Of a stretch of 64,000 nucleotides of DNA, positions 1-64,000 are shown one piece after another. The notes under the pieces were generated by a model. The model had not been told where the DNA came from. It worked only from the letters and a program-made list of their open reading frames with translations, and did not search any database. The translations under genes were made by a program, and so were the position numbers. Position 1 is the stretch's first letter, and the number at the start of each line of letters is the position of its first letter. This DNA is from an uncultured Acidobacteriota bacterium (GTDB lineage Bacteria; Acidobacteriota; Terriglobia; Terriglobales; Acidobacteriaceae): the NCBI GenBank assembly GCA_963766785.1, contig CAVYBV010000003.1, positions 81,504 through 145,503 on the forward strand, written 5' to 3'.

Positions 1-875
1 GGGGTCCAGCGCTGGTCGGCGTTGTCCTGGGTAAATGCCGCAATCACAATCAACCCGTTCTTGCCCGCGATCAGGGCCACGTCGTTGCGCACCTGGTTCA
101 GCGCGCCGGTCTTGTTGGCGATGGCCGATCCGTGCTCGCTGGTATCCATCGTCTGCAGATAGCGGGGAAGGCTGTCGCGGTCCTGCTGGTTGCGCAGCAT
201 GTGCAGCATCGCGCCGCAGATGGCTGCATCGCCCGGCGACGCGGTCCCCACGCCCGGTGCGTTCAGATCCAGCCGGCAATCGGCAAACCGTTCCATGATC
301 GATGCCATCTCCCGCGGCGTGGTTTTGCCCAGCCCGTACTTGGGCTGGTCCGCGGGAGCGTTGGGCGGCGGGGGGAGAAAAACCTTCTTGTACAGCACAG
401 TCTGTGTCAAACCGGCTGCGCCGAGCGTCCGGTTGATGTGCTCCAGTCCCAGGCGGTCGATCGCCATGTTGGTGGCCGTGTTGTCGCTCAGGATCACCAT
501 CAGCGTCAGCGCGTCCTTCAGGGTCAGGGTCAGGGGCGTGTCCAACTGGCTCAGCACGCCCGAGCCCTCCACCTGGTTGTCGTGCTTCAGCACCAGCTTC
601 TCTGAGAGCGCCGCGTGTCCCTCGCGAAGCTGCTCGGCCGCATCCAGCAGAATGCCCAGCTTGATGACGGAAGCCGTCTGCACCGGCATGTCGGGCTGGA
701 AGGACGCCGTCGCGCCTGTCTTCAGGTTTTGGGCAAAGACGGCCACTCGCCCGTGATGCGCCCGGGCAATGGCCGCAATTTCGCCATCCAGTTGCACGTC
801 CTCATGGGCCGCCTGTCCCCATGCCAGCGGCGTTGCCACGACGGCCGCAATCAAGCACAAAACCCGCAGGGTCAT
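1..875 (-). CDS. class A beta-lactamase-related serine hydrolase, N-terminal part (C-terminus lies beyond the left window edge)
   Basis: Open to position 1, so absent from the ORF track. Reverse-strand ATG at 875-873 reads MTLRVLCLIAAVVATPLAWGQAAHED (signal peptide). SxxK (TASVIK), SDN (LSDNTATN) and KTG (ANKTGAL) motifs follow in canonical order. Confidence 0.8.
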   Translation of the reverse strand, partial: MTLRVLCLIAAVVATPLAWGQAAHEDVQLDGEIAAIARAHHGRVAVFAQNLKTGATASFQPDMPVQTASVIKLGILLDAAEQLREGHAALSEKLVLKHDNQVEGSGVLSQLDTPLTLTLKDALTLMVILSDNTATNMAIDRLGLEHINRTLGAAGLTQTVLYKKVFLPPPPNAPADQPKYGLGKTTPREMASIMERFADCRLDLNAPGVGTASPGDAAICGAMLHMLRNQQDRDSLPRYLQTMDTSEHGSAIANKTGALNQVRNDVALIAGKNGLIVIAAFTQDNADQRWT

Positions 876-1150
876 GGCGCTAGAGTAACCTGTGGGGCGG
901 ACGCACACGACCGCATGGCCCCCGGCAATGGGTTAAGTTGATGGAGAAGGCCAACTTGCCGCGAAGATTGTTCTCGCCATCGTCGTCATGCTCCTCGTGG
1001 TCGGGTCGCTGGTTGCCGACTACTACTGGCGCCGCTGGATGGACCGCCAGCGCGAGGAGCGCGGGCGCGATGACCGATCCTGAGTCCTGAGGAGCTATTG
1101 CGATCACCGCTCATTCGTTACAATCGGATAGAGGGGGTCGTCCAATCGTC

Positions 1151-1843
1151 ATGCTTCATCTCGTCGCCCGTGCCTCGCGCATCCGCATCGTAAACGCAGT
1201 TGCCGTGCTTGGCCTTGCCGCCGCGCTTGGGCCGGCCACTCACGCCCAGTTCGGCCCGCCGGCAACGACCCAGGTGCACGACCCCGCCGCTCTGAGGCCT
1301 CCCGCGGGCGCGCGCGTCGCCATCGTCGAGTTTGAAGACATGGAGTGCCCCGATTGTGCTGCCGCCAACCCTCTGCTCAAGGAAGCCAGCGAAAAGTACC
1401 ACATCCCGTGGGTGCGCCACGACTTCCCGCTGCCCTTCCACGCCTGGAGCTTCCAGGCCGCGGTCAACGCGCGCTGGTTCGACTTGAAGGGCAAGAAGCT
1501 TGGCGACGAGTACCGCGACACCATCTTTGCCAACCAGGCTTCTTTCGGCGAGGATCCGGCGCGCATGGAGGACTTCACCCAGAAGTGGGCCTCCCAGCAC
1601 GGTATCGCGTTTCCCTTCAACGTGGACCCGCAGGGGAGGCTGGCCGCCGAAGTCAAAGCCGACTACGCACTCGGCCAGCGCGTCGGCATCGAGCACACGC
1701 CGACTATCTGGGTGGTTACCGACCACTCCAAGGGAGCGCCGTTTGTGGAGGTTGTGGACCGCAGCAAGCTGTACCAGTTGATTGACCAGGCGCTGGATGA
1801 CACCCGGGTGTCCGCATCAGGGCCGCGCCACTCCGGGCGATAG
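1151..1843 (+). CDS. DsbA-family thioredoxin-fold thiol:disulfide oxidoreductase (secreted)
   Basis: 230-aa ORF with a signal-like N-terminus. CxxC active site CPDC in VEFEDMECPDCAAANP. Overall DsbA-like length and layout. Confidence 0.85.
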   Translation: MLHLVARASRIRIVNAVAVLGLAAALGPATHAQFGPPATTQVHDPAALRPPAGARVAIVEFEDMECPDCAAANPLLKEASEKYHIPWVRHDFPLPFHAWSFQAAVNARWFDLKGKKLGDEYRDTIFANQASFGEDPARMEDFTQKWASQHGIAFPFNVDPQGRLAAEVKADYALGQRVGIEHTPTIWVVTDHSKGAPFVEVVDRSKLYQLIDQALDDTRVSASGPRHSGR

Positions 1844-1887
1844 AGCCGCTCCGCGCGAAGACGCCCGGAAGGGACGCCGGTAGCGCC

Positions 1888-2655
1888 TCAAAATCCCATG
1901 ATGTTGTAGCCGCAGTCCACGTAGATGGTCTCGCCGGTAATCGCGCTCGCGAGATCGCTGGCGAGGAAGAGCGCGAGCCCGCCCACTTCAAGCTGATCTA
2001 CGTTGCGATGCAGCGGCGCTCTCTCCATGTGCGCCCTCATCATCTCGCTCAGATCGCCGATGCCGCGCGCGGCCAGCGTCTTGATGGGCCCGGCGGAGAT
2101 AGCATTGACGCGGATATTCTTCGGGCCGAGGTTCGCGGCCAGATAGCGGGTTGCGCACTCGAGGGCCGCCTTGGCCAGCGCCATCACGTTGTAATTGGGC
2201 ACAACTTTTTCAGCGGCGTAATAGGTCATGGTCATGATGCTGCCGCCCTCGGTCATCAGTGGAGCGGCGGCGCGGCTGACCGCAATCAGCGAATAGACGC
2301 TCACATCCATTGCCACGCGGAACCCGTCGCGGCTGGTGTTGACGAACTCGCCTTTCAGGTCGGCAGCCGGCGCAAAAGCCACCGCGTGCACCAGGATGTC
2401 GAGCTTCCCGTACTTCTCCCTGAGGGCGGCGAACAGGGTATCGATCTCCTGATCGCTGGAGACATCGCACTGGAAGCCGGACGCGCCGGGCAAATCCGAG
2501 ATTAGGTCCTCTGCCTCCAGCTTCATGCGCTCGTTCTGGTAGCAGATGGCCAGGGTGGCGCCGGCAGCGTGCAGCTTTTGCGCGATGCCCCAGGCGATGG
2601 AGCGCTTGTTGGCCAGCCCGAACACAACGGCAGTTTTGCCTGCCAGGTCGATCAT
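1888..2655 (-). CDS. fabI: enoyl-[acyl-carrier-protein] reductase (NADH)
   Basis: 255-aa ORF. FabI-type N-terminus GLANKRSIAWGIA, catalytic Y-x6-K in PNYNVMALAKAALE, and ISAGPIKT. Confidence 0.95.
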   Translation of the reverse strand: MIDLAGKTAVVFGLANKRSIAWGIAQKLHAAGATLAICYQNERMKLEAEDLISDLPGASGFQCDVSSDQEIDTLFAALREKYGKLDILVHAVAFAPAADLKGEFVNTSRDGFRVAMDVSVYSLIAVSRAAAPLMTEGGSIMTMTYYAAEKVVPNYNVMALAKAALECATRYLAANLGPKNIRVNAISAGPIKTLAARGIGDLSEMMRAHMERAPLHRNVDQLEVGGLALFLASDLASAITGETIYVDCGYNIMGF

Positions 2656-2694
2656 GTCCTGAAGTTCCTCCAGACCCTCATGCGGGAACCAGCT

Positions 2695-2770
2695 GGCCCA
2701 AACCTTGTTGCATTCGTGGGGTTTGGGCCGACGAACAACATCCCTCAGGGGCTAAAGCCCGCATGTTGTT
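2695..2770. repeat. two perfect inverted repeats (hairpins) in the murI-fabI spacer
   Basis: GGCCCAAACC (2695-2704) pairs with GGTTTGGGCC (2720-2729), a 10-bp stem with a 15-nt loop. AACAACAT (2734-2741) pairs with ATGTTGTT (2763-2770), an 8-bp stem enclosing the small hairpin GGGC-TAAA-GCCC. Confidence 0.6.
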
Positions 2771-2781
2771 GTTGCGCTGGC

Positions 2782-2801
2782 GGCACGGCTGAAGCCGTGC
2801 C
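2782..2801 (-). terminator. GC-rich perfect hairpin ~50 nt downstream of murI (possible intrinsic terminator)
   Basis: GGCACGGC-tgaa-GCCGTGCC has an 8-bp perfect stem and a 4-nt loop. There is no clear U-tract on the minus strand, so terminator function is uncertain. Confidence 0.35.
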
Positions 2802-2854
2802 CTTTCAAAGCCCTGCCGATGCGACTGGTTCTAGGATAGCAGCCGCAGAAGCCC

Positions 2855-3673
2855 TCAGCCCTCCAGATCAACCAGCTCCACCTTGCCCGTGGGCCGACCC
2901 AGGAAACGCGATCCCAGCCGCTCGAACTTGTCCACCGAGTCGGTGGCGAAGCAGCGCACCTCGGCCGTGGCCGGCTCATTCTGCGCGTGCTCCTGCCCGA
3001 ACAGCCGCACCGCCGCATCCGCCGTGGCCTCGGCCGAGTCAATCACCTGCACGCCCGGTGTTACCGCCTGCTCCAACATGGGCCGCAGCAACGGATAGTG
3101 CGTGCACCCCAGCACCAGGGTGTCATAACGCAACCCCTGCTCGCGGGCCTGGGCCCGCAACTCCTCCAGATAAACGCCGATCACCTGGGCAGTCACCGGA
3201 TGCGCTGTCCATCCCTCCTCAACCAGCGGCACCAGCAGGGGGCAGGCCTTTTCCAGAGCGCGCAATCCCCGCGCCCGGCAAGCCGCGGCATACGCATGGC
3301 TCTGCACCGTGGCGTCGGTCGCGATCACCAGCACATCCCCGGTTTTCGAAGCCGCTTTTGCCGCCGCCGCACCCGGCTCGATCACTCCCAGCACCGGCAC
3401 CGGCACCGCCTGCTCGATCGCATCCAGAGCCAGCGCGCTGGCGGTATTGCACGCGATCACCAGAAACTCCGCGCCCTGCTTTTCGACGAGGAATTGCGCC
3501 CCCTCCGCAGCATAATGCGCGATGGTCCGCCGCGACTTTGATCCGTAGGGCAGCCGCGCCGTGTCTCCGAGGAACGAGTAGCACGCATTCGGAATGCGCT
3601 GGAGCAGCGCGCGCAGCACCGTCAGTCCGCCGAAACCTGAGTCGAAGACGCCGATACGAGGCGCCGGCTTCAT
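2855..3673 (-). CDS. murI: glutamate racemase
   Basis: 272-aa ORF with VFDSGFGGLTV near the N-terminus. Both catalytic Cys motifs are present: IACNTAS and LGCTHYPLL. Confidence 0.95.
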   Translation of the reverse strand: MKPAPRIGVFDSGFGGLTVLRALLQRIPNACYSFLGDTARLPYGSKSRRTIAHYAAEGAQFLVEKQGAEFLVIACNTASALALDAIEQAVPVPVLGVIEPGAAAAKAASKTGDVLVIATDATVQSHAYAAACRARGLRALEKACPLLVPLVEEGWTAHPVTAQVIGVYLEELRAQAREQGLRYDTLVLGCTHYPLLRPMLEQAVTPGVQVIDSAEATADAAVRLFGQEHAQNEPATAEVRCFATDSVDKFERLGSRFLGRPTGKVELVDLEG

Positions 3674-4341
3674 GGATTTACCACCTCAGCCGGCGCAGCA
3701 TCGGAGGTGAGATACGTCCGCGTGAGGTCCACGTGCCCGGCCAGAGACTCGCGCGCCCCGCCATCCACCAAAAAACGCACCTCGGTAACTTGCGGCAGGT
3801 TCGCCTTAAGCGTTCCGCAAATCGAAAGCACCGTCAGCGTCTCCGTCTCCAGCCCCGAAGGATGCGTCGCCGCAAAGCTTCCCTTCAGATTCACCACCGC
3901 CAACTCCGGCCCGGCGTCTGCAGCGTTTGCCGCCTTTGCCGCAGCGGCTTGCGGGGCCGCCGTTTTCGCGCCGTCCTCGCCCTGGGCCGGAAGCAGGAAC
4001 ACATTCTCGACTGATCGCGCTCCGCCCGGCACCGGGTGTGTCGAGCCTTTATCCGCGTACAGCTCCAGCAGCTTGTCCAGCACCGCCCGCGCCCGCGCCT
4101 CCGCATCCGCCGGCAGCGGCAGCATCAGCGATTGCGGCCGCAGCGAGTTGTCGTCGTCATCGGCCACCAGCAGCGTGGCCTCGACCGGCGGCGCCACCTC
4201 CGGCGCCTTTGTCGGCGCCGAATCCTGTCCCGTGAGCATGGTCTGGTGTTCCTTCTCCAGGGTGTGAAACAGCACCACGCCCATGGTCAGCGACGAGAGC
4301 ACCAGCACCGAGAATATGATCGCCAGATGCCGCGGGATCAT
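3670..4341 (-). CDS. GerMN domain-containing membrane-anchored protein
   Basis: Track ORF is 3670..4365. The start is moved to the internal ATG at 4341 (MIPRHLAIIFSVLVLSS, a TM anchor), which forms an ATGA overlap with the amidase stop. The C-terminal part resembles GerMN (AVVNLKGSF...VRFLVDGGARESLAGHVDL). Its stop overlaps the murI start (ATGA). Confidence 0.7.
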   Translation of the reverse strand: MIPRHLAIIFSVLVLSSLTMGVVLFHTLEKEHQTMLTGQDSAPTKAPEVAPPVEATLLVADDDDNSLRPQSLMLPLPADAEARARAVLDKLLELYADKGSTHPVPGGARSVENVFLLPAQGEDGAKTAAPQAAAAKAANAADAGPELAVVNLKGSFAATHPSGLETETLTVLSICGTLKANLPQVTEVRFLVDGGARESLAGHVDLTRTYLTSDAAPAEVVNP

Positions 4342-5036
4342 CGCAGGTGCGCCTCCGTGCGCCACTCCAGCAGCGCCGAGGCCAGCGTCGCCGCCACCTT
4401 GGCCTGGTAATCCGGATTGTCCGGCTCCGCCAGGGTTTTCTGGTCCGAGTCCCGCTCCGGCGCCAGCTCAATGGCCACCGCCGGGCATTCCATGCTGTCG
4501 ATCCCCGGCAGCGCCGTCCGTCCCAGGGTCACGTTCACGCCTCCGCGCTGGAGCGCCGAGTTCAGGACTCCCATCAGGGCAAGGCTGGGCGTAACCCAGC
4601 CCGATTGCGCGGTCTTCCACGGCATGAATTCGGCGGCCGGCGTGGGGGCCAGGTTGGATGCGTAAAGGTGTACGCCGCTGCCCGTCTCCGCCGCATGCAG
4701 GCTGAGGCAGGCCTGTGCCCGCGCCCGGTTGGCGGTCTGTGCCCGTTCGGCCGGGTCCAGCGACTGATCCGTCTCCCGCGTGGTCACCACGTCGATGCCG
4801 CGCGCCGCCAGCAGCGACCGCAGGCGCACGCTCAGCGCCAGCGTGGCCGCCTTCTCAAACTGTCCGTCATTCAGATGCCCGCCGGTGTCGTCGCCGCCGT
4901 GGGCCGCATCCAGCACCACCACGAAGCGCGGCGGCGCCGGCTGGCTCCATGCCGGCCCGCTCAGCCCCAGCGCCGCCAACAGCAGCGCTGCCGCCGCGAG
5001 CCTCGCTCGCCCACGCTTGCCGTCAATCCAGCGCAT
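4338..5036 (-). CDS. N-acetylmuramoyl-L-alanine amidase (Amidase_3 family)
   Basis: 232-aa ORF with a signal peptide. Zn-site region VVLDAAHGGDDTGG and ...LSLHAAE... are typical of AmiA/B/C-type amidases. Confidence 0.85.
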   Translation of the reverse strand: MRWIDGKRGRARLAAAALLLAALGLSGPAWSQPAPPRFVVVLDAAHGGDDTGGHLNDGQFEKAATLALSVRLRSLLAARGIDVVTTRETDQSLDPAERAQTANRARAQACLSLHAAETGSGVHLYASNLAPTPAAEFMPWKTAQSGWVTPSLALMGVLNSALQRGGVNVTLGRTALPGIDSMECPAVAIELAPERDSDQKTLAEPDNPDYQAKVAATLASALLEWRTEAHLR

Positions 5037-6348
5037 AAATAGTCAGACCGCTCAAGAGCTTGGGATAAAAATCTGTCGATTTCTGCGGCATCACCTCGCC
5101 GGCAAACGCCACCTCGCGCAGTTGCTCCATGGTCACCGGATTGGTGAGCAACGCCACGTCGGCCTCGCCGCGCCGCACCTGGTCCACGGCCTCGCCCGCA
5201 TCGCGCAGGTAGCGCAGATTGGTCTGCTCGCGGATGTTCTCGGGGGTCAGGCCCAATACGTGCTCCAGCAGCACCTTGTGCAGCACCGTCAGGTCCAGTC
5301 CCTTTTGCCGCTCCGGCAAACCCTCCAGCATCGGCAGCACCGTCTCCGCCTTCGGACAGAGCAGCCACTCGCCGTCTTTGAGCACCGCGACAAAGGCCGT
5401 GCCCGCGTGTCCGGCCAGCTCGTGCAGGCACTTCTCCGCCGTCGCATCGTCCAGGTTCTCCGCGACGAAGAACTCTTCTGCCTCGGCGAGAAATCCCGCG
5501 GGACTGAATTTCTGCACTCCGTGCACCACCCGGTGCGTGGGCAGAATCACCAGCCCGTCCGAGTCCATGTTGACGAAGGTCATCATCGCCGCCGCTTCCG
5601 GAAGCGTCGGGTGCGGCAGGTGGCTGGTGTGCAGCTCCCTGCGCTCTCCCACCGCCGGCGCATGCTCTCTGGCATAATTCAACGCCGTTTCGTAGCGATG
5701 GTGCCCATCGGCGATGATAAGTTTCTTGTCCTGCATGGCCGCGCACAGCAGCCGGATCGCCGCCGGGTCGCCGATGCGCCACAGCCTGTGCACCACACCG
5801 TACTCGTCTGTCACCTCCGCGTCGGCCGCGCCGCTGCCGTCGTAGAGGATGCGCTCCACGCTTCCCGCTGGATCCGAGTACAGCATGAAGATTTGGCCAA
5901 AATGCGCGCGCGTGGCTTTGAGGAGGTTCAGCCGATCACTTTTCGGCTTGGAAAGCGTCTGTTCATGACGAAAGACTACCTGGTCGGTGTAGTCATGCAG
6001 CTTTCCCAGCGCGATGAATCCGCGGCGCTCTTTGGTCCCTTCGCTTCCCGGCACTTTGAAGCATTGCGAATAAGCGAAAACACACGGCGTCTTCTCCTGG
6101 ATCAGCACGGCCTGCTCGCGCCAGGCGCGAAAGTCGCGCGCTGCGCGGCTATAAACATTTTCCCCGCGGTCGGCATCGAAGAGTTCAGGCAGGCCGAGGA
6201 TGATGCGGACCAGATTGTAAGGACTGCTTTGGTAGTAGGCCTGTTGCATGGCCGGCGTGATCTTGTCGTAAGGCTGGGTCACCACGTCATCGAGCCGGAC
6301 TGCGGCCGAATTGTAGCGCCAGGCGCGGAACGGAAAGACGTTGGCCAT
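5023..6348 (-). CDS. DUF1015 domain-containing protein
   Basis: Track ORF is 5023..6456. The start is moved to the ATG at 6348 (MANVFPFRAWRYN), which matches the usual DUF1015 N-terminus. The sequence is DUF1015-like throughout (QPYDKI..., GHHRYETAL). Confidence 0.85.
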   Translation of the reverse strand: MANVFPFRAWRYNSAAVRLDDVVTQPYDKITPAMQQAYYQSSPYNLVRIILGLPELFDADRGENVYSRAARDFRAWREQAVLIQEKTPCVFAYSQCFKVPGSEGTKERRGFIALGKLHDYTDQVVFRHEQTLSKPKSDRLNLLKATRAHFGQIFMLYSDPAGSVERILYDGSGAADAEVTDEYGVVHRLWRIGDPAAIRLLCAAMQDKKLIIADGHHRYETALNYAREHAPAVGERRELHTSHLPHPTLPEAAAMMTFVNMDSDGLVILPTHRVVHGVQKFSPAGFLAEAEEFFVAENLDDATAEKCLHELAGHAGTAFVAVLKDGEWLLCPKAETVLPMLEGLPERQKGLDLTVLHKVLLEHVLGLTPENIREQTNLRYLRDAGEAVDQVRRGEADVALLTNPVTMEQLREVAFAGEVMPQKSTDFYPKLLSGLTIYALD

Positions 6349-6564
6349 GCGGAAGAGTTCGCTCCATGTTGAAAGGGCGGCAGTTACGCCGCCGCTTCCG
6401 GGATCTCCCGGTTCTGGAATCCCGTCGGGTTCTACGCTCGATTGTATCGCGGGCACCGGAGTTGGCCAGGCACACGGTTACCAGCTCATGAAACCGCAAA
6501 AGGAAAACCAGCCCAGGATGCGCCCGCCGTGCTAACATCACGTTCTATCTACCGGTGCAGCGGT

Positions 6565-7632
6565 ATGAGGAACTCTCCAATTCTGCGTTCATCACCCCAC
6601 GGATGGCAGCTCCCCCGTCGCCTGGCTTTCCTCGCCTGCATGCTTGCGTTCGCCGTGTTCGCGCTCCACGCGCAGGACGATCCGCTGAACAAGGTGCATG
6701 TGCCGCCGCCGTCCAGTTCCACTCCCGCAACCGGGGCCCCCGCCGGTGCTGATCCGGCCGCCGTTACCGGCGCCGACGCCCTCAAGGCGCATCCCGGCAG
6801 CTTCATTCGACTGAACGTGAACCTGGTGCTGGTGCCGGTCACCGTGACCGACCCTATGAACCGCCTGGTCACCGGACTGGAGCAGGAGGACTTCCGCGTC
6901 TACGAAGACAATAAGGAACAGAAGATCTCCTCGTTCGCCAGCGAGGATGCTCCCGTCTCCATCGGCATCATCTTCGATCTCTCTGGCTCCATGACCTCCA
7001 AGCTGATGCGCGCCCGCGAGTCCATCCTCCAGTTCATCAAGACGGCCAATCCGCAGGATGAATTCTTCGTGATCGGCTTTAACGACCGGCCGGAGCTGAT
7101 CGAGGATTTCACCAGTTCGGTTGATGACATCCAGTCGCGCCTGGCCACGGTGCGCAGCGGCCACCGCACCGCCCTGCTGGACGCCATCTACTACGGCGTG
7201 GAAAAGATGAAGGATGCGCGCCACGAGCGCAAGGCTCTCCTCATCGTCTCCGACGGCGGCGACAACCGCTCCCGCTACACCGAAGGCGAGGTTCGCGCCC
7301 AGGTCCGCGAGTCCGACGTCGAAATCTATTCCATGGGCATCTTCGACCCCTACGCCGCCACCCCCGAAGAGCGCACCGGCCCCCTGCTGCTGAACGATAT
7401 TTGCGAAGAGACCGGCGGGCGCATGTTCCGCGTCGACGACCTTTCCGAAATGAGCGACATCGCCGAGAAAATCTCCACCGAGCTGCGCAACCAGTACGTG
7501 ATTGGGTACAACCCCAGGGACCTGCGCCGAGATGGCAAGTGGCGTAAAGTAAAAGTCAAGCTGAATCCGCCCCAGGGACTGCCGCCGCTTACGGTTCATG
7601 CACGTACGGGCTACTATGCGCCATTGCAATAA
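6565..7632 (+). CDS. VWA domain-containing protein (acidobacterial VWFA-type), copy 1
   Basis: Start at the ATG at 6565 (MRNSPILRSS..., signal peptide). MIDAS motif IIFDLSGSM, later LIVSDGGDN. The C-terminal beta region ends ...KVKVKLNPPQGLPPLTVHARTGYYA. Confidence 0.85.
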   Translation: MRNSPILRSSPHGWQLPRRLAFLACMLAFAVFALHAQDDPLNKVHVPPPSSSTPATGAPAGADPAAVTGADALKAHPGSFIRLNVNLVLVPVTVTDPMNRLVTGLEQEDFRVYEDNKEQKISSFASEDAPVSIGIIFDLSGSMTSKLMRARESILQFIKTANPQDEFFVIGFNDRPELIEDFTSSVDDIQSRLATVRSGHRTALLDAIYYGVEKMKDARHERKALLIVSDGGDNRSRYTEGEVRAQVRESDVEIYSMGIFDPYAATPEERTGPLLLNDICEETGGRMFRVDDLSEMSDIAEKISTELRNQYVIGYNPRDLRRDGKWRKVKVKLNPPQGLPPLTVHARTGYYAPLQ

Positions 7633-8683
7633 CGCGATCTCCGCGCTTCTGATTGCCGCCGCTTTTTTGTTGCCGGCACAAAAAACGCCCACTCAGGAAG
7701 TTCCGTCCGGCTCTCCCGGCCAGGCGCCTTCTCTCACCGTGGATCGCGATCCGGTTCGCGCGCCCGCCGGCCCCGGCCCCAGCGCGCCTCAATCCAACGT
7801 GGAAAAGGAACACGGCGGTTACGTGCTGCGCACCGACGTTGAGGAGGTTTCTCTCAACTGCACGGTGCTTGACTCCTCCGGGCGCCTCGTGCAGGACCTG
7901 ACCCAGAGCAACTTCCAGGTCCTTGAGGACGGCGTCAAGCAGAACATCATCAGCTTCCAGCACACCGATACGCCGGTCTCCATCGGCATGGTCATCGACA
8001 ATTCCGGCTCCATGTCGCGCAAGCGCCCTGCCGTGAACAAGAGCGCGCTCGACCTGATTGAGGCCTCCAACCCCCAGGACGAAGCCTTCGTTGTCAACTT
8101 CTCCGACGAGGCCTTCATTGACCAGGACTTCACCTCCGACGTGAACAAGCTCCGCGACGGTCTCGCCCACGTGGAATCCCGCGGCGGCACCGCGCTCTAC
8201 GATGCCGTGGTCGCCTCCGCCGACAAGCTGGCCGCCGATGCCCGCCGCCCCAAGCAGGTGCTCATCATCATCACCGACGGCGAGGACAATGCCTCCACAC
8301 TCGATCTGGAGCAGACCATCCGCCGCGTCCAGGCGCTCTCCGGCCCCGAGATTTACACCATCGGCCTCCTCTTCGGCGACGAGATGAGCCGCGCCGAACA
8401 ACGCCACGCCCACCGCGCTCTGGAAATGCTCTCTACGGAAACCGGCGGCATGGCCTTTTTCCCCAGATCGATGGAGCAGGTGGACGATATCGCCGCCGAG
8501 GTAGCCCGCGACATTCGCAGCCAGTACACCATCGGCTATCGCTCCACCAAGCCGATGAGCGTTCCCGGTTTCCGCCGCATTGAAGTGGTCGCGGAGAACG
8601 GCCACAAGCTCAACGTCCGCGCCCGCACCGGCTACTTCCCGTCTCCAAATCGCCCCCGCCACAGCAATCGGGCATCGAACTAG
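7616..8683 (+). CDS. VWA domain-containing protein (acidobacterial VWFA-type), copy 2
   Basis: Start at the ATG at 7616 (MRHCNNAISALLIAAAFLLPAQ, signal peptide), overlapping the end of copy 1 by 17 nt. MIDAS motif MVIDNSGSM, then IIITDGEDN. The tail ...LNVRARTGYF is paralogous to copy 1. Confidence 0.85.
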   Translation: MRHCNNAISALLIAAAFLLPAQKTPTQEVPSGSPGQAPSLTVDRDPVRAPAGPGPSAPQSNVEKEHGGYVLRTDVEEVSLNCTVLDSSGRLVQDLTQSNFQVLEDGVKQNIISFQHTDTPVSIGMVIDNSGSMSRKRPAVNKSALDLIEASNPQDEAFVVNFSDEAFIDQDFTSDVNKLRDGLAHVESRGGTALYDAVVASADKLAADARRPKQVLIIITDGEDNASTLDLEQTIRRVQALSGPEIYTIGLLFGDEMSRAEQRHAHRALEMLSTETGGMAFFPRSMEQVDDIAAEVARDIRSQYTIGYRSTKPMSVPGFRRIEVVAENGHKLNVRARTGYFPSPNRPRHSNRASN

Positions 8684-8768
8684 GGCCGGCTGACAGGCGC
8701 TGGTGACCGGTTTTCCACCGGCGCTTCCCGCTGCCAACCGCACGCCCGGGGATTTAGACTTCTCTCCC

Positions 8769-9722
8769 ATGGTGGTTGACAATCACGCTCTTCCTCAGCT
8801 ACGCACGGCAAGCGACATCACCCACCTTGTCGGCAACACGCCGATGCTCCAATTGACAAGGCTCTGGCCCGAGCCCGGCGCGCAAATCTTCGTCAAGCTT
8901 GAATTCCTCAACCCCGGCGGCTCCATCAAAGACCGCGCGGCGTTGGGAATGATCCTCGACGCCGAATCGCGCGGCCTGCTCAGCCCCGGGTGCACCATTC
9001 TTGAAGCCACCGCCGGCAATACCGGCGTCGGCCTGGCGCTGATCGGCGTCAACCGCGGCTACAAGGTCAAGCTCTTCGTTCCCGAGGGATTCGCCGAAGA
9101 AAAATGCATTCTCATGCGCGGCTTCGGCGCCGAAGTCATCCGCACGCCCGAAGCGGAGGGCATGGCCGGCGCCATTCGCCGCGCCAATGAAGCCGCCGCC
9201 TCCATCCCCGGCTCGTTCATGGCCGGGCAGTTCTCCAACCAGGCCAACCCCAAGTTTCACCACGACACCACTGCCGCCGAAATCTGGGAGCAGCTCGATG
9301 GCCGCATCGACGCCTTCATCTGCGGCGTGGGCACCGGCGGCACCTTCTCCGGCATCGCCCGCTTCCTCAAGGAGCGCAACCCCCGCGTCCTCACTGTGGC
9401 CGTCGAAACCGAAGGCTCCATTCTCCAGGGCGGTGAGCCCGGCAAGCACCGCGTCGAGGGCATCGGCGTCAGCTTTATCCCGGAAACTTTTCATCGCGAT
9501 GTCTGCGATCGTGTGGTGATGGTCAAGGACGACGACGCCTTCGCCATGGTAAAGCGTCTGGCCGCCGAGGAAGGCGTCGTGGCCGGCTCAAGCTCCGGCG
9601 CCAACGTCTATGCCGCACTCGAAATCGCCCGCGAGCTCGGACCCGGCAAGCGCATTGCCACGATTATTCCGGATTCAGCAGAGCGGTATCTGTCGAAGAA
9701 AATATTCGATGGCGGAGCGTGA
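8769..9722 (+). CDS. PLP-dependent cysteine synthase / cystathionine beta-synthase family protein (CysK/MccA-like)
   Basis: Start at the ATG at 8769 (MVVDNH...HLVGNTPMLQL). PLP-lysine region LNPGGSIKDR and glycine loop GVGTGGTFSG. Confidence 0.9.
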   Translation: MVVDNHALPQLRTASDITHLVGNTPMLQLTRLWPEPGAQIFVKLEFLNPGGSIKDRAALGMILDAESRGLLSPGCTILEATAGNTGVGLALIGVNRGYKVKLFVPEGFAEEKCILMRGFGAEVIRTPEAEGMAGAIRRANEAAASIPGSFMAGQFSNQANPKFHHDTTAAEIWEQLDGRIDAFICGVGTGGTFSGIARFLKERNPRVLTVAVETEGSILQGGEPGKHRVEGIGVSFIPETFHRDVCDRVVMVKDDDAFAMVKRLAAEEGVVAGSSSGANVYAALEIARELGPGKRIATIIPDSAERYLSKKIFDGGA

Positions 9723-9816
9723 CTTGATGCGGCGTTGCGTTCGCTCGCTCATCCCGCGCGGCCGCTTCGTCTCCAACAGCTAAGCTAGTAAGCAGGAGCC
9801 AGCACCAGCAGCTACC

Positions 9817-10965
9817 ATGTCCCAACCCAAGTTCGCCACACTCGCCGTCCACGCCGGACAGCATCCCGACCCGCTCACGGGCGCCGTCAACGTTCCCGTT
9901 TACCTCACTTCGACGTTCGAGCTCACCGGCATCGGCGCCGACAGGGGCTACGACTACTCGCGCGCGGGCAACCCCACCCGCGACCGCCTGGAGCAGGCGC
10001 TGGCCGCGCTTGAAGGCGGAGTCTGCGGGCACGCGTTTGCCTCCGGCATGGCCGCCATCTACGCCCTGGTGGCCACGCTCCACAGCGGCGACCACGTTCT
10101 CTGCTCGCGCAACGTGTACGGCGGGACGACGCGGCTGTTCAACCTGATCGTGCGCAACTACGGCATCGAGATTGAGTACATCGATACTGCGAACCTGGAC
10201 GCTGTTGCCGCCGCCATCCGCCCCGCCACCAAGCTCATCCACATTGAGACGCCGACCAATCCGCTGATGATTCTCACCGACATCGCCGCGGTCTGCCGCA
10301 TCGCCCACGAGCGCGGCGTGGAGGTCAGCGTCGACAACACCTTCATGTCGCCCGCGCTGCAGAGCCCCATTGCCCTCGGCGCCGATATCGTGATGCACTC
10401 CACCACCAAATTCCTCAACGGCCACTCCGACGGCCTGGGCGGCGCGCTGATCGGCACCAAACCCGAGCACAAGGAGCGCTTTTCGCTGGTGCAGAAGGCG
10501 GCGGGCGGCATCCTGTCGCCGTTTGAATGCTTCCTGGTTCTGCGCGGCATAAGGACGTTGCCGCTGCGGATGCGCCAGCACGAAGAAAACGGCCGCGCGG
10601 TAGCGGAGTTTCTCTCGACGCAGCCCAAGGTCAGCCGGCTCAACTATCCCGGCCTCAAGTGGCACCCGCAACACGAGCTGGCCGTCCTCCAGCAGCGCGG
10701 CTTCGGTTCCATGCTCAGCTTCGACCTCGGCTCCCGCGCCGCCGCCGGCCGCTTCCTCCTGGCGCTCAAGTTGTTTTTGAACGCCGAGTCGCTGGGCGGC
10801 GTGGAGTCGCTGGCCTCGCACTCAGCTACCACGACGCATGCGGCCCTCAGCGACGAAGAGCTTGCGCAGGTGGGCATTACCGAGGGCCTGGTTCGGCTCT
10901 CGGTCGGGATTGAGGACAAAGAAGATTTGATCGCGGACCTGGAGCAGGCGCTGAGAGCGGTTTAG
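9817..10965 (+). CDS. Cys/Met-metabolism PLP enzyme (cystathionine gamma-lyase / gamma-synthase family)
   Basis: 382-aa ORF with YSRAGNPTR, PLP-lysine motif HSTTKFLNGHSD and C-terminal RLSVGIED. Confidence 0.9.
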   Translation: MSQPKFATLAVHAGQHPDPLTGAVNVPVYLTSTFELTGIGADRGYDYSRAGNPTRDRLEQALAALEGGVCGHAFASGMAAIYALVATLHSGDHVLCSRNVYGGTTRLFNLIVRNYGIEIEYIDTANLDAVAAAIRPATKLIHIETPTNPLMILTDIAAVCRIAHERGVEVSVDNTFMSPALQSPIALGADIVMHSTTKFLNGHSDGLGGALIGTKPEHKERFSLVQKAAGGILSPFECFLVLRGIRTLPLRMRQHEENGRAVAEFLSTQPKVSRLNYPGLKWHPQHELAVLQQRGFGSMLSFDLGSRAAAGRFLLALKLFLNAESLGGVESLASHSATTTHAALSDEELAQVGITEGLVRLSVGIEDKEDLIADLEQALRAV

Positions 10966-11002
10966 GGGTACAGCCGGAACCGAGGAGGCGTATCTTAAAA
11001 GC

Positions 11003-11260
11003 GTGGGCTCCGTACGGTTCGCGGGAGTTCGATTTGTTGCTTACCCGCAAGACCATGAGCCCGTGCACGTGCACGGGTTCTATGCGGAGACGGAAGCGAT
11101 TGTCGAGTTCCGCGAGGGCCGGCGGGAAGTGGCTCTGGCCGGCCGGAACGACGCCCTTCGGCCGCACAATGCCAGCCGTCGAGACGTGCGTCATATCTTG
11201 GAAGTGGCGGCAAATCATTTCGACGAATTGGTCGAACTTTGGAGAAGCGCACATGCCTGA
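11003..11260 (+). CDS. DUF4160 domain-containing protein
   Basis: 85-aa ORF with a GTG start. The pattern RFVAYPQDHEPVHVHGFY...EAIVEF resembles the DUF4160 core (His-rich HxH strand). Confidence 0.7.
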   Translation: MGSVRFAGVRFVAYPQDHEPVHVHGFYAETEAIVEFREGRREVALAGRNDALRPHNASRRDVRHILEVAANHFDELVELWRSAHA

Positions 11261-11621
11261 ACCGGCAAGAGTAGTAGCGACGGACGCCGAGATAGAAGCG
11301 GGAATCCGGCAGGCTCGCGTGCTCTCGAAATACGACCAACGCGTAGCGCGGGCAAGCTACTCGGCAAGGAATCGCCGCTTGTCGCTGCGCATGGAGAACG
11401 GCACACTCCTCACCATTCCAATCAAGCTGCTTCAGGGCCTCTCTGAAGCATCGCCCTCTGAGCTAAGCCGGATTGAACTGTTGGGCCACGGAACGGGCCT
11501 GTATTGGCCCGCCCTCGACGTCGCACACTTGGTTTCAGGGCTGCTTGCCGGAGTCTACGGCTCCGCGAAATGGATGAGGGAGTTGGAGGGGCAGTCCGAG
11601 CCGAAACGAATTCCCGCCTAG
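11253..11621 (+). CDS. DUF2442 domain-containing protein
   Basis: The ATG at 11253 lies inside track ORF 11034..11621 and overlaps the DUF4160 stop by 8 nt. ...LSLRMENGTLLTIPIKLLQGL...GTGLYWPALDVAHLVSGLLAG matches the DUF2442 pattern. Confidence 0.7.
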   Translation: MPEPARVVATDAEIEAGIRQARVLSKYDQRVARASYSARNRRLSLRMENGTLLTIPIKLLQGLSEASPSELSRIELLGHGTGLYWPALDVAHLVSGLLAGVYGSAKWMRELEGQSEPKRIPA

Positions 11622-11726
11622 ACCTCAGCGCCCCGCCGCCGTCGCGGCCATCTTTTTCGACCGGTGCATAAGGACGGCGTCGGCCGGGCTTTGTTCCGCC
11701 GCGGCGCCATGTCATGCTGAAGGGGA

Positions 11727-12428
11727 ATGAGTGAACCGCCGCAACCCGTGAAGAGCCTGCTGGCGCTGGGCATCGACACCTGCGGGCCTTCGGGCTCCGT
11801 CGCGCTGGCCCACTTGGCCGACTCCGGCGTGCACATTCTGGGCGAAACGCCCCTCGAAGGGCGCACCTACTCCGCCACGCTGGTGGCTGCTGTTGCAGCG
11901 CTGCTCAAGTCAGAGAATGTTCGGCTGGGCGAGATTGGCGCGCTCGTCGTAGTCAACGGCCCGGGGAGCTTTACCGGCGTCCGCGTTGGAGTGAGCGCCG
12001 TCAAGGGGCTGGCCGAGGGCGCCGGGCTGCGCGTGATTGCGTTGAGCCGGCTGGCGGTGCTGGCGGACAAGGCCGGAGTGGCGAATGCCGCCCTGGATGC
12101 GCATCGGCACGAGGTTTACCTGCGCCTGGGCGAACAGGAACGGCTGGCGGGAGCCGAAGACCTGGCCAGCCTGGCGCCACCCGCGCGGGTGGCCGTGTGT
12201 GACGACGGCGCGGAAGCCCTTCTGGCCGCGGCATGGACTGGGGCCGATCTGGTCCGGGTTGCCGCGCCAACTGCATCCGACGCGCTCCGCCTTGCCACGG
12301 CACGCATGGCCGCGGGTGATTTCGACGACGTGGTTCTCCTCGACGGGCATTACCTGCGCCGCTCCGACGCCGAGATCTTCGGCGAGAAGGGCCGGCCGGC
12401 GGAATCCTGCGGGAGCCCCGGCCGGTGA
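11727..12428 (+). CDS. tsaB: tRNA N6-threonylcarbamoyladenosine biosynthesis protein TsaB
   Basis: 233-aa ORF with LGIDTCGPSGSVAL and VVNGPGSFTGVRVGVS motifs. It is followed by rimI, as is common. Confidence 0.85.
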   Translation: MSEPPQPVKSLLALGIDTCGPSGSVALAHLADSGVHILGETPLEGRTYSATLVAAVAALLKSENVRLGEIGALVVVNGPGSFTGVRVGVSAVKGLAEGAGLRVIALSRLAVLADKAGVANAALDAHRHEVYLRLGEQERLAGAEDLASLAPPARVAVCDDGAEALLAAAWTGADLVRVAAPTASDALRLATARMAAGDFDDVVLLDGHYLRRSDAEIFGEKGRPAESCGSPGR

Positions 12429-12892
12429 ACACCGAGCTTCGCATCCGGTCCATGACGCCGGCGGACATTCCCGCCGTGGCCGCGTTGGCTGAGTCCCTCC
12501 CGGCCGCGCCGCACTGGCCCCAAAGCACGTACGAGTTCGCGCTGAACCCAGCCAGCCAGCCGGAGCGGATTGCGTTGCTGGCCGAAGGCCCTGACGGGAC
12601 ACTGGCCGGCTTTGCCATCGCTTCCATTGCCAGTGCTGAAGCCGAGCTCGAATCCACCGCCGTTGCGACCCGTTTCCAGCGCCAGGGCGTCGCCGGCAGC
12701 CTGTTCCGCCGCCTGGCCACTCTGCTCCGCGAGCGGGCTGTCCAAACGGTCTTTCTGGAGGTCCGCGCCTCAAGCAAGCCGGCCCGCGGGCTCTACGCTG
12801 GACTGGGTTTTGCGGAATCGGGACGCCGGAAGGGCTATTATGCCGATCCCGCTGAAGACGCCGTTATTTTTCGCCTTGAGATCGGTTGCTAG
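12425..12892 (+). CDS. rimI: ribosomal-protein-alanine N-acetyltransferase (GNAT)
   Basis: 155-aa ORF whose GTG start overlaps the tsaB stop (GTGA). GNAT acetyl-CoA motif RFQRQGVAGSLF, and ...LEVRASSKPARGLYAGLGF. Confidence 0.85.
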   Translation: MNTELRIRSMTPADIPAVAALAESLPAAPHWPQSTYEFALNPASQPERIALLAEGPDGTLAGFAIASIASAEAELESTAVATRFQRQGVAGSLFRRLATLLRERAVQTVFLEVRASSKPARGLYAGLGFAESGRRKGYYADPAEDAVIFRLEIGC

Positions 12893-13024
12893 AGCAAATC
12901 TCGTGACCTGATTTGCATCACTTCCGTGGCGATTCCGCCCAAAAATCCACGCCTCAGCCGATTTTGCCCTGCATTCCCGCTTGCCAACTCCCCCACCTCG
13001 GAGCTATTTGTTAATGTTCGGGAA

Positions 13025-13246
13025 ATGATGGAGGGCAAGATGGACGAAAATCAAAATCCGCTGAGCGAAGAAATAGATCGCCTGCACGCCGAACACCGTC
13101 GCTACGCTCAGCGGTTGGATCAGTTGATTCAGAAACCTTATCTTTCGGATGACGAACAGCTCGAAGAGGTTCGGCTGAAAAAGCTGAAACTCCATGCCAA
13201 GGACCTCATCTACGCCCTGGAGCGCCGGCAGGCGGTGGTGGCGTAG
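13025..13246 (+). CDS. DUF465 (YdcH-like) small coiled-coil protein
   Basis: The C-terminal 70 aa of track ORF 12926..13246, ...EEIDRLHAEHRRYAQRLDQLIQKPYLSDDEQLEEVRLKKLKLHAKD, fit the DUF465 pattern. The start is ambiguous (ATG at 13025, 13028 or 13040). Confidence 0.6.
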   Translation: MMEGKMDENQNPLSEEIDRLHAEHRRYAQRLDQLIQKPYLSDDEQLEEVRLKKLKLHAKDLIYALERRQAVVA

Positions 13247-13397
13247 CTCCGCTTGAACGCGGAAGAAGACAAAGGTCGAGACGGAGCGGCGCAATCCAGC
13301 CCCTGCACGGCAAGTGTGTCTCCTCCCCGCTCTTATCCAGCGCCAACAACCGTATAATTGATAGAGCCTGCCGCGCAGATTTCCGTCTCTGGACCTG

Positions 13398-14114
13398 GTG
13401 CGGAGGCTCATCCATGCGATGGTGCGTGACGGGTACATCTACGGTTTCAGCCTGGCGGCAATCGCCGCCTTGCTGGTGTGGGTAACGCGCAGCGGTTGGT
13501 GGGCCATTCCGCCGCTGGTTCTGGCCGCATTCTTCCTCTGGTTTTTCCGCGATCCCGAGCGCGCCGTTGCCTCCGACCCGGGGCTGATTGTCTCTCCCGG
13601 CGACGGCCTGGTAACGGAAACCATCGCGCTCTCCACGCCTGACGGCCCCCGCCAGCGCATCAGCATCTTCCTGAGCGTCTTTGACGTGCACGTGAACCGC
13701 GCGCCCATTGCCGGGGTCCTCAGCAGGGTGCGCTATCAAAAGGGCAAATACCTGAACGCGATGAACCCCGCCAGCGCCGAGCGCAACGAACAAAACATCG
13801 TGACCATGCGAGGCGAAGGCATCGAGGTGACGTTCAAGCAGATTGCAGGGCTGCTGGCGCGGCGGATTGTGTTCCCTTTCCGGGAGGGCGACCGCGTGGA
13901 ACGCGGCCAGCGCGTGGGCCTGATCAAGTTCGGCTCCAGGGTTGACGTACTGATCCCCGCCGAAGCCGAGCTGGAGGTCAAGGTCGGGCAGCGGGTCAAG
14001 GGAGGCTCGAGCGTCCTCGCCGTCATGATGGACGGCGCCGCTGCCGGCGTGGGTCCCGAGCGTCTGCGCTCCTTGAGCGCCCATGCCGAGCCGGAAGAAG
14101 GAGAACTGCGGTGA
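13398..14114 (+). CDS. psd: phosphatidylserine decarboxylase proenzyme (short form)
   Basis: 238-aa ORF (alternative start at 13419). N-terminal TM segments, and the self-cleavage motif FGSRVD near the C-terminus. Confidence 0.9.
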
Positions 14115-14998
14115 ACGGGCAGGATGCGCGAACGCGGGCACAGGCGAGGGCGCGGTTGCGCCGGGGCATGTTCCTGCTGCCCTCGCTCTTCACTGTGGGC
14201 AACATCGCCCTGGGCTACTTCTCCATTGCCCAGGCCATCGCCGCCATTGGCGCCAACGCCAACGCGCAGGCCCACCTCGACCTCGCCTCCCTGGCCATCC
14301 TTTTCGCCATCCCCTTTGACGCGCTCGACGGCCGCATCGCGCGCATGACCAACACCACCAGCGAATTCGGCAAAGAGCTCGATTCGCTGGCCGACATCAT
14401 CACCTTCGGCGTCGCTCCCAGCCTGCTCGCCTTCATCTGGGGATTCCAGTTCCTTCCCGGTTCAGAGAATCCCCTGCTGCGGGAAAATCTCCGGCACCTG
14501 GGGCCGTTTGTCTGTTTCCTGTTTCTCATCGGCGGCGCAGCCCGCCTGGCGCGCTTCAACATCAGCTATAATCCCGTGCCGCGCAACCCCGGCCGCCCTG
14601 ACCGCAAGTATTTTGTGGGCATGCCCATTCCCGCCGCAGCCGGCATGGTGGCTGCCACCGTGCATTTCTTCAGCGGCATTCCCATTCAGGCCTGGTGGGT
14701 CGCCATCATCTGGCTGGTCCTGGTCGGCGCCTGCGGCTACCTCATGATCAGCACCTGGCGCTTCTGGTCGGGCAAGGAGATCAGCTTCTCCCGCAGCCAT
14801 CCCTCCCAGATCCTCCTGCTGCTGGCCATCATGCTGTTTCTGATGGTGCGCTACTCCCAGTTCGTGCTGTTTGCGTTCGCGCTCGTGTACATGTTCTCCG
14901 GGGTCTGGGCGCGGGCGGCATATTCCTGGTCGCGGCGGCGGCGCAACCGTCCACCGCCGGCGCTTCACTCGAGGGACGCGGATCCGCGAACCCTCTAA
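14111..14998 (+). CDS. pssA: CDP-diacylglycerol--serine O-phosphatidyltransferase
   Basis: The GTG start overlaps the psd stop (GTGA). CDP-alcohol phosphatidyltransferase motif [26 protein letters not shown]. Polytopic membrane protein. Confidence 0.9.
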
Positions 14999-15020
14999 CC
15001 TGCTGCATTGAAGGAAGCCT

Positions 15021-16085
15021 GTGTACCGCATTGCAATTACCGGCGCTTCGACCCTGCTGGGCAAGGAGCTGAAGGACGTCATCGGAGAATCGCCCCTGGC
15101 CTCGGCCACGTTCACGCTACTGGACGACGAGCCGGCGCAAGGCCAGCTCGACCAGGTGGGCGACGAGATCACCTTCATCCAGCCCATCCTCGCCGACACC
15201 TGGGACAAGGTTGACTTTGCCTTCTTCTGCGGCTCGCGGGAGATGACCCTGAAGCACTGGAAAAACGCGCTTCGCGCCGGCTCAACCGTCATCGATCTTT
15301 CCGGCGCGCTCGATGCCGAGCCGGGCGTAATTGTCCGCGCGCCCTGGCTGGAAACTGAGGCCTCTGCGGAGGATCTGCTGACGCCTGCCATCGTCCCCGC
15401 GCATCCGGCGGCGCTGGCCCTGGCCCTGCTCCTCGGCCGACTTCAGCAAGCTGCGCCGGTGCGCACCGCTGCCGTTACCATGCTTGCGCCGGCCAGCGAA
15501 TTCGGACAAAGCGCCATGGATGAGCTGCACCAGCAGACCGTGAGCCTCCTCAGTTTCCAGGCCATGCCTCGCGCCATCTACGACGCCCAGGCGGCCTACA
15601 ACCTGCTTTGCGGCATGGGCGAGAGCGCCCGGGCCGGCCTGCCTGAGTTGGATGCCCGCATCCGCCACGACTACGCTGCGCTGGGCCGCGGCCGATTGCC
15701 CGCGCTGGCGCTCCAGGTCATCGCCGCGCCCGTCTTCCACGGCCACGCCTTCTCCGTCGCCATCGACCTCGACCGGCCCGTGGAACTTGCCGCCCTTGAA
15801 GAAGCTCTGGGCGGCGAGCACGTTGACCTTGTCCTGGAAGACACGGATTCTCCCTCCAATTTGGCCGCCACCGGGCAAAACGATGTCCTGGTGCGGCTCC
15901 GTCCCGTGCAGCAGGGCCGCAATCCCATGCAATCCTCCCGTTTCTGGCTGTGGGCGGCTTCAGACAATCTGCGCCTCGGGGCCCAGAACGCCGTCGCCTG
16001 CGCCCTCGACCTCCGCCGCCTCCGCCCCCAGGGAACGGTCCAGAAGCGTCCGAATTCGCGGCCGAAGTCGACTCCGCACACTTGA
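15021..16085 (+). CDS. aspartate-semialdehyde dehydrogenase-family protein lacking the catalytic cysteine
   Basis: 354-aa ORF with a Rossmann start IAITGASTLLGKEL. The His region APVFHGHAFSV and the tail LWAASDNLRLGAQNAV resemble Asd. The position of the NPNC(S/T)T nucleophile motif reads IVPAHPAALA, with no Cys. Confidence 0.8.
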   Translation: MYRIAITGASTLLGKELKDVIGESPLASATFTLLDDEPAQGQLDQVGDEITFIQPILADTWDKVDFAFFCGSREMTLKHWKNALRAGSTVIDLSGALDAEPGVIVRAPWLETEASAEDLLTPAIVPAHPAALALALLLGRLQQAAPVRTAAVTMLAPASEFGQSAMDELHQQTVSLLSFQAMPRAIYDAQAAYNLLCGMGESARAGLPELDARIRHDYAALGRGRLPALALQVIAAPVFHGHAFSVAIDLDRPVELAALEEALGGEHVDLVLEDTDSPSNLAATGQNDVLVRLRPVQQGRNPMQSSRFWLWAASDNLRLGAQNAVACALDLRRLRPQGTVQKRPNSRPKSTPHT

Positions 16086-16095
16086 GCATTAACGT

Positions 16096-16812
16096 CTAGG
16101 CGCTCATGCCTTGCCGTCGCCTCGACAGTCGCGTGATGCTCTGGCTGCTCTTGTACCGATCGTGAGACAGACGATTCTTTTCGACCAGTGCGCCCGTGGG
16201 ACACACCTGAACGCATTTCCCGCAGGCGGTGCAACTGGCCGCCGAACCCCACGAGCTGGAAAGGTCGCTCACGATCTGGGAGGCGACTCCGCGGAAGGCA
16301 ACTTCCCATACCCCCGCCCCTTCCACATCGGAACAGGCGCGAATGCAGCGGGTGCAGAGAATGCAGCGGTTGGGGTCAAAGACGAACCGGGGATGGGTCA
16401 TGTCGACGGGCAGAGGCGGCCGGCTGTATTTGTAGCGCACGTGCGCAATTCCCAGCGCCTGCGCCAGCGACTGCAGTTCGCAGGAACCATTGGACACGCA
16501 GACGCTACAGACGTGATTGCGCTCAGAGAGGAGCAGCTCCACGATCATGCGCCGATATTGAGTCAGGGCGGGCGAGTTTGTGCGCAGGGACATGCCGTCC
16601 AGCAAGGGCGTGGTGCAGGCGGGCACCATGCGCTGCGATCCGGCCAGCTCCACCATGCAAACGCGGCACGCTCCGGCGGGCTGGAGGCCTTCCAGGTGGC
16701 ACAGGGTGGGAATATGCCGGTTGTGATCGCGGGCCGCCTCCAGGACGGTTTGGCCCTCCCGGGCGGTGATCAGCTCGCCGTCGAAGCGCACGGAAATGAG
16801 ATTGGGCGGCAC
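16096..16812 (-). CDS. HoxU / NuoG-N-terminal-like iron-sulfur protein ([2Fe-2S] + His-ligated and two Cys4 [4Fe-4S] motifs)
   Basis: Track ORF is 16096..16947. The start is moved to the GTG at 16812, preceded by GAGGA 7 nt upstream and 10 nt after the stop of the upstream gene. Motifs: C-x10-CRVC...C (2Fe-2S), HVCSVCVSNGSC, CILCTRCIRAC, CTACGKCVQVCP. Confidence 0.85.
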   Translation of the reverse strand: MPPNLISVRFDGELITAREGQTVLEAARDHNRHIPTLCHLEGLQPAGACRVCMVELAGSQRMVPACTTPLLDGMSLRTNSPALTQYRRMIVELLLSERNHVCSVCVSNGSCELQSLAQALGIAHVRYKYSRPPLPVDMTHPRFVFDPNRCILCTRCIRACSDVEGAGVWEVAFRGVASQIVSDLSSSWGSAASCTACGKCVQVCPTGALVEKNRLSHDRYKSSQSITRLSRRRQGMSA

Positions 16813-16822
16813 GTTAATGTCC

Positions 16823-19800
16823 TCATGTTGCCGGTGCGGCAACTCGCAAATCGCAGCGGAGGCATCGAAGACACTCCTCCGCAGCCTCGGTTTCGGAAAG
16901 ACCGGCGACGACCTCTTCGCTGGACTGAACACGGGAAGCGGCCGCAACAGAGCCGCCGCGATGGCGTTTGCTCAGGCTGGGCGCATCCGGCGCCGCGCGG
17001 TTGTAATCCAGGTCGGGGAACATGCTGGCCCATCGCGACCCGCCCATCAAACGCTCATCGATGACGCGGGCAGCCTGCTTGCCTCCGGCCATGGCGTTGG
17101 AGACATTGGACGCGCCGGTGATGACGTCGCCTCCGGCGAAGAACCCCTGCCGGCTGGTCTCCTGGGTCAGGCGGTCGACCACCAGCGTGCCTTCGTCCTT
17201 CAGCGCCAGGCCGGAGGCGCGGCAGAAATCCAGATCGAAGGTTTCGCCCACGGCAAGGATGACGGCGTCGCACTCGAACCGCTGCACCTCTTCGGTCGGT
17301 ATGGGCCGGCGGCGGCCGGACTTGTCGTATTCGCCCAGGCGCGTCTTCACAACTTCGAGGGCGCGGACGCAGCCGGCGGCGTTGCCCAGGATGCGATGGG
17401 GCGCGGCTAGGAACACGAAGCGGACGCCTTCTTCTTCAGCCGCATCGATCTCTTCTTCAATGGCCGGCATCTCCTTGCGTTCGCGCCGATAGAAGATGGT
17501 TGCGGCGGCGCCCTTGCGGAGCGCGGTGCGCGCGGAGTCGATGGCCGCATTGCCTCCGCCGATGATGGCCACGCGGCTGGCTTCAGGCAGCGCCTGGCCG
17601 GTAACCGAGGACTGCAGGTAAGGAAGAGCGGGCAGCACGCCCTTCAATTCCGTGCCCGGCAGGTAAAGCCACGACTCCTTCCACGTTCCGATGGAAAGAA
17701 AGACGGCGTCGAAGCGATCGGCCAGCTCATTCAGCGAAACGTCCGTTCCCACCCGCGTGTTGCAGGCCAAGGTGACGCCCAGTCCGCGAATGAGTTCAAT
17801 CTCGCGGCGCAGCACCGATTTCGGCAGCCGGTATTCGGGGATGGCATAACGCAGCATGCCGCCCGGCTCCTGGTGATCGTCGAAGACGGTGACCTCGTGG
17901 CCGAGAAGAGCCAGGTAAAACGCTGCGGTGAGGCCGGTGGGGCCGGCTCCGGCCACGGCGATCCGGTGGCCGGTGGGCGAGAGCTTGCGCGCCGCCACGC
18001 GATCGGCGACGGCCTGAAAGCGATCGGAGGCAAACACGGCATCGGCGATGAACCGATGTGACTGGCGGACATTCACCACTTCGTCGAACGCCTGCCGCCG
18101 GCATCGGTTCTCGCATGGGTGCTGGCAGACCCGACCAGTGGACGCGGGGAGCGGGTTGTCGAGGATGACGGACACAAACGCATCTTCCAGCCGGCCTTCA
18201 TGCAGGAGTTCGAGGAAGCGGGGAATGTTCATGCGCAGCGGGCAACTGTTCTCGCACGGCGAAATGGCCAGCTCCTGGCAGACGCCGGCGCGGCAGCGAT
18301 GGGCCAGGATGTGGTCGTCGTATTCCTCGCGGAAGTGGCGCATCGTGGTCAGGACCGGATTGGGCGCGGAGTGACCGAGACCGCAGAGGGAAGTCTCGCG
18401 AATCATGCGCCCGAGCTCCTCCAGCAGCGCCAGCTCGCGTTCGGTTCCGTTGCCGCGGGTGATGTCGTCCAGGATGTGCAGGGCCTTGTCCAGCCCCACG
18501 CGGCAGGGCACGCACTTGCCGCACGACTCCGAGTGGGTGAACTCAAGGAAATAGCGCGCCACGTCCACCATGCAGTTGTCTTCGTCCATCACCACCATGC
18601 CGCCGGAGCCCATGATGGAGCCGATCTGCGCCAGGCTTTCATAGTCGACCGGGGTGTCGAACATTTCCGTGGGAATGCAGCCGCCTGACGGGCCGCCGGT
18701 CTGCACCGCTTTCACCCTGCGCCCGCCCACCGCACCGCCGCCCACGTCGTAAACAAAGGTTTTCAGCGGCGTGCCCAGCGGCATCTCCACCAGCCCGGTG
18801 TTTTCCACTTTGCCCACCAGTGAGAAAACTTTTGTCCCGGGGCTTTTCACGCTTCCCGTCTCCGCGAACCAGTTGGCGCCGCGGGCGACGATGGGAGCGA
18901 TGTTGCACAAGGTTTCGACGTTATTGATGACGGTGGGCTTTCCCCATAACCCGCGCTGCGCCGGATAGGGAGGACGGGGACGGGGACGGCCGGCCGAGTC
19001 TTCGAGTGAAGCGATCAGCGCCGTCTCTTCTCCGCAAACAAATGCGCCCGCGCCCTGCACCAGGTCGATATCGAATGCGAATCCGCGGTTCAAAATGTTG
19101 GGCCCGAGCAGGCCATACTCGCGCGCCTGCTCGATGGCGCGGGTAAGGCGGCGCACCGCCAGCGGATACTCGGCGCGGACATAGACGATGCCGCGCGTGG
19201 CTCCGGTCGCGTAAGCGCAGATGATCATGCCCTCAAGCAAGGCGTGGGGGTCGCCTTCAATCTCGTTGCGATTCATGTAGGCGCCGGGATCGCCTTCGTC
19301 GGCATTGCAGATGACGAACTTGGCGTCGCCTTTGGCGCGGGCCAGAAACTCCCATTTGTTTCCGGTGAGGAATCCGGCGCCGCCGCGGCCGCGAAGCCGC
19401 GCCGCCTTGATCTGCTCGATCACGGCTTCGGGCCGCTCATCGATGAGAATCTTGTAGAGCGACTGGTAGCCGCCGATGCCGATGTATTCTTCGATGTCTT
19501 CAGGATTGATGAGGCCGCAGCTGCGCAGCACGATTTTGCGCTGACCGTGAAAAAAGGGGATGGCGTCCCAGGAGGCGATCTCAGGGTAACCGGCGCCGTA
19601 GCGCAATTGAGCTGTGATGTGATCCCATTCTTCGATCTTGCAGTAGATCAGTTCAGGCGGCATCACCTGCCCGGCAACGCTCTCGAGCACGCTCTTGGCA
19701 TCCTGGGAGCGCACCCGGCGCAGCATCACCAGAGGAGCGCCGGGGATGTGAACGCCCACAATCGGCTCCTCAAAGCACGCGCCAAAGCAACCCACGCTCA

Positions 19801-19984
19801 CCAGCTCGACGTCCTGCCCGCTGGAGCCGATGGCCTCGTGCAGCGCATGCAGCAGAGCCTCCGCGCCGTTGCCTTGCCCGCAGGTTCCCATGCCCACGGT
19901 AATCCGTGGAATCGGGGGCATCAGCTTGGCCAGCCCGGCTTCGCGAACCGCCTGAAACTCTCCCAGATCGTGGATGCGCGGCAT
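16823..19984 (-). CDS. NuoF/HoxF-like NADH-FMN flavoprotein fused to a GltD-like NADPH/FAD oxidoreductase domain (1053 aa)
   Basis: Track ORF is 16823..20248. The start is moved to the ATG at 19984 (MPRIHDLGEF), 2 nt after the nuoE-like stop, with GAGGAGG upstream. The NuoF core has GRGGAGFLTGNKW (FMN), ADEGDPGAY and ESCGKCVPCR (N3 cluster). The C-terminal half has CxxxC/CxxxC cluster motifs (CENSCP, CQHPCENRC) and the dinucleotide fold IAVAGAGPTGLTAAFYL plus IIGGGNAAID, as in GltD/NfnB. Confidence 0.9.
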   Translation of the reverse strand: MPRIHDLGEFQAVREAGLAKLMPPIPRITVGMGTCGQGNGAEALLHALHEAIGSSGQDVELVSVGCFGACFEEPIVGVHIPGAPLVMLRRVRSQDAKSVLESVAGQVMPPELIYCKIEEWDHITAQLRYGAGYPEIASWDAIPFFHGQRKIVLRSCGLINPEDIEEYIGIGGYQSLYKILIDERPEAVIEQIKAARLRGRGGAGFLTGNKWEFLARAKGDAKFVICNADEGDPGAYMNRNEIEGDPHALLEGMIICAYATGATRGIVYVRAEYPLAVRRLTRAIEQAREYGLLGPNILNRGFAFDIDLVQGAGAFVCGEETALIASLEDSAGRPRPRPPYPAQRGLWGKPTVINNVETLCNIAPIVARGANWFAETGSVKSPGTKVFSLVGKVENTGLVEMPLGTPLKTFVYDVGGGAVGGRRVKAVQTGGPSGGCIPTEMFDTPVDYESLAQIGSIMGSGGMVVMDEDNCMVDVARYFLEFTHSESCGKCVPCRVGLDKALHILDDITRGNGTERELALLEELGRMIRETSLCGLGHSAPNPVLTTMRHFREEYDDHILAHRCRAGVCQELAISPCENSCPLRMNIPRFLELLHEGRLEDAFVSVILDNPLPASTGRVCQHPCENRCRRQAFDEVVNVRQSHRFIADAVFASDRFQAVADRVAARKLSPTGHRIAVAGAGPTGLTAAFYLALLGHEVTVFDDHQEPGGMLRYAIPEYRLPKSVLRREIELIRGLGVTLACNTRVGTDVSLNELADRFDAVFLSIGTWKESWLYLPGTELKGVLPALPYLQSSVTGQALPEASRVAIIGGGNAAIDSARTALRKGAAATIFYRRERKEMPAIEEEIDAAEEEGVRFVFLAAPHRILGNAAGCVRALEVVKTRLGEYDKSGRRRPIPTEEVQRFECDAVILAVGETFDLDFCRASGLALKDEGTLVVDRLTQETSRQGFFAGGDVITGASNVSNAMAGGKQAARVIDERLMGGSRWASMFPDLDYNRAAPDAPSLSKRHRGGSVAAASRVQSSEEVVAGLSETEAAEECLRCLRCDLRVAAPAT

Positions 19985-19986
19985 CG

Positions 19987-20526
19987 TCAGCCCCTCCTCG
20001 GCATCAGGGCGTGCACCTCGCGCTGCAAAGTGCGTTCGTTCACGTGACCGAGAACCTGGTGATTGATTTCGGCCACCGGCGCCAGGGCGCACTGGCCAAA
20101 GCAGGCCACGGTGCGAATGGTGAACTTGCGGTCCGCCGTGGTCAGCGAAAGCTTGTCGGCGCTGCTCAGCTCGTGGCCTTCGCCGGCGGATAATCCCAGG
20201 TCCATGCAAAGCTTCTCGAGAAGATCGCGCGATCCCCGCGTGTGGCACGCCGTGCCGCGGCAGACGCAGATGGTGTGTTCCCCCTGCGGAACCAGGTTGA
20301 AGAGAGCGAAGAAGCTGGCCGCGCTGTAAATTCGCGCCGCGGGCAGTCCGGTTTTTTCCGCGATGGCTTCAAGCGCGGGCAGCGATAGAAAGCGGTGGGG
20401 ATTGCCCCGCTGCACAGCTTCCAGAATCCCCAGCAACGCGCCCGGCCGGTTCTCATGATTGCCGACGCTTTGCTCGATGAGGAGCTTTTCCTGCGGGCTC
20501 AATGGATCTGGCGTTCGAACCTGCAT
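19987..20526 (-). CDS. NuoE/HoxE/HydC-like [2Fe-2S] thioredoxin-fold subunit
   Basis: Track ORF is 19987..20589. The preferred start is the ATG at 20526 (MQVRTPDP), with AGGAGG 4 nt upstream. Cluster ligands sit in CVCRGTAC ... CFGQC. Confidence 0.85.
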   Translation of the reverse strand: MQVRTPDPLSPQEKLLIEQSVGNHENRPGALLGILEAVQRGNPHRFLSLPALEAIAEKTGLPAARIYSAASFFALFNLVPQGEHTICVCRGTACHTRGSRDLLEKLCMDLGLSAGEGHELSSADKLSLTTADRKFTIRTVACFGQCALAPVAEINHQVLGHVNERTLQREVHALMPRRG

Positions 20527-20997
20527 CGATCCTCCTACTGACTTTTCAGCGAGCCCTCTTGCCATCCGATTCCAGGTGTACTGGCCCATGGCGTATCCCC
20601 GGAGAGCACGCTTGCGTGAGATTCGGCGTAAGCGAAAATCCTCCAGCGCAACCCGCGCAAGCGATCGATTTCGCAGACCGTTGCTTCTCCGTGCGAGAAG
20701 CGAATCCGGCTACAGAGCATACTCCAAACCGACCCACCAGCGAAGTGATGCAGAGAAAAAAACGCATTGAGAATCAACGGAATGGATGCGGTCGTGACAC
20801 TCATCACAGGAATGCGGCACGAAAACGTGCTATCACAAGCAGTGCTCCGCTAAACGCTGCGGACTGCGGTCCTGACCTGCCGGCAGACGCTCCCCCGCGA
20901 AGCACTGCCGGCTCGTGCACGTGGGACCCGAGCGGGCATTTCGGAATCAACCCCACGCGTAAAGAAACTGGGCCATTGGTTGCAATGAGAGGACTCG

Positions 20998-23900
20998 ATG
21001 CCGGCTTCAGGCAATGCCGCGCTTCTTCCACTTCCATTCGTTCTTCTTTGTGCCGGCGCGTTGTTCGAACTGTTGATCGGGCGGCTTTTCTCTTCCCGGA
21101 TAAAGGGCGTCATCGCCGTGCTCAGTTCCATTTCGGCACTGGCCGTTGTCGTCGCACTGCTGCCGGCGATCCGAAATGGAACCACCTTCGATCTGCGTTT
21201 GGGAACGTGGGACGGTCCGCTTGCCATCGCCCTGCACGCGGACGCGCTGAGCGCGCTGTTTGCCCTGATGGGAACCCTGCTCGGGACCATCGTGCTGCTT
21301 TACTCCATCGGTTACATGGCCCGGGATCCGGCGGCCACGCGCTTCTACGCCACCATGCTGCTCTTCATCGGCGGCTTTGTGGGCCTGGTCTTCTGCGCCA
21401 ATCTCCTGCTCCTCTATCTCTGCTGGGAGCTGATCGGCCTTTGTTCCTTCAGTCTGGTGGGATTCTGGTATCGCCAGCCCGAGGCAGTTCGCGGCGCGCG
21501 CAAGGTGCTGCTGATGACGCACATTGCCGGCTACGGTCTGCTTGCCGCCGTGCTGGTGTTGTACTTCAGGTCGGGAACGGCCATCTGGACCGACCCCGCG
21601 ATCGCGCACAATTTTTCTACCGGCGTGTTTCTGCTCATGCTGGTGGCGCTGGTCGCCAAGTCGGTGCAGGTTCCGCTGCATACCTGGATACCGGACGCGA
21701 TGGCCGCGCCCACTCCGGTCAGCTCGCTGCTGCACGCGGCCTGCTACGTCACTGCCGGCGTCTACCTGGCCGCGCGCATGCACAGTTTCGCCGCGTGGGC
21801 GCCGGCGTGGAACGCGATCCTTATTGTCATCGCCACCACCACCATGCTTGTGGGCGTGATGTACGCCATGGTGCAGAGCGACCTGAAGCGCATGCTGGCC
21901 TTCTCCACTGTGAGCCAGATCGGTTACATGCTGCTCGGCATCGGCATCGGCACGCCCCTGGGCATCATGGCGGGGCTTCTGCATTGCCTCAATCACGGAT
22001 TCTTCAAAGGCGGGCTGTTCCTCAACGCCGGCGCGGTGCAGCATGCTGCCGGCACCCGCGACATGAACCGCCTGGGCGGGCTGGCCGCGCGCATGCCGCG
22101 CACCACGCTGGCCTGGATGGTGGGCGTGGGCAACATGGCCGGCATTCCCCTCATGAGCGGCTTCGTCAGCAAATGGATGCTGTATGCCGCGGCGCTCCAG
22201 GCGGGCTGGGTCGTGCCCGCGGTGGTGGCGTGGATCGCCAGCCTGGGAACCGTGTTCATCTGCGCCAAGGCCACCAGCGCGGTGTTCTTCGGTCCAACCA
22301 CCGAATGCACCCGCGAAGCCCACGAGGCTTCCCCCTCCATGCAGTGGGCGATGGGACTGATGGCGCTGGGCAGCGTTATTCTCGGCATCGCGCCGCAGAT
22401 TGCCGCGGTTCTGTTCTTCCGGCCGATGCTCTCGGCATTGGGCCTCGACAGCGCGCTGCGCGTTTCCTGGCTGGGATTTTTCAGCGGTGCGGGCGTGTTT
22501 TCCACCAGCGGCGGTCTGGTGCTGGCCGTGTTTTCCTTCCTCCTCGGCGCGGCCATCTTCGCCCTGGCGCGCGTCTCCAGAACGGCTCCGGCGCTGGCTG
22601 CGGCGGGAGCCGGAGGAGGCGTGCTGGCCAGCGGAGGCGGCGGCGTCTTTACCGGCGGCGAACCGCTGTGGAGCCAGGATCATCTGACCGCAAGCGATTT
22701 TTCCCTTATCTTCGAACAGAACTGGCGCGGCTTCTTCCGCTGGTCGAACGTCGATCGCGCCTACGCGTACCTGCTTGCCGGGGTGAGAGCGGTGGCCGGG
22801 GCGCTGGCCCAGCCGGTGTCGTCTATGGCGAGCCGTCCGCTGGGGTGGCTTGCCGTGCTGCCGGTCGCACTTCTTCTCGGCATCCGCTATGCGGTGCATG
22901 CGCCCCTGCTGGCAGCGCAGTTTCCCGCGCTTCCCGTGCCGGAATTGCTCACCGCGGGCCTGTGTTTTGCAGCCGTCGCGCTGGTTTGCGCCGCCGCTGA
23001 AACCAGCGAAGACCGCTTCTTGCCCCTCGAAATCGCCCTCGTTGCCACCTTGTCGATTGCCGGCTGCATCACGGAGCACGAAGGGCCGCGGTACTGGCTG
23101 CTGGAGGCATCGGCGCTGCTGAGCGTGCTGCCGGTGTGGAGAGCGGCGCGCACCCGTTCTTCGCGCCTCCTCTATCTTGCCGTGGTGGTTCTCTCCGCAC
23201 TATGCCTCGGAGTCTCGCAACTGCTGAGCGGCCCTGACCAGATCGACTGGAGCCGGGCCTTCTTCATCACCGGGATCTGCGTCAAGCTGGCCGTCATCCC
23301 GTTCTTCTTCTGGATTCTGCGCCTGGCCGATGAGCTGCCCGCGGTTTTGCTCGGACTGATCGTGGCCGTCATTGACATGGCGGCTGTGGGCGAGGTCCTG
23401 GTGCGCGCTCAATCCGATCCCAACCAGTTCGCGCCCGCGGCCTTTGGCCTCATCCTTGCGTTCCTCTCGAGCTTTGGCGCCGCCCTGCTCATGGTGGCCC
23501 AGCGCAGCCTCAAGCGCCTGCTTGTCCTGTCCAGCATTGAAGACGTCGGCTTTATCATCCTCGGCCTCTCTTCGTTCAGCACCGTGGGCCGCGACGGCGT
23601 TCTGCTGGCCGCGGTAACCCATACCCTGGCCAAAAGTCTTCTCTTCATTTCCATCGCCGCTCCCGAGCGCGACGGCGTGCTGGACGCGAGAGGCACCGGA
23701 ATGGCGGCGCGCTACCCGTTCAGCGCCTTTGCCTTCGTCATCGGAATGTTCGGGATGCTGGGCGTGCCCCCGCTGCTCGGATACGCGGGGCGCTGGAGAC
23801 TCTATGAGGCAGCGCTTGACGTGCATCCGGCGCTGCTGGGCGGATTCATTGCCGCTTCCATCCTCGCCCTCATCGCTTACACCGGCGCGCTGGCCAGATT

Positions 23901-24090
23901 CTGGTGGGGCGCCGCGCATGTTGCCGGGCAGAATGAGATTTACGGCAACGAATCCCGGTGGCACTCTCCTTCGCTGCTACGCGAATCGTGGCTGGTAAGA
24001 GCTGTCATGTTCGTTCTTATTTCCATCCTGGTGGGCGCGGGGCTCTGCCCTCAGTTCGTGCTCCAGGCGTTCCAGGGAGGCCGTCCATGA
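20998..24090 (+). CDS. hydrogenase membrane subunit with two fused antiporter-like (NuoL/MrpA-type) modules, CooM-like (1030 aa)
   Basis: The N-terminal module has the canonical motif AKSVQVPLHTWIPDAMAAPTPVSSLLH and KRMLAFSTVSQIGYM. A Gly-rich linker (AGAGGGVLASGGGGVFTGGEP) follows. The second module is divergent (KLAVIPFFFWILRLADE, KRLLVLSSIEDVGF, HTLAKSLLF). RBS-like AGAGGA sits before the ATG. Confidence 0.85.
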   Translation: MPASGNAALLPLPFVLLCAGALFELLIGRLFSSRIKGVIAVLSSISALAVVVALLPAIRNGTTFDLRLGTWDGPLAIALHADALSALFALMGTLLGTIVLLYSIGYMARDPAATRFYATMLLFIGGFVGLVFCANLLLLYLCWELIGLCSFSLVGFWYRQPEAVRGARKVLLMTHIAGYGLLAAVLVLYFRSGTAIWTDPAIAHNFSTGVFLLMLVALVAKSVQVPLHTWIPDAMAAPTPVSSLLHAACYVTAGVYLAARMHSFAAWAPAWNAILIVIATTTMLVGVMYAMVQSDLKRMLAFSTVSQIGYMLLGIGIGTPLGIMAGLLHCLNHGFFKGGLFLNAGAVQHAAGTRDMNRLGGLAARMPRTTLAWMVGVGNMAGIPLMSGFVSKWMLYAAALQAGWVVPAVVAWIASLGTVFICAKATSAVFFGPTTECTREAHEASPSMQWAMGLMALGSVILGIAPQIAAVLFFRPMLSALGLDSALRVSWLGFFSGAGVFSTSGGLVLAVFSFLLGAAIFALARVSRTAPALAAAGAGGGVLASGGGGVFTGGEPLWSQDHLTASDFSLIFEQNWRGFFRWSNVDRAYAYLLAGVRAVAGALAQPVSSMASRPLGWLAVLPVALLLGIRYAVHAPLLAAQFPALPVPELLTAGLCFAAVALVCAAAETSEDRFLPLEIALVATLSIAGCITEHEGPRYWLLEASALLSVLPVWRAARTRSSRLLYLAVVVLSALCLGVSQLLSGPDQIDWSRAFFITGICVKLAVIPFFFWILRLADELPAVLLGLIVAVIDMAAVGEVLVRAQSDPNQFAPAAFGLILAFLSSFGAALLMVAQRSLKRLLVLSSIEDVGFIILGLSSFSTVGRDGVLLAAVTHTLAKSLLFISIAAPERDGVLDARGTGMAARYPFSAFAFVIGMFGMLGVPPLLGYAGRWRLYEAALDVHPALLGGFIAASILALIAYTGALARFWWGAAHVAGQNEIYGNESRWHSPSLLRESWLVRAVMFVLISILVGAGLCPQFVLQAFQGGRP

Positions 24091-24581
24091 GCTGGTGGAA
24101 TCGTCTGCTTTGTCTCTGCCGCCGCCGCAGCCCGTGGATCTTCCACATGAACTCGGGAAGCTGCAACGGCTGCGATATCGAACTTGTCGCCGCCCTCACC
24201 CCGCGCTACGACGCCGAGCAGCTCGGCGTGCTCCTGCAGGGCAGCCCGCGCCATGCCGACATTGTTTGCGTAACCGGTCCGGTCACGCGCACCGCTGCTC
24301 CGGCCATTCGCAGGGTCTTCGACCAGGTCTGCAGTCCGAAAGCTGTCGTCGCCATCGGATCGTGTCCGGCAACGACCAACGTTTTCATTCAGAGCCGCAC
24401 CCTGGAGGGGCCGCTCGAAAAACATATTCCGGTCGACGTGTTTGTCCCCGGCTGCCCGCCGCGGCCCGACGCCATTATGCGCGGGATCGCCGCAGCCGCC
24501 GGTTTGCTTGCCTCCCGCGGCCGCGAACCCGGCCATCCGTCGCAGCCTGCACCGGAGATTCAACAGGAGGCTGCGAAATGA
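24087..24581 (+). CDS. [NiFe]-hydrogenase group 4 small subunit (NuoB-like)
   Basis: The ATG at 24087 forms an ATGA overlap with the upstream stop, and AGGGAGG precedes it. [4Fe-4S] ligands lie in GSCNGCD ... GSCP ... GCPP. Confidence 0.9.
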   Translation: MSWWNRLLCLCRRRSPWIFHMNSGSCNGCDIELVAALTPRYDAEQLGVLLQGSPRHADIVCVTGPVTRTAAPAIRRVFDQVCSPKAVVAIGSCPATTNVFIQSRTLEGPLEKHIPVDVFVPGCPPRPDAIMRGIAAAAGLLASRGREPGHPSQPAPEIQQEAAK

Positions 24582-25492
24582 ACCTCCTCACCACCCTGGC
24601 GCGATTCTTCATCTTCCCGGGTTTGCTGTTTGCCGTTCCCGCGGCATGGTTTGTTCTCTGGCTGGAGCGCAAAGCGGTGGCGCTGCTGCAGCGGCGGATC
24701 GGACCTCCGTTCGGGCAGCCCTTCTTTGACTTCGTCAAGCTGCTGGGCAAAACCACTCCGCCACGGCCCGGCCTCGAAGGCGCGCTCTTGCGCGCATGGC
24801 CGCTGATCGCGGTATCCGCCGCGGCCGGAGCGGTGGCCATGCTGCCGGTCTTTCCCTCGCGCGGCGGGTTCCCCGGCGACCTCATCCTGCTCCTTGCGCT
24901 GATGGAGATTCCCGCCATTTGCCTCATCGTCGCCGGTTTTACCTCGGGCTCGCTGTTCGGCGAGATCGGCTCCGCCCGCGAAGCTGTGCTTCTGGTCTCC
25001 TACAACGTTGTCTTCCTGCTGGCCGCCTTCTCCATCGCCTCCACCCAGCACACCTTCCGGCTTGAGGCCATCGTCACCGGCCCCGCAACTCCATGGCGCT
25101 GGCTCGGCGTGCTTGCCATCCTCATTTGCCTGCCCGCCAGGCTTCATGTCAATCCTTTCTCCCTGCCCAACGCCGAGCAGGAGATCTACGCCGGACCGAT
25201 GACCGAATACGCCGGATTCGAATTAGCGCTTTGGCAGCTCAGTCACGGGCTGGAATGGATCGCCGGAGTGGGCCTGGTTACAACTCTCGCCATCCCTCCA
25301 TCCCCCCAGGCGTGGCTCACCGTCGCGGAGTTCCTCTTGTTCGGATTTGCCATCGTGCTTCTGCTCTCCCTGGTCGCCGCGGCCACCGCCCGCCTCGCCA
25401 TCGACACTACCGTTCGCTTCTACTGGCGATGCGCCCTGGTGTTCATCGTCGCCGCGTTCTCCTCCGCAATCCTGGTGAGGTGGCGGTCATGA
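24578..25492 (+). CDS. hydrogenase membrane subunit, NuoH/HycD/CooK-like
   Basis: ATGA overlap at 24578-24581 with CAGGAGG upstream. MNLLTTLARFFIFPG...WLERKAVALLQRRIGP is the typical NuoH-family N-terminus. Polytopic membrane protein. Confidence 0.9.
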   Translation: MNLLTTLARFFIFPGLLFAVPAAWFVLWLERKAVALLQRRIGPPFGQPFFDFVKLLGKTTPPRPGLEGALLRAWPLIAVSAAAGAVAMLPVFPSRGGFPGDLILLLALMEIPAICLIVAGFTSGSLFGEIGSAREAVLLVSYNVVFLLAAFSIASTQHTFRLEAIVTGPATPWRWLGVLAILICLPARLHVNPFSLPNAEQEIYAGPMTEYAGFELALWQLSHGLEWIAGVGLVTTLAIPPSPQAWLTVAEFLLFGFAIVLLLSLVAAATARLAIDTTVRFYWRCALVFIVAAFSSAILVRWRS

Positions 25493-25893
25493 AAATGCTG
25501 CGCTTCCTCTGGAAAAACTTATGGAACGGAATCGTGACCCTGCGCTTTCCCGCCCGGCCTGCGGTCGAGGAGCGCTTCCGCGGAAGAATCTGCTTCGATC
25601 CGGAACTCTGCACCGGATGCGCCATGTGCCGCTTCCGCTGCACCAGCGGAGCCATCCGTTTCACCGCGGCCGGCAAGGCCTTCACCTGGGATTACAACCC
25701 CGGACAATGCACGTTTTGCGGCCGCTGCGTTGAAGGATGCAAGGACCACGCCCTCAGCCAGGAATCGGACAGCCCGCCGCTGTACGAAACGGCCGGGGGC
25801 CTGAAGGTCAGCTATACCTTGCAGCGCAAGACGCCGCCGCCCAAATCGCCAGCCGCCCCTGCCGCTGCTACTCAGCCCGGAGGCGCTTCATGA
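25489..25893 (+). CDS. 2x[4Fe-4S] ferredoxin-type subunit (NuoI/HycF/CooX-like)
   Basis: ATGA overlap at 25489-25492. Two motifs, CTGCAMCRFRC and CTFCGRCVEGC. Confidence 0.85.
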   Translation: MKMLRFLWKNLWNGIVTLRFPARPAVEERFRGRICFDPELCTGCAMCRFRCTSGAIRFTAAGKAFTWDYNPGQCTFCGRCVEGCKDHALSQESDSPPLYETAGGLKVSYTLQRKTPPPKSPAAPAAATQPGGAS

Positions 25894-26297
25894 ACCCTGT
25901 CGAGACTGTTGCCGAACAACTCAAGATCAAGGAGCCCACAACCGATGCGAGCGGCGTGAGCTGGTTCCCGACCGAGAACCTCGCCGTGCGCGAGACAGCG
26001 GCTGTCCTTCGTTCCGCGGGAGCCCGCTTTATCACCATCACCGCAACGGAATTGCCGCCCGGCCAGGGTTTTCGCCTCGAATACATCTGGGATCTCGAAG
26101 GCATGCTCCTCGGTTTTGCCTTCCTCATTCCCGGCCGCGAGACCTTCAGCATCTACGACATCACCGAAGCTGCCGACTGGATCGAGCGGGAGGTTCACGA
26201 GGAGTTTGCGATCGACTTTGCCGGCCGCGCCTGCGAGCCGCTTCTGCTGCGCGAGGGCAGCCGGCCCGGCGTGTACCTGCACGAGGTAGCAAAATGA
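25890..26297 (+). CDS. NuoC-like (30-kDa-type) hydrogenase subunit, CooU-like
   Basis: ATGA overlap at 25890-25893. 135 aa. ...ITITATELPPGQGFRLEYIW...ADWIEREVHEEFAIDF fits the Complex1_30kDa fold pattern. Confidence 0.8.
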   Translation: MNPVETVAEQLKIKEPTTDASGVSWFPTENLAVRETAAVLRSAGARFITITATELPPGQGFRLEYIWDLEGMLLGFAFLIPGRETFSIYDITEAADWIEREVHEEFAIDFAGRACEPLLLREGSRPGVYLHEVAK

Positions 26298-27376
26298 GCT
26301 ACAAAATGCCGATGGGCCCCTATCATCCCGGCCTCGAAGAGCCCTACAAGCTGGAGATGATCTGCGAGGGAGAAACCATCTCCGACGCGCAACTCCATAT
26401 AGGCTTTAACTTCAGGGGCATCGAAAACCTGGCCGAGGGGCGCAACTATGTCCAGGTCGTCGCCCTCATGGAAAGAGTCTGCGGCATCTGCTCGTTCATT
26501 CACACCCTCACCCTGTGCCAGGCCATGGAAACGCTCACCGGGCTCACGCCGCCCCCTCGCGCCCGCTATATCCGCGTGATTATGGCGGAGTTAGAGCGCC
26601 TTCACTCGCACGTCCTGTGGGCCGGGATTGCTGCAAAACTGATGGGATTCAAGACGATGTTTATGGCGTGCTTTGAGTACCGGGAGCAGGTGATGGACAT
26701 GCTGGAAGCCATCTCCGGAAACCGGGTGAACTACTCCATGAACCGCGTGGGCGGCGTCAATCGCGATATCGCCGACCCGGAGGCCATCCTGCGCATGGTG
26801 AACGCGCTCGAGGGAGAAATTGCCCGCGTGCTTGTGCCTGTGTTCACCAGCAGCGTAACCGCGCGTTCCCGCTGCGCCGGCATCGGCGTCCTGACCCAGG
26901 AAAAGGCTGCATCCTGCGGCGTGGTCGGCCCCAATGCGCGCGCTTCCGGCATCGCCCAGGACCTGCGCCGCGCCGCGCCCTATGCGGCTTATGAAGAGAT
27001 GGAGTTCGAAGTTCCAGTTGAGACCGCAGGGGATGTGCGAGCACGTCTGATGGTGCGCGCGCTGGAAATGCTGCAGAGCTGCGGCATCCTTCGCCAGGCG
27101 CTCACCCGCCTGCCCGCCGGCGAATTTCACTGCGGCGAAGGCAAACTCTCATTCCCAACCGGAACCGCCGTCAGCCGCGTGGAAGCCCCGCGCGGAGAGG
27201 TCTTCTACAGCGTGAGCTGGAAGGAAAATTCGCGGACTCCGTCCCGGGTTCATGTGCGCACTCCCACCTATGTGAATATGCCCGCCGTGCGCTGGATGGT
27301 GCGGGGCGCGCGCGTCGCCGATGCGCCCCTGATCCAGGCCTCCATCGATCCGTGCTATTCCTGCACCGACCGTTAG
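26294..27376 (+). CDS. [NiFe]-hydrogenase group 4 large (catalytic) subunit, NuoD-like, CooH/EchE-like
   Basis: ATGA overlap at 26294-26297. 360 aa. N-terminal Ni-Fe motif ERVCGICSFIH (RxCGxCxxxH) and C-terminal IDPCYSCTDR (DPCxxCxxR) immediately before the stop. Confidence 0.92.
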   Translation: MSYKMPMGPYHPGLEEPYKLEMICEGETISDAQLHIGFNFRGIENLAEGRNYVQVVALMERVCGICSFIHTLTLCQAMETLTGLTPPPRARYIRVIMAELERLHSHVLWAGIAAKLMGFKTMFMACFEYREQVMDMLEAISGNRVNYSMNRVGGVNRDIADPEAILRMVNALEGEIARVLVPVFTSSVTARSRCAGIGVLTQEKAASCGVVGPNARASGIAQDLRRAAPYAAYEEMEFEVPVETAGDVRARLMVRALEMLQSCGILRQALTRLPAGEFHCGEGKLSFPTGTAVSRVEAPRGEVFYSVSWKENSRTPSRVHVRTPTYVNMPAVRWMVRGARVADAPLIQASIDPCYSCTDR

Positions 27377-27486
27377 CCAGGGCCGAGTTTGCGCGAGCTG
27401 ACCACTGCTGATTATTGGCAGCTGCAGCGCCGGCAGGTAAAATCAACCATTGTTCGCATCAACCGAAGGCTTTCCATGGCGGCGCA

Positions 27487-28131
27487 ATGACCGAGCAAAA
27501 CCAGGCGTCTGTGACTCCGTCCTTCTTCGTGCATCCGCACGGTATCGCCGAAAGCAGCCGGATCGGCGCGGGAACCCGCATCTGGGCCTTCGCGCATGTC
27601 ATGCGCGGCGCTGAGGTTGGGGAGCGGTGTAATGTCGGCGAGCACGCCTTTATCGAAACCGGGGCGATTGTCGGCAACGACGTCACCGTGAAAAACGGCG
27701 TCTCCGTGTGGTCCGGCGTGGTGGTTGAAGATGAAGTTTTCCTCGGCCCCCACTGCATCTTCACCAACGATCCCAATCCGCGCTCCTTCATCAAGAAGGG
27801 CCCGCAGGCCCTGGTGGGAACCTGCGTGCGCCGCGGCGCCACCATCGGTGCGGGCGCGGTCATTGTATGCGGGCATGAGATCGGCCGTTACGCATTTGTC
27901 GGCGCCGGAGCGGTCGTCATTCGCGATGTTCCCGATTTCGCGCTCGTGGTCGGCAACCCCGCCGGCCAGATCGGCTGGATGTGCCTCTGCGCGCAAAAGC
28001 TGCCCCTTTCCTTGACCGCCGCAAGCGGGCAACGCTCGGTCTGCCCCGCATGCGGCTCCGAGTTCGAACGCGTCGAAAGCGGCTTGACCGTGATTTGCGA
28101 CCGCATCCGCGGCAAAAAGGGAATTCCATGA
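27487..28131 (+). CDS. left-handed beta-helix sugar N-acetyltransferase (WbpD/WlbB-like)
   Basis: Start at the ATG at 27487 (MTEQNQ). Hexapeptide repeats run through IGAGTRIWAFAHVMRGAEVGERCNVGEHAFIETGAIVGNDVTVKNGVSVW...FTNDPNPRS. C-terminal GWMCLC...CPACG. Confidence 0.85.
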   Translation: MTEQNQASVTPSFFVHPHGIAESSRIGAGTRIWAFAHVMRGAEVGERCNVGEHAFIETGAIVGNDVTVKNGVSVWSGVVVEDEVFLGPHCIFTNDPNPRSFIKKGPQALVGTCVRRGATIGAGAVIVCGHEIGRYAFVGAGAVVIRDVPDFALVVGNPAGQIGWMCLCAQKLPLSLTAASGQRSVCPACGSEFERVESGLTVICDRIRGKKGIP

Positions 28132-29294
28132 CTCCCTCTGTCCCCTTTGTCGACTTGAAGGCCCAGTACGCCGACATTCGCGCTGAAATTGAGCCTGCAA
28201 TCCAGGAAGTTCTCGAATCGGCTCACTTCGTCGGCGGCCCGGTTCTGGAACGCTTCGAAAGCGAGTTCGCGCATTTCTGCGGGGCAGCCTTTGCCCTCGG
28301 CGTCGCCAACGGAACCGACGCTATCTCGCTGGCGCTGCGCGCCGCCGGCCTCGGCCCCGGCGACGAAGTGCTGGTGCCGGCAAACACCTTCTTTGCCAGT
28401 GCGGAGGCCGTCTCCAACATTGGCGCCGCTCCTGTCTTTGTCGATGTGGACCCGCGGACTTTCCTGATGGATCCGGCTTCCGCTGCGGCGGCTGTCACAC
28501 CGCGCACGCGAGCCATCCTTCCCGTCCATCTCTACGGCCGCGCATTGGACATGGGCCCCTTCGTCGAACTTGCCGCCGCGCATAACCTCACCATCGTCGA
28601 GGATTGTGCCCAGGCCCACGGCGCCACCTTTGCCGGCGAGACGATCGGCGCTTCCGGCCGCCTGACCTGCTACAGCTTTTACCCCGGCAAAAACCTGGGG
28701 GCCTATGGAGACGGCGGCGCAGTTACCACCAACGACCCCGAACTGCGGCAGCGCCTGCTTGAGCTGCGCGACCACGGCAGCCCGCGCAAATACGAACACG
28801 CCCGCGTGGGCTACAACTCCCGTTTGGACGCGCTGCAGGCAGCGGTGCTATCGGTCAAGCTGCGTCACCTGCCCAACTGGAACGCGGCCCGGCGGCGTCA
28901 TGCGGAAACCTATGCGGCCGCGCTCCAGGGTTCGCCCATCCTGCCCCCGGAGATTCCGCCTCCAGGCGGGCATGCCTTTCATCTCTTCGTCGTGCGCTCA
29001 AGCCTCCGCGATCGATTGCAGCAGTTCCTCACCCAGCGGGGTATCGCCACCAGCATCCATTACCCCACTCCCCTGCACCTTACCCAGGCCTATCGGCGGC
29101 TCGGTGCGCCTGCCCGGGGTTCCTTGCCTGTGGCTGAAACCATCGCGGGCGAAATCCTTTCCCTTCCCATGTACGCGGAACTCAGCGCGGAGCAACTGCG
29201 GTATACGGTCGAGGCGATACACGAATTCATTCGCATCGAATGCCCCGCCGCGCCTCCCCAATCCCCAACCCACAATTCCATCGTGCGCAGTTGA
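28128..29294 (+). CDS. DegT/DnrJ/EryC1/StrS-family sugar aminotransferase (WbpE/WlbC-like)
   Basis: ATGA overlap with the acetyltransferase stop. MTPSVPFVDLKAQY, and PLP-lysine region SFYPGKNLGAYGDGG. Confidence 0.9.
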   Translation: MTPSVPFVDLKAQYADIRAEIEPAIQEVLESAHFVGGPVLERFESEFAHFCGAAFALGVANGTDAISLALRAAGLGPGDEVLVPANTFFASAEAVSNIGAAPVFVDVDPRTFLMDPASAAAAVTPRTRAILPVHLYGRALDMGPFVELAAAHNLTIVEDCAQAHGATFAGETIGASGRLTCYSFYPGKNLGAYGDGGAVTTNDPELRQRLLELRDHGSPRKYEHARVGYNSRLDALQAAVLSVKLRHLPNWNAARRRHAETYAAALQGSPILPPEIPPPGGHAFHLFVVRSSLRDRLQQFLTQRGIATSIHYPTPLHLTQAYRRLGAPARGSLPVAETIAGEILSLPMYAELSAEQLRYTVEAIHEFIRIECPAAPPQSPTHNSIVRS

Positions 29295-29819
29295 GCCGCG
29301 CGATTCGTACCCCAACCCCATTCCTTCTCGCCCGATGAACGCGCCTCTCTGCTTTCAGAAACCGTTGCGCCCTTCCTCCAGAGAATTCCGGAGACGACTA
29401 CCCGAATTTGCGGAAGGCCTGCTGATCCGCGACATCAGATTTCTGAAGTATCGTGTTCGGGATTACCAAGGACGCACTCGATTCCATTCCAATTTGAGAA
29501 TGCTGAAATTTAACTGTTCACTTCTTGCCCGGGACCGCTAATATGGACAGAAATAGGCCTTCAGTTTGGGTTCTCATATCCCTGATACAGATGTAGCCCC
29601 GTAGCCTTATCCAGTCAGCGCGTTCGATCGGTTGACCGGCATCAGGCTCAAATCTCAACCCAACGCGTCCCGGCGGTGGCTTCCTAAAAACACCACACGG
29701 GCGTCGCGATCACCGGCATTGCCGCAAGCTTCAGCAGTCCATCGAACCAATGCCCATGCTTGCGGCTAAAATGAGTTCTCTTCGGAGTCCTCTGCTTCGG
29801 GCCTGGAGGCGCAGTTAAC

Positions 29820-31307
29820 GTGGCTACCATTAATTATTCGCAAGCTGCCGATAAGAATCGTGCTTTGGCCGCCACCCCCCGGATACAAACAAGCCGGGCC
29901 GGGCAACCTGAGACCTCAAAGCTTTTGGTTTGCCTCGACATCGTTACCGCGCTTGTTGCTTCCTTGCTTTCGTGGATCATTTTTAGATCGATGCATGGCT
30001 CATCGGGCGTTATCGCATGGCGCTTCGATCCCTCCCTCGAAATTACCGGCCGCGAGCTAATGGCTCCCCTGGGCGTCTTCGTTGTCTCTCTTATTGTGGT
30101 CAGCCGGTATCTGCATCTTTATTCGCCCGCCCGCATCGGCGGCTACCTTCACGAACAAAGGCTCACCGTGCAAGCCTGTCTCACGGCGGGGCTCCTTGTC
30201 ATAGGGATGATGTATTTAACCCATATCCTCGAAGTTCCGCGCAGCCTTCTCTTGATTATGCTTGCGCTTGTCACCAGCCTCCTGGGTCTGCGCCGCTTCG
30301 TCCATCGCTTTGTCTTGGAAAAGCGCCATCTCTCCGGGCTGGCTAACCGGCACATCCTCGTGGTGGGTTCGCTACCTGAAGCGGCCGCGGTAAAACAACA
30401 CCTCGACACCCTTCGCCATCTCGGGTTTTTGGCCCAGGGGATCATCTCCCTCCCCGGCACCGCGGAGCCGGTCAGCGAAGAGGAATTCAGCCGCATCTTT
30501 GAACAAGCGCGCGCCCAATTCGTTGACGAAATCTTTCTCGTCAATCCCTTCCAGGCGGGAATCGCGCGCGAGATGCTGCGATGGGCTCGTGCCTATGAAA
30601 TCGACCTCAGAATCGTGCCCAGTCTGTACGAGGGTTTGACCTGGAATCGCGCCATGGAATATGTCGGCCAGTTCCCCACCTTCTCCTTGCATCGCGCCAA
30701 AATCCCTGAATTCTCTCTCTTCATCAAGCACACAATGGATTTCGTGCTCGCTGCTCTTTTCCTGGCCATCGGCGCCGTCCCCATGCTGGTGATTGCCGTC
30801 TTGATCAAACTGGACTCCAAAGGCCCGGTCTTCTACCGCTCCGAGCGCGTAGGGCGCAAGGGGCGCATTTTCAAATGCACCAAGTTCCGCACCATGATTC
30901 CGGACGCCGATCTCAAGTTGGCCGGGTTGATGCATTTGAACGAACGAAATGGCGCGTTCTTCAAGCTCTCCAATGACCCGCGAATTACTCGCGTTGGCCG
31001 TTTCCTGCGCAAGTTCTCCATCGACGAGCTGCCCCAGCTATTTGACGTCTTGCGCGGCGAGTTGAGCATTGTGGGGCCGCGCCCCCCTATTGCCAGCGAA
31101 GTCATGCAGTACGACGTGCACCATCTCCGCCGCCTTGAGGTCACCCCCGGAATTACCGGACTCTGGCAGGTGCAGGCGCGGCAGGATCCCTCCTTCGACA
31201 GTTACATTTCCCTCGACCTGGCCTACATCGAGAACTGGAGCGTCTGGCTCGATTTGAAAATCATGATTCGGACCATCGGCGTCGTCCTGGCCGGCACCGG
31301 ATCGTAA
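29820..31307 (+). CDS. exopolysaccharide-type polyprenyl-phosphate glycosyl-1-phosphate transferase (WbaP/EpsB-like priming transferase)
   Basis: 495-aa ORF with a GTG start. N-terminal TM bundle, central linker domain, and a C-terminal bacterial sugar-transferase domain (KFRTM...DELPQLFDVLRGELSIVGPRP). Confidence 0.9.
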   Translation: MATINYSQAADKNRALAATPRIQTSRAGQPETSKLLVCLDIVTALVASLLSWIIFRSMHGSSGVIAWRFDPSLEITGRELMAPLGVFVVSLIVVSRYLHLYSPARIGGYLHEQRLTVQACLTAGLLVIGMMYLTHILEVPRSLLLIMLALVTSLLGLRRFVHRFVLEKRHLSGLANRHILVVGSLPEAAAVKQHLDTLRHLGFLAQGIISLPGTAEPVSEEEFSRIFEQARAQFVDEIFLVNPFQAGIAREMLRWARAYEIDLRIVPSLYEGLTWNRAMEYVGQFPTFSLHRAKIPEFSLFIKHTMDFVLAALFLAIGAVPMLVIAVLIKLDSKGPVFYRSERVGRKGRIFKCTKFRTMIPDADLKLAGLMHLNERNGAFFKLSNDPRITRVGRFLRKFSIDELPQLFDVLRGELSIVGPRPPIASEVMQYDVHHLRRLEVTPGITGLWQVQARQDPSFDSYISLDLAYIENWSVWLDLKIMIRTIGVVLAGTGS

Positions 31308-31392
31308 TTCTTCTAATCCGCTTCAAGGCCACGACGGATGCTTCCCTTCATCTCGCTTCAGGGCCTTGCTGGTTTTGCCCTGCCTCCGCCAG

Positions 31393-31440
31393 CTTCCTGT
31401 TGACAAACAGACTATTAATATGTAGAACTTCAACAGGAAG
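31393..31440 (+). promoter_or_regulatory. perfect 11-bp inverted repeat bracketing a sigma70-like promoter upstream of padR (candidate autoregulatory operator)
   Basis: CTTCCTGTTGA (31393-31403) pairs with TCAACAGGAAG (31430-31440), 26-nt spacer. TTGACA at 31400-31405, a 17-nt spacer, then TAGAAC at 31423-31428. The right arm overlaps the RBS AGGAAGG of padR (ATG at 31447). Confidence 0.4.
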
Positions 31441-31446
31441 GAAAAC

Positions 31447-31785
31447 ATGGACGGAAACAAGCCGGACATCCTCCAGGGCACCCTCGATCTGATGGTGCTC
31501 AAGACCCTTGAATCCATGGGCCCGCTGCATGGTTACGGCATCGCGCGTCGCATCGAGCAGGTGAGCGGAAACACCCTCATCCTCAACCAGGGCACTATCT
31601 ACCCCGCGCTTCTGCGCCTGGAACAGCGCCGCTGGATCAAGGCCGAATGGGGCATTTCAGAGTCGAGCCGCCGCGCCCGCTTCTACTCCCTCACCCGCAC
31701 CGGCAGGAGCCGCATCGCTGAAGAAACCCGCAACTGGGAGCGCATCGCCGCCACCATGGCGCTCTTCCTCACCGTGTCGAAATAG
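31447..31785 (+). CDS. PadR-family transcriptional regulator (acidobacterial type)
   Basis: 112-aa ORF. Winged-helix core LMVLKTLESMGPLHGYGIARRIEQ...GTIYPALLRLEQRRWI. Confidence 0.9.
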   Translation: MDGNKPDILQGTLDLMVLKTLESMGPLHGYGIARRIEQVSGNTLILNQGTIYPALLRLEQRRWIKAEWGISESSRRARFYSLTRTGRSRIAEETRNWERIAATMALFLTVSK

Positions 31786-31794
31786 GAGTCGATC

Positions 31795-34494
31795 ATGGAA
31801 CTGGTTCGCTCTCTGCTCAGCCGCATCGCCTCCATGTTTCGCGGGCGCAGCCTCGACGCTTCCCTCGACGAAGAACTCCGCGCGCATGTCGACATGGCCC
31901 TGGAAGACCACATCCGCCGCGGCATCCCTGAGGCGGAGGCTCGCCGTCTCGCCCTGCGCGAATTCGGCGGCGTCACCCAGGTTCGCGAAGCTTACCGAGT
32001 GCAACGCGGCATGCCGCTGCTTGAACAGGTCCGCCGCGACCTGCGCTACGGCATCTTTCAACTCTGGAAATCTCCGGGCTTCACCCTGACCGCCATCCTC
32101 ACGCTTGCTCTCGGCGTCGGCGCCAACACTACCGTCTTCTCCATGATCAACGGTCTGCTCCTGCGCCCGCTGCCGGTTCCCCAGAGCAACAGGCTCGTTG
32201 TCCTCGGCATGAACTTCGGCGGTCCGCAGCCTGCCTACAGCTTTCCGGAACCCATCTTTCGCGCGCTTGAGCGCCGACACGGCGCCTTCAGCTCCGTATT
32301 CGCATTCGACCGCTCGCCATTCCAGGTGAAGAGCGGCGTCGCCACGGAAATCATCTTTGGCCAATACGTCAGCGGCACGTTCTTCAGCGCGCTTGAGACC
32401 CCGCCGCTGCTCGGCCGCACGCTCACCGCGCAGGACGATCGCAAGGGCGGCGATCCCTCCGGCTTCGCGACCGTCATCGGCGAAACCCTCTGGAACAATC
32501 GCTACCACCGTGACCCAGCCATCCTCGGCCGCCGCATCGTGCTGGACAACGTCGCTTTCACCATCGTCGGCGTGATGCCGCGCAGCTTCTTCGGCGCCGA
32601 TCCCATCCAGCGTCCGCAGATTTTCGTGCCACTTGCCGACGAAGAAGTGCTCGCCGGCGAACGGAGCATGATCAAGTTCGCCGAGCGCGCCTGGTGGCTC
32701 AACGTGATGGGCCGGCTTGCTCCCGGCGCCACTCTGGAGCAGGCTAACTCCGAAGTCTCTTCCGCTTCCAGCGCCATCCTGCATGAAGCCGTGCCCGATG
32801 CCAAGTGGGTAGCAGGCATGGAAAAGCGCCACTTCAGCCTTTCCGCCGAGCAAGGCTCGAACGGCTTCACCTACATGAGGCTTCGCTTCCGCAAACCGCT
32901 GGTCGCAGTCTTCGCCATGTGCGGCGGAATCCTGCTTCTGGCCTGCCTCAACCTCGCCAGTCTGCTCATGGCGCGCGGCACGGCGCGGCAGCGCGAGCTG
33001 GCCACCCGCATGGCTCTTGGGGCTTCCCGCCGCCGCCTCATTCAGCAATTGCTTGTGGAAGGCCTGCTGCTCGGAATCGCCGGCACCGCCGCCGGCCTCG
33101 CCATTGCGCCCGCGGTCAGCCAACTGCTTGTTACGGTCCTCATCGGCGGCCAGCCGGGCGCTTATCTCGATACCTCGCTCGATGTGCGGGTGTTCGCCTT
33201 CGCCGCCGGCGCTGCCGTCCTCGCCACGCTGCTATTCGCGCTCGTCCCCGCCATCAAAGCCACCTCACGCAGCATCATGGAGCGCATCAAAGACGGCCAG
33301 CACTCGACTCTGTCCCACGAGCGCCGAGCCATCTTCCCTCGCATCCTGCTCGGAACCGAGGTCGGCCTCGCGCTCATCCTCGTGGTCGGCGCGGGACTCG
33401 TCGCCACCAGCCTCCTGCGCCTTTACAGCTCCGGGGAGGGCCTCGATCCGCGCGGCATTCAAAGCATCGATTTCCGCATGGAGAATGCCGGCCTCAAAGG
33501 CGACGCGCTCATGAGCTTCTATCACGAGATGGCCCTGCGCCTCGCCCAGCAACCCGGTGTCACCGGCGTCAGCTATCAGCGTGTGTCTCTGTTCACGGGC
33601 GGCGTTTGGGACGAGGACCTCTCCGATACGCGAGGCGTGAACCACGACACTTACATGAATTCCGTGGCGCCCGCATACTTCAGCACCATGCGCATCCCGC
33701 TGCTCTCCGGACGCGAGTTTACCTGGAACGACACGCCATCTTCCGGCTTGAAAATCATCCTCAACCAGTCTTCCGCGCGGCAGCTATTCCCTGACGGCAG
33801 CGCGCTTGGCCGCTCCTTCAGTCACAAGGATGAAGACAAGATGAACGTCTATCAAGTCGTCGGCATCGTCGGCGATGCCAAGTACAGCGACCTGCATTCC
33901 CCAGCGCCACCCACCGCGTACGTTGCCATGCCGCAGGACAGCGGAATGCAGGGCCCATCCTACTCGGCCGTGGTGCGCACCACCGCGGCTCCCGGCCCGC
34001 TGGCCAGTGCCGTCCGTGCCCTCACCGCGCAAATGGCTCCTTCCGTCCCCGCGCCGGAGGTAACATCCGTGCAGCAGACCATCGACGACTCACTCGGAGC
34101 CGAGCGCATGATGACCATGCTGGCCGTCTTCTTCGCCGTCTGCGCGCTGGTGGTCACCGCCATCGGCCTCTACGGCACGCTTGCCTACGCCACGGCGCGC
34201 CGCACCACCGAGATCGGCATCCGCATGGCCCTGGGCGCGCGCAGAGCCGCTGTGGCTGCTATGGTCTTTCGCCAGAATCTCTGGGTGGTCATGGGCGGAA
34301 CCGTCATCGGCCTGGTAGCCGCACTCATTGCCACTCGCGCTCTAGCCAGCTTCCTGTTTCAAACCACCACGCGCGATCCGTGGGTGATTGCCGTATCCAT
34401 CGCCGCGCTCGCCCTCACCGCCTGCGCCGCATCCCTGCTCCCCGCCCTCCGCGCCGCCCGCATTCAGCCCATGTCGGCCATTCGCTGCGAATAA
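31795..34494 (+). CDS. duplicated FtsX/MacB-type ABC permease ('ADOP' family)
   Basis: 899-aa ORF starting 10 nt after padR. The N-terminal leader MELVRSLLSRIASMFRGRSLDASLDEELRAHVDM...REFGG is typical of the family. Two MacB-like periplasmic domains plus FtsX 4-TM modules. Confidence 0.9.
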   Translation: MELVRSLLSRIASMFRGRSLDASLDEELRAHVDMALEDHIRRGIPEAEARRLALREFGGVTQVREAYRVQRGMPLLEQVRRDLRYGIFQLWKSPGFTLTAILTLALGVGANTTVFSMINGLLLRPLPVPQSNRLVVLGMNFGGPQPAYSFPEPIFRALERRHGAFSSVFAFDRSPFQVKSGVATEIIFGQYVSGTFFSALETPPLLGRTLTAQDDRKGGDPSGFATVIGETLWNNRYHRDPAILGRRIVLDNVAFTIVGVMPRSFFGADPIQRPQIFVPLADEEVLAGERSMIKFAERAWWLNVMGRLAPGATLEQANSEVSSASSAILHEAVPDAKWVAGMEKRHFSLSAEQGSNGFTYMRLRFRKPLVAVFAMCGGILLLACLNLASLLMARGTARQRELATRMALGASRRRLIQQLLVEGLLLGIAGTAAGLAIAPAVSQLLVTVLIGGQPGAYLDTSLDVRVFAFAAGAAVLATLLFALVPAIKATSRSIMERIKDGQHSTLSHERRAIFPRILLGTEVGLALILVVGAGLVATSLLRLYSSGEGLDPRGIQSIDFRMENAGLKGDALMSFYHEMALRLAQQPGVTGVSYQRVSLFTGGVWDEDLSDTRGVNHDTYMNSVAPAYFSTMRIPLLSGREFTWNDTPSSGLKIILNQSSARQLFPDGSALGRSFSHKDEDKMNVYQVVGIVGDAKYSDLHSPAPPTAYVAMPQDSGMQGPSYSAVVRTTAAPGPLASAVRALTAQMAPSVPAPEVTSVQQTIDDSLGAERMMTMLAVFFAVCALVVTAIGLYGTLAYATARRTTEIGIRMALGARRAAVAAMVFRQNLWVVMGGTVIGLVAALIATRALASFLFQTTTRDPWVIAVSIAALALTACAASLLPALRAARIQPMSAIRCE

Positions 34495-34582
34495 TCCGCG
34501 ATTCGGACGGATGGACCGGGCCGTGCGCCTGGATTCTCCATTCGCCCGGTTTTAAGGCCGGTGGTCCATGGTCCCTGCTGTT

Positions 34583-34870
34583 TCACGCCTCGAAATCCAG
34601 CTCGACCGCCTCGATCAGCGGCACCAGCCACTCCAGCAGCTTCAGGTGCGCCGGATGCGCCGCGTAGGCATCGCAGGCGGCGCGGTCAGTGAACGTCATT
34701 AGTCCCACGAACTCGTAGCCCAGCCCCCGCGGCGACAGGTTCGGCCCGACTTTGGCATCGGCCAGGCCCGGAATCACGCCGCGGAAAGCGAGAGTCTCCT
34801 TGCGAGCGCGGGCCTTGTCGGCGTCGGTCGCTTCCGGCTTCCAGCGAAACCCGAAGATGTGAATGAACAT
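34583..34870 (-). CDS. Dabb (stress-responsive A/B barrel) domain protein
   Basis: Start moved to the ATG at 34870 (MFIHIFGFRWKPEAT), with GGAGG upstream. ...AHPAHLKLLEWL is typical of Dabb. Confidence 0.8.
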   Translation of the reverse strand: MFIHIFGFRWKPEATDADKARARKETLAFRGVIPGLADAKVGPNLSPRGLGYEFVGLMTFTDRAACDAYAAHPAHLKLLEWLVPLIEAVELDFEA

Positions 34871-34886
34871 TGCCCCTCCTTCAGCT

Positions 34887-36338
34887 TCAGCTTGCCAGCG
34901 CGAACTGCCGCGCAGACTCAAGCAGCCGCTTCACTGCTTCCTTCGATGTCGATTCGGTATAGATGCGCATCAGCGGCTCCGTGCCGCTGGCACGCAGCAG
35001 AATCCACGTCTCCGCCGCGTTCGGCTTGGTCGCGGCCTCCGGATTGTCGAGGTAGAACTTGACCCCGTCCAGCGTCTCCTGGCGCAGGATCTTCATGCCG
35101 TCGAATCCGATATCGCCCGGCTCAAGCGCGCGGGCCCTGGCAATCGCCGCATTCTTGACCTCGTCCGGCAGCGCCAAATCGATGCGGCCGTAGTGATGCT
35201 CGCCGAACTCCTGCTGGAGATCGGCGACGAGCCGGCCCAGCGTCTTGCCCTCTTCGGCCATCACGTTGGCCAGCAGCAGCGCGTTGAGCAGGCCGTCGCG
35301 CTCCGGCAGGTGGCGCTGGAAACCGATCCCGCCCGACTCCTCGCCCCCCATCACCACCTCGCGTTCCAGCATGTAATCGCAGACGAACTTGAAGCCGATT
35401 CCGTGCTCCAGCAGCTCGCGGCCGTACTTTAGGCAGATGCGGTCCAGCATTTTGGTGGTATTGAAGGCGCGGGTGACGGCGCCGGGCCAGCCCTTGCGGC
35501 GCAGCACCCAGTCGAGCAGGACGGAGTAGATCTTGTGCGGGTCCACGAAGTTGCCGTGCTCGTCGGTGGCTCCGATGCGGTCGGCATCGCCATCGGTGCA
35601 CAAGCCGGCGTGGCAGTGGTTGGCTACGACGGCTTCGCCCAGGGCGCGGATGTGCGGCTCGATGGGCTCGGGGTTGATGCCGGGGAAGAGCGGATCGGGG
35701 GTGCCGCGGATCTGGACGTGCTCGACGCCGAGGCGCGAAAAGATGTCGCAGAGGATGGTCCCGCCGGCCCCGTACATCGAATCGACTGCGAACTTCATGC
35801 CGGAGCGGGAGATGAGGTCGAGATCGGCGAAGCTCTCGATGGCTTTGAGGTAGTCGGGCAGGAAGTCGAACTCGCTGATCGCGGCGGGCTGGACCGATTT
35901 CGGCACGGGCTGGCCCAGGAAGCTCTCGATCTCGGCGATGATGGAAGGCTTGCCGGAACCGCCGTACCAGGCCTTGTACTTGACGCCGTTCCACTGCGCG
36001 GGGTTGTGCGAGGAGGTGATCATGATGCCGCCGGCCGCGCCCTGATGGCGCACGCCGTAACTCAAAGCCGGGGTAGGCGTGATGTCGTGGGCCAGGAGCA
36101 CGGGGATGCCGGTGGAGGCAACGGCCTCAGCCGCGGCGCGGGCGAAAGCCCTGGAGCCGAAGCGGGTGTCATAGCCGATGCAAATGCCGCGAGCCGGGTC
36201 TTCGCGATCGGAACCGCGGCGGGCGTGCAGATAAGCGGCGATGGCCGCGGCGGCGATGCGGACGTTGGCGAAGGTAAAGTCGTCGGCGATGACGCCGCGC
36301 CAGCCGTCGGTGCCAAACTTGATCTGCGGATGGGGCAT
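34887..36338 (-). CDS. alpha-D-phosphohexomutase (phosphoglucomutase/phosphomannomutase family)
   Basis: Start moved to the ATG at 36338 (MPHPQIKFGTDGWRG). Phosphoserine loop TSSHNP, metal loop CTDGDADRIGA, sugar loop GGEESGGIGF. Confidence 0.9.
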   Translation of the reverse strand: MPHPQIKFGTDGWRGVIADDFTFANVRIAAAAIAAYLHARRGSDREDPARGICIGYDTRFGSRAFARAAAEAVASTGIPVLLAHDITPTPALSYGVRHQGAAGGIMITSSHNPAQWNGVKYKAWYGGSGKPSIIAEIESFLGQPVPKSVQPAAISEFDFLPDYLKAIESFADLDLISRSGMKFAVDSMYGAGGTILCDIFSRLGVEHVQIRGTPDPLFPGINPEPIEPHIRALGEAVVANHCHAGLCTDGDADRIGATDEHGNFVDPHKIYSVLLDWVLRRKGWPGAVTRAFNTTKMLDRICLKYGRELLEHGIGFKFVCDYMLEREVVMGGEESGGIGFQRHLPERDGLLNALLLANVMAEEGKTLGRLVADLQQEFGEHHYGRIDLALPDEVKNAAIARARALEPGDIGFDGMKILRQETLDGVKFYLDNPEAATKPNAAETWILLRASGTEPLMRIYTESTSKEAVKRLLESARQFALAS

Positions 36339-36428
36339 GCGGAGGGTCGTGCTCCTTGTGAATAGAACAGTGTAATCAATGCGAAGGCGGCGATGCTGCG
36401 GAGCGCCTTGGGGCAGGCGCACAGAAGA

Positions 36429-36746
36429 TCAGGATGCAGCTCTCTTTGGCAGCGATACGCGGTTCTTCTTTGGCGGGATGTAGTGGAAGCGAACCAGGTA
36501 GATATTTTCGCCGGGGCCGTGTTTGGCCACCTTGAGCAGGTCAATGACGCCGAGGAAACCGGATTCGCGGGCGAGCTCCGGGGTGATGTCAGGGAAGCCG
36601 ATGGGGGTGATGGAGTCGATCTCGATCTCGCCCTCGTCCATGCGGTAGCGATGCCCGACTTTGACGTGGGGGCTCTTCCAGATGCGCACACTGACGGTGA
36701 TACGGCCGGAGCGGACGCCGTCGCGAAGGCGTTTGGTGAAGACCAT
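36429..36746 (-). CDS. ASCH-like small protein
   Basis: Only the C-terminal 105 aa of track ORF 36429..37064 look protein-like, from MVFTKRLRDGVRSGRITVSVRIWKSPHVKVGHRYRM. This resembles the ASCH-fold N-terminus. Confidence 0.55.
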   Translation of the reverse strand: MVFTKRLRDGVRSGRITVSVRIWKSPHVKVGHRYRMDEGEIEIDSITPIGFPDITPELARESGFLGVIDLLKVAKHGPGENIYLVRFHYIPPKKNRVSLPKRAAS

Positions 36747-36881
36747 GGCGCGATTATCTCGCAGCAGCCATCCCGGGTTCCTCCGCCGCGGCGGACGAGG
36801 GACCAGCGGCACCCGGCCTTGGCTTGTTGGGCCGATTGCGCCGATGGTAGCATCTGAGCCATACAGGAGGAATGGGCGGCG

Positions 36882-37094
36882 ATGAGCGAAATCATCTTCG
36901 AGGTCCGAGAAGACGAGGTGGATGGGGGCTATACGGCCTCTGCGCTGGGGTACGGAATCCACACGCAGGGGGACACGCTGGAAGAGCTCCGCGCCATGGT
37001 CAAGGACGCGGTGAAGTGTTATTTCGACGAGTCGATGGAAGCTCCGATGATCATTCGGCTGCATTTTGTGCGGGATGAAGTGCTCGCCCAGTGA
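36882..37094 (+). CDS. hicB: HicB-like antitoxin (short, UPF0150-type fold, no DNA-binding domain)
   Basis: 70-aa ORF. MSEIIFEVREDEVDGGYTASALGYGIHTQGDTLEELRAMVKDAV is the usual HicB N-domain pattern. Confidence 0.75.
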   Translation: MSEIIFEVREDEVDGGYTASALGYGIHTQGDTLEELRAMVKDAVKCYFDESMEAPMIIRLHFVRDEVLAQ

Positions 37095-37332
37095 AACTTC
37101 CGCGCGATATCGACGGCTCGAGGCTGGTTAAAGCCTCAGGGGCCTGGGATATGAGGCAACTCGGCAGTCCGGCTCGCATGTTCGCGTGACGACGCAGCGC
37201 GACGGCGAGAATCACGAAGGCTTTCCGCAACACCGTCCGATCAAAACAGGCACTCTGGCGTCGATTCTGAAGCGGATCGCCGCGCATCACGGCATGACCG
37301 TCGACGAACTGCTGCGCATTCTCGAGTTGTAG
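37091..37332 (+). pseudogene. hicA: HicA-family toxin gene disrupted by a 1-nt frameshift
   Basis: The GTG at 37091 overlaps the hicB stop (GTGA). Frame 1 reads MKLPRDIDGSRLVKA, then junk, with a stop at 37187-37189. A shifted frame from about 37134 reads LRGLGYEATRQSGSHVRVTTQRDGENHEGFPQHRPIKTGTLASILKRIAAHHGMTVDELLRILEL, ending at 37332. The total length of 242 nt is not a multiple of 3. Confidence 0.7.
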
Positions 37333-37337
37333 AGGCG

Positions 37338-38465
37338 CTAGATCAGATCCGTGCGGTCGCTGAGGCCGAGTTCCTTGACTACCTTGCCCACGTCCTGGGA
37401 GTGCTCGCGGTCGACGATGAGCAGGGCGTCTTCAGTGTCCACGATGACCAGGTTCTGCACGCCGACCAGGGCCACGTATTTGCGCGGGCTGTAGATGTAG
37501 TTGTTAGCGGCGTCGATGGACATGTGGCCATCGGTGTCCGCCACGTTGCCGTCGCCGTCGCCGCGCAGGCGGGTCTCAACCTGGTACTCGTAAAGGGAGG
37601 CCCAGGAGCCGAGATCGTTCCAGGCAAACTCGGCGGGCAGGCAATAGAGGTTGGAGAGGTGTTCGCCCTTGGCCGAGCGCGGCTCCAGCACGGCGTAATC
37701 CACGGAGATGTTCTCGCATTTTGGATAGAGCTCGCGGAAGATCTGGTCGAACTGGGGCGTGCCCCAGGCCTCGGCGATGGACTCGAGCAGGGGCGCGGTT
37801 TCCGGCACGTGCTCGCGCACGGCGTTGGCCAGAGTGGCGGCGGACCAGAGGAACATGCCGGAGTTCCAGTAGTAATTGCCGGCGGCTACGAACTCCTGGG
37901 CGCGGTTCAGGTTGGGTTTCTCAATGAAGCGGCGGACGTGGAGGGCGATGTCGTCGCGGGTGTAGTCGCCGGTTTCGATGTAGCCGTATCCGGTTTCAGG
38001 ACGGGTAGGCTCGATGCCGAGGACGACCATGTTTTCTCCGGCTGCGGCCAGCTGGATGCCCTTCTGGAGGGCCTTGAGGAAGCGCGGCTCGTCGGCGATG
38101 ACGTGATCGGAGGGAAAGACGCCGAGGACGGCCTCAGGGTTCTGGCGCTCAATGAGGAACGCGGCCAGGCCGCAGGCGGGCGCAGTGTTGCGGGCCACCG
38201 GCTCCTGGACGATCTGGTTCTCAGGCACGCCCGTGAGCTGTTCGGCGATCTCCTGGGCGAGGAACTCGTTGGTAATGACCCAGGTGTGGTCAAGGCCGGC
38301 GAGTGGTTTGAGGCGCTCCACGGTTTGCTGGATCATGGAGCGCTCGCCGTCAAGGGCGAGAACCTGCTTGGCGCGGGCGCGGCGGGAGCGCGGCCAGAAC
38401 CGGGTGCCGCTGCCGCCGGCCAGAATCACGGGACGAAAATCGATCGGCTTCGTCATGAGAGACAC
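37338..38465 (-). CDS. mannose-1-phosphate guanylyltransferase
   Basis: 375-aa ORF. Nucleotidyltransferase loop ILAGGSGTRFWPRSR. GYGYIE and WNSGMFLW are typical of ManC/CpsB-type enzymes. Confidence 0.9.
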   Translation of the reverse strand: MSLMTKPIDFRPVILAGGSGTRFWPRSRRARAKQVLALDGERSMIQQTVERLKPLAGLDHTWVITNEFLAQEIAEQLTGVPENQIVQEPVARNTAPACGLAAFLIERQNPEAVLGVFPSDHVIADEPRFLKALQKGIQLAAAGENMVVLGIEPTRPETGYGYIETGDYTRDDIALHVRRFIEKPNLNRAQEFVAAGNYYWNSGMFLWSAATLANAVREHVPETAPLLESIAEAWGTPQFDQIFRELYPKCENISVDYAVLEPRSAKGEHLSNLYCLPAEFAWNDLGSWASLYEYQVETRLRGDGDGNVADTDGHMSIDAANNYIYSPRKYVALVGVQNLVIVDTEDALLIVDREHSQDVGKVVKELGLSDRTDLI

Positions 38466-38564
38466 ATCCTACCCGATAAAACATGGGATTGAACAGTGAT
38501 GGCGATTACACCTGAGGACACTTCTACTCCAGGAGCCCCTGGGGGAGGAAGAAGATCAAGGATT

Positions 38565-39767
38565 TCAGGCAAGCTTTCCCAGAAACTCTGCCATGCGCCG
38601 GGTGCCCTCGTCGATGTTCTGGCGGGTGACCGGGTAGGACAGGCGGATGTGCTCGCGGGTGCCAAAGGCTTCGCCTGGGACGGTCACAACGTGGGCTTCG
38701 TGAAGCAGGCGGGTGGCCAGCTCGGCCGGGGTGTTGATGCCGCCCTTGCCCAGGAACGCAGAGATATTGGGGTAGACGTAGAAGGCGCCTTCGGGCCTGG
38801 TGCAGGTGACGCCGGGGATTCGAGCCAGGCGGGCCAGCATGTGGTCGCGCAGCTTAATGAACTCGGCGCGGAATTCGGCCACGCATTCCTGCGGACCGGA
38901 GAGCGCGGCAACGGCGGCTTTCTGCACGATGGAGGTGGCATTCGAGGTCTGCTGGGACTGGAGCTTGGACAGGTTGGCGACGATGGGCTTTGGGGCCATG
39001 GCAAATCCCGCGCGCCAGCCGGTCATGGAGTAGGTTTTGGAGAGCGATCCGAGGACGACCATGTGCTCCTTGGCCCAGGTGAAGGAGCCGGCGGAGACGG
39101 GCCTGCCCACGTAGGTGAGGTAGGCGTAGCACTCGTCCAGGAGCAGGTAAATGCCGCGCTCATGGGCGATGCGGACGATGTGCTCCAGATCCTCCGCGGA
39201 GACGATGGAGCCGGCGGGGTTGGAGGGGGAGTTGAGGATGATGGCCTTGGTGCGCGGGGTGATGGCGCGCTCAATGGCCTGGGCGGTGATGCGGAAGTTC
39301 TCTCGCTCGCTGGTTTCAAGGAAGACGACCTTGCCGCCGGCGTACTGGACGATGTCTTTGAAGCTGACCCAGTAGGGGACGGGCAGGATGACTTCGTCGC
39401 CGTGGTCGACCAGGATCTGGACGGCGTTGAAGAGGGCGTGCTTTTCGCCGGTGGTGAAGATGGCCTCGTCGACGGAGTAGTCGGAGCCGAAGTCGCAGGC
39501 GTGGCGCTCGACGATGGCCTTGCGCACGTCGGGGATGCCGGGGACGACGGTGTAGCGGGTGAAGTTGGCCTCGATGGCGGCGATGGCGGCGTCTTTGATG
39601 TGTCGGGGGGTGGCGAAGTGGGGCTCGCCGGCGCCGAAGTCGACGAGGTTGGCGCCCTGGGCGCGCAGCTTGGCGGCCTCGGCGGCCACGGCCATGGTGG
39701 CGGACACTTCAATGCGGCCAATGCGGTCGGCAAAGATTTTATGAGGAGCGGCAACGGTCGTCGTCAT
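38565..39767 (-). CDS. class I PLP aminotransferase (aspartate aminotransferase-like)
   Basis: 400-aa ORF with NSPSNPAG and PLP-lysine region SLSKTYSMTGWRAG. Confidence 0.9.
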   Translation of the reverse strand: MTTTVAAPHKIFADRIGRIEVSATMAVAAEAAKLRAQGANLVDFGAGEPHFATPRHIKDAAIAAIEANFTRYTVVPGIPDVRKAIVERHACDFGSDYSVDEAIFTTGEKHALFNAVQILVDHGDEVILPVPYWVSFKDIVQYAGGKVVFLETSERENFRITAQAIERAITPRTKAIILNSPSNPAGSIVSAEDLEHIVRIAHERGIYLLLDECYAYLTYVGRPVSAGSFTWAKEHMVVLGSLSKTYSMTGWRAGFAMAPKPIVANLSKLQSQQTSNATSIVQKAAVAALSGPQECVAEFRAEFIKLRDHMLARLARIPGVTCTRPEGAFYVYPNISAFLGKGGINTPAELATRLLHEAHVVTVPGEAFGTREHIRLSYPVTRQNIDEGTRRMAEFLGKLA

Positions 39768-39903
39768 GCATTCATCTTCGCAGATTTCGGGCGGAAATGG
39801 GGAGGGGAGGCGAAAAGCGATTTCCGCAGATCAATGCCGGGGCGGAGGATGGCTGGGCAGGCGCGACCGCGGCCGGCCCGCCGGCCTCCCGGTAAGTCTA
39901 CCG

Positions 39904-42798
39904 CTATTTTTCCCCTCCCAGGCTCCAGCGGAGGCCGCCGTAATAGATCGGTTTGTAATACTCGCGTTGCACCATGTATCGTGGGCTTCCGTTGTAAAAG
40001 CCCAGGACCGCGTTATTTGCGTTCTCTTCCGACGCGGTGAAAGTAAATCCTTTGCCCATGTAGTAACTCGCCTGCGCATCAACCTGGGTCCGCTCATAGT
40101 AGTAGTTATCCCCGTTCGGGCCATCGATCCCGCCCAGCAGGCCGTCCTGCCATTGGTAGGCGGCAATATTGGGGCCATCGTAAGAGATGCCCAGAGATAC
40201 AGTCGCGCGTTTCGTTGCGTAAGTCGGGCTGATGTTATAGGACCACGGCGCCTGGCCCACCAGCGGCGGCGAATCCGAGCGTCCAGTCAAGTCGTAGTTT
40301 CTCGATTGGGTGTAGGTTAGGTTGGCATCGATCCGCGCGTTAGACAATACTCCCGGAAGATAGGAAAGACGCTGCTGATAGGCCAGCTCTACGCCCTGAA
40401 CGTATGCGTGGCCTCCATTGACCCATTGCACCAGGAGAACATTTGGAGTAATCGGATTGGGAAATGGGTTGGGTACGGTTGTCTGCGTTTGAAAAAGCGG
40501 CTGAGTCAGATATTTGTAGAAGTATCCGCCCTCAATCATGCCCACCGAAGGCAGGAACTTCTCGTAGAGGAAATCGAAATCCTGGGCATGTTCGGCAACC
40601 AGGGCCGGGTTGCCAATGTTTTCGGTGTTCGGGGTCGTCGACTCATCCAGCGTCTTATAGGGCACCAGATTGTATGGGTCGGGCCGGGAAATCCCCTGGC
40701 CGTATACGACGCGCATGTCCGAACTGGAGTCGACGTTGTAACGGAGCTGCACGCTGGGCAGGAGATTGTAATAGGAGCCGCTCGCGTTCACGGGCTGTGT
40801 GGAGACGTAGTTGCCATTGGTATCGTCGATCACAAGGTAGCCGGTGTTCTGTTCGTTGGTGGCCTCGACGCGCAGCCCGGTCTGAAGGCGGAACTTGGTC
40901 CCCAGGTCCACCGTGTTCATCACATATCCGGCGGTAATTCGCTCCTGCAGGTTGTAATCGGCAGGGTCAGAGTTAAGATGGGTGGCTCCTACATCCAGAG
41001 GGAGCGCGCCCGGATTTGCCGCCAGCCACTTTGCTACCAAGTCGAAGTTGGTAATTGGGCCGTATTTGTAGCTGCCTCCATAATAGGAGGGATTTGTAAA
41101 ACTAGTCGTAAACTGGCTCATTAGTGGAGGCGTTGCAGTGGAGGCAAAGTTATCATATGTGGGTGAAGTTGCGTCCTGGCCCTTGTGAGCGTTGCGGACT
41201 AGCGCGCCAAACTCGAACACCGATGCATGCGTGCCGAGATGGTAGTTGATCCCCATGGATGCGCTTCCCTCGAGATTGATCTGCGACGACTGGCCGGTGG
41301 TCAGGTTCATGTCGTGCAGGGCGTACTTAGTGGGGTCGTAGATGGCATCGCTCCCGCAACTGAACTGCGGCCGGTAGATGCTTTTGTTCGCCGATGGATT
41401 GTAAACACAATCGTTTCCAATCACGGGGTTTCCGTTCGCATCAACGAGCGGATCGTAGTCCGCGCCTGGATTGCCGGCCGCGCCTCCTTCGCGCGAGTGG
41501 GCGATAGCAGCTACATATCGGATGTACGAATGGCTGAAGGCCTGGTTGCCTCCGAGAATCAGATCGGAAATCTGATATTGCGGGCGGCGGACGCTTTCGC
41601 TGGAACTAATGCTGCCCGCCTGGCCCAGCGACGGGTAGCCGGCATTGATGTCGTAATGGGACACGCTGCCGTAGTCCTTGAAGTTAGTGAACAGGCCGTG
41701 CGCAAACAAATCGGAGCCCTCGTTGAGCTTGTAATCCATGCTTCCACCGAAGCCCCAGCGGGTGTGATTGTAGAAATACTCCCGCAGCGAGATGGCGTTA
41801 AACTCCGGAGTTATATTGTCCACCGGGCTGATGTCAGGCACAGGCTCCACGTCATCGGTGCCGATATCGTTTGAGTCATAGCTGTAACTGATCATAAACC
41901 CGAAGCGATTTTGGGCGCCGAAGCGTTTCCCAAAGGTCGCATCGTCCCGAAACCACCCCTGGCCGGTGTCGATTGGGTTATATCCACCCAGGCTTTCAAG
42001 ATCGAGCGTGGGACGGCTGCTGGTGGCCTGCCGCATGTGCAAGTTCACTGAGCCGCCGATGGCGTCTCCCTCCTCGTTGGCCGAGAGCGTCTTGTTGATG
42101 TCGACTTCTCCCATAAGGTCGCCGGGGATCACCCACAAGTCAACCTGCCGCACCTGCGGATCGGGGCCTGGTATGGAGATGCCATCAAGTGTTGTGTTGC
42201 TGAGTCGCGGCTCGGTTCCTCGAATCTGCACGTATTGCGCTTCGCCCTCGTTGATCTGCACCGTTACGCCCGGCATGCGGCCCAGGACGGTGGCAACGCT
42301 CTGATTTGGGAGGTTCTGGATGGTTTCCGCCGTCATCACATTCAGAATGTTCGCAGAAGTGCGCTGCTCGTTGATCTCCGCGACGTCACCCTCCAGGTTG
42401 CCATTCACTACTACCTGCTGACTCGTCGAAGCGACTTTCATCGTCGCGTCCACGGTCATGTTCGCTCCTGCGGTAACGGTTACGGTGGATACCGAGTTCT
42501 CAAAGCCCACGGCGGAAACCGTGACCGTATACGTGCCCGGCCTCACGTTTTGGATGGAAAAGTCGCCCTGGGCATTCGAGGCAGCCGTGGTGGCTGTAGG
42601 TTGGAGGACAATCTGCGCGCTCGGCAAAACAGCGCCCGTCGAATCTTTGACAGTGCCGCTCAGGCTGCCGCTGCCAGTGCTCCCACCGCCGGCGGGTCCT
42701 TTTGCAGATTGCGCAAAGGCCAATGAAGAGAACAATATCGGACAAAAAAGCCAGATGATCGCAAGCGTAAAGCCTATTAACCGGGGGGCAGATTTCAT
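39904..42798 (-). CDS. TonB-dependent receptor with N-terminal CarboxypepD_reg domain
   Basis: Start moved to the ATG at 42798 (MKSAPRLIGFTLAIIWLF, signal peptide), with AAGGAGAAGG upstream. Carboxypeptidase-regulatory-like domain (SGTVKDSTGAVLPSAQIVL...GTYTVTVSAVGF), plug (LPNQSVATVLGRMPGVTV) and a long beta-barrel. Confidence 0.9.
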   Translation of the reverse strand: MKSAPRLIGFTLAIIWLFCPILFSSLAFAQSAKGPAGGGSTGSGSLSGTVKDSTGAVLPSAQIVLQPTATTAASNAQGDFSIQNVRPGTYTVTVSAVGFENSVSTVTVTAGANMTVDATMKVASTSQQVVVNGNLEGDVAEINEQRTSANILNVMTAETIQNLPNQSVATVLGRMPGVTVQINEGEAQYVQIRGTEPRLSNTTLDGISIPGPDPQVRQVDLWVIPGDLMGEVDINKTLSANEEGDAIGGSVNLHMRQATSSRPTLDLESLGGYNPIDTGQGWFRDDATFGKRFGAQNRFGFMISYSYDSNDIGTDDVEPVPDISPVDNITPEFNAISLREYFYNHTRWGFGGSMDYKLNEGSDLFAHGLFTNFKDYGSVSHYDINAGYPSLGQAGSISSSESVRRPQYQISDLILGGNQAFSHSYIRYVAAIAHSREGGAAGNPGADYDPLVDANGNPVIGNDCVYNPSANKSIYRPQFSCGSDAIYDPTKYALHDMNLTTGQSSQINLEGSASMGINYHLGTHASVFEFGALVRNAHKGQDATSPTYDNFASTATPPLMSQFTTSFTNPSYYGGSYKYGPITNFDLVAKWLAANPGALPLDVGATHLNSDPADYNLQERITAGYVMNTVDLGTKFRLQTGLRVEATNEQNTGYLVIDDTNGNYVSTQPVNASGSYYNLLPSVQLRYNVDSSSDMRVVYGQGISRPDPYNLVPYKTLDESTTPNTENIGNPALVAEHAQDFDFLYEKFLPSVGMIEGGYFYKYLTQPLFQTQTTVPNPFPNPITPNVLLVQWVNGGHAYVQGVELAYQQRLSYLPGVLSNARIDANLTYTQSRNYDLTGRSDSPPLVGQAPWSYNISPTYATKRATVSLGISYDGPNIAAYQWQDGLLGGIDGPNGDNYYYERTQVDAQASYYMGKGFTFTASEENANNAVLGFYNGSPRYMVQREYYKPIYYGGLRWSLGGEK

Positions 42799-43152
42799 CA
42801 CCTTCTCCTTATTTGCCGCTGCGCATGGCAGGCGGATCAGGGCGTGCCAAATCTCCAGGCAATTCACCCGCAACTCGGATGTAATGTCCTGAGCTTGCGC
42901 GCCTGATGCTGAAGCAACGCTGAACCGGATGTGACAAGCTTGTAAATTCCCGTTCACACGTCTGAAATTCAGGCTGCCTTCAGCTTTCCGCGGCCACACT
43001 CGGACTGATTCGAGTTGCTGGCGCCACTTGCGGCTTTCGGAGTAATTTATGTCATTGCTTCGTAAGAGCTTCTCTTTTCTGGCATCGGACCGCCATCTGG
43101 TCTACACTGTCGCCAATCAAAACGGCCGGTTCATCCTGTTGGAGACCGGCCA

Positions 43153-43848
43153 ATGAGCGACGGTCACGGAGGGATGGTGCGCATACTGGTCGTGGAAGAT
43201 CATGCCGGGCTGGCCCGCAACATCGCTCGCGCTCTTCGCGAGTCGGCAGGCTATGCCGTGGATGTATCGCTCGACGGCGAGGACGGTCTGTACCAGGCGG
43301 TCTCTAATCCCTACGATCTGATCCTTCTCGATCTCATGCTGCCAAAGGTCGACGGCATCGAAGTGTTGCGCTCGGCGCGCCGATCCGGGGTTAGCGCACC
43401 GGTACTGATTCTGACTTCGCGGGACGACAAGAAGACCACCGTGGAGCTGCTGGAGGCCGGCGCCGACGATTACCTCACCAAGCCGTTTGACGTGGCGGAG
43501 ATGGTGGCCCGCTGCCGCGCCCTGATTCGCCGCGCGCACGGAATTGCCGCTTCCCAGATCCAGGTGGGCGACCTTCAAGTTCATCTCGAAGAGATGACGG
43601 TAACCCGCGGCGGGCGCGCCATCAATCTGACCGCAATGGAGTACAAGCTGCTCGAGTACATGGCTCATCGTCCGAACGCGGTTCTCTCCAAAACGGAGTT
43701 GCTTGAGCATCTCTACGACCACGATTGGGAGAGATTTTCAAACGTGCTCGAGGTCTACGTCAGCTCCCTTCGCCGCAAGCTTAATGGCGAGGGCGCGGCG
43801 CAGCTTATTCACACCCTCAAGGGCCGCGGCTATGTTCTTACGCGGTAA
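43153..43848 (+). CDS. OmpR-family response regulator
   Basis: 231-aa ORF (alternative start at 43174). Receiver domain LILLDLMLPKVDG and ADDYLTKPF. Winged-helix output ...LTAMEYKLLEYM...VYVSSLRRKL. Confidence 0.9.
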   Translation: MSDGHGGMVRILVVEDHAGLARNIARALRESAGYAVDVSLDGEDGLYQAVSNPYDLILLDLMLPKVDGIEVLRSARRSGVSAPVLILTSRDDKKTTVELLEAGADDYLTKPFDVAEMVARCRALIRRAHGIAASQIQVGDLQVHLEEMTVTRGGRAINLTAMEYKLLEYMAHRPNAVLSKTELLEHLYDHDWERFSNVLEVYVSSLRRKLNGEGAAQLIHTLKGRGYVLTR

Positions 43849-43927
43849 AGACGCGCGCTGTAACCAGGCCTTAACAAAGGCCGGCGAAGATTCCGCCTAC
43901 AATCGCATCATCCGCCTGCTGCCGCGC

Positions 43928-45373
43928 ATGAACATTCCCATCCGAATCCGGCTTTCGATCAGCTATTCTCTGATCTTTCTGGTCGCGGGCACGCTTCTCT
44001 GCGGGGCCTCATACTGGTTGGCGCGCCGCAGCCTGTATTTCGCGTTCGATCACGAGCTGGACGAACACATCGATGACGTGCACGATTTCTTCGCCGCACA
44101 CTCCCTTGCCGCTGATCAGGCGCGAGCCATATCCGAAGTGAATGCTGAGTTTGTTCTGAAGGATGACGGCAAATGGCTGCAGATCGCCGACGATCAGGGT
44201 CACTGGATTTATCGGGCCAGGCGCATGCTGCTTACGCCCCACGATATCCCGCCCAGCTCTGCGCTGCCGGCCAAGGGTTCGGTTCTGGAATTCAGTGCCG
44301 GCGACAAGCAGGTTCGGTCGCTGCGGCGGGCCTTCAAATTGGATGGCCACACCTTTTTGGTGGAAACCGGTGCGACCCTCACCAAGACCAATCAGACGCT
44401 GGCCCTGTTTCGGAACAGCTTGCTTCTGATTTCCCCCATCATCTTCATTGCCGCCGGATTTGCCGGCCATTCCCTGAGCCTCCGCGCTCTCGATCCTGTA
44501 GCTGCCATTGCCCACGAGGCACAGCGCATCCACGACGGCAACCTGCAGCTTCGCCTGCCGCAACTGAAGTCGGGCGATGAACTGGCCCATCTGTCGGCAA
44601 CTCTCAACGACATGCTGGAACGGATAGAATCCAGTGTCCGCAGCGTGCGGGACTTCACCGCCTATGCGTCCCACGAGTTGCGCACACCGGTGGCGTTGAT
44701 TCGCACCGAGGCCGACCTCGCACTGCAGTTCGAGCGCTCCGGCAAGGAGTATCGCGAAGCCATCGCGGTGATCGGCTCGGAAGCGCAGCGCATGTCGTCC
44801 TTGCTCGACAGTTTGTTATTCCTGGCGCGCGCCGACTCCGGCGCAGAACAGGTGCGGCTGGAGCCGGTGGACGTTCGCCTGGTTTGCAGGCAGGTCTGCG
44901 AAAAATGGAAGCCGCTGCTGAAGCGATCGCAACTTCAATTTATTGCCGGCCTGACGGATGCGCCGCGGATGGTGCTGGCGGATGGCCTCTACCTGCAGCG
45001 GTTGATTACAGTTCTGCTGGAGAACGCGTGGAAATATACGCCTCCCGGCGGATCGGTTTGGCTCAGCCTCGATCCTCTCGAAGATTCTGTCCGGATCTCC
45101 ATCGGCGATACCGGAATTGGCATTCCCCTGCAGGATCAGCCGCACATTTTCGATCGATTCCGGAGGGGCAGCAATGTCCAGCAATCCGAGGCCCATGGGT
45201 CGGGCCTCGGATTGGCGCTTGCCGCGTGGATAGCCAAATGCCATCGGACAGAAATTCAGTTGGACAGCGCTCCCGGGACAGGCAGCACCTTTGCCTTCAC
45301 TCTGCCCGTGGCACAGAACACCCGGAGCCACTTTGCGACCCTCAGTGAGCCGGAAGCGACCCTCCGGGCTTGA
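43928..45373 (+). CDS. sensor histidine kinase (TM-periplasmic-TM, HAMP, HisKA, HATPase_c)
   Basis: Start chosen at the ATG at 43928 (MNIPIRIRLSISYSLIFLV); the alternative at 43832 overlaps the regulator. H-box ASHELRTP, N-box LLENAWKY, G-boxes GDTGIGI and GSGLGLA. Confidence 0.88.
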   Translation: MNIPIRIRLSISYSLIFLVAGTLLCGASYWLARRSLYFAFDHELDEHIDDVHDFFAAHSLAADQARAISEVNAEFVLKDDGKWLQIADDQGHWIYRARRMLLTPHDIPPSSALPAKGSVLEFSAGDKQVRSLRRAFKLDGHTFLVETGATLTKTNQTLALFRNSLLLISPIIFIAAGFAGHSLSLRALDPVAAIAHEAQRIHDGNLQLRLPQLKSGDELAHLSATLNDMLERIESSVRSVRDFTAYASHELRTPVALIRTEADLALQFERSGKEYREAIAVIGSEAQRMSSLLDSLLFLARADSGAEQVRLEPVDVRLVCRQVCEKWKPLLKRSQLQFIAGLTDAPRMVLADGLYLQRLITVLLENAWKYTPPGGSVWLSLDPLEDSVRISIGDTGIGIPLQDQPHIFDRFRRGSNVQQSEAHGSGLGLALAAWIAKCHRTEIQLDSAPGTGSTFAFTLPVAQNTRSHFATLSEPEATLRA

Positions 45374-45567
45374 ATGACCCGTTTGGATCGGACGCGCGGC
45401 GCAAGCCGTGGCCTTCGCCGGGCCGCAACAGCCTGCCAATTGAGACGGAGCGGAAACTCATCTCGCTCTATGTACAATTGAGTTTGATTTCGACTCGCGG
45501 GCTGCGCCTTCATCAACTTCATCGGGCTTTGCGCCAACATTGACCTGCACACTCCACGGGAGGCTTC

Positions 45568-47727
45568 TTGTTCCGCTACCGTCTTTCTGCCGCCGCTCTC
45601 TGTCTTGTCCTTTTGCTTTGCGCGCCGCTGGCGCTGGCGCCCGCTGGCGCTGTCGCGCAGGAGGTTTCCGCGGCGCAGTTGCAGGCCGTGGCCGGGGAGT
45701 ACGCCGATGCCGCCGAGCCGGACACGCCGTGGAGTTTCTATCCCCAGAGCGGGAAGCTGGTTTGGGAATCGGAGCGGAGGGTGCCTACGGAGCTGAATGC
45801 GGTTTCAGGAACGGAATTCGGGGTCCCCGATTCCCGATTCAGGTTCAAATTCACCGTGGATGCAACGGGGAAAGCGAGCCTGACTGATTCCGCGGACCCG
45901 GAGACGACGTACCAGCGGACGGGGCCGCCGGTGCACCACGTGTTTCACGATTACCAGCGCACGGAAGCGATGATTCCCATGCGCGACGGGATCAGGCTGC
46001 ACGCGGTGATCCTGAAGCCGGCGGACATCGCCACGCCGTTGCCGCTGCTGATTGAGCGGACGCCGTACGGAGTGGACGGGGCCACGCGGGCCTCCATCTT
46101 TGCGCGGCGGCCGGAGCTGGCGCGCGACGGCTACATTTTTGTGGATGAGGACATTCGTGGGCGATTCAAAAGCGAGGGGCAGTTCGAGATGAACCGGCCG
46201 CTCACGGACCACAGCAACCCGAAGAACACGGACGAGAGCACGGATGCGTACGACACCGTGGCGTGGCTGATGAATAGCGTGCCCGGAAATAACGGGCGGG
46301 TGGGATTTGTGGGGACGAGCTATGACGGATTTACGGCGATCGAGGCCGGAATCGATCCTCATCCCGCGGTGAAGGCGATTTCGCCGCAGGCGCCGATGAT
46401 CGACGCGTGGATTGGCGACGACTTCTTTCACAACGGGGCGTTTCGCCAGAGTTACGGCTACGACTACGGGCTGATGATGGAGACCAACAAGGAGAATGCG
46501 GAGGTCAGCTACGGCAAGGACAAGGATGGCAAGCCGGTGGACGGCTATAACTTCTTTCTGGAGCGCGGCAGCTTTATTGAGGACGTGAAACGTTCCGGCT
46601 CAAAGACTCTGCCTATTTGGCAGCAGTTCGTCGATCACCCGGCGTACGACCAGGTGTGGCGCGAGCATGGTGTGGAGAACTACCTGAAGACGGTTGGGGT
46701 GCCCACGCTGACGGTGGGCGGCTACTACGACCAGGAGGACATGTGGGGCTCGCAGGAGGAGTACAACGTGCTGGAGCCGCACGACACCGAGCACGAAAAC
46801 TTCCTGGTGCTGGGGCCGTGGCGGCATGGATCGTGGGCGGCAACCACGCGGCATTTGGGCGACCTGCAGTACGGGGAGCCGATCGGAAAGGAGTTTCGCG
46901 CGCAGATTGAGGCGAAATTCTTCGGGCATTATCTGAAAGATGAGCCGGGATGGGATCTGGAAAACACGGCAAGTTTCCAGACGGGTTCGAACAAGTGGAT
47001 GCGGTATGGGCATTTTCCTCCGGAGGCCGCGGAGCCGACCGCTTTGCACCTGGAGGGCGATGGCAAGGCGACCTGGGACGACGTGAAGGCGGCGACGAAG
47101 ACGGAATACGTGAGCGATCCGGCGAGCCCCGTTCCTTACCGGCACCGGCCCATCCAGCCGACGTACGGGCCCGGCTCACAGTGGTACGACTGGCTGACCG
47201 AGGACCAGCGTTTTGTTGCCGGCCGCAAGGACGTGGCCGAATGGAAGCTGCCGGTGCTGAAAAAGGACCTGATTGTGACCGGCGACGTGGTCGCGGATAT
47301 CTTTGCTTCGACCACGGGTACAGACAACGACATGGTGGTGAAGCTGATCGACGAATACCCGGACAACGATGCCGATCCGACCATGCGCGGGTACGAGCTG
47401 ATGACCAATGCGGAGATTTTTCGCGGACGGTATCTGGATGGCTACGACCGGCCGCGAGCGATCCGCGCGGGTCAGGTGCGCGAATACAAGTTCAGCCTTC
47501 ACGACGTGGATCACGTCTTTAAAGCGGGGCACACCATGATGGTGGAGATCCAGAGCACGTGGTTCCCGCTGTATGATCGCAACCCGCAAACGTTTGTGCC
47601 CAACATCATGCTGGCGAAACCGGAGGATTACAAAAGGGCGACGATTACGATCTACTCCGATCAGCAGCACGATTCGAACGTGCAGGTGCCGCTGATGAAC
47701 CAATGCGCCGCGGTGGCGTGCTTTTAG
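45568..47727 (+). CDS. CocE/NonD-family hydrolase (peptidase S15, X-Pro dipeptidyl-peptidase-like), secreted
   Basis: 719-aa ORF with a TTG start and GGGAGG 4 nt upstream. Signal peptide. MRDGIRLHAVILKP..., nucleophile region GFVGTSYDGF, and a C-terminal beta-sandwich. Confidence 0.88.
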   Translation: MFRYRLSAAALCLVLLLCAPLALAPAGAVAQEVSAAQLQAVAGEYADAAEPDTPWSFYPQSGKLVWESERRVPTELNAVSGTEFGVPDSRFRFKFTVDATGKASLTDSADPETTYQRTGPPVHHVFHDYQRTEAMIPMRDGIRLHAVILKPADIATPLPLLIERTPYGVDGATRASIFARRPELARDGYIFVDEDIRGRFKSEGQFEMNRPLTDHSNPKNTDESTDAYDTVAWLMNSVPGNNGRVGFVGTSYDGFTAIEAGIDPHPAVKAISPQAPMIDAWIGDDFFHNGAFRQSYGYDYGLMMETNKENAEVSYGKDKDGKPVDGYNFFLERGSFIEDVKRSGSKTLPIWQQFVDHPAYDQVWREHGVENYLKTVGVPTLTVGGYYDQEDMWGSQEEYNVLEPHDTEHENFLVLGPWRHGSWAATTRHLGDLQYGEPIGKEFRAQIEAKFFGHYLKDEPGWDLENTASFQTGSNKWMRYGHFPPEAAEPTALHLEGDGKATWDDVKAATKTEYVSDPASPVPYRHRPIQPTYGPGSQWYDWLTEDQRFVAGRKDVAEWKLPVLKKDLIVTGDVVADIFASTTGTDNDMVVKLIDEYPDNDADPTMRGYELMTNAEIFRGRYLDGYDRPRAIRAGQVREYKFSLHDVDHVFKAGHTMMVEIQSTWFPLYDRNPQTFVPNIMLAKPEDYKRATITIYSDQQHDSNVQVPLMNQCAAVACF

Positions 47728-47756
47728 TCCGTTCAGTGAGCATATACTGATTCGCG

Positions 47757-47984
47757 GTGAAGAGAACCCTCTGGATCATTGGTCTAGCGTTTGCGTTGCT
47801 GACGTTCACTGGCGTGTTCGCGCTTTGCATCGCCGCTCTCGTGCTTCGACATCACTTGAACGCGAAGGGGTATTTCATGCTTTTCGCCAGCGCGTACGGT
47901 GCTTGGCACTTTCTCGGTCGCCTGCGCGTCACCCTTAAGCACGGGGATCCGACAGCGGATTTCCAAAGGGAGGAACCAGAATAG
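47757..47984 (+). CDS. hypothetical small membrane protein (two predicted TM helices)
   Basis: 75-aa ORF with a GTG start and two hydrophobic stretches. No recognisable family. Confidence 0.35.
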   Translation: MKRTLWIIGLAFALLTFTGVFALCIAALVLRHHLNAKGYFMLFASAYGAWHFLGRLRVTLKHGDPTADFQREEPE

Positions 47985-48165
47985 AATCTCATCGCGGGCG
48001 ACAACCCTTTCGCGATAAAATAGAAAGCGGCGTGATCCTCCATCAGCCCATCCCGGCTCTCCTCTAGCGGCGCCCGCCGCAAATACTGTTCTGCGCCTTT
48101 TTCCCGACCGAAATCATGAAACTAAATCGAGCACATTCGCGCCCGCGTGAGGCGAGAGGTTTGAC

Positions 48166-49239
48166 ATGTTGGACCGACTGGAACAAATGGAGCAACGTTA
48201 CAACGATCTGCAAGCGCAGTTCGCGCTGCCCGAAGTCATGAATGACCACGAGAAATACTCGAAGGTGAGCAAGGCTCTGCGCGAAATCCAGACGCCGGTG
48301 GAGAAGTATCGCGAGCTGAAGCAAATGCGGCAGGGATTGGCCGACGCGCGTACCATGTTGGCGGAGCCCGATGTCGACCTGCGCGCGATAGCGCAGGAGG
48401 AGATCGCCGCATTGGAGCCGAGGGTTGGCGCGCTCGAGGAAGAGCTGAAGATCCTGCTGTTGCCCAAGGACCCCAACGACGAAAAGAACGTGATCCTGGA
48501 GATCCGCGCGGGCACCGGCGGCGACGAGGCCTCGCTGTTCGCGGCCGAGATCTTCCGCATGTATACGCGCTTTGCCGAGCAGCACCGATGGAAGGTGGAG
48601 GTGATGTCGGTATCGGAGTCTGGCGTGGGCGGCACCAAGGAAGTAATCGCCATCATCGAAGGCGCCCGCGTTTACTCGCAACTCAAGTACGAGAGCGGCG
48701 TGCACCGCGTGCAGCGTGTGCCGGAAACGGAAACGCAGGGGCGCGTGCACACCTCGGCGGTGACGGTGGCGGTGCTGCCCGAGGCCGAGGAAGTCGATAT
48801 CAAGATCGAGGCCAAGGACATTCGCATCGACACGTTCTGCTCCTCAGGCCCAGGTGGACAGAGCGTGAACACAACTTATTCCGCCGTGCGCATCACTCAC
48901 CTGCCCACCAACACTGTGGTGAGCTGTCAGGACGAGAAGTCGCAGATCAAGAATCGCGAGAAGGGCATGCGCGTGCTGCGTTCGCGGCTGTATGAGATGG
49001 AGATGGAGAAGCAGAACGCGGAATTGGCGGCGGCGCGCAAGTCTCAAGTGGGCTCGGGCGACCGCAGCGAAAAGATCCGCACCTACAACTTTCCGCAGAA
49101 CCGCATGACGGACCATCGAATTGGGTTGACGCTGCACCAGCTCGACCTGGTGATGGATGGGCGGCTGCAGCCGATTGTGGATGCGCTCATCGCGCACGAC
49201 CAGGCGGAGCAGTTGAAGGCGGATACGCAGGCGGCCTGA
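48166..49239 (+). CDS. prfA: peptide chain release factor 1
   Basis: 357-aa ORF. GGQ loop [11 protein letters not shown] and RF1-type tripeptide region [15 protein letters not shown]. Confidence 0.95.
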
Positions 49240-49242
49240 ATC

Positions 49243-50103
49243 GTGCCAACCGTGAAATCGTGCGCATTAACTGGTCGGGCGCGTCTCTCCACGGGACCCC
49301 ATTGCGATCGTGCGCAATGGGACGCTGAGACGCTTTTGCTCCATGTCCTCGATAAGAACCGGCCGTGGCTGCTCGGCCACGGTGATGACGAGGTCACCGA
49401 TTACAACTGTGCCCGCTACATGGAAACGTTGGAGCGTCGTTCCCTTGGCGAGCCCATCCAGTACATTACCGGCGAGACGGAGTTCTACGGCTTGCCGTTC
49501 CGCGTAACGCGCGACGTGCTGATTCCGCGGCCCGAAACCGAGCACCTGGTGGAACGGGCTATCGCGCTGGCTGGCGCATTGCAACAACCGAGGATCGTGG
49601 ATGTGGGCACAGGATCGAGTGCGATCGCGGTGGCTTTGTCGCGCCATCTGCCGAAGGCGCAGGTCACGGCGATTGATCTTTCGCCGAAGGCGCTCGCGAT
49701 TGCCATGGAGAACGCCGCGCGAAATGGGGTTGGTGAACGCATCCGTTTTCTGAAAGGCGATTTGTTGGCGCCGGTTGCGGGCGAGGGGTTCGATCTCGTT
49801 GTCTCCAACCCGCCGTATGTGGCCGAGTCCGAACGAGGCACGCTGGCGGTGGAAGTGCGCGATTACGAGCCGGCGATGGCGCTGTTCGCCGGCAAAGACG
49901 GCCTGGATGTTTATCGCCGACTGATTCCGGCTGCGCACGACGCGCTCGTCCCCGGCGGGTTTCTCGTGATGGAGATTGGTTGCGGCCAGGCGAAGAGCGT
50001 TGCCGCGTTATTCGCGGACGCGGGCTTTGACGCCGTGGAATTCGTACCCGATCTGCAGGGCATTCCGCGCGTGGCTTCCGCACGGCGTGCGGCCGCGGCT
50101 TGA
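49243..50103 (+). CDS. prmC: release factor glutamine N5-methyltransferase
   Basis: 286-aa ORF with a GTG start 4 nt after prfA. SAM motif VDVGTGSSAIAV and catalytic VVSNPPYV. Confidence 0.9.
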   Translation: MPTVKSCALTGRARLSTGPHCDRAQWDAETLLLHVLDKNRPWLLGHGDDEVTDYNCARYMETLERRSLGEPIQYITGETEFYGLPFRVTRDVLIPRPETEHLVERAIALAGALQQPRIVDVGTGSSAIAVALSRHLPKAQVTAIDLSPKALAIAMENAARNGVGERIRFLKGDLLAPVAGEGFDLVVSNPPYVAESERGTLAVEVRDYEPAMALFAGKDGLDVYRRLIPAAHDALVPGGFLVMEIGCGQAKSVAALFADAGFDAVEFVPDLQGIPRVASARRAAAA

Positions 50104-50122
50104 GCGCATTCCCCGGTTGCGG

Positions 50123-50152
50123 TTGACACACGGCTTGCCACCTCTTTATGGT
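50123..50152 (+). promoter_or_regulatory. sigma70-like promoter candidate
   Basis: TTGACA at 50123-50128 and TATGGT at 50147-50152 with an 18-nt spacer (or TTATGG with 17 nt). It lies about 30 nt upstream of a small ORF. Confidence 0.3.
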
Positions 50153-50180
50153 TGCGCAAGTTCCTTCCGCCGGAGCACAG

Positions 50181-50273
50181 ATGAAGCCGCGCGCTATTCT
50201 CACTGACAGTCACTTCCTCATCCCGCTCGCAGTGTTCTTATTTGGCGTGGCGCTTCTGGTTGTCATGCATTGA
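50181..50273 (+). CDS. candidate 30-aa single-TM micro-protein
   Basis: The ATG at 50181 is preceded by GGAG 5 nt upstream. The peptide is MKPRAILTDSHFLIPLAVFLFGVALLVVMH, with TGA at 50271-50273. It is below the ORF-track size cutoff. Confidence 0.35.
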   Translation: MKPRAILTDSHFLIPLAVFLFGVALLVVMH

Positions 50274-50310
50274 ACCCGCCTGATTTTCCGCAACAGGAAA
50301 GGACACACCG

Positions 50311-51597
50311 ATGAGCACACAGCCTGAGACCGCGTCGGCCCTGCGCATTGCATCGCGGCACGGGCTGGGTGTGCTGTGCGGCATCGGCGCAGGCGTTTGG
50401 CTGGGCGCGGCGGAGGCGCCGACGAAGCTGGTGAATGCGGGGCTATCGCCGTACGCGGTCTCGCTGTGCATGGTGGCGGGCGTCTTTGTGGCGCGCTGGA
50501 GCGTGCCCACGCTGCTCAAAGGGACTCGCGCAGTGTTCCGCGATCTCGGCGCCAACCGGCAGCTCATTCCGTTCGCTATTCTCGCCGGCATGCTGTGGGC
50601 CGTGGCCAACACGCTCACCGTCTTCGCCATCCGCGACGTGGGCCTGGCCATCGCATTTCCGCTTTGGAACACGAACTCGCTGGTAGGAATTCTATGGGGG
50701 CGGCTGCTCTTCGGCGAGCTGAAGGGAGCGGGCGCAGCCAATGTGCTGAAGGTGGTGCTGGGCGCGACGGCGATCGTCGCCGCCGCGGTCATGCTCGGAT
50801 TCAGCACCATTCAGTTGGGTCCGCACGCGCACCACGCCGCCGGCGGCATCCTGGCTGCGTGTGGCGCAAGCCTGCTTTGGGGATCGATGTACATTCCCTA
50901 TCGCAAGGCCTACCTGAGCGGCATGAATCCGCTCTCGTTCGTCACCATCTTCACCGTGGGAGAGCTCGGGACCATGCTGGCGCTGGTGCTGGCGTTCGAC
51001 GGAGGCGTGCACGCGGCGGTATTTCATTCGCCCACAGTTGCGCCGATGCTGTTCTGGCTCTTCCTCGGCGGATTCGTGTGGGTGGTCGGCGACATCTTCC
51101 AGCAGTTCGCGACGAAGTATCTCGGCATCGGCCGCGGCATTCCGCTCTCGAACACCAATCAGCTTTGGGGCCTGGCGTGGGGCGCGCTGGTCTTCGGCGA
51201 GCTCGCCGCTGCCGACGCAGCGCACCGGATGCTTGTTGTCGCCGGATCGCTGGCCATGATCGCGGGCGCCATCGCCGTCAGCTCGGCTGTCGCCACGGAG
51301 CGCGAGAGCGCGTCGACCGCGGCGGCCATCCGGCGCGAGTGCGACCGCTACGGCCTTCAGCACGCTGAAGTGGTGCGTGTTTTTCTCGGCGACGCGCCGC
51401 CCGAAGCGGCCAGGCGCGAGTGGTGGGACTGGCTGATCCTGGCTTGCGCGGCGGGCGTGTTTGTGGTGCTGGGACTCAAGGCGCGTGTGCCCGCGCTGAA
51501 CATGAATCTCGAGTGGGCCGCTATCCTTGCGGTGGTGCTCGTGGCCAGCGCGGCCGTGTGCGCATGGGGACTGGGCAAGGCCACTCGATTCTCGTGA
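50311..51597 (+). CDS. DMT-superfamily (GRP/GlcU-like) sugar permease with ~110-aa C-terminal extension
   Basis: 428-aa ORF with an internal 5+5 TM duplication. Repeat motifs are PLWNTNSLVGILWGRLLFGEL and PLSNTNQLWGLAWGALVFGEL. There is an extra cytoplasmic segment plus two TM helices at the C-terminus. Confidence 0.65.
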   Translation: MSTQPETASALRIASRHGLGVLCGIGAGVWLGAAEAPTKLVNAGLSPYAVSLCMVAGVFVARWSVPTLLKGTRAVFRDLGANRQLIPFAILAGMLWAVANTLTVFAIRDVGLAIAFPLWNTNSLVGILWGRLLFGELKGAGAANVLKVVLGATAIVAAAVMLGFSTIQLGPHAHHAAGGILAACGASLLWGSMYIPYRKAYLSGMNPLSFVTIFTVGELGTMLALVLAFDGGVHAAVFHSPTVAPMLFWLFLGGFVWVVGDIFQQFATKYLGIGRGIPLSNTNQLWGLAWGALVFGELAAADAAHRMLVVAGSLAMIAGAIAVSSAVATERESASTAAAIRRECDRYGLQHAEVVRVFLGDAPPEAARREWWDWLILACAAGVFVVLGLKARVPALNMNLEWAAILAVVLVASAAVCAWGLGKATRFS

Positions 51598-51608
51598 CCA
51601 CAAGTACA

Positions 51609-52562
51609 ATGAAGCCTATGCCGAGTGTGCCGATGGTGGATGTGGTGGGAGTGGGACTGAACGCCACCGACACGCTGATCCCACTGGCCAGCTTTCCTGA
51701 ACGCGGTGCCAAGCTCGATTACGCCCACGCATCCGTAATGCCCGGCGGGCAGACCGCCAGCACCATCGTCGCCTGTTGTGCGTGGGGACTCTCCGCGCGC
51801 TACGTGGGCAAGCTGGGTGGCGACGACGCGGGGCGTTTGCACGGGCGCGAATTCGCGCGCGTCGGCGTGGATGCGCGGCTCATTGAGGTGGCGAACGCCG
51901 CCAGCCCCCAGTCGCTCATCCTGATCGACGGCGGCGGCGAGCGCACTGTGCTTTGCCGGCGCGACGAGCGGTTGCTGCTGCAGCCCGACGACCTGGACCG
52001 CGAGTGGATTGTAAACGCGCGCGCGCTGCACGTAGATGGATATGAGACCGCCGCGGCTACGCAGGCGGCGCAGTGGGCGCGTGCGGCTGGCGTGCCGGTG
52101 ATTGCCGATCTTGACGAAATCTACAACGGCGTTCGCGAGCTTGTGCGCAATGTCGATTACCTCATCGTGAGCCGCGATTTTCCTTGTCGGCTGACCGGCG
52201 AGCGCGACCTGCCCGGCGCACTCAAAGCCATGCGCAGCGAGTACGGGTGCAGGCTGACGGCGGCAACGCTGGGGCAGGACGGCGTGTTGGCGTGGGACGG
52301 CGCGCAGTTGCTGCATCGCGCCGCCTATCGCGTAAACGTGGTAGACACCACCGGCGCCGGCGACATCTTCCATGCCGGTTTCATCTACGGGCTGCTGCAA
52401 GGCTGGCCGCTCGAGCGCCAGCTTGATTTTGCGTGCGCGGCCGCGGCGCTCAACTGCATCTGCCAGGGCGCGCGCGGCGGTATCCGCGGCGTCGCCGACG
52501 TCGAAGTGCTGATGTCCTCAGCGCCTCGCTACGATGTGGCCGAACTGAAAATTGACCACTGA
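51609..52562 (+). CDS. PfkB-family carbohydrate kinase
   Basis: Start moved to the ATG at 51609 (MKPMPSVPMVDVVGVG). Ribokinase-like layout with the C-terminal signature DTTGAGDIFHAGF. Confidence 0.85.
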   Translation: MKPMPSVPMVDVVGVGLNATDTLIPLASFPERGAKLDYAHASVMPGGQTASTIVACCAWGLSARYVGKLGGDDAGRLHGREFARVGVDARLIEVANAASPQSLILIDGGGERTVLCRRDERLLLQPDDLDREWIVNARALHVDGYETAAATQAAQWARAAGVPVIADLDEIYNGVRELVRNVDYLIVSRDFPCRLTGERDLPGALKAMRSEYGCRLTAATLGQDGVLAWDGAQLLHRAAYRVNVVDTTGAGDIFHAGFIYGLLQGWPLERQLDFACAAAALNCICQGARGGIRGVADVEVLMSSAPRYDVAELKIDH

Positions 52563-52571
52563 CAACTGCTC

Positions 52572-54386
52572 TTAGAACGCCGCCGGCCGCTCGCCCATCG
52601 CGTTGAACTCCGCCTCCAGCGCCATGCCTGCCTGGCACAGCACCCCTTCCTCAAACAACCTGCCGATCAGCGTGACCCCGTGCGGCACGCGGCGGGGCGG
52701 CGAGAACTTCGGCAGCGGGTGCGCCGGGTCGGGCGCCCAGTCGCTGCGCGCCTCGCTCACCTCCACAAATCCCGCGCGCAGGGTGAGCGATGGATGTCCG
52801 GTGTTGTTGGTGATGACCAGCATCTCGTCGCGCAGGCTCGGCACCAGCAACAGGTCGACCTGGCTCATCACGCGCGCCATCTCTTCCGCCACCTTGCGGC
52901 GGAAGCGGTCGGTCTGCACAAGGTCTACCGCCGACAAGAATCGCGACTGCCGGAACACATTGGGCCACGCGTCCGGCACCTGCATCTTCAGCTCGTCGAG
53001 TTTTCCGCTCAGCACCAGCTGGTCGAACGCCGCAGCGGCCTCGGCAAACAGGATCAGGTTCAGCGAGTCGTAGGGCCAGTCGGGAATCGACATCTCGACC
53101 GGCGTCATCCCCAACTTGCTCACCGTGTCCAGCGCCGCGCGATCGACGTCCGTCGCCGGCGGTTCCTTCATCCAGGCGGGGAAGTAGCCCACGCGCAGAC
53201 CCTTCACGCTCTGGCCCGAATCAAAGGTCAGTTTCGCGGGCACGCTGGCCAGGTCGCCGGGATCGGGCCCGCTGATCGCCTTCAGCACCAGGATGGTGTC
53301 CTCGACGCCGCGCGCCATCGGCCCCAGCTTGTCCAGGCTCCAGCACAGCGTCATCGCGCCGGTGCGCGCCACGCGGCCGTATGTCGGCCGCAGTCCGGTG
53401 ATGCCGCAGCGCATGGACGGGCTGACGATGCTGCCGCCGGTTTCGCTGCCGATGGCAAACCCCACTAGCCCCGCCGCCACTGCCGCGCCCGGTCCCGCGC
53501 TCGACCCGGACGATCCTTCCTCCAGCATCCATGGGTTCAGGGTTTGTCCGCCGAACCACACGTCGTTCAGCGCCAGCGCGCCCATGCTCAGCTTGGCCAC
53601 CAGCACCGCGCCGGCATCGTTCAGCCGCTTTACCACGGCGCTGTCCTGGTCGGGCACGCGATTGCGATAAGGCTCGGCGCCGTAGGTCGTGGGAATTCCA
53701 GCGGTATCCAGCAGGTCCTTCGCGCCCCACGGAATCCCGTGAAGAGGCCCGCGATAATTCCCCCGGGAGATTTCTCTGTCCGCTGCCTTCGCCTGTTCGA
53801 GCGCATGATTGCGCGTCAGCGTGATGACGCACCGCAGTTGCGGCCCGTATTGTTCGAGCCGTTCGATATAGTTTTTCGTCAGCTCCTCCGACGTCAGATC
53901 CCCGGACTCGATCCACTTGGCCAACTGCGTCAGCGGCGCGTAGGCAATGTCTTCTTTTTTGCGCGGCAAATAACCGGCGGGCGGCATGGCGGGCATAAAC
54001 ACGCCATTGCCTTCGTCGAGCTGCACTTGGGGAATGGCCGGATTCCACAGCGTGGCCGGCGACAAGGTGTCTTCGAGCGCCAGCTTGCGCGGCCCGGTGC
54101 GCAGCTCGTAGTTGGGCGCCATCTGCATGCGCCAGTTGCCGGCGGCCTCGGCGCGCTCGGCCTCGGTCAGCGTCGCCTGCACCAGCTTTTCCGCATGCGC
54201 AAGGTCGTCCGAGGTCACCACCGGCCCCACCGCCGGCGACGTGCCAAATGCCGTCGGCGCGCCCGGCGTCTGCTGTTGCGGCTGAGGAACCTGCGCGCCC
54301 GCATTCGCGGCTGGACTCGACTCCAGCGCCGCGGCCAGCGCGGCAAACGAACTCAGCGTCATGAATTCCCTTCGTGTGGCCCCCAT
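52572..54386 (-). CDS. amidase-signature family amidase with Tat signal peptide
   Basis: 604-aa ORF. Twin-arginine motif TRREFM. AS signature ...GGSSGSSAGPGAAVAAG... and GSETGGSIVSPS. Confidence 0.88.
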   Translation of the reverse strand: MGATRREFMTLSSFAALAAALESSPAANAGAQVPQPQQQTPGAPTAFGTSPAVGPVVTSDDLAHAEKLVQATLTEAERAEAAGNWRMQMAPNYELRTGPRKLALEDTLSPATLWNPAIPQVQLDEGNGVFMPAMPPAGYLPRKKEDIAYAPLTQLAKWIESGDLTSEELTKNYIERLEQYGPQLRCVITLTRNHALEQAKAADREISRGNYRGPLHGIPWGAKDLLDTAGIPTTYGAEPYRNRVPDQDSAVVKRLNDAGAVLVAKLSMGALALNDVWFGGQTLNPWMLEEGSSGSSAGPGAAVAAGLVGFAIGSETGGSIVSPSMRCGITGLRPTYGRVARTGAMTLCWSLDKLGPMARGVEDTILVLKAISGPDPGDLASVPAKLTFDSGQSVKGLRVGYFPAWMKEPPATDVDRAALDTVSKLGMTPVEMSIPDWPYDSLNLILFAEAAAAFDQLVLSGKLDELKMQVPDAWPNVFRQSRFLSAVDLVQTDRFRRKVAEEMARVMSQVDLLLVPSLRDEMLVITNNTGHPSLTLRAGFVEVSEARSDWAPDPAHPLPKFSPPRRVPHGVTLIGRLFEEGVLCQAGMALEAEFNAMGERPAAF

Positions 54387-54425
54387 GTGTCCTCTCTTTC
54401 AGCAGCCGCGCCCACGCGCCTGCGC

Positions 54426-56705
54426 CTAACGGGCACCCGCCGGTTCGTGATTTTCAAGGTAGCGCGCAATCAGCGAATAGACATGGAACGACGTCCCGCT
54501 CCCTTCGCAGATGCAATGCGTGCGGTTGGGATAATCCATGAAGTCAAACGGCTTGCCCAGCTCCACAAATTTGTTTATCAGCAACTCGGTTCCCTGATAG
54601 TGCACATTGTCGTCGCCCGAACCGTGCACCACCAGCAGATTCCCGGCGAGCCCCGAGGCAAAGTTGATGGGCGAACCATCGTGATAGCCCTGCTTGTTCT
54701 CCTCGGGCAGACCCATGTAGCGTTCCTGGTAAATCGAGTCGTAGTGGCTCTCATCGGCCACCGGTGCCACCGCGATGCCCGTCTGATACACGCCCGGATA
54801 GCGCAGCATCATGTTCAGAGTGTTGGAGCCGCCGCCGCTCCAGCCCCAGATGGCCATGCGCGACGTGTCGATGTAAGGATGCTCGCGGGCCAGCGCCGCA
54901 ATGGCCTCAGACTGCTGCGCGCTGGAGAGCACGCCCACCGCGCCGTAAACGATCTTGCGCCACTCGCGCCCTTTTGGAGCCGGTGTGCCCTGGTTGTCAA
55001 AGCTCAGGATGATGTATCCCTGCGCTGCAATAGCCGAATGAAACAGCCCCCGCAGGCCTTGCCACTCGTCGCGCACGGTGGCGCCCGCCGGCTCTCCATA
55101 CACGTAGGTCAGCACCGGGTATTTCTTCGCCGCATCGAAGTCCGGGGGCTTTACCATCCACCCGTCCAGCGTGACCCCGTTCGCCACCGGCACTTTGAAG
55201 AACTCCGGCTCGCTGAGCAGCGGTTTCACCTTCGCCGCCAACTCGTCGTTGGAGACCAGCGTGCGCAGCAACTTGTGCTCCGGCAGGCTCACCATCTCGA
55301 TCCGGCTCGGCGTGCTGAAGGTCGACATTGCGTGCACCGCATACTTCGCGTCCGGCGCGATGTTGTAGCCGTGCCAGCCGGGCTCGTCTGCCGGCGTCAC
55401 GCGCTCGGGCACGCCGGTGCCGTCCAGCCGCGAGCGATACAAGTACATCCGCACCGGATCGTCCGGCGAGGCGAGAAAGTAAAGCCATCCGCCGTCCGCA
55501 TCGACCGCCTCTACGCCCATGATGTCGGCCGCAAAATTCGTGATCAGCTTGGCCTGGCCGGTCCGGCGATCCACGCGATACGCGTGCCGCCAGCCGTCGC
55601 GCTCGCTCACCCACAGCAGGTCCGGCTCTGTCGCGCCCTCCTTGCCGATCCACTCAATCGGCTGGTAAACCACCCACGCCTTGTCCGTGTCCTCGAAGAA
55701 CAGCTTCGCCTGCCCCGTCGCCACGTCAGCCAGCAACAACTGATCGTGTTGCTGCAGCCGGTCCAGGTACTCGATCATCAGCTCGCGCGAGTTGCCCGCC
55801 CACTGCATCTGCGCGATGTAGTGCTGCCGCGGATCGCCCTCGAGCGCCATCCATTTCGTCGCCCCGCCCGCCGCCGACACCACGCCCACGCGCACCGCTG
55901 AGTTCGTCGTCCCTGGCTGCGGGTACTTGTACTTGAACAGCACCGGGTACTCCGCTTCCGTGTCGTTGATCAGCGTGTACTCGCCCACACCCGACTGGTC
56001 GAACTGCCAGTACGCAATCGATTGCGAATCCGGGCTCCAGCGGAAGCAGTTGCGCAGATCCAGCTCCTCCTCGCTCACCCAGTCCGACGTGCCGTTGATG
56101 ATGTCCGCTGTCCCGTCCGTGGTCAGTTGCGTGATCTTCTCTGTGGCCAGTTCTTCCGCGTACAGGTTGTGCTCCTCCACCCACGCCACCCGCGTCGAAT
56201 CCGGCGAGAAAGTGGCAAACATCAGCGACGACTCCGGCGCATTGCCGCCCAGCTTCATCAGCTGGCCGGTGGCCTCGTCGAATACCCAGTAATCGCCGCG
56301 CGTAGGCAGCCGCCAAACCTTCTTGCCGTTGGTAAAGATCAGCAGCTTCTTCCGGTCCGCGGACCACGAATAGCCCTGGATGCTCAGGGGTTCGCTCGCG
56401 CCGGTCGGGGTCAGTTTCGCCGCCGCAATCAGCACCGTGCGCGCGCCCGTGGCCGTATCGTAGGCCACAATATCCCTGCCCTTGCCCTTGGCCGCCGGCT
56501 CCAGGATGGTGTAAATCGCGCCCTCCTTCTGCCACGCCAGTTGCACGCCCTTCGACTCGTACTCGTGCCGGTTGAACATGGCATCGAGCTGCGCGTTCAG
56601 TGTGGCGCGCGCCGCATCCTCCGGCCCCGCCCACAGCGCTACCGGTGCAAGGAAACAACCCGCCGCCAAACAAACAGACGCGACTCTTCGACCAAATTTC
56701 AACAC
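54426..56705 (-). CDS. dipeptidyl-peptidase IV-type serine peptidase (S9B), secreted
   Basis: Track ORF is 54426..56732. The GTG at 56705 is preferred, with GGAGG 7 nt upstream. N-terminal DPP-IV beta-propeller, C-terminal catalytic domain with nucleophile WGWSGGG and ...GSGDDNVH. Confidence 0.88.
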   Translation of the reverse strand: MLKFGRRVASVCLAAGCFLAPVALWAGPEDAARATLNAQLDAMFNRHEYESKGVQLAWQKEGAIYTILEPAAKGKGRDIVAYDTATGARTVLIAAAKLTPTGASEPLSIQGYSWSADRKKLLIFTNGKKVWRLPTRGDYWVFDEATGQLMKLGGNAPESSLMFATFSPDSTRVAWVEEHNLYAEELATEKITQLTTDGTADIINGTSDWVSEEELDLRNCFRWSPDSQSIAYWQFDQSGVGEYTLINDTEAEYPVLFKYKYPQPGTTNSAVRVGVVSAAGGATKWMALEGDPRQHYIAQMQWAGNSRELMIEYLDRLQQHDQLLLADVATGQAKLFFEDTDKAWVVYQPIEWIGKEGATEPDLLWVSERDGWRHAYRVDRRTGQAKLITNFAADIMGVEAVDADGGWLYFLASPDDPVRMYLYRSRLDGTGVPERVTPADEPGWHGYNIAPDAKYAVHAMSTFSTPSRIEMVSLPEHKLLRTLVSNDELAAKVKPLLSEPEFFKVPVANGVTLDGWMVKPPDFDAAKKYPVLTYVYGEPAGATVRDEWQGLRGLFHSAIAAQGYIILSFDNQGTPAPKGREWRKIVYGAVGVLSSAQQSEAIAALAREHPYIDTSRMAIWGWSGGGSNTLNMMLRYPGVYQTGIAVAPVADESHYDSIYQERYMGLPEENKQGYHDGSPINFASGLAGNLLVVHGSGDDNVHYQGTELLINKFVELGKPFDFMDYPNRTHCICEGSGTSFHVYSLIARYLENHEPAGAR

Positions 56706-56940
56706 TGACAAACCTCCGCGACAATTCAGCACAAGTGTTCGTGCGTATTTTCTGTCCCCCGATTATAAGCAGTCGCACATCACGCCGCTACCGCGGCGCG
56801 ATGCGGTCTGTCTTTCCTCCGGCGCCTACACGCTGCGGGTTACATCCGCAATGGATGCTGGCCTTGCCGACAACATTTGGTCGATGGGGAAATTGATCGG
56901 ATTGTTGGAGCAGAAGGAAAGTGTTGCTGCGGCCTGGAAT

Positions 56941-57807
56941 TCAAGCTGCAGCATTGCCGGTATCGGTCCAATACCTTAATACGATGATTGAGTATTGCGA
57001 TACGCACTGGAAGTTCACGGCTGTTGCGTAGTGCGCGGCAACCGGCAGGGCGGCAATGAGGCGGCTCGTGTAAGGGTGGGCGGGATTGGTGAACAGCTCG
57101 CCCGTGGGGCGGCATTCCACGATCTGTCCCTGGTGCATCACGGCCACGCGATGGCTGATGGCGGCGACCGAAAGAAGATCGTGCGAGATGAAGAGAATGC
57201 CCATTTCCAGCTTGTGGCTCAGTTCGGCGAAAAGGCGAAGTATCTCGGACTGGGTGACGATATCGAGGGCGCTTGTGGGCTCATCGGCGATGAGAAGGGA
57301 CGGCCGGTGAAGAATGGCGATAATGACCCGCTGGGCCTGGCCATCGCTGAGAGCGGAGGGGCGACGGCGAAGCAGGTCGGGGTCTGCGGGCAGGCTGACA
57401 TCGGCGAGGCATTGGAGTATGGCGCGCATGCAGTCGTCTTTGCAGTAAGGGCGGCGATGCGCGCGCCAGGTTTCCTCGAGCTGATCGCCAATGCGCAGCA
57501 CGGGATTGAGAGCCGATAGCGGACTTTGCAGAACCAGGGTCATCTGGCGTCCGCGAAGGCGGCGCATTTCCCGCTCCTTGAGCTGCAGAAGGTCCCGGCC
57601 GCGAAAACGGACGTAGCCATGAACCTGGCCGCGCCTGAAACCAAGGAGGCGCAGGATGGCGAGGGCCAGGGTGCTTTTCCCGCAACCGCTCTCGCCTACG
57701 AGTCCCAGGATTTCTCCTCGAGCCAGTTCGAGTGTCACATCGCGTAGAACGCCCGGGTGGCCGGGGTAATCGGCCGAGATGCCGAGCGACAGCAGGGAAT
57801 CGAGCAT
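56941..57807 (-). CDS. ABC transporter ATP-binding protein (oligo/dipeptide DppD/OppD type), possibly degenerate
   Basis: 288-aa ORF with AGGAGG upstream. Walker A GESGCGKST, Walker B LLIADEPTSALD, H-loop FISHDL. The signature reads LSDGQ instead of LSGGQ. The helix after it looks about 2 aa short by eye. Confidence 0.8.
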   Translation of the reverse strand: MLDSLLSLGISADYPGHPGVLRDVTLELARGEILGLVGESGCGKSTLALAILRLLGFRRGQVHGYVRFRGRDLLQLKEREMRRLRGRQMTLVLQSPLSALNPVLRIGDQLEETWRAHRRPYCKDDCMRAILQCLADVSLPADPDLLRRRPSALSDGQAQRVIIAILHRPSLLIADEPTSALDIVTQSEILRLFAELSHKLEMGILFISHDLLSVAAISHRVAVMHQGQIVECRPTGELFTNPAHPYTSRLIAALPVAAHYATAVNFQCVSQYSIIVLRYWTDTGNAAA

Positions 57808-57810
57808 GCT

Positions 57811-58912
57811 TTACCTCCTGTTCCCGGCCTCCCGCGCGAACCATAGCCATTCGATGTTCCAGTAGAGCTGCGGGCGCAGTGGTACGGGCGCGACGTTTTG
57901 CAGCCGCGGCGATACGGCGGCGAGCGCCTCCTTATTGACGAGGTAGATAAACGGCTGCTGCTCACGAACGATCTGTTGCACGCGGTCGACGGCCTGCTTG
58001 CGATGCCGGAAGTCGGGCATGGAAGCCTGAAGACGCATGAGCCGGTCAATCTCCGCCTCCCACGGAGTGGCCGGCGACTTCTGATTCGGGTTCCACTGAT
58101 GATTGTCGGCGGAGCTGAGCCAGATGTTCAGCTGGGCATTGGGGTCAAGATCGTCATTGACCAGGCCAAGGAGACAGGCCTCGTAGTTGAAGGTGCGCGA
58201 AATGCGCTCGATCAGAGAAGGGAAGTCGAGGGTAACGATGTTCAGTTGAATGCCAATATGCTGCAGGTCCTGCTGGATCATGGCCGCCATTTCTTCCCGG
58301 CTGGTGTTTCCGGAGTTGGTGATGACGGAGAACTCAACCCTGTGCCCATCGGCATCGAAGAGGGCCCCGTTGCGCAGCGCGAATCCGTCGCCGCGCAGTT
58401 CCGCGAGCGCAGCCGAGGGATCGAACTGGAGCGGCGGAAGCTCGTTGTTGAACCACGTCCGTTTGGCGCGCGGAATCAGGCCGGCCGCGGGCTGTGCCAG
58501 TCCGCGAAAGACCACTCTGGCCAAATCCGCACGGTCGATGGCGAGCGAGATGGCCTGGCGAAAGCGGGTGGAGGCGAACCAGGCCCGCTTGTAGGCGGGA
58601 ATGGGCGCGGACGGTACCTGGTTGAACCAGATCTGCTCTGTGTCAAAGCCGGCGCCGGCATCCACGGCCATTCGCGGAGCTTGCGCCTTCAGTTGATCGA
58701 AAGTGGCCGGGATCGAGCGAATTGATCAGATCGATCTCTCCGCGGAGAAGGCGGAGCATTTCGATATCGCGACTCTGTTCGACTTCAAGGCGGACGGAGT
58801 GAATGTATGGGAGCTGCCGGCCGGCTGAATCGTGTTTCCAGTAATTGGGGTTGCGGTCAAGCAGGACCCAGGCGCCGGGCTTGTATTCGGCCAGCCGCCA
58901 CGCGCGCGCGTT
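57811..58912 (-). pseudogene. family-5 (DppA/OppA-type) solute-binding protein gene, N-terminally truncated and frameshifted
   Basis: Track ORF 57811..58671 covers only the C-terminal 286 aa. Homology continues upstream in the same frame (ATFDQLKAQAPR). It then jumps frame at about 58706-58712, where one nucleotide is extra in GATCCCGGCC. The upstream frame reads ...WRLAEYKPGAWVLLDRNPNYWKHDSAGRQLPYIHSVRLEVEQSRDIEMLRLLRGEIDLINSLDP. No start codon, signal peptide or N-terminal half is present. Confidence 0.75.
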
Positions 58913-59167
58913 TCATGGCTGCATCTCCTTGCTTCCTGCATTTGCAATCAAATCGGCGGCCAGGTTTGCGCCCAGCGTAACCAAGGTGAAGAGCATGGTG
59001 AGATTCACCAGCAGGGGCAGATCGCGGCTGAGCGCCGCCTGCCACGCCAGCTGCCCGATTCCAGGCGAGTCGCACAGGGCCTCGAGGGGGATGCTCACGG
59101 CCAGGGCGGTGCAGACCGTGACCCCAGCCAGGGCGAGGATCTGCGGCGTGGCAAACCAAGCTAAGGG
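58913..59167 (-). pseudogene. 3' fragment (~80 codons) of a DppB/OppB-type ABC permease gene
   Basis: The reverse frame reads FATPQILALAGVTVCTALAVSIPLEALCDSPGIGQLAWQAALSRDLPLLVNLTMLFTLVTLGANLAADLI..., matching only the C-terminal end of binding-protein-dependent permeases (xExxFxxPGxG...RDxP...NLxxDL). An in-frame stop at 59168-59170 and a composition break lie immediately upstream. Confidence 0.7.
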
Positions 59168-59199
59168 TCACACTACAGAACGGGCACACCGAAACGATT

Positions 59200-59553
59200 T
59201 TGGTAAACGAGGCCTATGATGGTTTCCCAACCCGGCAGTTCTTCGGGGGATCAGTTCTAAAGTTCATTCGAATCCGATACTTCAGTTCTCCTATAGACAC
59301 CATCTCTGTGCAATTTGTAAAGCCTAGTGGAGCGAACATTCAACTGTCGCCAGAGGAATTCGACCCCAAGTTTTTCCGTGGGCGTAACCATCTGGAAGCA
59401 CGACTCGACAGCCATGCTCTGCTAACGATCGAGTCTAACGGAACCTCCAAATCGGTACGCGCACCATATTTCACCCAGGTCGGCCTGAGCGCAAGAAGAC
59501 CCTTTAACTTGCGAGATCTGAGTGCTCCAGATTTCTACCCCGACGACAACTAA
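59200..59553 (+). CDS. hypothetical ORF in a low-GC segment (possibly a gene remnant)
   Basis: 117-codon ORF with only a TTG start and no in-frame ATG. GC is about 42-53% in three hand-counted 60-nt lines, well below the roughly 60-65% estimated by eye for the rest of the window. No recognisable family. Confidence 0.25.
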   Translation: MVNEAYDGFPTRQFFGGSVLKFIRIRYFSSPIDTISVQFVKPSGANIQLSPEEFDPKFFRGRNHLEARLDSHALLTIESNGTSKSVRAPYFTQVGLSARRPFNLRDLSAPDFYPDDN

Positions 59554-59764
59554 TTGCCAGTTGACCAATTCCCTCATCTCTGGTTTTGAGCTCTCCTAAA
59601 AGGGTGCGAAGATGGAAATGGCAGGTGTTCGTTGCCAAAGCGCCAGAGTTCCTGTTCTGAACACGGCACCGGCACCAGAACCGGCACCGGCGGAAACCTC
59701 GCTCACAGACCGCGCCGGATTGACTGGCGTAACTTCAATGTTTGCAGTGGCATAAAAGCTCAAT

Positions 59765-59840
<76 letters not shown>

Positions 59841-59855
59841 GGAAACACGCCCACG

Positions 59856-60668
59856 ATGCCTACGCGCCTTGACACCATCCTGGCCGCCACGCGCTCCACT
59901 CTGGAGGCAGCGCGTGCGTCTGTCCCGCTGGCCGAACTGGAGCGCCGCGCCGCGCTTCACCAGCCGCGGGGATGGGCCGCGGCCCTGCGCCGCCGTGCCT
60001 CGCCCGGACCTGCGCTCATTGCGGAGATCAAGAAGGCGTCGCCGTCAAGGGGGCTGATCCGCGCCGATTTCGACGTGGAATGGATCGCCCGCCGCTATGA
60101 AGCAGGCGGCGCTGCCGCGCTCTCAGTGCTCACCGACGAGCCCTTCTTCCAGGGCAGCCTGCGCAACCTGGAACTTGCTTCCCGCGCCGTCCGCCTGCCC
60201 TGCCTGCGCAAGGACTTCATCCTGGACGAGTACCAGATCGTCGAAGCCCGCGTCCACCGCGCCGACGCCATCCTGCTCATCGCCGCCGCTCTCAAGCCGG
60301 AGGAAATCAAGCGGCTCGCCGCCGCTGCCCGCGCGCTCGCTCTCGATCTCCTGGTCGAGGTGCATAGTCAGGAAGAGCTCCAGATGGTCCTCGACACTCT
60401 GGGAGAAAACGGCGCCAGCGCCATTGGCGTGAACAATCGCGATCTGCGCACATTCGAGGTGGACATTGAACGTTCGCTCGAACTCGCCGAGTCAATCCCG
60501 GCCGGCGTTCTCCACGTGGCGGAAAGCGGCATCTCAAGCCATGCCGACATTGCCCGGCTGCGATCGGCCGGATTCGACGCGTTTCTCGTCGGCGAAAGCC
60601 TGATGCGGGAGCCCGATCCCGGCGCAGCGCTCAAGGAGTTGATCGCCGGCGCCCCGGTGCGGTCATGA
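59856..60668 (+). CDS. trpC: indole-3-glycerol phosphate synthase
   Basis: Start at the ATG at 59856 (MPTRLDTILAA), 15 nt after the tRNA. IAEIKKASPSRGLI, LSVLTDEPFFQGS, GVNNRDLRTF. Confidence 0.93.
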   Translation: MPTRLDTILAATRSTLEAARASVPLAELERRAALHQPRGWAAALRRRASPGPALIAEIKKASPSRGLIRADFDVEWIARRYEAGGAAALSVLTDEPFFQGSLRNLELASRAVRLPCLRKDFILDEYQIVEARVHRADAILLIAAALKPEEIKRLAAAARALALDLLVEVHSQEELQMVLDTLGENGASAIGVNNRDLRTFEVDIERSLELAESIPAGVLHVAESGISSHADIARLRSAGFDAFLVGESLMREPDPGAALKELIAGAPVRS

Positions 60669-61321
60669 GTCTTTGGATCAAGATCTGCGCCAATACGTCG
60701 CTGGCCGACGCCCTGCTTGCCGCGGAATCGGGCGTCGACGCGGTGGGCTTTGTGTTCGCACCCAGTCCCCGTCGCGTCTCCCCGAAGCAAGTTTCCGGGA
60801 TCGTCTCCGGATTGCCTGCGCACCTTGAGAAGATCGGCGTGTTTGTCGACACGGCAATCGAGGACGTGATCTCAATCGCGCGCGAAAGCGGCCTCACCGG
60901 CGTGCAGTTGCATGCCGCCTACTCCGCTGTCATGCCGGCGATGTTGCGGCGCGAATTGGGCGCCGGGCTGCGTATTCTTCGTGTCGTCCACTTCGGCCCC
61001 GAGGCGCCGCAACAGGCCAGCGCCTTTGCCGCCGATCCGAATGTCGATGCCATCCTCGTCGATTCCCGAACGGCGACGGCGGTGGGCGGTACGGGCGTTG
61101 CGTTCAACTGGGCTGCCGCGTCGGAGACCATCTTCAGGAATGGCAACGCACGCCTGATTGCCGCCGGGGGCCTGACTCCCGCAAACGTCGCTGAAGCCAT
61201 CGCCACACTGCGGCCGTGGGGCGTGGACGTGGCCTCGGGCGTCGAGTCTCAACCTGGCCGCAAAGATCCTGCCAAGGTCCGCGCCTTTATTGCCGCCGCC
61301 CGCGCCACTCAAATCAAATGA
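60665..61321 (+). CDS. trpF: phosphoribosylanthranilate isomerase
   Basis: 218-aa ORF with an ATGA overlap with trpC. IKICANTSLADA..., GVDAVGFVFAPSPRRV, GGLTPANVAEAI. Confidence 0.9.
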   Translation: MSLWIKICANTSLADALLAAESGVDAVGFVFAPSPRRVSPKQVSGIVSGLPAHLEKIGVFVDTAIEDVISIARESGLTGVQLHAAYSAVMPAMLRRELGAGLRILRVVHFGPEAPQQASAFAADPNVDAILVDSRTATAVGGTGVAFNWAAASETIFRNGNARLIAAGGLTPANVAEAIATLRPWGVDVASGVESQPGRKDPAKVRAFIAAARATQIK

Positions 61322-61893
61322 AAAGCTACATTCTCACCGGTACGCCCAGCGCGGGCAAAACCGCCATCCTGCGGCAACTCGAGCTCGATGGCTTCGGCGT
61401 GGTCGAAGAGGCAGCCACCGACTTGATTGCACTGTGGCATGCGCGCGGCGTGGACCAGCCATGGATGGAGCCATGGTTCCTGGATGCGGTGGCAGCGCTG
61501 CAGCAGCAGCGCCAGATTCGCGCGGCCAGCATGGCCGACGCGATTCAGTTTCACGATCGATCCGCAATCTGCACCGCGGCATTGGCCGCTTTTCTCGGCG
61601 CGCCGGTTACTCCAGGGCTCGCGGGCGAACTTGAACGGATCCAGCGCGACGCCGTTTACGAAAAGCGCGCCTTCTTCATCCGCAGTCTCGGATTTGTCGC
61701 CCCGACCGCAGCCCGGCGCATCTCCCCTGAGGACGCTCTGCGTTTCGAGCGGATACACGAAGAAACCTATCGCAAATTCGGATTCGAAATCGTCTCGATT
61801 GAGCCGGGCAGCGTAGTGGAGCGGGCCAGGGCCATTGCGGACGCGGCCCGCCCAAACACAGGAGATGTAACCACTCGCGGCGCACAGCCGTAA
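61318..61893 (+). CDS. P-loop ATPase (AAA_28 / NadR-C-terminal-like)
   Basis: The ATG at 61318 forms an ATGA overlap with the trpF stop. MKSYILTGTPSAGKTAILRQLE (Walker A). About 190 aa. Confidence 0.75.
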   Translation: MKSYILTGTPSAGKTAILRQLELDGFGVVEEAATDLIALWHARGVDQPWMEPWFLDAVAALQQQRQIRAASMADAIQFHDRSAICTAALAAFLGAPVTPGLAGELERIQRDAVYEKRAFFIRSLGFVAPTAARRISPEDALRFERIHEETYRKFGFEIVSIEPGSVVERARAIADAARPNTGDVTTRGAQP

Positions 61894-61969
61894 TCTGTTG
61901 AGAGGAGCGGGTTCCACTTTCCCTGAGCCGCCCTGTCCGTTCCTCTTTTCCATCCGCACGGAGGTTCGC

Positions 61970-62530
61970 ATGGACACGTTTCTTTCCCCAATCGAGAAGC
62001 CGCAAGGTCTGATCAAAAAACTGGTCTATGCCGGGACCCGCCGGCAATTCGGCAAGGTGCCGACACCGGTAAAGGTGGTCTACTCTCGCATGCCCGCGGC
62101 CTTTGGCATGTTCATTTCCAAGATTGCCAAGCTCGACAAGAAGCTGGAATTATCAACGGAGACGCAGATGCTCATCCGCGAGCGCGTGGCGCGTATCAAC
62201 GTATGCGAATTCTGTATCGACATCGGGCGTTTCTTCGTTATCAAGGCGGGCATGAACCAGGCCAAGTTCGATGCACTCGAGGATTATGCCACGAGTTCCC
62301 TTTTTACTGAAGCCGACCGAGCGGCCCTCGACTACGTCACCGAGCTGACTCGCGGCAAGCAGGTGAAACCGGAAACCTTCGACCGGCTGGCCCGGCACTT
62401 CTCTGAGCGCGCCATCTGCGAGATCGTGTGGCTCGTCGCCAGCGAGCATGTTTACAATATGACCAACATCGGTCTCAACATCCACTCCGACATGCTGTGC
62501 GACTTGAGCCTGAAGGGGAAATCCGGATGA
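61970..62530 (+). CDS. carboxymuconolactone decarboxylase (AhpD-like) family protein
   Basis: Start at the ATG at 61970 with GGAGG 5 nt upstream. CxxC motif in [12 protein letters not shown], and an all-helical AhpD-like pattern. Confidence 0.8.
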
Positions 62531-62594
62531 CCGTCCTGCGTTCCTAGTACACTGGAGAGTTCCCCTTTCGAGGACAAGAGCGCAGGAGTGTCCC

Positions 62595-63812
62595 ATGTCA
62601 TCCGTCATTCTTCCCTCGGCTCTCTCTGAGTCGCGGCCCGGCCGCTTCGGCATCTACGGCGGCCGCTACGTGCCGGAGACCCTCATGGCCGCTCTGGTCG
62701 AGCTTGAGCGCGAGTACGAAGCCGCAAAGGCCGACTCTGCGTTCCAGTCCGAGCTTGCGCAGCTTCTGCATAACTTCGCTGGCCGTCCCACTCCGCTCTA
62801 TTTCGCCAAGCGCCTGACGGAGCAGCTCGGCGGCGCCAGAATCTACCTCAAGCGCGAAGACCTCCTCCACACCGGCGCGCACAAAATCAACAACGCGCTC
62901 GGCCAGGGGCTGCTCGCCCGGCGCATGGGCAAGAAGCGCGTCATCGCCGAAACCGGTGCCGGCCAGCACGGCGTGGCCACGGCCACTGTCTGTGCGCTGC
63001 TCGACATGGAGTGCGTCATCTACATGGGCGACGTGGATATGGAACGCCAGGAGCTGAACGTGCTGCGCATGCGGCTGCTCGGCGCTGAAGTCCGCGGCGT
63101 CTCTTCCGGGTCGAAGACCCTCAAAGACGCCATCAGCGAGGCCATGAGGGACTGGGTCACCAACGTCCGCACCACACACTATCTTCTTGGCTCGGCGCTC
63201 GGCGCCCATCCCTACCCCACCATGGTGCGCGACTTCCACCGCTGCATCAGCCGCGAGATGAAAGAGCAGATTCTCGAAAAGGAAGGCCGCCTGCCCACCG
63301 CCATCATCGCCTGCGTCGGAGGTGGCTCCAACGCCATCGGCGCATTTTACGAATTTCTCAACGATCGCTATGTTCGCCTCATCGGCGTGGAAGCCGGGGG
63401 CCGCGGCACCGTTCTGGGCGAGCACGCCGCACGCTTTTCCGGCGGCATGCCCGGCGTTCTCCAGGGCACGTTCTCTTACGTCCTTCAGGACGAAAACGGA
63501 CAGATCGCGCAGACCCATTCCGTTTCCGCCGGACTCGACTACGCCTCCATCGGCCCCGAGCACGCTGCCCTTCACGACTCCGGCCGCGCCGAATACACCG
63601 TGCAGGACGACGCCGCTGCGCTCGACGCAGTTGTCCGCCTCGCTCGCACTGAAGGTATCCTGCCCGCGCTTGAAAGCGCGCACGCCGTAGCCGAAGCCCT
63701 GCGCATCGCGCCTTCAATGAGCCCGCGTGACATACTTGTAGTGAACCTCTCCGGACGCGGCGATAAGGACATGGGCATTCTCGCTCGTGAGCTGCACATC
63801 CAGGGGGCCTGA
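62595..63812 (+). CDS. trpB: tryptophan synthase beta chain
   Basis: 405-aa ORF. PLP-lysine motif [28 protein letters not shown]. Confidence 0.95.
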
Positions 63813-63818
63813 ACCGCG

Positions 63819-64000
63819 ATGCCGATCGTCTTCCATCAAAAACCGGGCATGGTTGCGTACTTGACGGCCGGCGATCCTTCGCTCGACGCGACCCGCCGCA
63901 TCGCCATCGCCGCCATTGACGCGGGCGCAGACGTCATCGAACTGGGCGTCCCTTTCAGCGACCCTCTTGGTGATGGTCCCGTGATCCAGCGGGCCAGCGA
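63819..64000 (+). CDS. trpA: tryptophan synthase alpha chain (5' part; continues past the right window edge)
   Basis: ATG at 63819, 6 nt after trp[26 protein letters not shown]...[20 protein letters not shown] matches the TrpA N-terminus (PFSDPxxDGPxIQ). Confidence 0.85.

Follow-up and report, generated by a model that had tools for sequence, protein, structure and literature searches.

In the genome of an uncultured acidobacterium from peat soil, the genes of a membrane-bound [NiFe]-hydrogenase lie back to back with those of a soluble NAD(P)H module. This arrangement raises the question whether the two gene sets specify one enzyme, two enzymes that are linked through their electron carriers, or two enzymes that are neighbors for historical reasons only. 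In the following, "the window" designates the whole stretch of DNA that was analyzed (64 kb).

The locus and its surroundings

Nine genes at positions 16096-27376 form two divergent sets, as deduced from open reading frames, Pfam, and NCBIfam; independent gene calls in public assemblies containing the same DNA recovered all nine of them. The genes, their domains, their divergent orientation, and the distance of 471 bp between the start codons (20527-20997) are as given in the preliminary description, which had also assigned the host correctly: GCA_049580425.1, which contains the locus DNA, is an Acidobacteriaceae MAG. The features are:

16096-16812, minus strand: HoxU/BfuA/NuoG-N-terminal-like Fe-S subunit, 238 aa; GTG start; Fer2_4, NADH-G_4Fe-4S_3, Fer4_Nqo3
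16823-19984, minus strand: NuoF/HoxF/BfuB-like flavoprotein fused to a GltD/NfnL-like FAD-NADPH domain, 1053 aa; Complex1_51K, NADH_4Fe-4S, Fer4_20, Pyr_redox_2
19987-20526, minus strand: NuoE/HoxE/BfuC-like thioredoxin-fold [2Fe-2S] subunit, 179 aa; PF01257, E = 1.4e-33
20527-20997, no strand: intergenic region, the shortest gap among related loci
20998-24090, plus strand: fused double antiporter-like subunit, 1030 aa; Proton_antipo_M (PF00361) twice and Proton_antipo_N
24087-24581, plus strand: NuoB-like hydrogenase small subunit, 164 aa; PF01058; proximal [4Fe-4S] cysteines
24578-25492, plus strand: NuoH-like membrane subunit, 304 aa; PF00146
25489-25893, plus strand: NuoI-like 2x[4Fe-4S] subunit, 134 aa; Fer4 families
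25890-26297, plus strand: NuoC-like subunit, 135 aa; PF00329
26294-27376, plus strand: [NiFe] large subunit, group 4, 360 aa; PF00346, PF00374

Across those loci in which the module adjoins the hydrogenase, the gap between the divergent operons measures 471-1187 bp. A 104-aa ORF that occupies the gap of other related loci is absent from that of the window. Positions 20842-20869 hold a variant of a conserved element, which sits upstream of the antiporter gene in the module-adjacent loci; a promoter scan of 20527-20997 gave no signal above chance.

On the other side of the module, a semialdehyde-dehydrogenase-like gene (15021-16085) converges on the HoxU-like gene with a stop-to-stop distance of 10 bp, which is the converging neighbor noted previously. 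According to the Pfam annotation of ~7.5-57 kb of the window, the neighbors are housekeeping, polysaccharide, and peptidase genes. Genes for CODH, FDH, or a formate channel do not occur in this region, nor do hyp genes, in agreement with the earlier claim that a CODH or FDH partner is missing; cooF/cooS (CODH) and cooA, which R. rubrum does have, are likewise absent from it, and none of the three was recognized among the recurrent neighbor families read in 80 related loci. For HoxY, HoxH, HoxW, and HypF, tblastn gave zero matches across the whole 64 kb. The NuoE / NuoF-GltD / HoxU module is thus, as proposed, not accompanied by a HoxY or HoxH catalytic subunit in the window.

The membrane-bound hydrogenase

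The plus-strand operon encodes a true group 4 [NiFe]-hydrogenase: a NuoD-like large subunit with Ni-binding motifs shares one operon with NuoB-, NuoI-, NuoH-, and antiporter-like subunits. The overlaps of 4 bases found throughout these genes fit a single operon. Both Ni-binding motifs of the large subunit (RVCGICSFIH and DPCYSCTDR) align with those of CooH, MbhL, and HycE, to all of which the protein is 39-41% identical; a C-terminal extension is missing. The best solved relatives are MbhL (6CFW, 3.8e-76) and HycE (7Z0S, 1.6e-69). With respect to the other subunits, identity is 49% between the NuoB-like protein and CooL, 32% between the NuoH-like protein and CooK, 34% between the NuoI-like protein, for which NCBIfam ranks the formate hydrogenlyase Fe-S subunit first, and CooX, and 29% between the NuoC-like protein and CooU. 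The antiporter-like subunit is of the NuoL/M/N, MrpA/D type and corresponds to CooM of R. rubrum (31-35% identity). Domains, Ni motifs, and the comparison with the R. rubrum locus confirm what had been postulated, a group 4 [NiFe]-hydrogenase of six subunits whose composition is Coo-like.

A placement inside the CooH clade (4c) was rejected, as the acidobacterial sequences branch apart in a neighbor-joining tree and have 40% identity to verified CooH. In the CooH search, identity to R. rubrum CooH was 64% or more for each of the 119 other matches listed.

The group 4 hydrogenase is very common in peat Acidobacteriaceae and already known from surveys; homologues of the large subunit with at least 75% identity number in the thousands in Acidobacteriaceae. 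Since group 4 hydrogenases of peat Acidobacteria had been reported before (PMC6018796, PMC9599518), the novelty that the preliminary description implied was overstated. The labels given to the Terracidiphilus/peat enzymes disagree between the surveys: 4a/4c (PMC6018796) versus 4b/4d (PMC9599518).

The soluble NAD(P)H module

For all three subunits of the module, the best solved relatives are proteins of the Bfu family. The length of the HoxE-like subunit was corrected to 179 aa, compared to 200 aa for the longest ORF. Its best NCBIfam match is HoxE, with 104 bits versus a cutoff of 224 bits; the best solved relatives are HydC (8a6t_C), StnA (8oh5_A), and 7t2r_C, and the cysteine pattern C-x4-C...C-x3-C is that for the C1 [2Fe-2S] cluster of BfuC. 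The HoxU-like subunit, which among solved structures is closest to the N-terminus of 7t2r_A (7.1e-56), reaches 333.5 bits with the NCBIfam model HoxU (cutoff 333) and carries motifs for one [2Fe-2S], one His-ligated [4Fe-4S], and two more [4Fe-4S] clusters.

The ATG of the central gene overlaps the stop codon of the upstream one. Its product, the fusion protein, consists of an N-terminal thioredoxin-like domain, the FMN/NADH site, and the N3/B1 [4Fe-4S] site, followed by Fer4_20 and Pyr_redox_2. NCBIfam gave a match to the NuoF family below cutoff and no HoxF model among the best 25 matches. Residues 24-572 match the BfuB chains 7t2r_B, 9n5u_B, and 8oh5_B (E ~1e-180) and comprise nearly the whole BfuB core, and residues 575-1047 match the GltD inserts of 9bov_A, 9n5u_A, and 8oh5_C (1e-94 to 1e-104). 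The motifs GRGGAGF, DEGDPGA, CGKCVPC, GAGPTG, GGGNAA, and YRR are present. Among 84 homologues, the ligand cysteines, including C534, are invariant, and Cys35, 66, 70, and 115, which form a putative B5 site, are invariant in 99-100%; the stretch H558/C564/C569, a putative B2 site, is conserved and aligns with BfuB.

No Fer4-type domain follows the NuoF core of the fusion: the BfuB alignment stops at about residue 572, and the Fer4_20 domain of the GltD part comes directly after. In BfuB, this place is taken by a C-terminal 2x[4Fe-4S] domain (B3/B4), which is essential for ferredoxin reduction and bifurcation (PMC11829005); the B3/B4 domain (IPR017896) belongs to the definition of the Bfu family and is required for bifurcation (PMC9304861). 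The GltD/NfnL-like FAD domain serves NADP(H) in Stn and NfnABC (PMC10482914, PMC11829005). For the proposal that the module is Stn/Nfn-like, the result is therefore mixed: the kinship with the Bfu family and the match of the GltD part to the NADPH domain of StnC/NfnA support it, whereas the absence of the B3/B4 domain does not.

Origin of the module and loss of hoxYH

We surveyed 82 loci anchored on the NuoF-GltD fusion. The gene order E-F::GltD-U is kept wherever the contig extends, and in 34 more distant loci hoxY and hoxH follow HoxU. The HoxH proteins of these five-gene loci are closest to the large subunit of NiFe-HydABCSL (7t2r_D, 7.9e-160). All modules devoid of hoxYH, including that of the window, constitute one derived clade (60/60 bootstraps), which argues for one ancient loss and against repeated splitting. 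The cofactor ligands are invariant both with and without hoxYH; the orphan module is therefore under purifying selection. The complete chromosome of Occallatibacter (CP093313) and a contig of 3.55 Mb contain the three module genes, and the 10 kb to either side of them are free of hydrogenase genes. Occallatibacter is a cultured genus and, according to the species description, reportedly aerobic.

These data bear on the idea that the module still is the diaphorase of a soluble Hox-type hydrogenase, with hoxYH located elsewhere in the genome. Split hox clusters occur in some cyanobacteria, and the score of the HoxU-like subunit, which reaches the family cutoff, would suit such a split locus. However, neither HoxY nor HoxH was found within 10 kb on either side of the module in the 23 informative stand-alone orphan loci, and no match occurred in the stretches examined of the 12 genome loci in which the module adjoins the group 4 operon. 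One locus (L100) does give HoxYH matches in the vicinity of an orphan module, but these belong to a separate, complete canonical HoxEFUYHW cluster. That cluster has its own HoxEFU, so that the orphan module is not the diaphorase of the canonical enzyme. Together with the single loss, these findings make a split hox locus very improbable.

Association of the two units in related genomes

The hydrogenase survey comprised 80 GTDB loci, all from Acidobacteriaceae or Terracidiphilus, and the six-gene operon is intact in 80/80. The module adjoins the hydrogenase in 12 of ~58 hydrogenase-anchored genomes; these module-adjacent loci make up one clade of the hydrogenase tree (78% bootstrap). Viewed from the module, a group 4 hydrogenase is the neighbor in only one (L105) of the 82 loci. 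Unrelated genes take the place of the module in 41 informative hydrogenase loci; module-free loci have a GH38-like mannosidase on the upstream side, and pyruvate kinase, YihY, or CrcB on the downstream side. The pairing is thus confined to one Acidobacteriaceae lineage. The preliminary description had made coupling depend on conserved synteny; neighborhood searches with both anchors found none in most relatives, but did find it inside one clade.

The adjacency might be the historical leftover of a hydrogenase gene island, without functional coupling, the neighbor in this lineage happening to be a module without hoxYH. On this reading, Acidobacteriaceae would tend to keep Hox-type clusters beside the group 4 operon: canonical HoxEFUYH, with HoxW and HypF, lies downstream of the same operon in L074 and L075, whereas L080 has it upstream in divergent orientation, and the junction there contains the same 104-aa ORF that is seen in module-adjacent loci. 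Moreover, each unit is autonomous elsewhere, and in ~39 loci of the sister clade the conserved neighbor of the operon is an unrelated mannosidase gene, which means that adjacency at such depth need not imply function. On the other hand, in the adjacent clade the pair stays together in every locus while both flanks change, even between close relatives; the DNA of L011 and L086, for example, is 94.5% identical up to an abrupt end exactly at the stop codon of the large subunit. Conservation of a nine-gene block despite changing flanks exceeds neutral synteny and leaves room for a tighter coupling. We regard a mere leftover as possible, yet rather unlikely.

The tightest conceivable coupling is the direct docking that the preliminary description had suggested, with HoxU placed on the NuoI-like/NuoB-like arm. 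The product would be an NAD(P)H-linked ion-translocating hydrogenase of complex I-like build, in which a NiFe site substitutes for the quinone site. Arguments in its favor are that the nine genes jointly cover NuoE, F, G (N-terminal part), I, B, C, D, H, and L/M/N by homology, that the HoxU wire has had no catalytic end since the module lost HoxYH, and that the block is maintained as a unit in the adjacent clade. As ideas, there are precedents in the predicted Mbh-Bfu (PMC9304861) and in HoxEFU on NDH-1 (PMC9414918). In the window, however, the genes form divergent transcription units, whereas Mbh-Bfu is a single interleaved operon. Twenty-three orphan loci, among them Occallatibacter, have retained the module with intact ligands although no hydrogenase lies within 10 kb, and most genomes keep the hydrogenase without an adjacent module, with no obvious difference in subunit lengths between the clades. 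In complex I structures, the C-terminal domain of NuoG helps to anchor the N-module; HoxU does not possess this domain. With both units complete and conserved separately in most genomes, the docking proposal lost ground, and we consider it improbable.

Proposed function of the two units

Because either unit is mostly found by itself in relatives, the two are probably distinct enzymes whose connection, if any, does not go beyond a common redox pool. Our preferred reading, which we hold with moderate confidence, is that two self-sufficient enzymes are encoded back to back and are possibly coupled through ferredoxin or NAD(P)H. By analogy to Coo, Mbh, and Ech, the plus-strand enzyme would take electrons from reduced ferredoxin and reduce protons to H2, or run in reverse, while ions would move through the NuoH-like and the double antiporter-like subunits. 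The dependence on ferredoxin is suggested by analogy, at a homology of only ~40% to characterized enzymes. Because a donor module of its own is lacking, the enzyme probably relies on the general pool of ferredoxin in a fermenting peat acidobacterium.

The minus-strand module would represent the diaphorase half of a soluble NiFe-HydABCSL/Hox-type hydrogenase. Its HoxF/BfuB subunit bears the GltD NADPH/FAD domain where bifurcating enzymes have the two-cluster domain of the ferredoxin site, and HoxY and HoxH were presumably lost once, in the ancestor of one clade. Fe-S clusters would join the FMN/NADH and the FAD/NADPH sites, and the HoxU wire would end at no catalytic site. Most likely, the module shuttles reducing equivalents between NADH and NADPH, and single electrons may also leave it via HoxU toward ferredoxin or flavodoxin, in an Stn/Nfn-like role. 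The link to ferredoxin is speculative, because the B3/B4 domain, which is the ferredoxin-reducing route of NfnABC, is absent; a plain NADH:NADP+ transhydrogenase, or another acceptor at HoxU, is equally possible. Any functional link between the two units is most likely indirect, via shared ferredoxin and NAD(P)H pools, and less likely a joint complex. The module could adjust the pools which the hydrogenase vents as H2.

Significance

Terracidiphilus and other Acidobacteriaceae are dominant in anoxic peat, where methanogenesis draws on their hydrogen metabolism. That their abundant group 4 hydrogenase stands alone, as six genes with neither a CO nor a formate module, suggests fermentative release of H2 linked to ferredoxin; recognition of this stand-alone status also corrects the inconsistent survey labels 4a/4b/4c/4d. 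The HoxF::GltD proteins apparently are an undescribed branch of the Bfu/Hox superfamily, in which the place of the ferredoxin-site domain is taken by an NADPH domain. This branch comes in two forms: a soluble hydrogenase with five subunits, and a derivative with three subunits and no hydrogenase. The latter is widespread in soil Acidobacteria, including the cultured Occallatibacter. It thus offers a tractable system for determining which parts of the Bfu core are needed for bifurcation. If the two units did pair physically, this would bear on the assembly history of complex I: a docked enzyme would be a living analogue of the proposed complex I ancestor, composed of a soluble diaphorase and a membrane hydrogenase, and the ion gradient could push electrons from NAD(P)H onto protons.

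Comparison with known systems

As a check against the real locus (L174) showed, the plus-strand operon resembles the CO-induced CooMKLXUH of Rhodospirillum rubrum (4c) in its six-subunit inventory, the giant fused antiporter-like subunit, and the NuoH/NuoB/NuoI/NuoC-like subunits; in both, the large subunit is ~360 aa long and lacks a C-terminal extension. Identity per subunit is just 29-49%, however, the gene order is M-B-H-I-C-D in the window and M-H-B-I-C-D in Coo, the antiporter subunit has 1030 aa as compared to 1265 aa for CooM, and the annotated part of the window does not contain cooF, cooS, cooC, or cooA. With Mbh (4d, P. furiosus) and Hyc/FHL (4a, E. coli), the hydrogenase shares the Ni motifs, including DPC-x-SCTDR, at an identity of ~39%. 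Mbh carries a set of small Mrp-type subunits, whereas none were called in the operon of the window. In HycE, NuoC and NuoD are fused, while they are separate in the window, whose annotated part lacks FdhF.

In HoxEFUYH (3d-type), hoxY and hoxH accompany hoxEFU; the window lacks both according to the 64-kb tblastn search. For cyanobacteria, docking of HoxEFU to NDH-1 has been proposed (PMC9414918), which likewise ties HoxE/F/U homologues to a complex-I-like membrane module without NuoEFG; there, however, HoxYH is kept, the GltD fusion does not exist, and the membrane partner considered is NDH-1 and not a hydrogenase. The predicted Mbh-Bfu of Dehalococcoides also sets a group 4 hydrogenase together with BfuABC-type genes; its nine genes form one interleaved cluster and were interpreted as one enzyme (Schut et al. 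2022, PMC9304861). In contrast, the window has two divergent operons, each of which usually occurs alone, and its BfuB homologue does not conform to the domain definition of the family.

The electron-bifurcating NiFe-Bfu enzyme NiFe-HydABCSL of Acetomicrobium mobile (7T2R) is the best solved relative of the NuoF part of the fusion (1.1e-184), of the HoxU-like subunit, and of HoxH from the five-gene loci; HoxE is close, too. The module differs from it by the GltD FAD/NADPH domain in place of the BfuB B3/B4 domain and by the missing S and L subunits. From StnABC/NfnABC, it deviates in that the GltD domain is a fusion partner of the B subunit instead of an insert in the A subunit, and in that both the FDH/NuoG-like remnant domain (the A-type subunit is the 238-aa HoxU-like protein) and the B3/B4 ferredoxin-site domain are lacking. 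The lineage of hosts is also a different one, consisting of soil Acidobacteriaceae that include Occallatibacter. What the module has in common with StnABC/NfnABC is the core of NuoE-like, NuoF-like, and HydA-N/HoxU-like subunits combined with a GltD/NfnL-like FAD domain, in an assembly that has no site for H2 or formate.

Composition of the two divergent operons

The nine genes of the locus were determined by ORF listing and translation, by Pfam and NCBIfam scans, and by comparison with the genes called in public assemblies that contain the identical DNA. They are as given in the preliminary description, which had chosen the right families; two start codons were slightly corrected.

Genes of the locus
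19987-20526, minus strand: thioredoxin-like [2Fe-2S] protein (HoxE-like), 179 aa
16823-19984, minus strand: NuoF-GltD fusion, 1053 aa; domains Complex1_51K, SLBB, NADH_4Fe-4S, Fer4_20 and Pyr_redox_2
16096-16812, minus strand: HoxU-like protein, 238 aa; NCBIfam HoxU, 333.5 bits (cutoff 333)
Plus strand: double antiporter-like protein, 1030 aa
Plus strand: NuoB-like, NuoH-like, 2x[4Fe-4S] and NuoC-like subunits
Plus strand: large subunit, 360 aa; motifs RVCGICSFIH and terminal DPCYSCTDR

The combination of the five domains in one protein of 1053 residues identifies it as NuoF fused to GltD. The six plus-strand genes overlap by four bases at each junction, and the gap between the divergent operons is 471 bp. 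A semialdehyde-dehydrogenase-like gene converges on HoxU, and sugar-modifying genes lie 3' of the large subunit. The absence of CODH, formate dehydrogenase (FDH) and formate channel genes beside the operon, noted initially from the sequence, was borne out by Pfam annotation of about 7.5-57 kb of the window, where hyp genes are likewise missing; HoxY, HoxH, HoxW and HypF gave no tblastn match across the 64 kb. The recurrent neighbourhoods of related loci that were read likewise showed no recognisable island of hyp, CODH or FDH genes.

A promoter and terminator scan of 15.9-27.7 kb gave counts at chance level. The Rfam scan of the whole window detected a tRNA-Met (59765-59840) only, the intergenic region being without a match. 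Two places have the look of toxin-antitoxin systems and are unrelated to the finding: a DUF4160/DUF2442 gene pair (about 11003-11630) and a HicA-like small ORF (about 37.1-37.3 kb). In a 5.39-Mb assembly of the same organism (locus L002, 4702-8288; ENA ERZ25039507 contig_6046), the gene calls split the 1030-aa antiporter gene into two (563 and 421 aa) and leave 144 aa of the NuoB-like one. Both genes are intact in the window and in other assemblies, and the defects probably reflect indel errors of that assembly, not pseudogenes.

Relationship of the hydrogenase to CooH

Among solved structures, the large subunit is closest to MbhL of P. furiosus (3.8e-76) and HycE of E. coli (1.6e-69); NuoD of complex I comes next. 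The reference for CooH was the R. rubrum sequence P0241, which is 100% identical to the bait and named CooH by its sources; its locus (L174) contains cooMKLXUH, then cooF, cooS, cooC, cooT and a 115-aa ORF; the position of cooA is taken by a Crp-family regulator gene. CooH shares 40% identity with the large subunit of the window, MbhL and HycE 39% each. Because each of the 119 other matches listed in the CooH search is at least 64% identical to CooH, and because the acidobacterial large subunits form their own lineage in an NJ tree, membership in the CooH clade was rejected. The remaining subunits share 29-49% of their residues with the corresponding Coo proteins, and the NuoB-like and NuoH-like genes have exchanged places relative to CooMKLXUH. 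Thus, the label "Coo-like" is appropriate for the subunit inventory but not for the large subunit: Judged by its sequence and compared with CooH, MbhL and HycE, the enzyme is a group 4 hydrogenase with the Coo inventory, located outside the CooH clade.

This type of hydrogenase is not rare. The best 120 database clusters for the large subunit are all at least 79% identical, and the enzyme is carried by 80 species-level genomes of Acidobacteriaceae or Terracidiphilus, most of them from peat, bog, or fen. Group 4 hydrogenases are already known from these organisms, with inconsistent subgroup labels (PMC6018796, PMC9599518).

Composition and origin of the soluble module

Residues 24-572 of the fusion, i.e. 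its NuoF part, align with E-values around 1e-180 with BfuB subunits of the electron-bifurcating Bfu family, namely those of NiFe-HydABCSL (7t2r_B), NfnB (9n5u_B), StnB (8oh5_B), and HydB (7q4v_B). For the GltD part, the matching regions are the NADPH/FAD inserts of StnC and NfnA; the proteins closest to HoxU and HoxE are the N-terminus of 7t2r_A and the subunits HydC, StnA and 7t2r_C, respectively. The module has the FMN, NADH, FAD and NADPH motifs, YRR among them, as well as the cluster ligands, which do not vary across 84 homologues. The BfuB alignment ends past a conserved H-x-C-x-A-x-x-C stretch, from which the chain continues directly into the Fer4_20 domain of GltD; neither this alignment nor the Pfam scan revealed a ferredoxin-type C-terminal domain in the fusion. 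This domain of BfuB, which carries the clusters B3 and B4, is part of the definition of the Bfu family and is needed for bifurcation; non-bifurcating homologues do without it (PMC9304861, PMC11829005). The module consequently lacks a defining feature of Bfu membership, although it has the same parts as Stn and NfnABC.

For tracing the origin of the module, loci anchored on the fusion were collected by a metagenome scan (80 loci) and supplemented with two long genomic records; tblastn was added. Every locus with sufficient contig has the genes in the order E, F::GltD, U. In 34 loci, whose fusions are 63-72% identical to that of the window, HoxU is followed by HoxY and HoxH and often by HoxW (L128, 9462-15843; L113, L114, L116, L131, L152, L168; about 27 further metagenome loci). 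The HoxH of this five-gene version is closest to the large subunit of the bifurcating NiFe-HydABCSL (7t2r_D, 7.9e-160), and the operon looks like a soluble [NiFe]-hydrogenase with an NADPH/FAD domain in place of the ferredoxin-site domain of BfuB. Where the fusions are 73-79% identical to that of the window, the module is not accompanied by hoxYH genes in the 10 kb to either side of it; to this group belong the window itself, the complete Occallatibacter chromosome CP093313, and a 3.55-Mb contig. All of 60 bootstrap replicates unite these orphan modules in a single clade, with no YH-type sequence inside. A split Hox hydrogenase, whose hoxYH genes reside elsewhere in the genome, is a very improbable explanation of the orphan state. 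The five-gene relatives, the affinity of their HoxH to 7t2r_D and the single orphan clade argue that the module is the diaphorase half of a soluble NiFe-Bfu/Hox-type hydrogenase, which by this sequence comparison lost its catalytic subunits once and has been maintained since.

The complete NuoF-GltD architecture is represented by about ten clusters at 50% clustering, which are 33-51% identical to the window protein. The fusion is real, but its distribution is narrow beside the thousands of plain BfuB, HoxF, and NuoF proteins. A literature search for the HoxF/NuoF-GltD fusion, the five-gene enzyme, or Bfu members in Acidobacteria found no description. HoxF::GltD is apparently an undescribed branch of the Bfu/Hox superfamily, existing as a five-subunit hydrogenase and as a widespread derivative without hydrogenase; this more interesting result lies outside the original claim.

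Conservation of the pairing

That claim, a special pairing of hydrogenase and NAD(P)H module, holds for one lineage only. The 80 GTDB loci anchored on the large subunit all retain an intact six-gene operon (80/80); the module adjoins it divergently in 12 loci and a canonical HoxEFUYH cluster in three (L074, L075, L080). Unrelated neighbours were found in 41 informative loci: a GH38-like mannosidase and a small lipoprotein upstream, and YihY, pyruvate kinase or CrcB/DUF190 downstream. Among the fusion-anchored loci, the hydrogenase lies beside the fusion in only one of 82 (L105). Each unit thus occurs mostly without the other, which indicates their autonomy.

All module-adjacent loci form one clade (78% bootstrap) without a module-less locus inside, as determined from a tree of large subunit, NuoH and NuoB (793 columns). 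Within this clade the pair is retained and both flanks vary. The 10 kb downstream of the large subunit are not common to its members, and close relatives, 83-94.5% identical in their DNA, cease to be homologous a few bases at most from the large-subunit stop codon, at locus position about 11085 (L011 vs L086, 94.5%; L010 vs L011; L007 vs L008). Past HoxU, the window has asd, L171 a LytTR two-component system, and L173 an esterase. A single hydrogenase clade and a pair kept with changing flanks are evidence that the pairing is more than chance. From position 27377 on, the window enters a polysaccharide locus of a typically hypervariable kind, with hexapeptide transferase, DegT aminotransferase and sugar transferase genes at 27487-31307.

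The hydrogenase-adjacent modules do not form a clade of their own in the fusion tree (monophyletic in 0/60 replicates). The adjacency may consequently be old in the orphan clade, with repeated loss of the hydrogenase; alternatively, recombination has occurred. The mannosidase-hydrogenase adjacency is kept in about 39 loci, which means that conservation of a neighbourhood at such depth can be neutral. A functionless relic of a hydrogenase island is a less likely reading of the module's adjacency. All module-adjacent loci but the window contain a 104-aa ORF, without NCBIfam match, in the interval from hoxE to the antiporter gene.

Occurrence of the 104-aa ORF
L171, 9046-9360; L173, 9006-9320; L009, L035, L007 and others; L080, 4300-4614; absent from window 20527-20997

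In L080, a canonical HoxEFUYH cluster occupies the place of the module, and the presence of the ORF at both types of junction hints at an ancestral hydrogenase island. A 90-aa ORF of the window (20535-20807) showed no resemblance to it when the translations were compared by reading, and is probably spurious. About 130-270 nt upstream of the antiporter-like gene, a conserved element GTGCTCGG-N(6-8)-CCGCGGCG was noticed (L008-L086, at about 4430-4620), which has no Rfam match and was found, with the pattern used, in module-adjacent loci only; window 20842-20869 is a diverged copy. Canonical HoxEFUYHW clusters, some with HypF, adjoin the group 4 operon downstream in L074 and L075 (HypF upstream) and upstream in L080; in L100, such a cluster with its own HoxEFU (16.4-22 kb) lies a few kb from an orphan module. 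This arrangement suggests that hydrogenase genes cluster into islands in Acidobacteriaceae.

Proposed mechanism

The two units, their cofactor motifs, their ancestry and their independent distribution are matters of observation; a mechanism can be proposed by analogy. As in Coo, Mbh, and Ech, the membrane enzyme would use reduced ferredoxin and couple H2 formation to ion translocation. The soluble complex would shuttle electrons between NADH at the FMN site and NADPH at the FAD site, and ferredoxin or flavodoxin may receive single electrons from it via HoxU. An interaction of HoxEFU with NAD(P)+ and ferredoxin has been reported (PMC9414918). In the adjacent clade, any coupling of the two units would probably proceed via soluble ferredoxin and NAD(P)H pools; a link through the ferredoxin pool had been one of the initial proposals. 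The other one, physical docking to give an NAD(P)H-linked ion-pumping hydrogenase, is improbable: The autonomy of each unit argues against an obligate complex, and the pairing probably constitutes no physical complex. As an idea, docking has a precedent in the predicted Mbh-Bfu of Dehalococcoides; there, however, the genes form a single interleaved operon, whereas the window contains two divergent ones.
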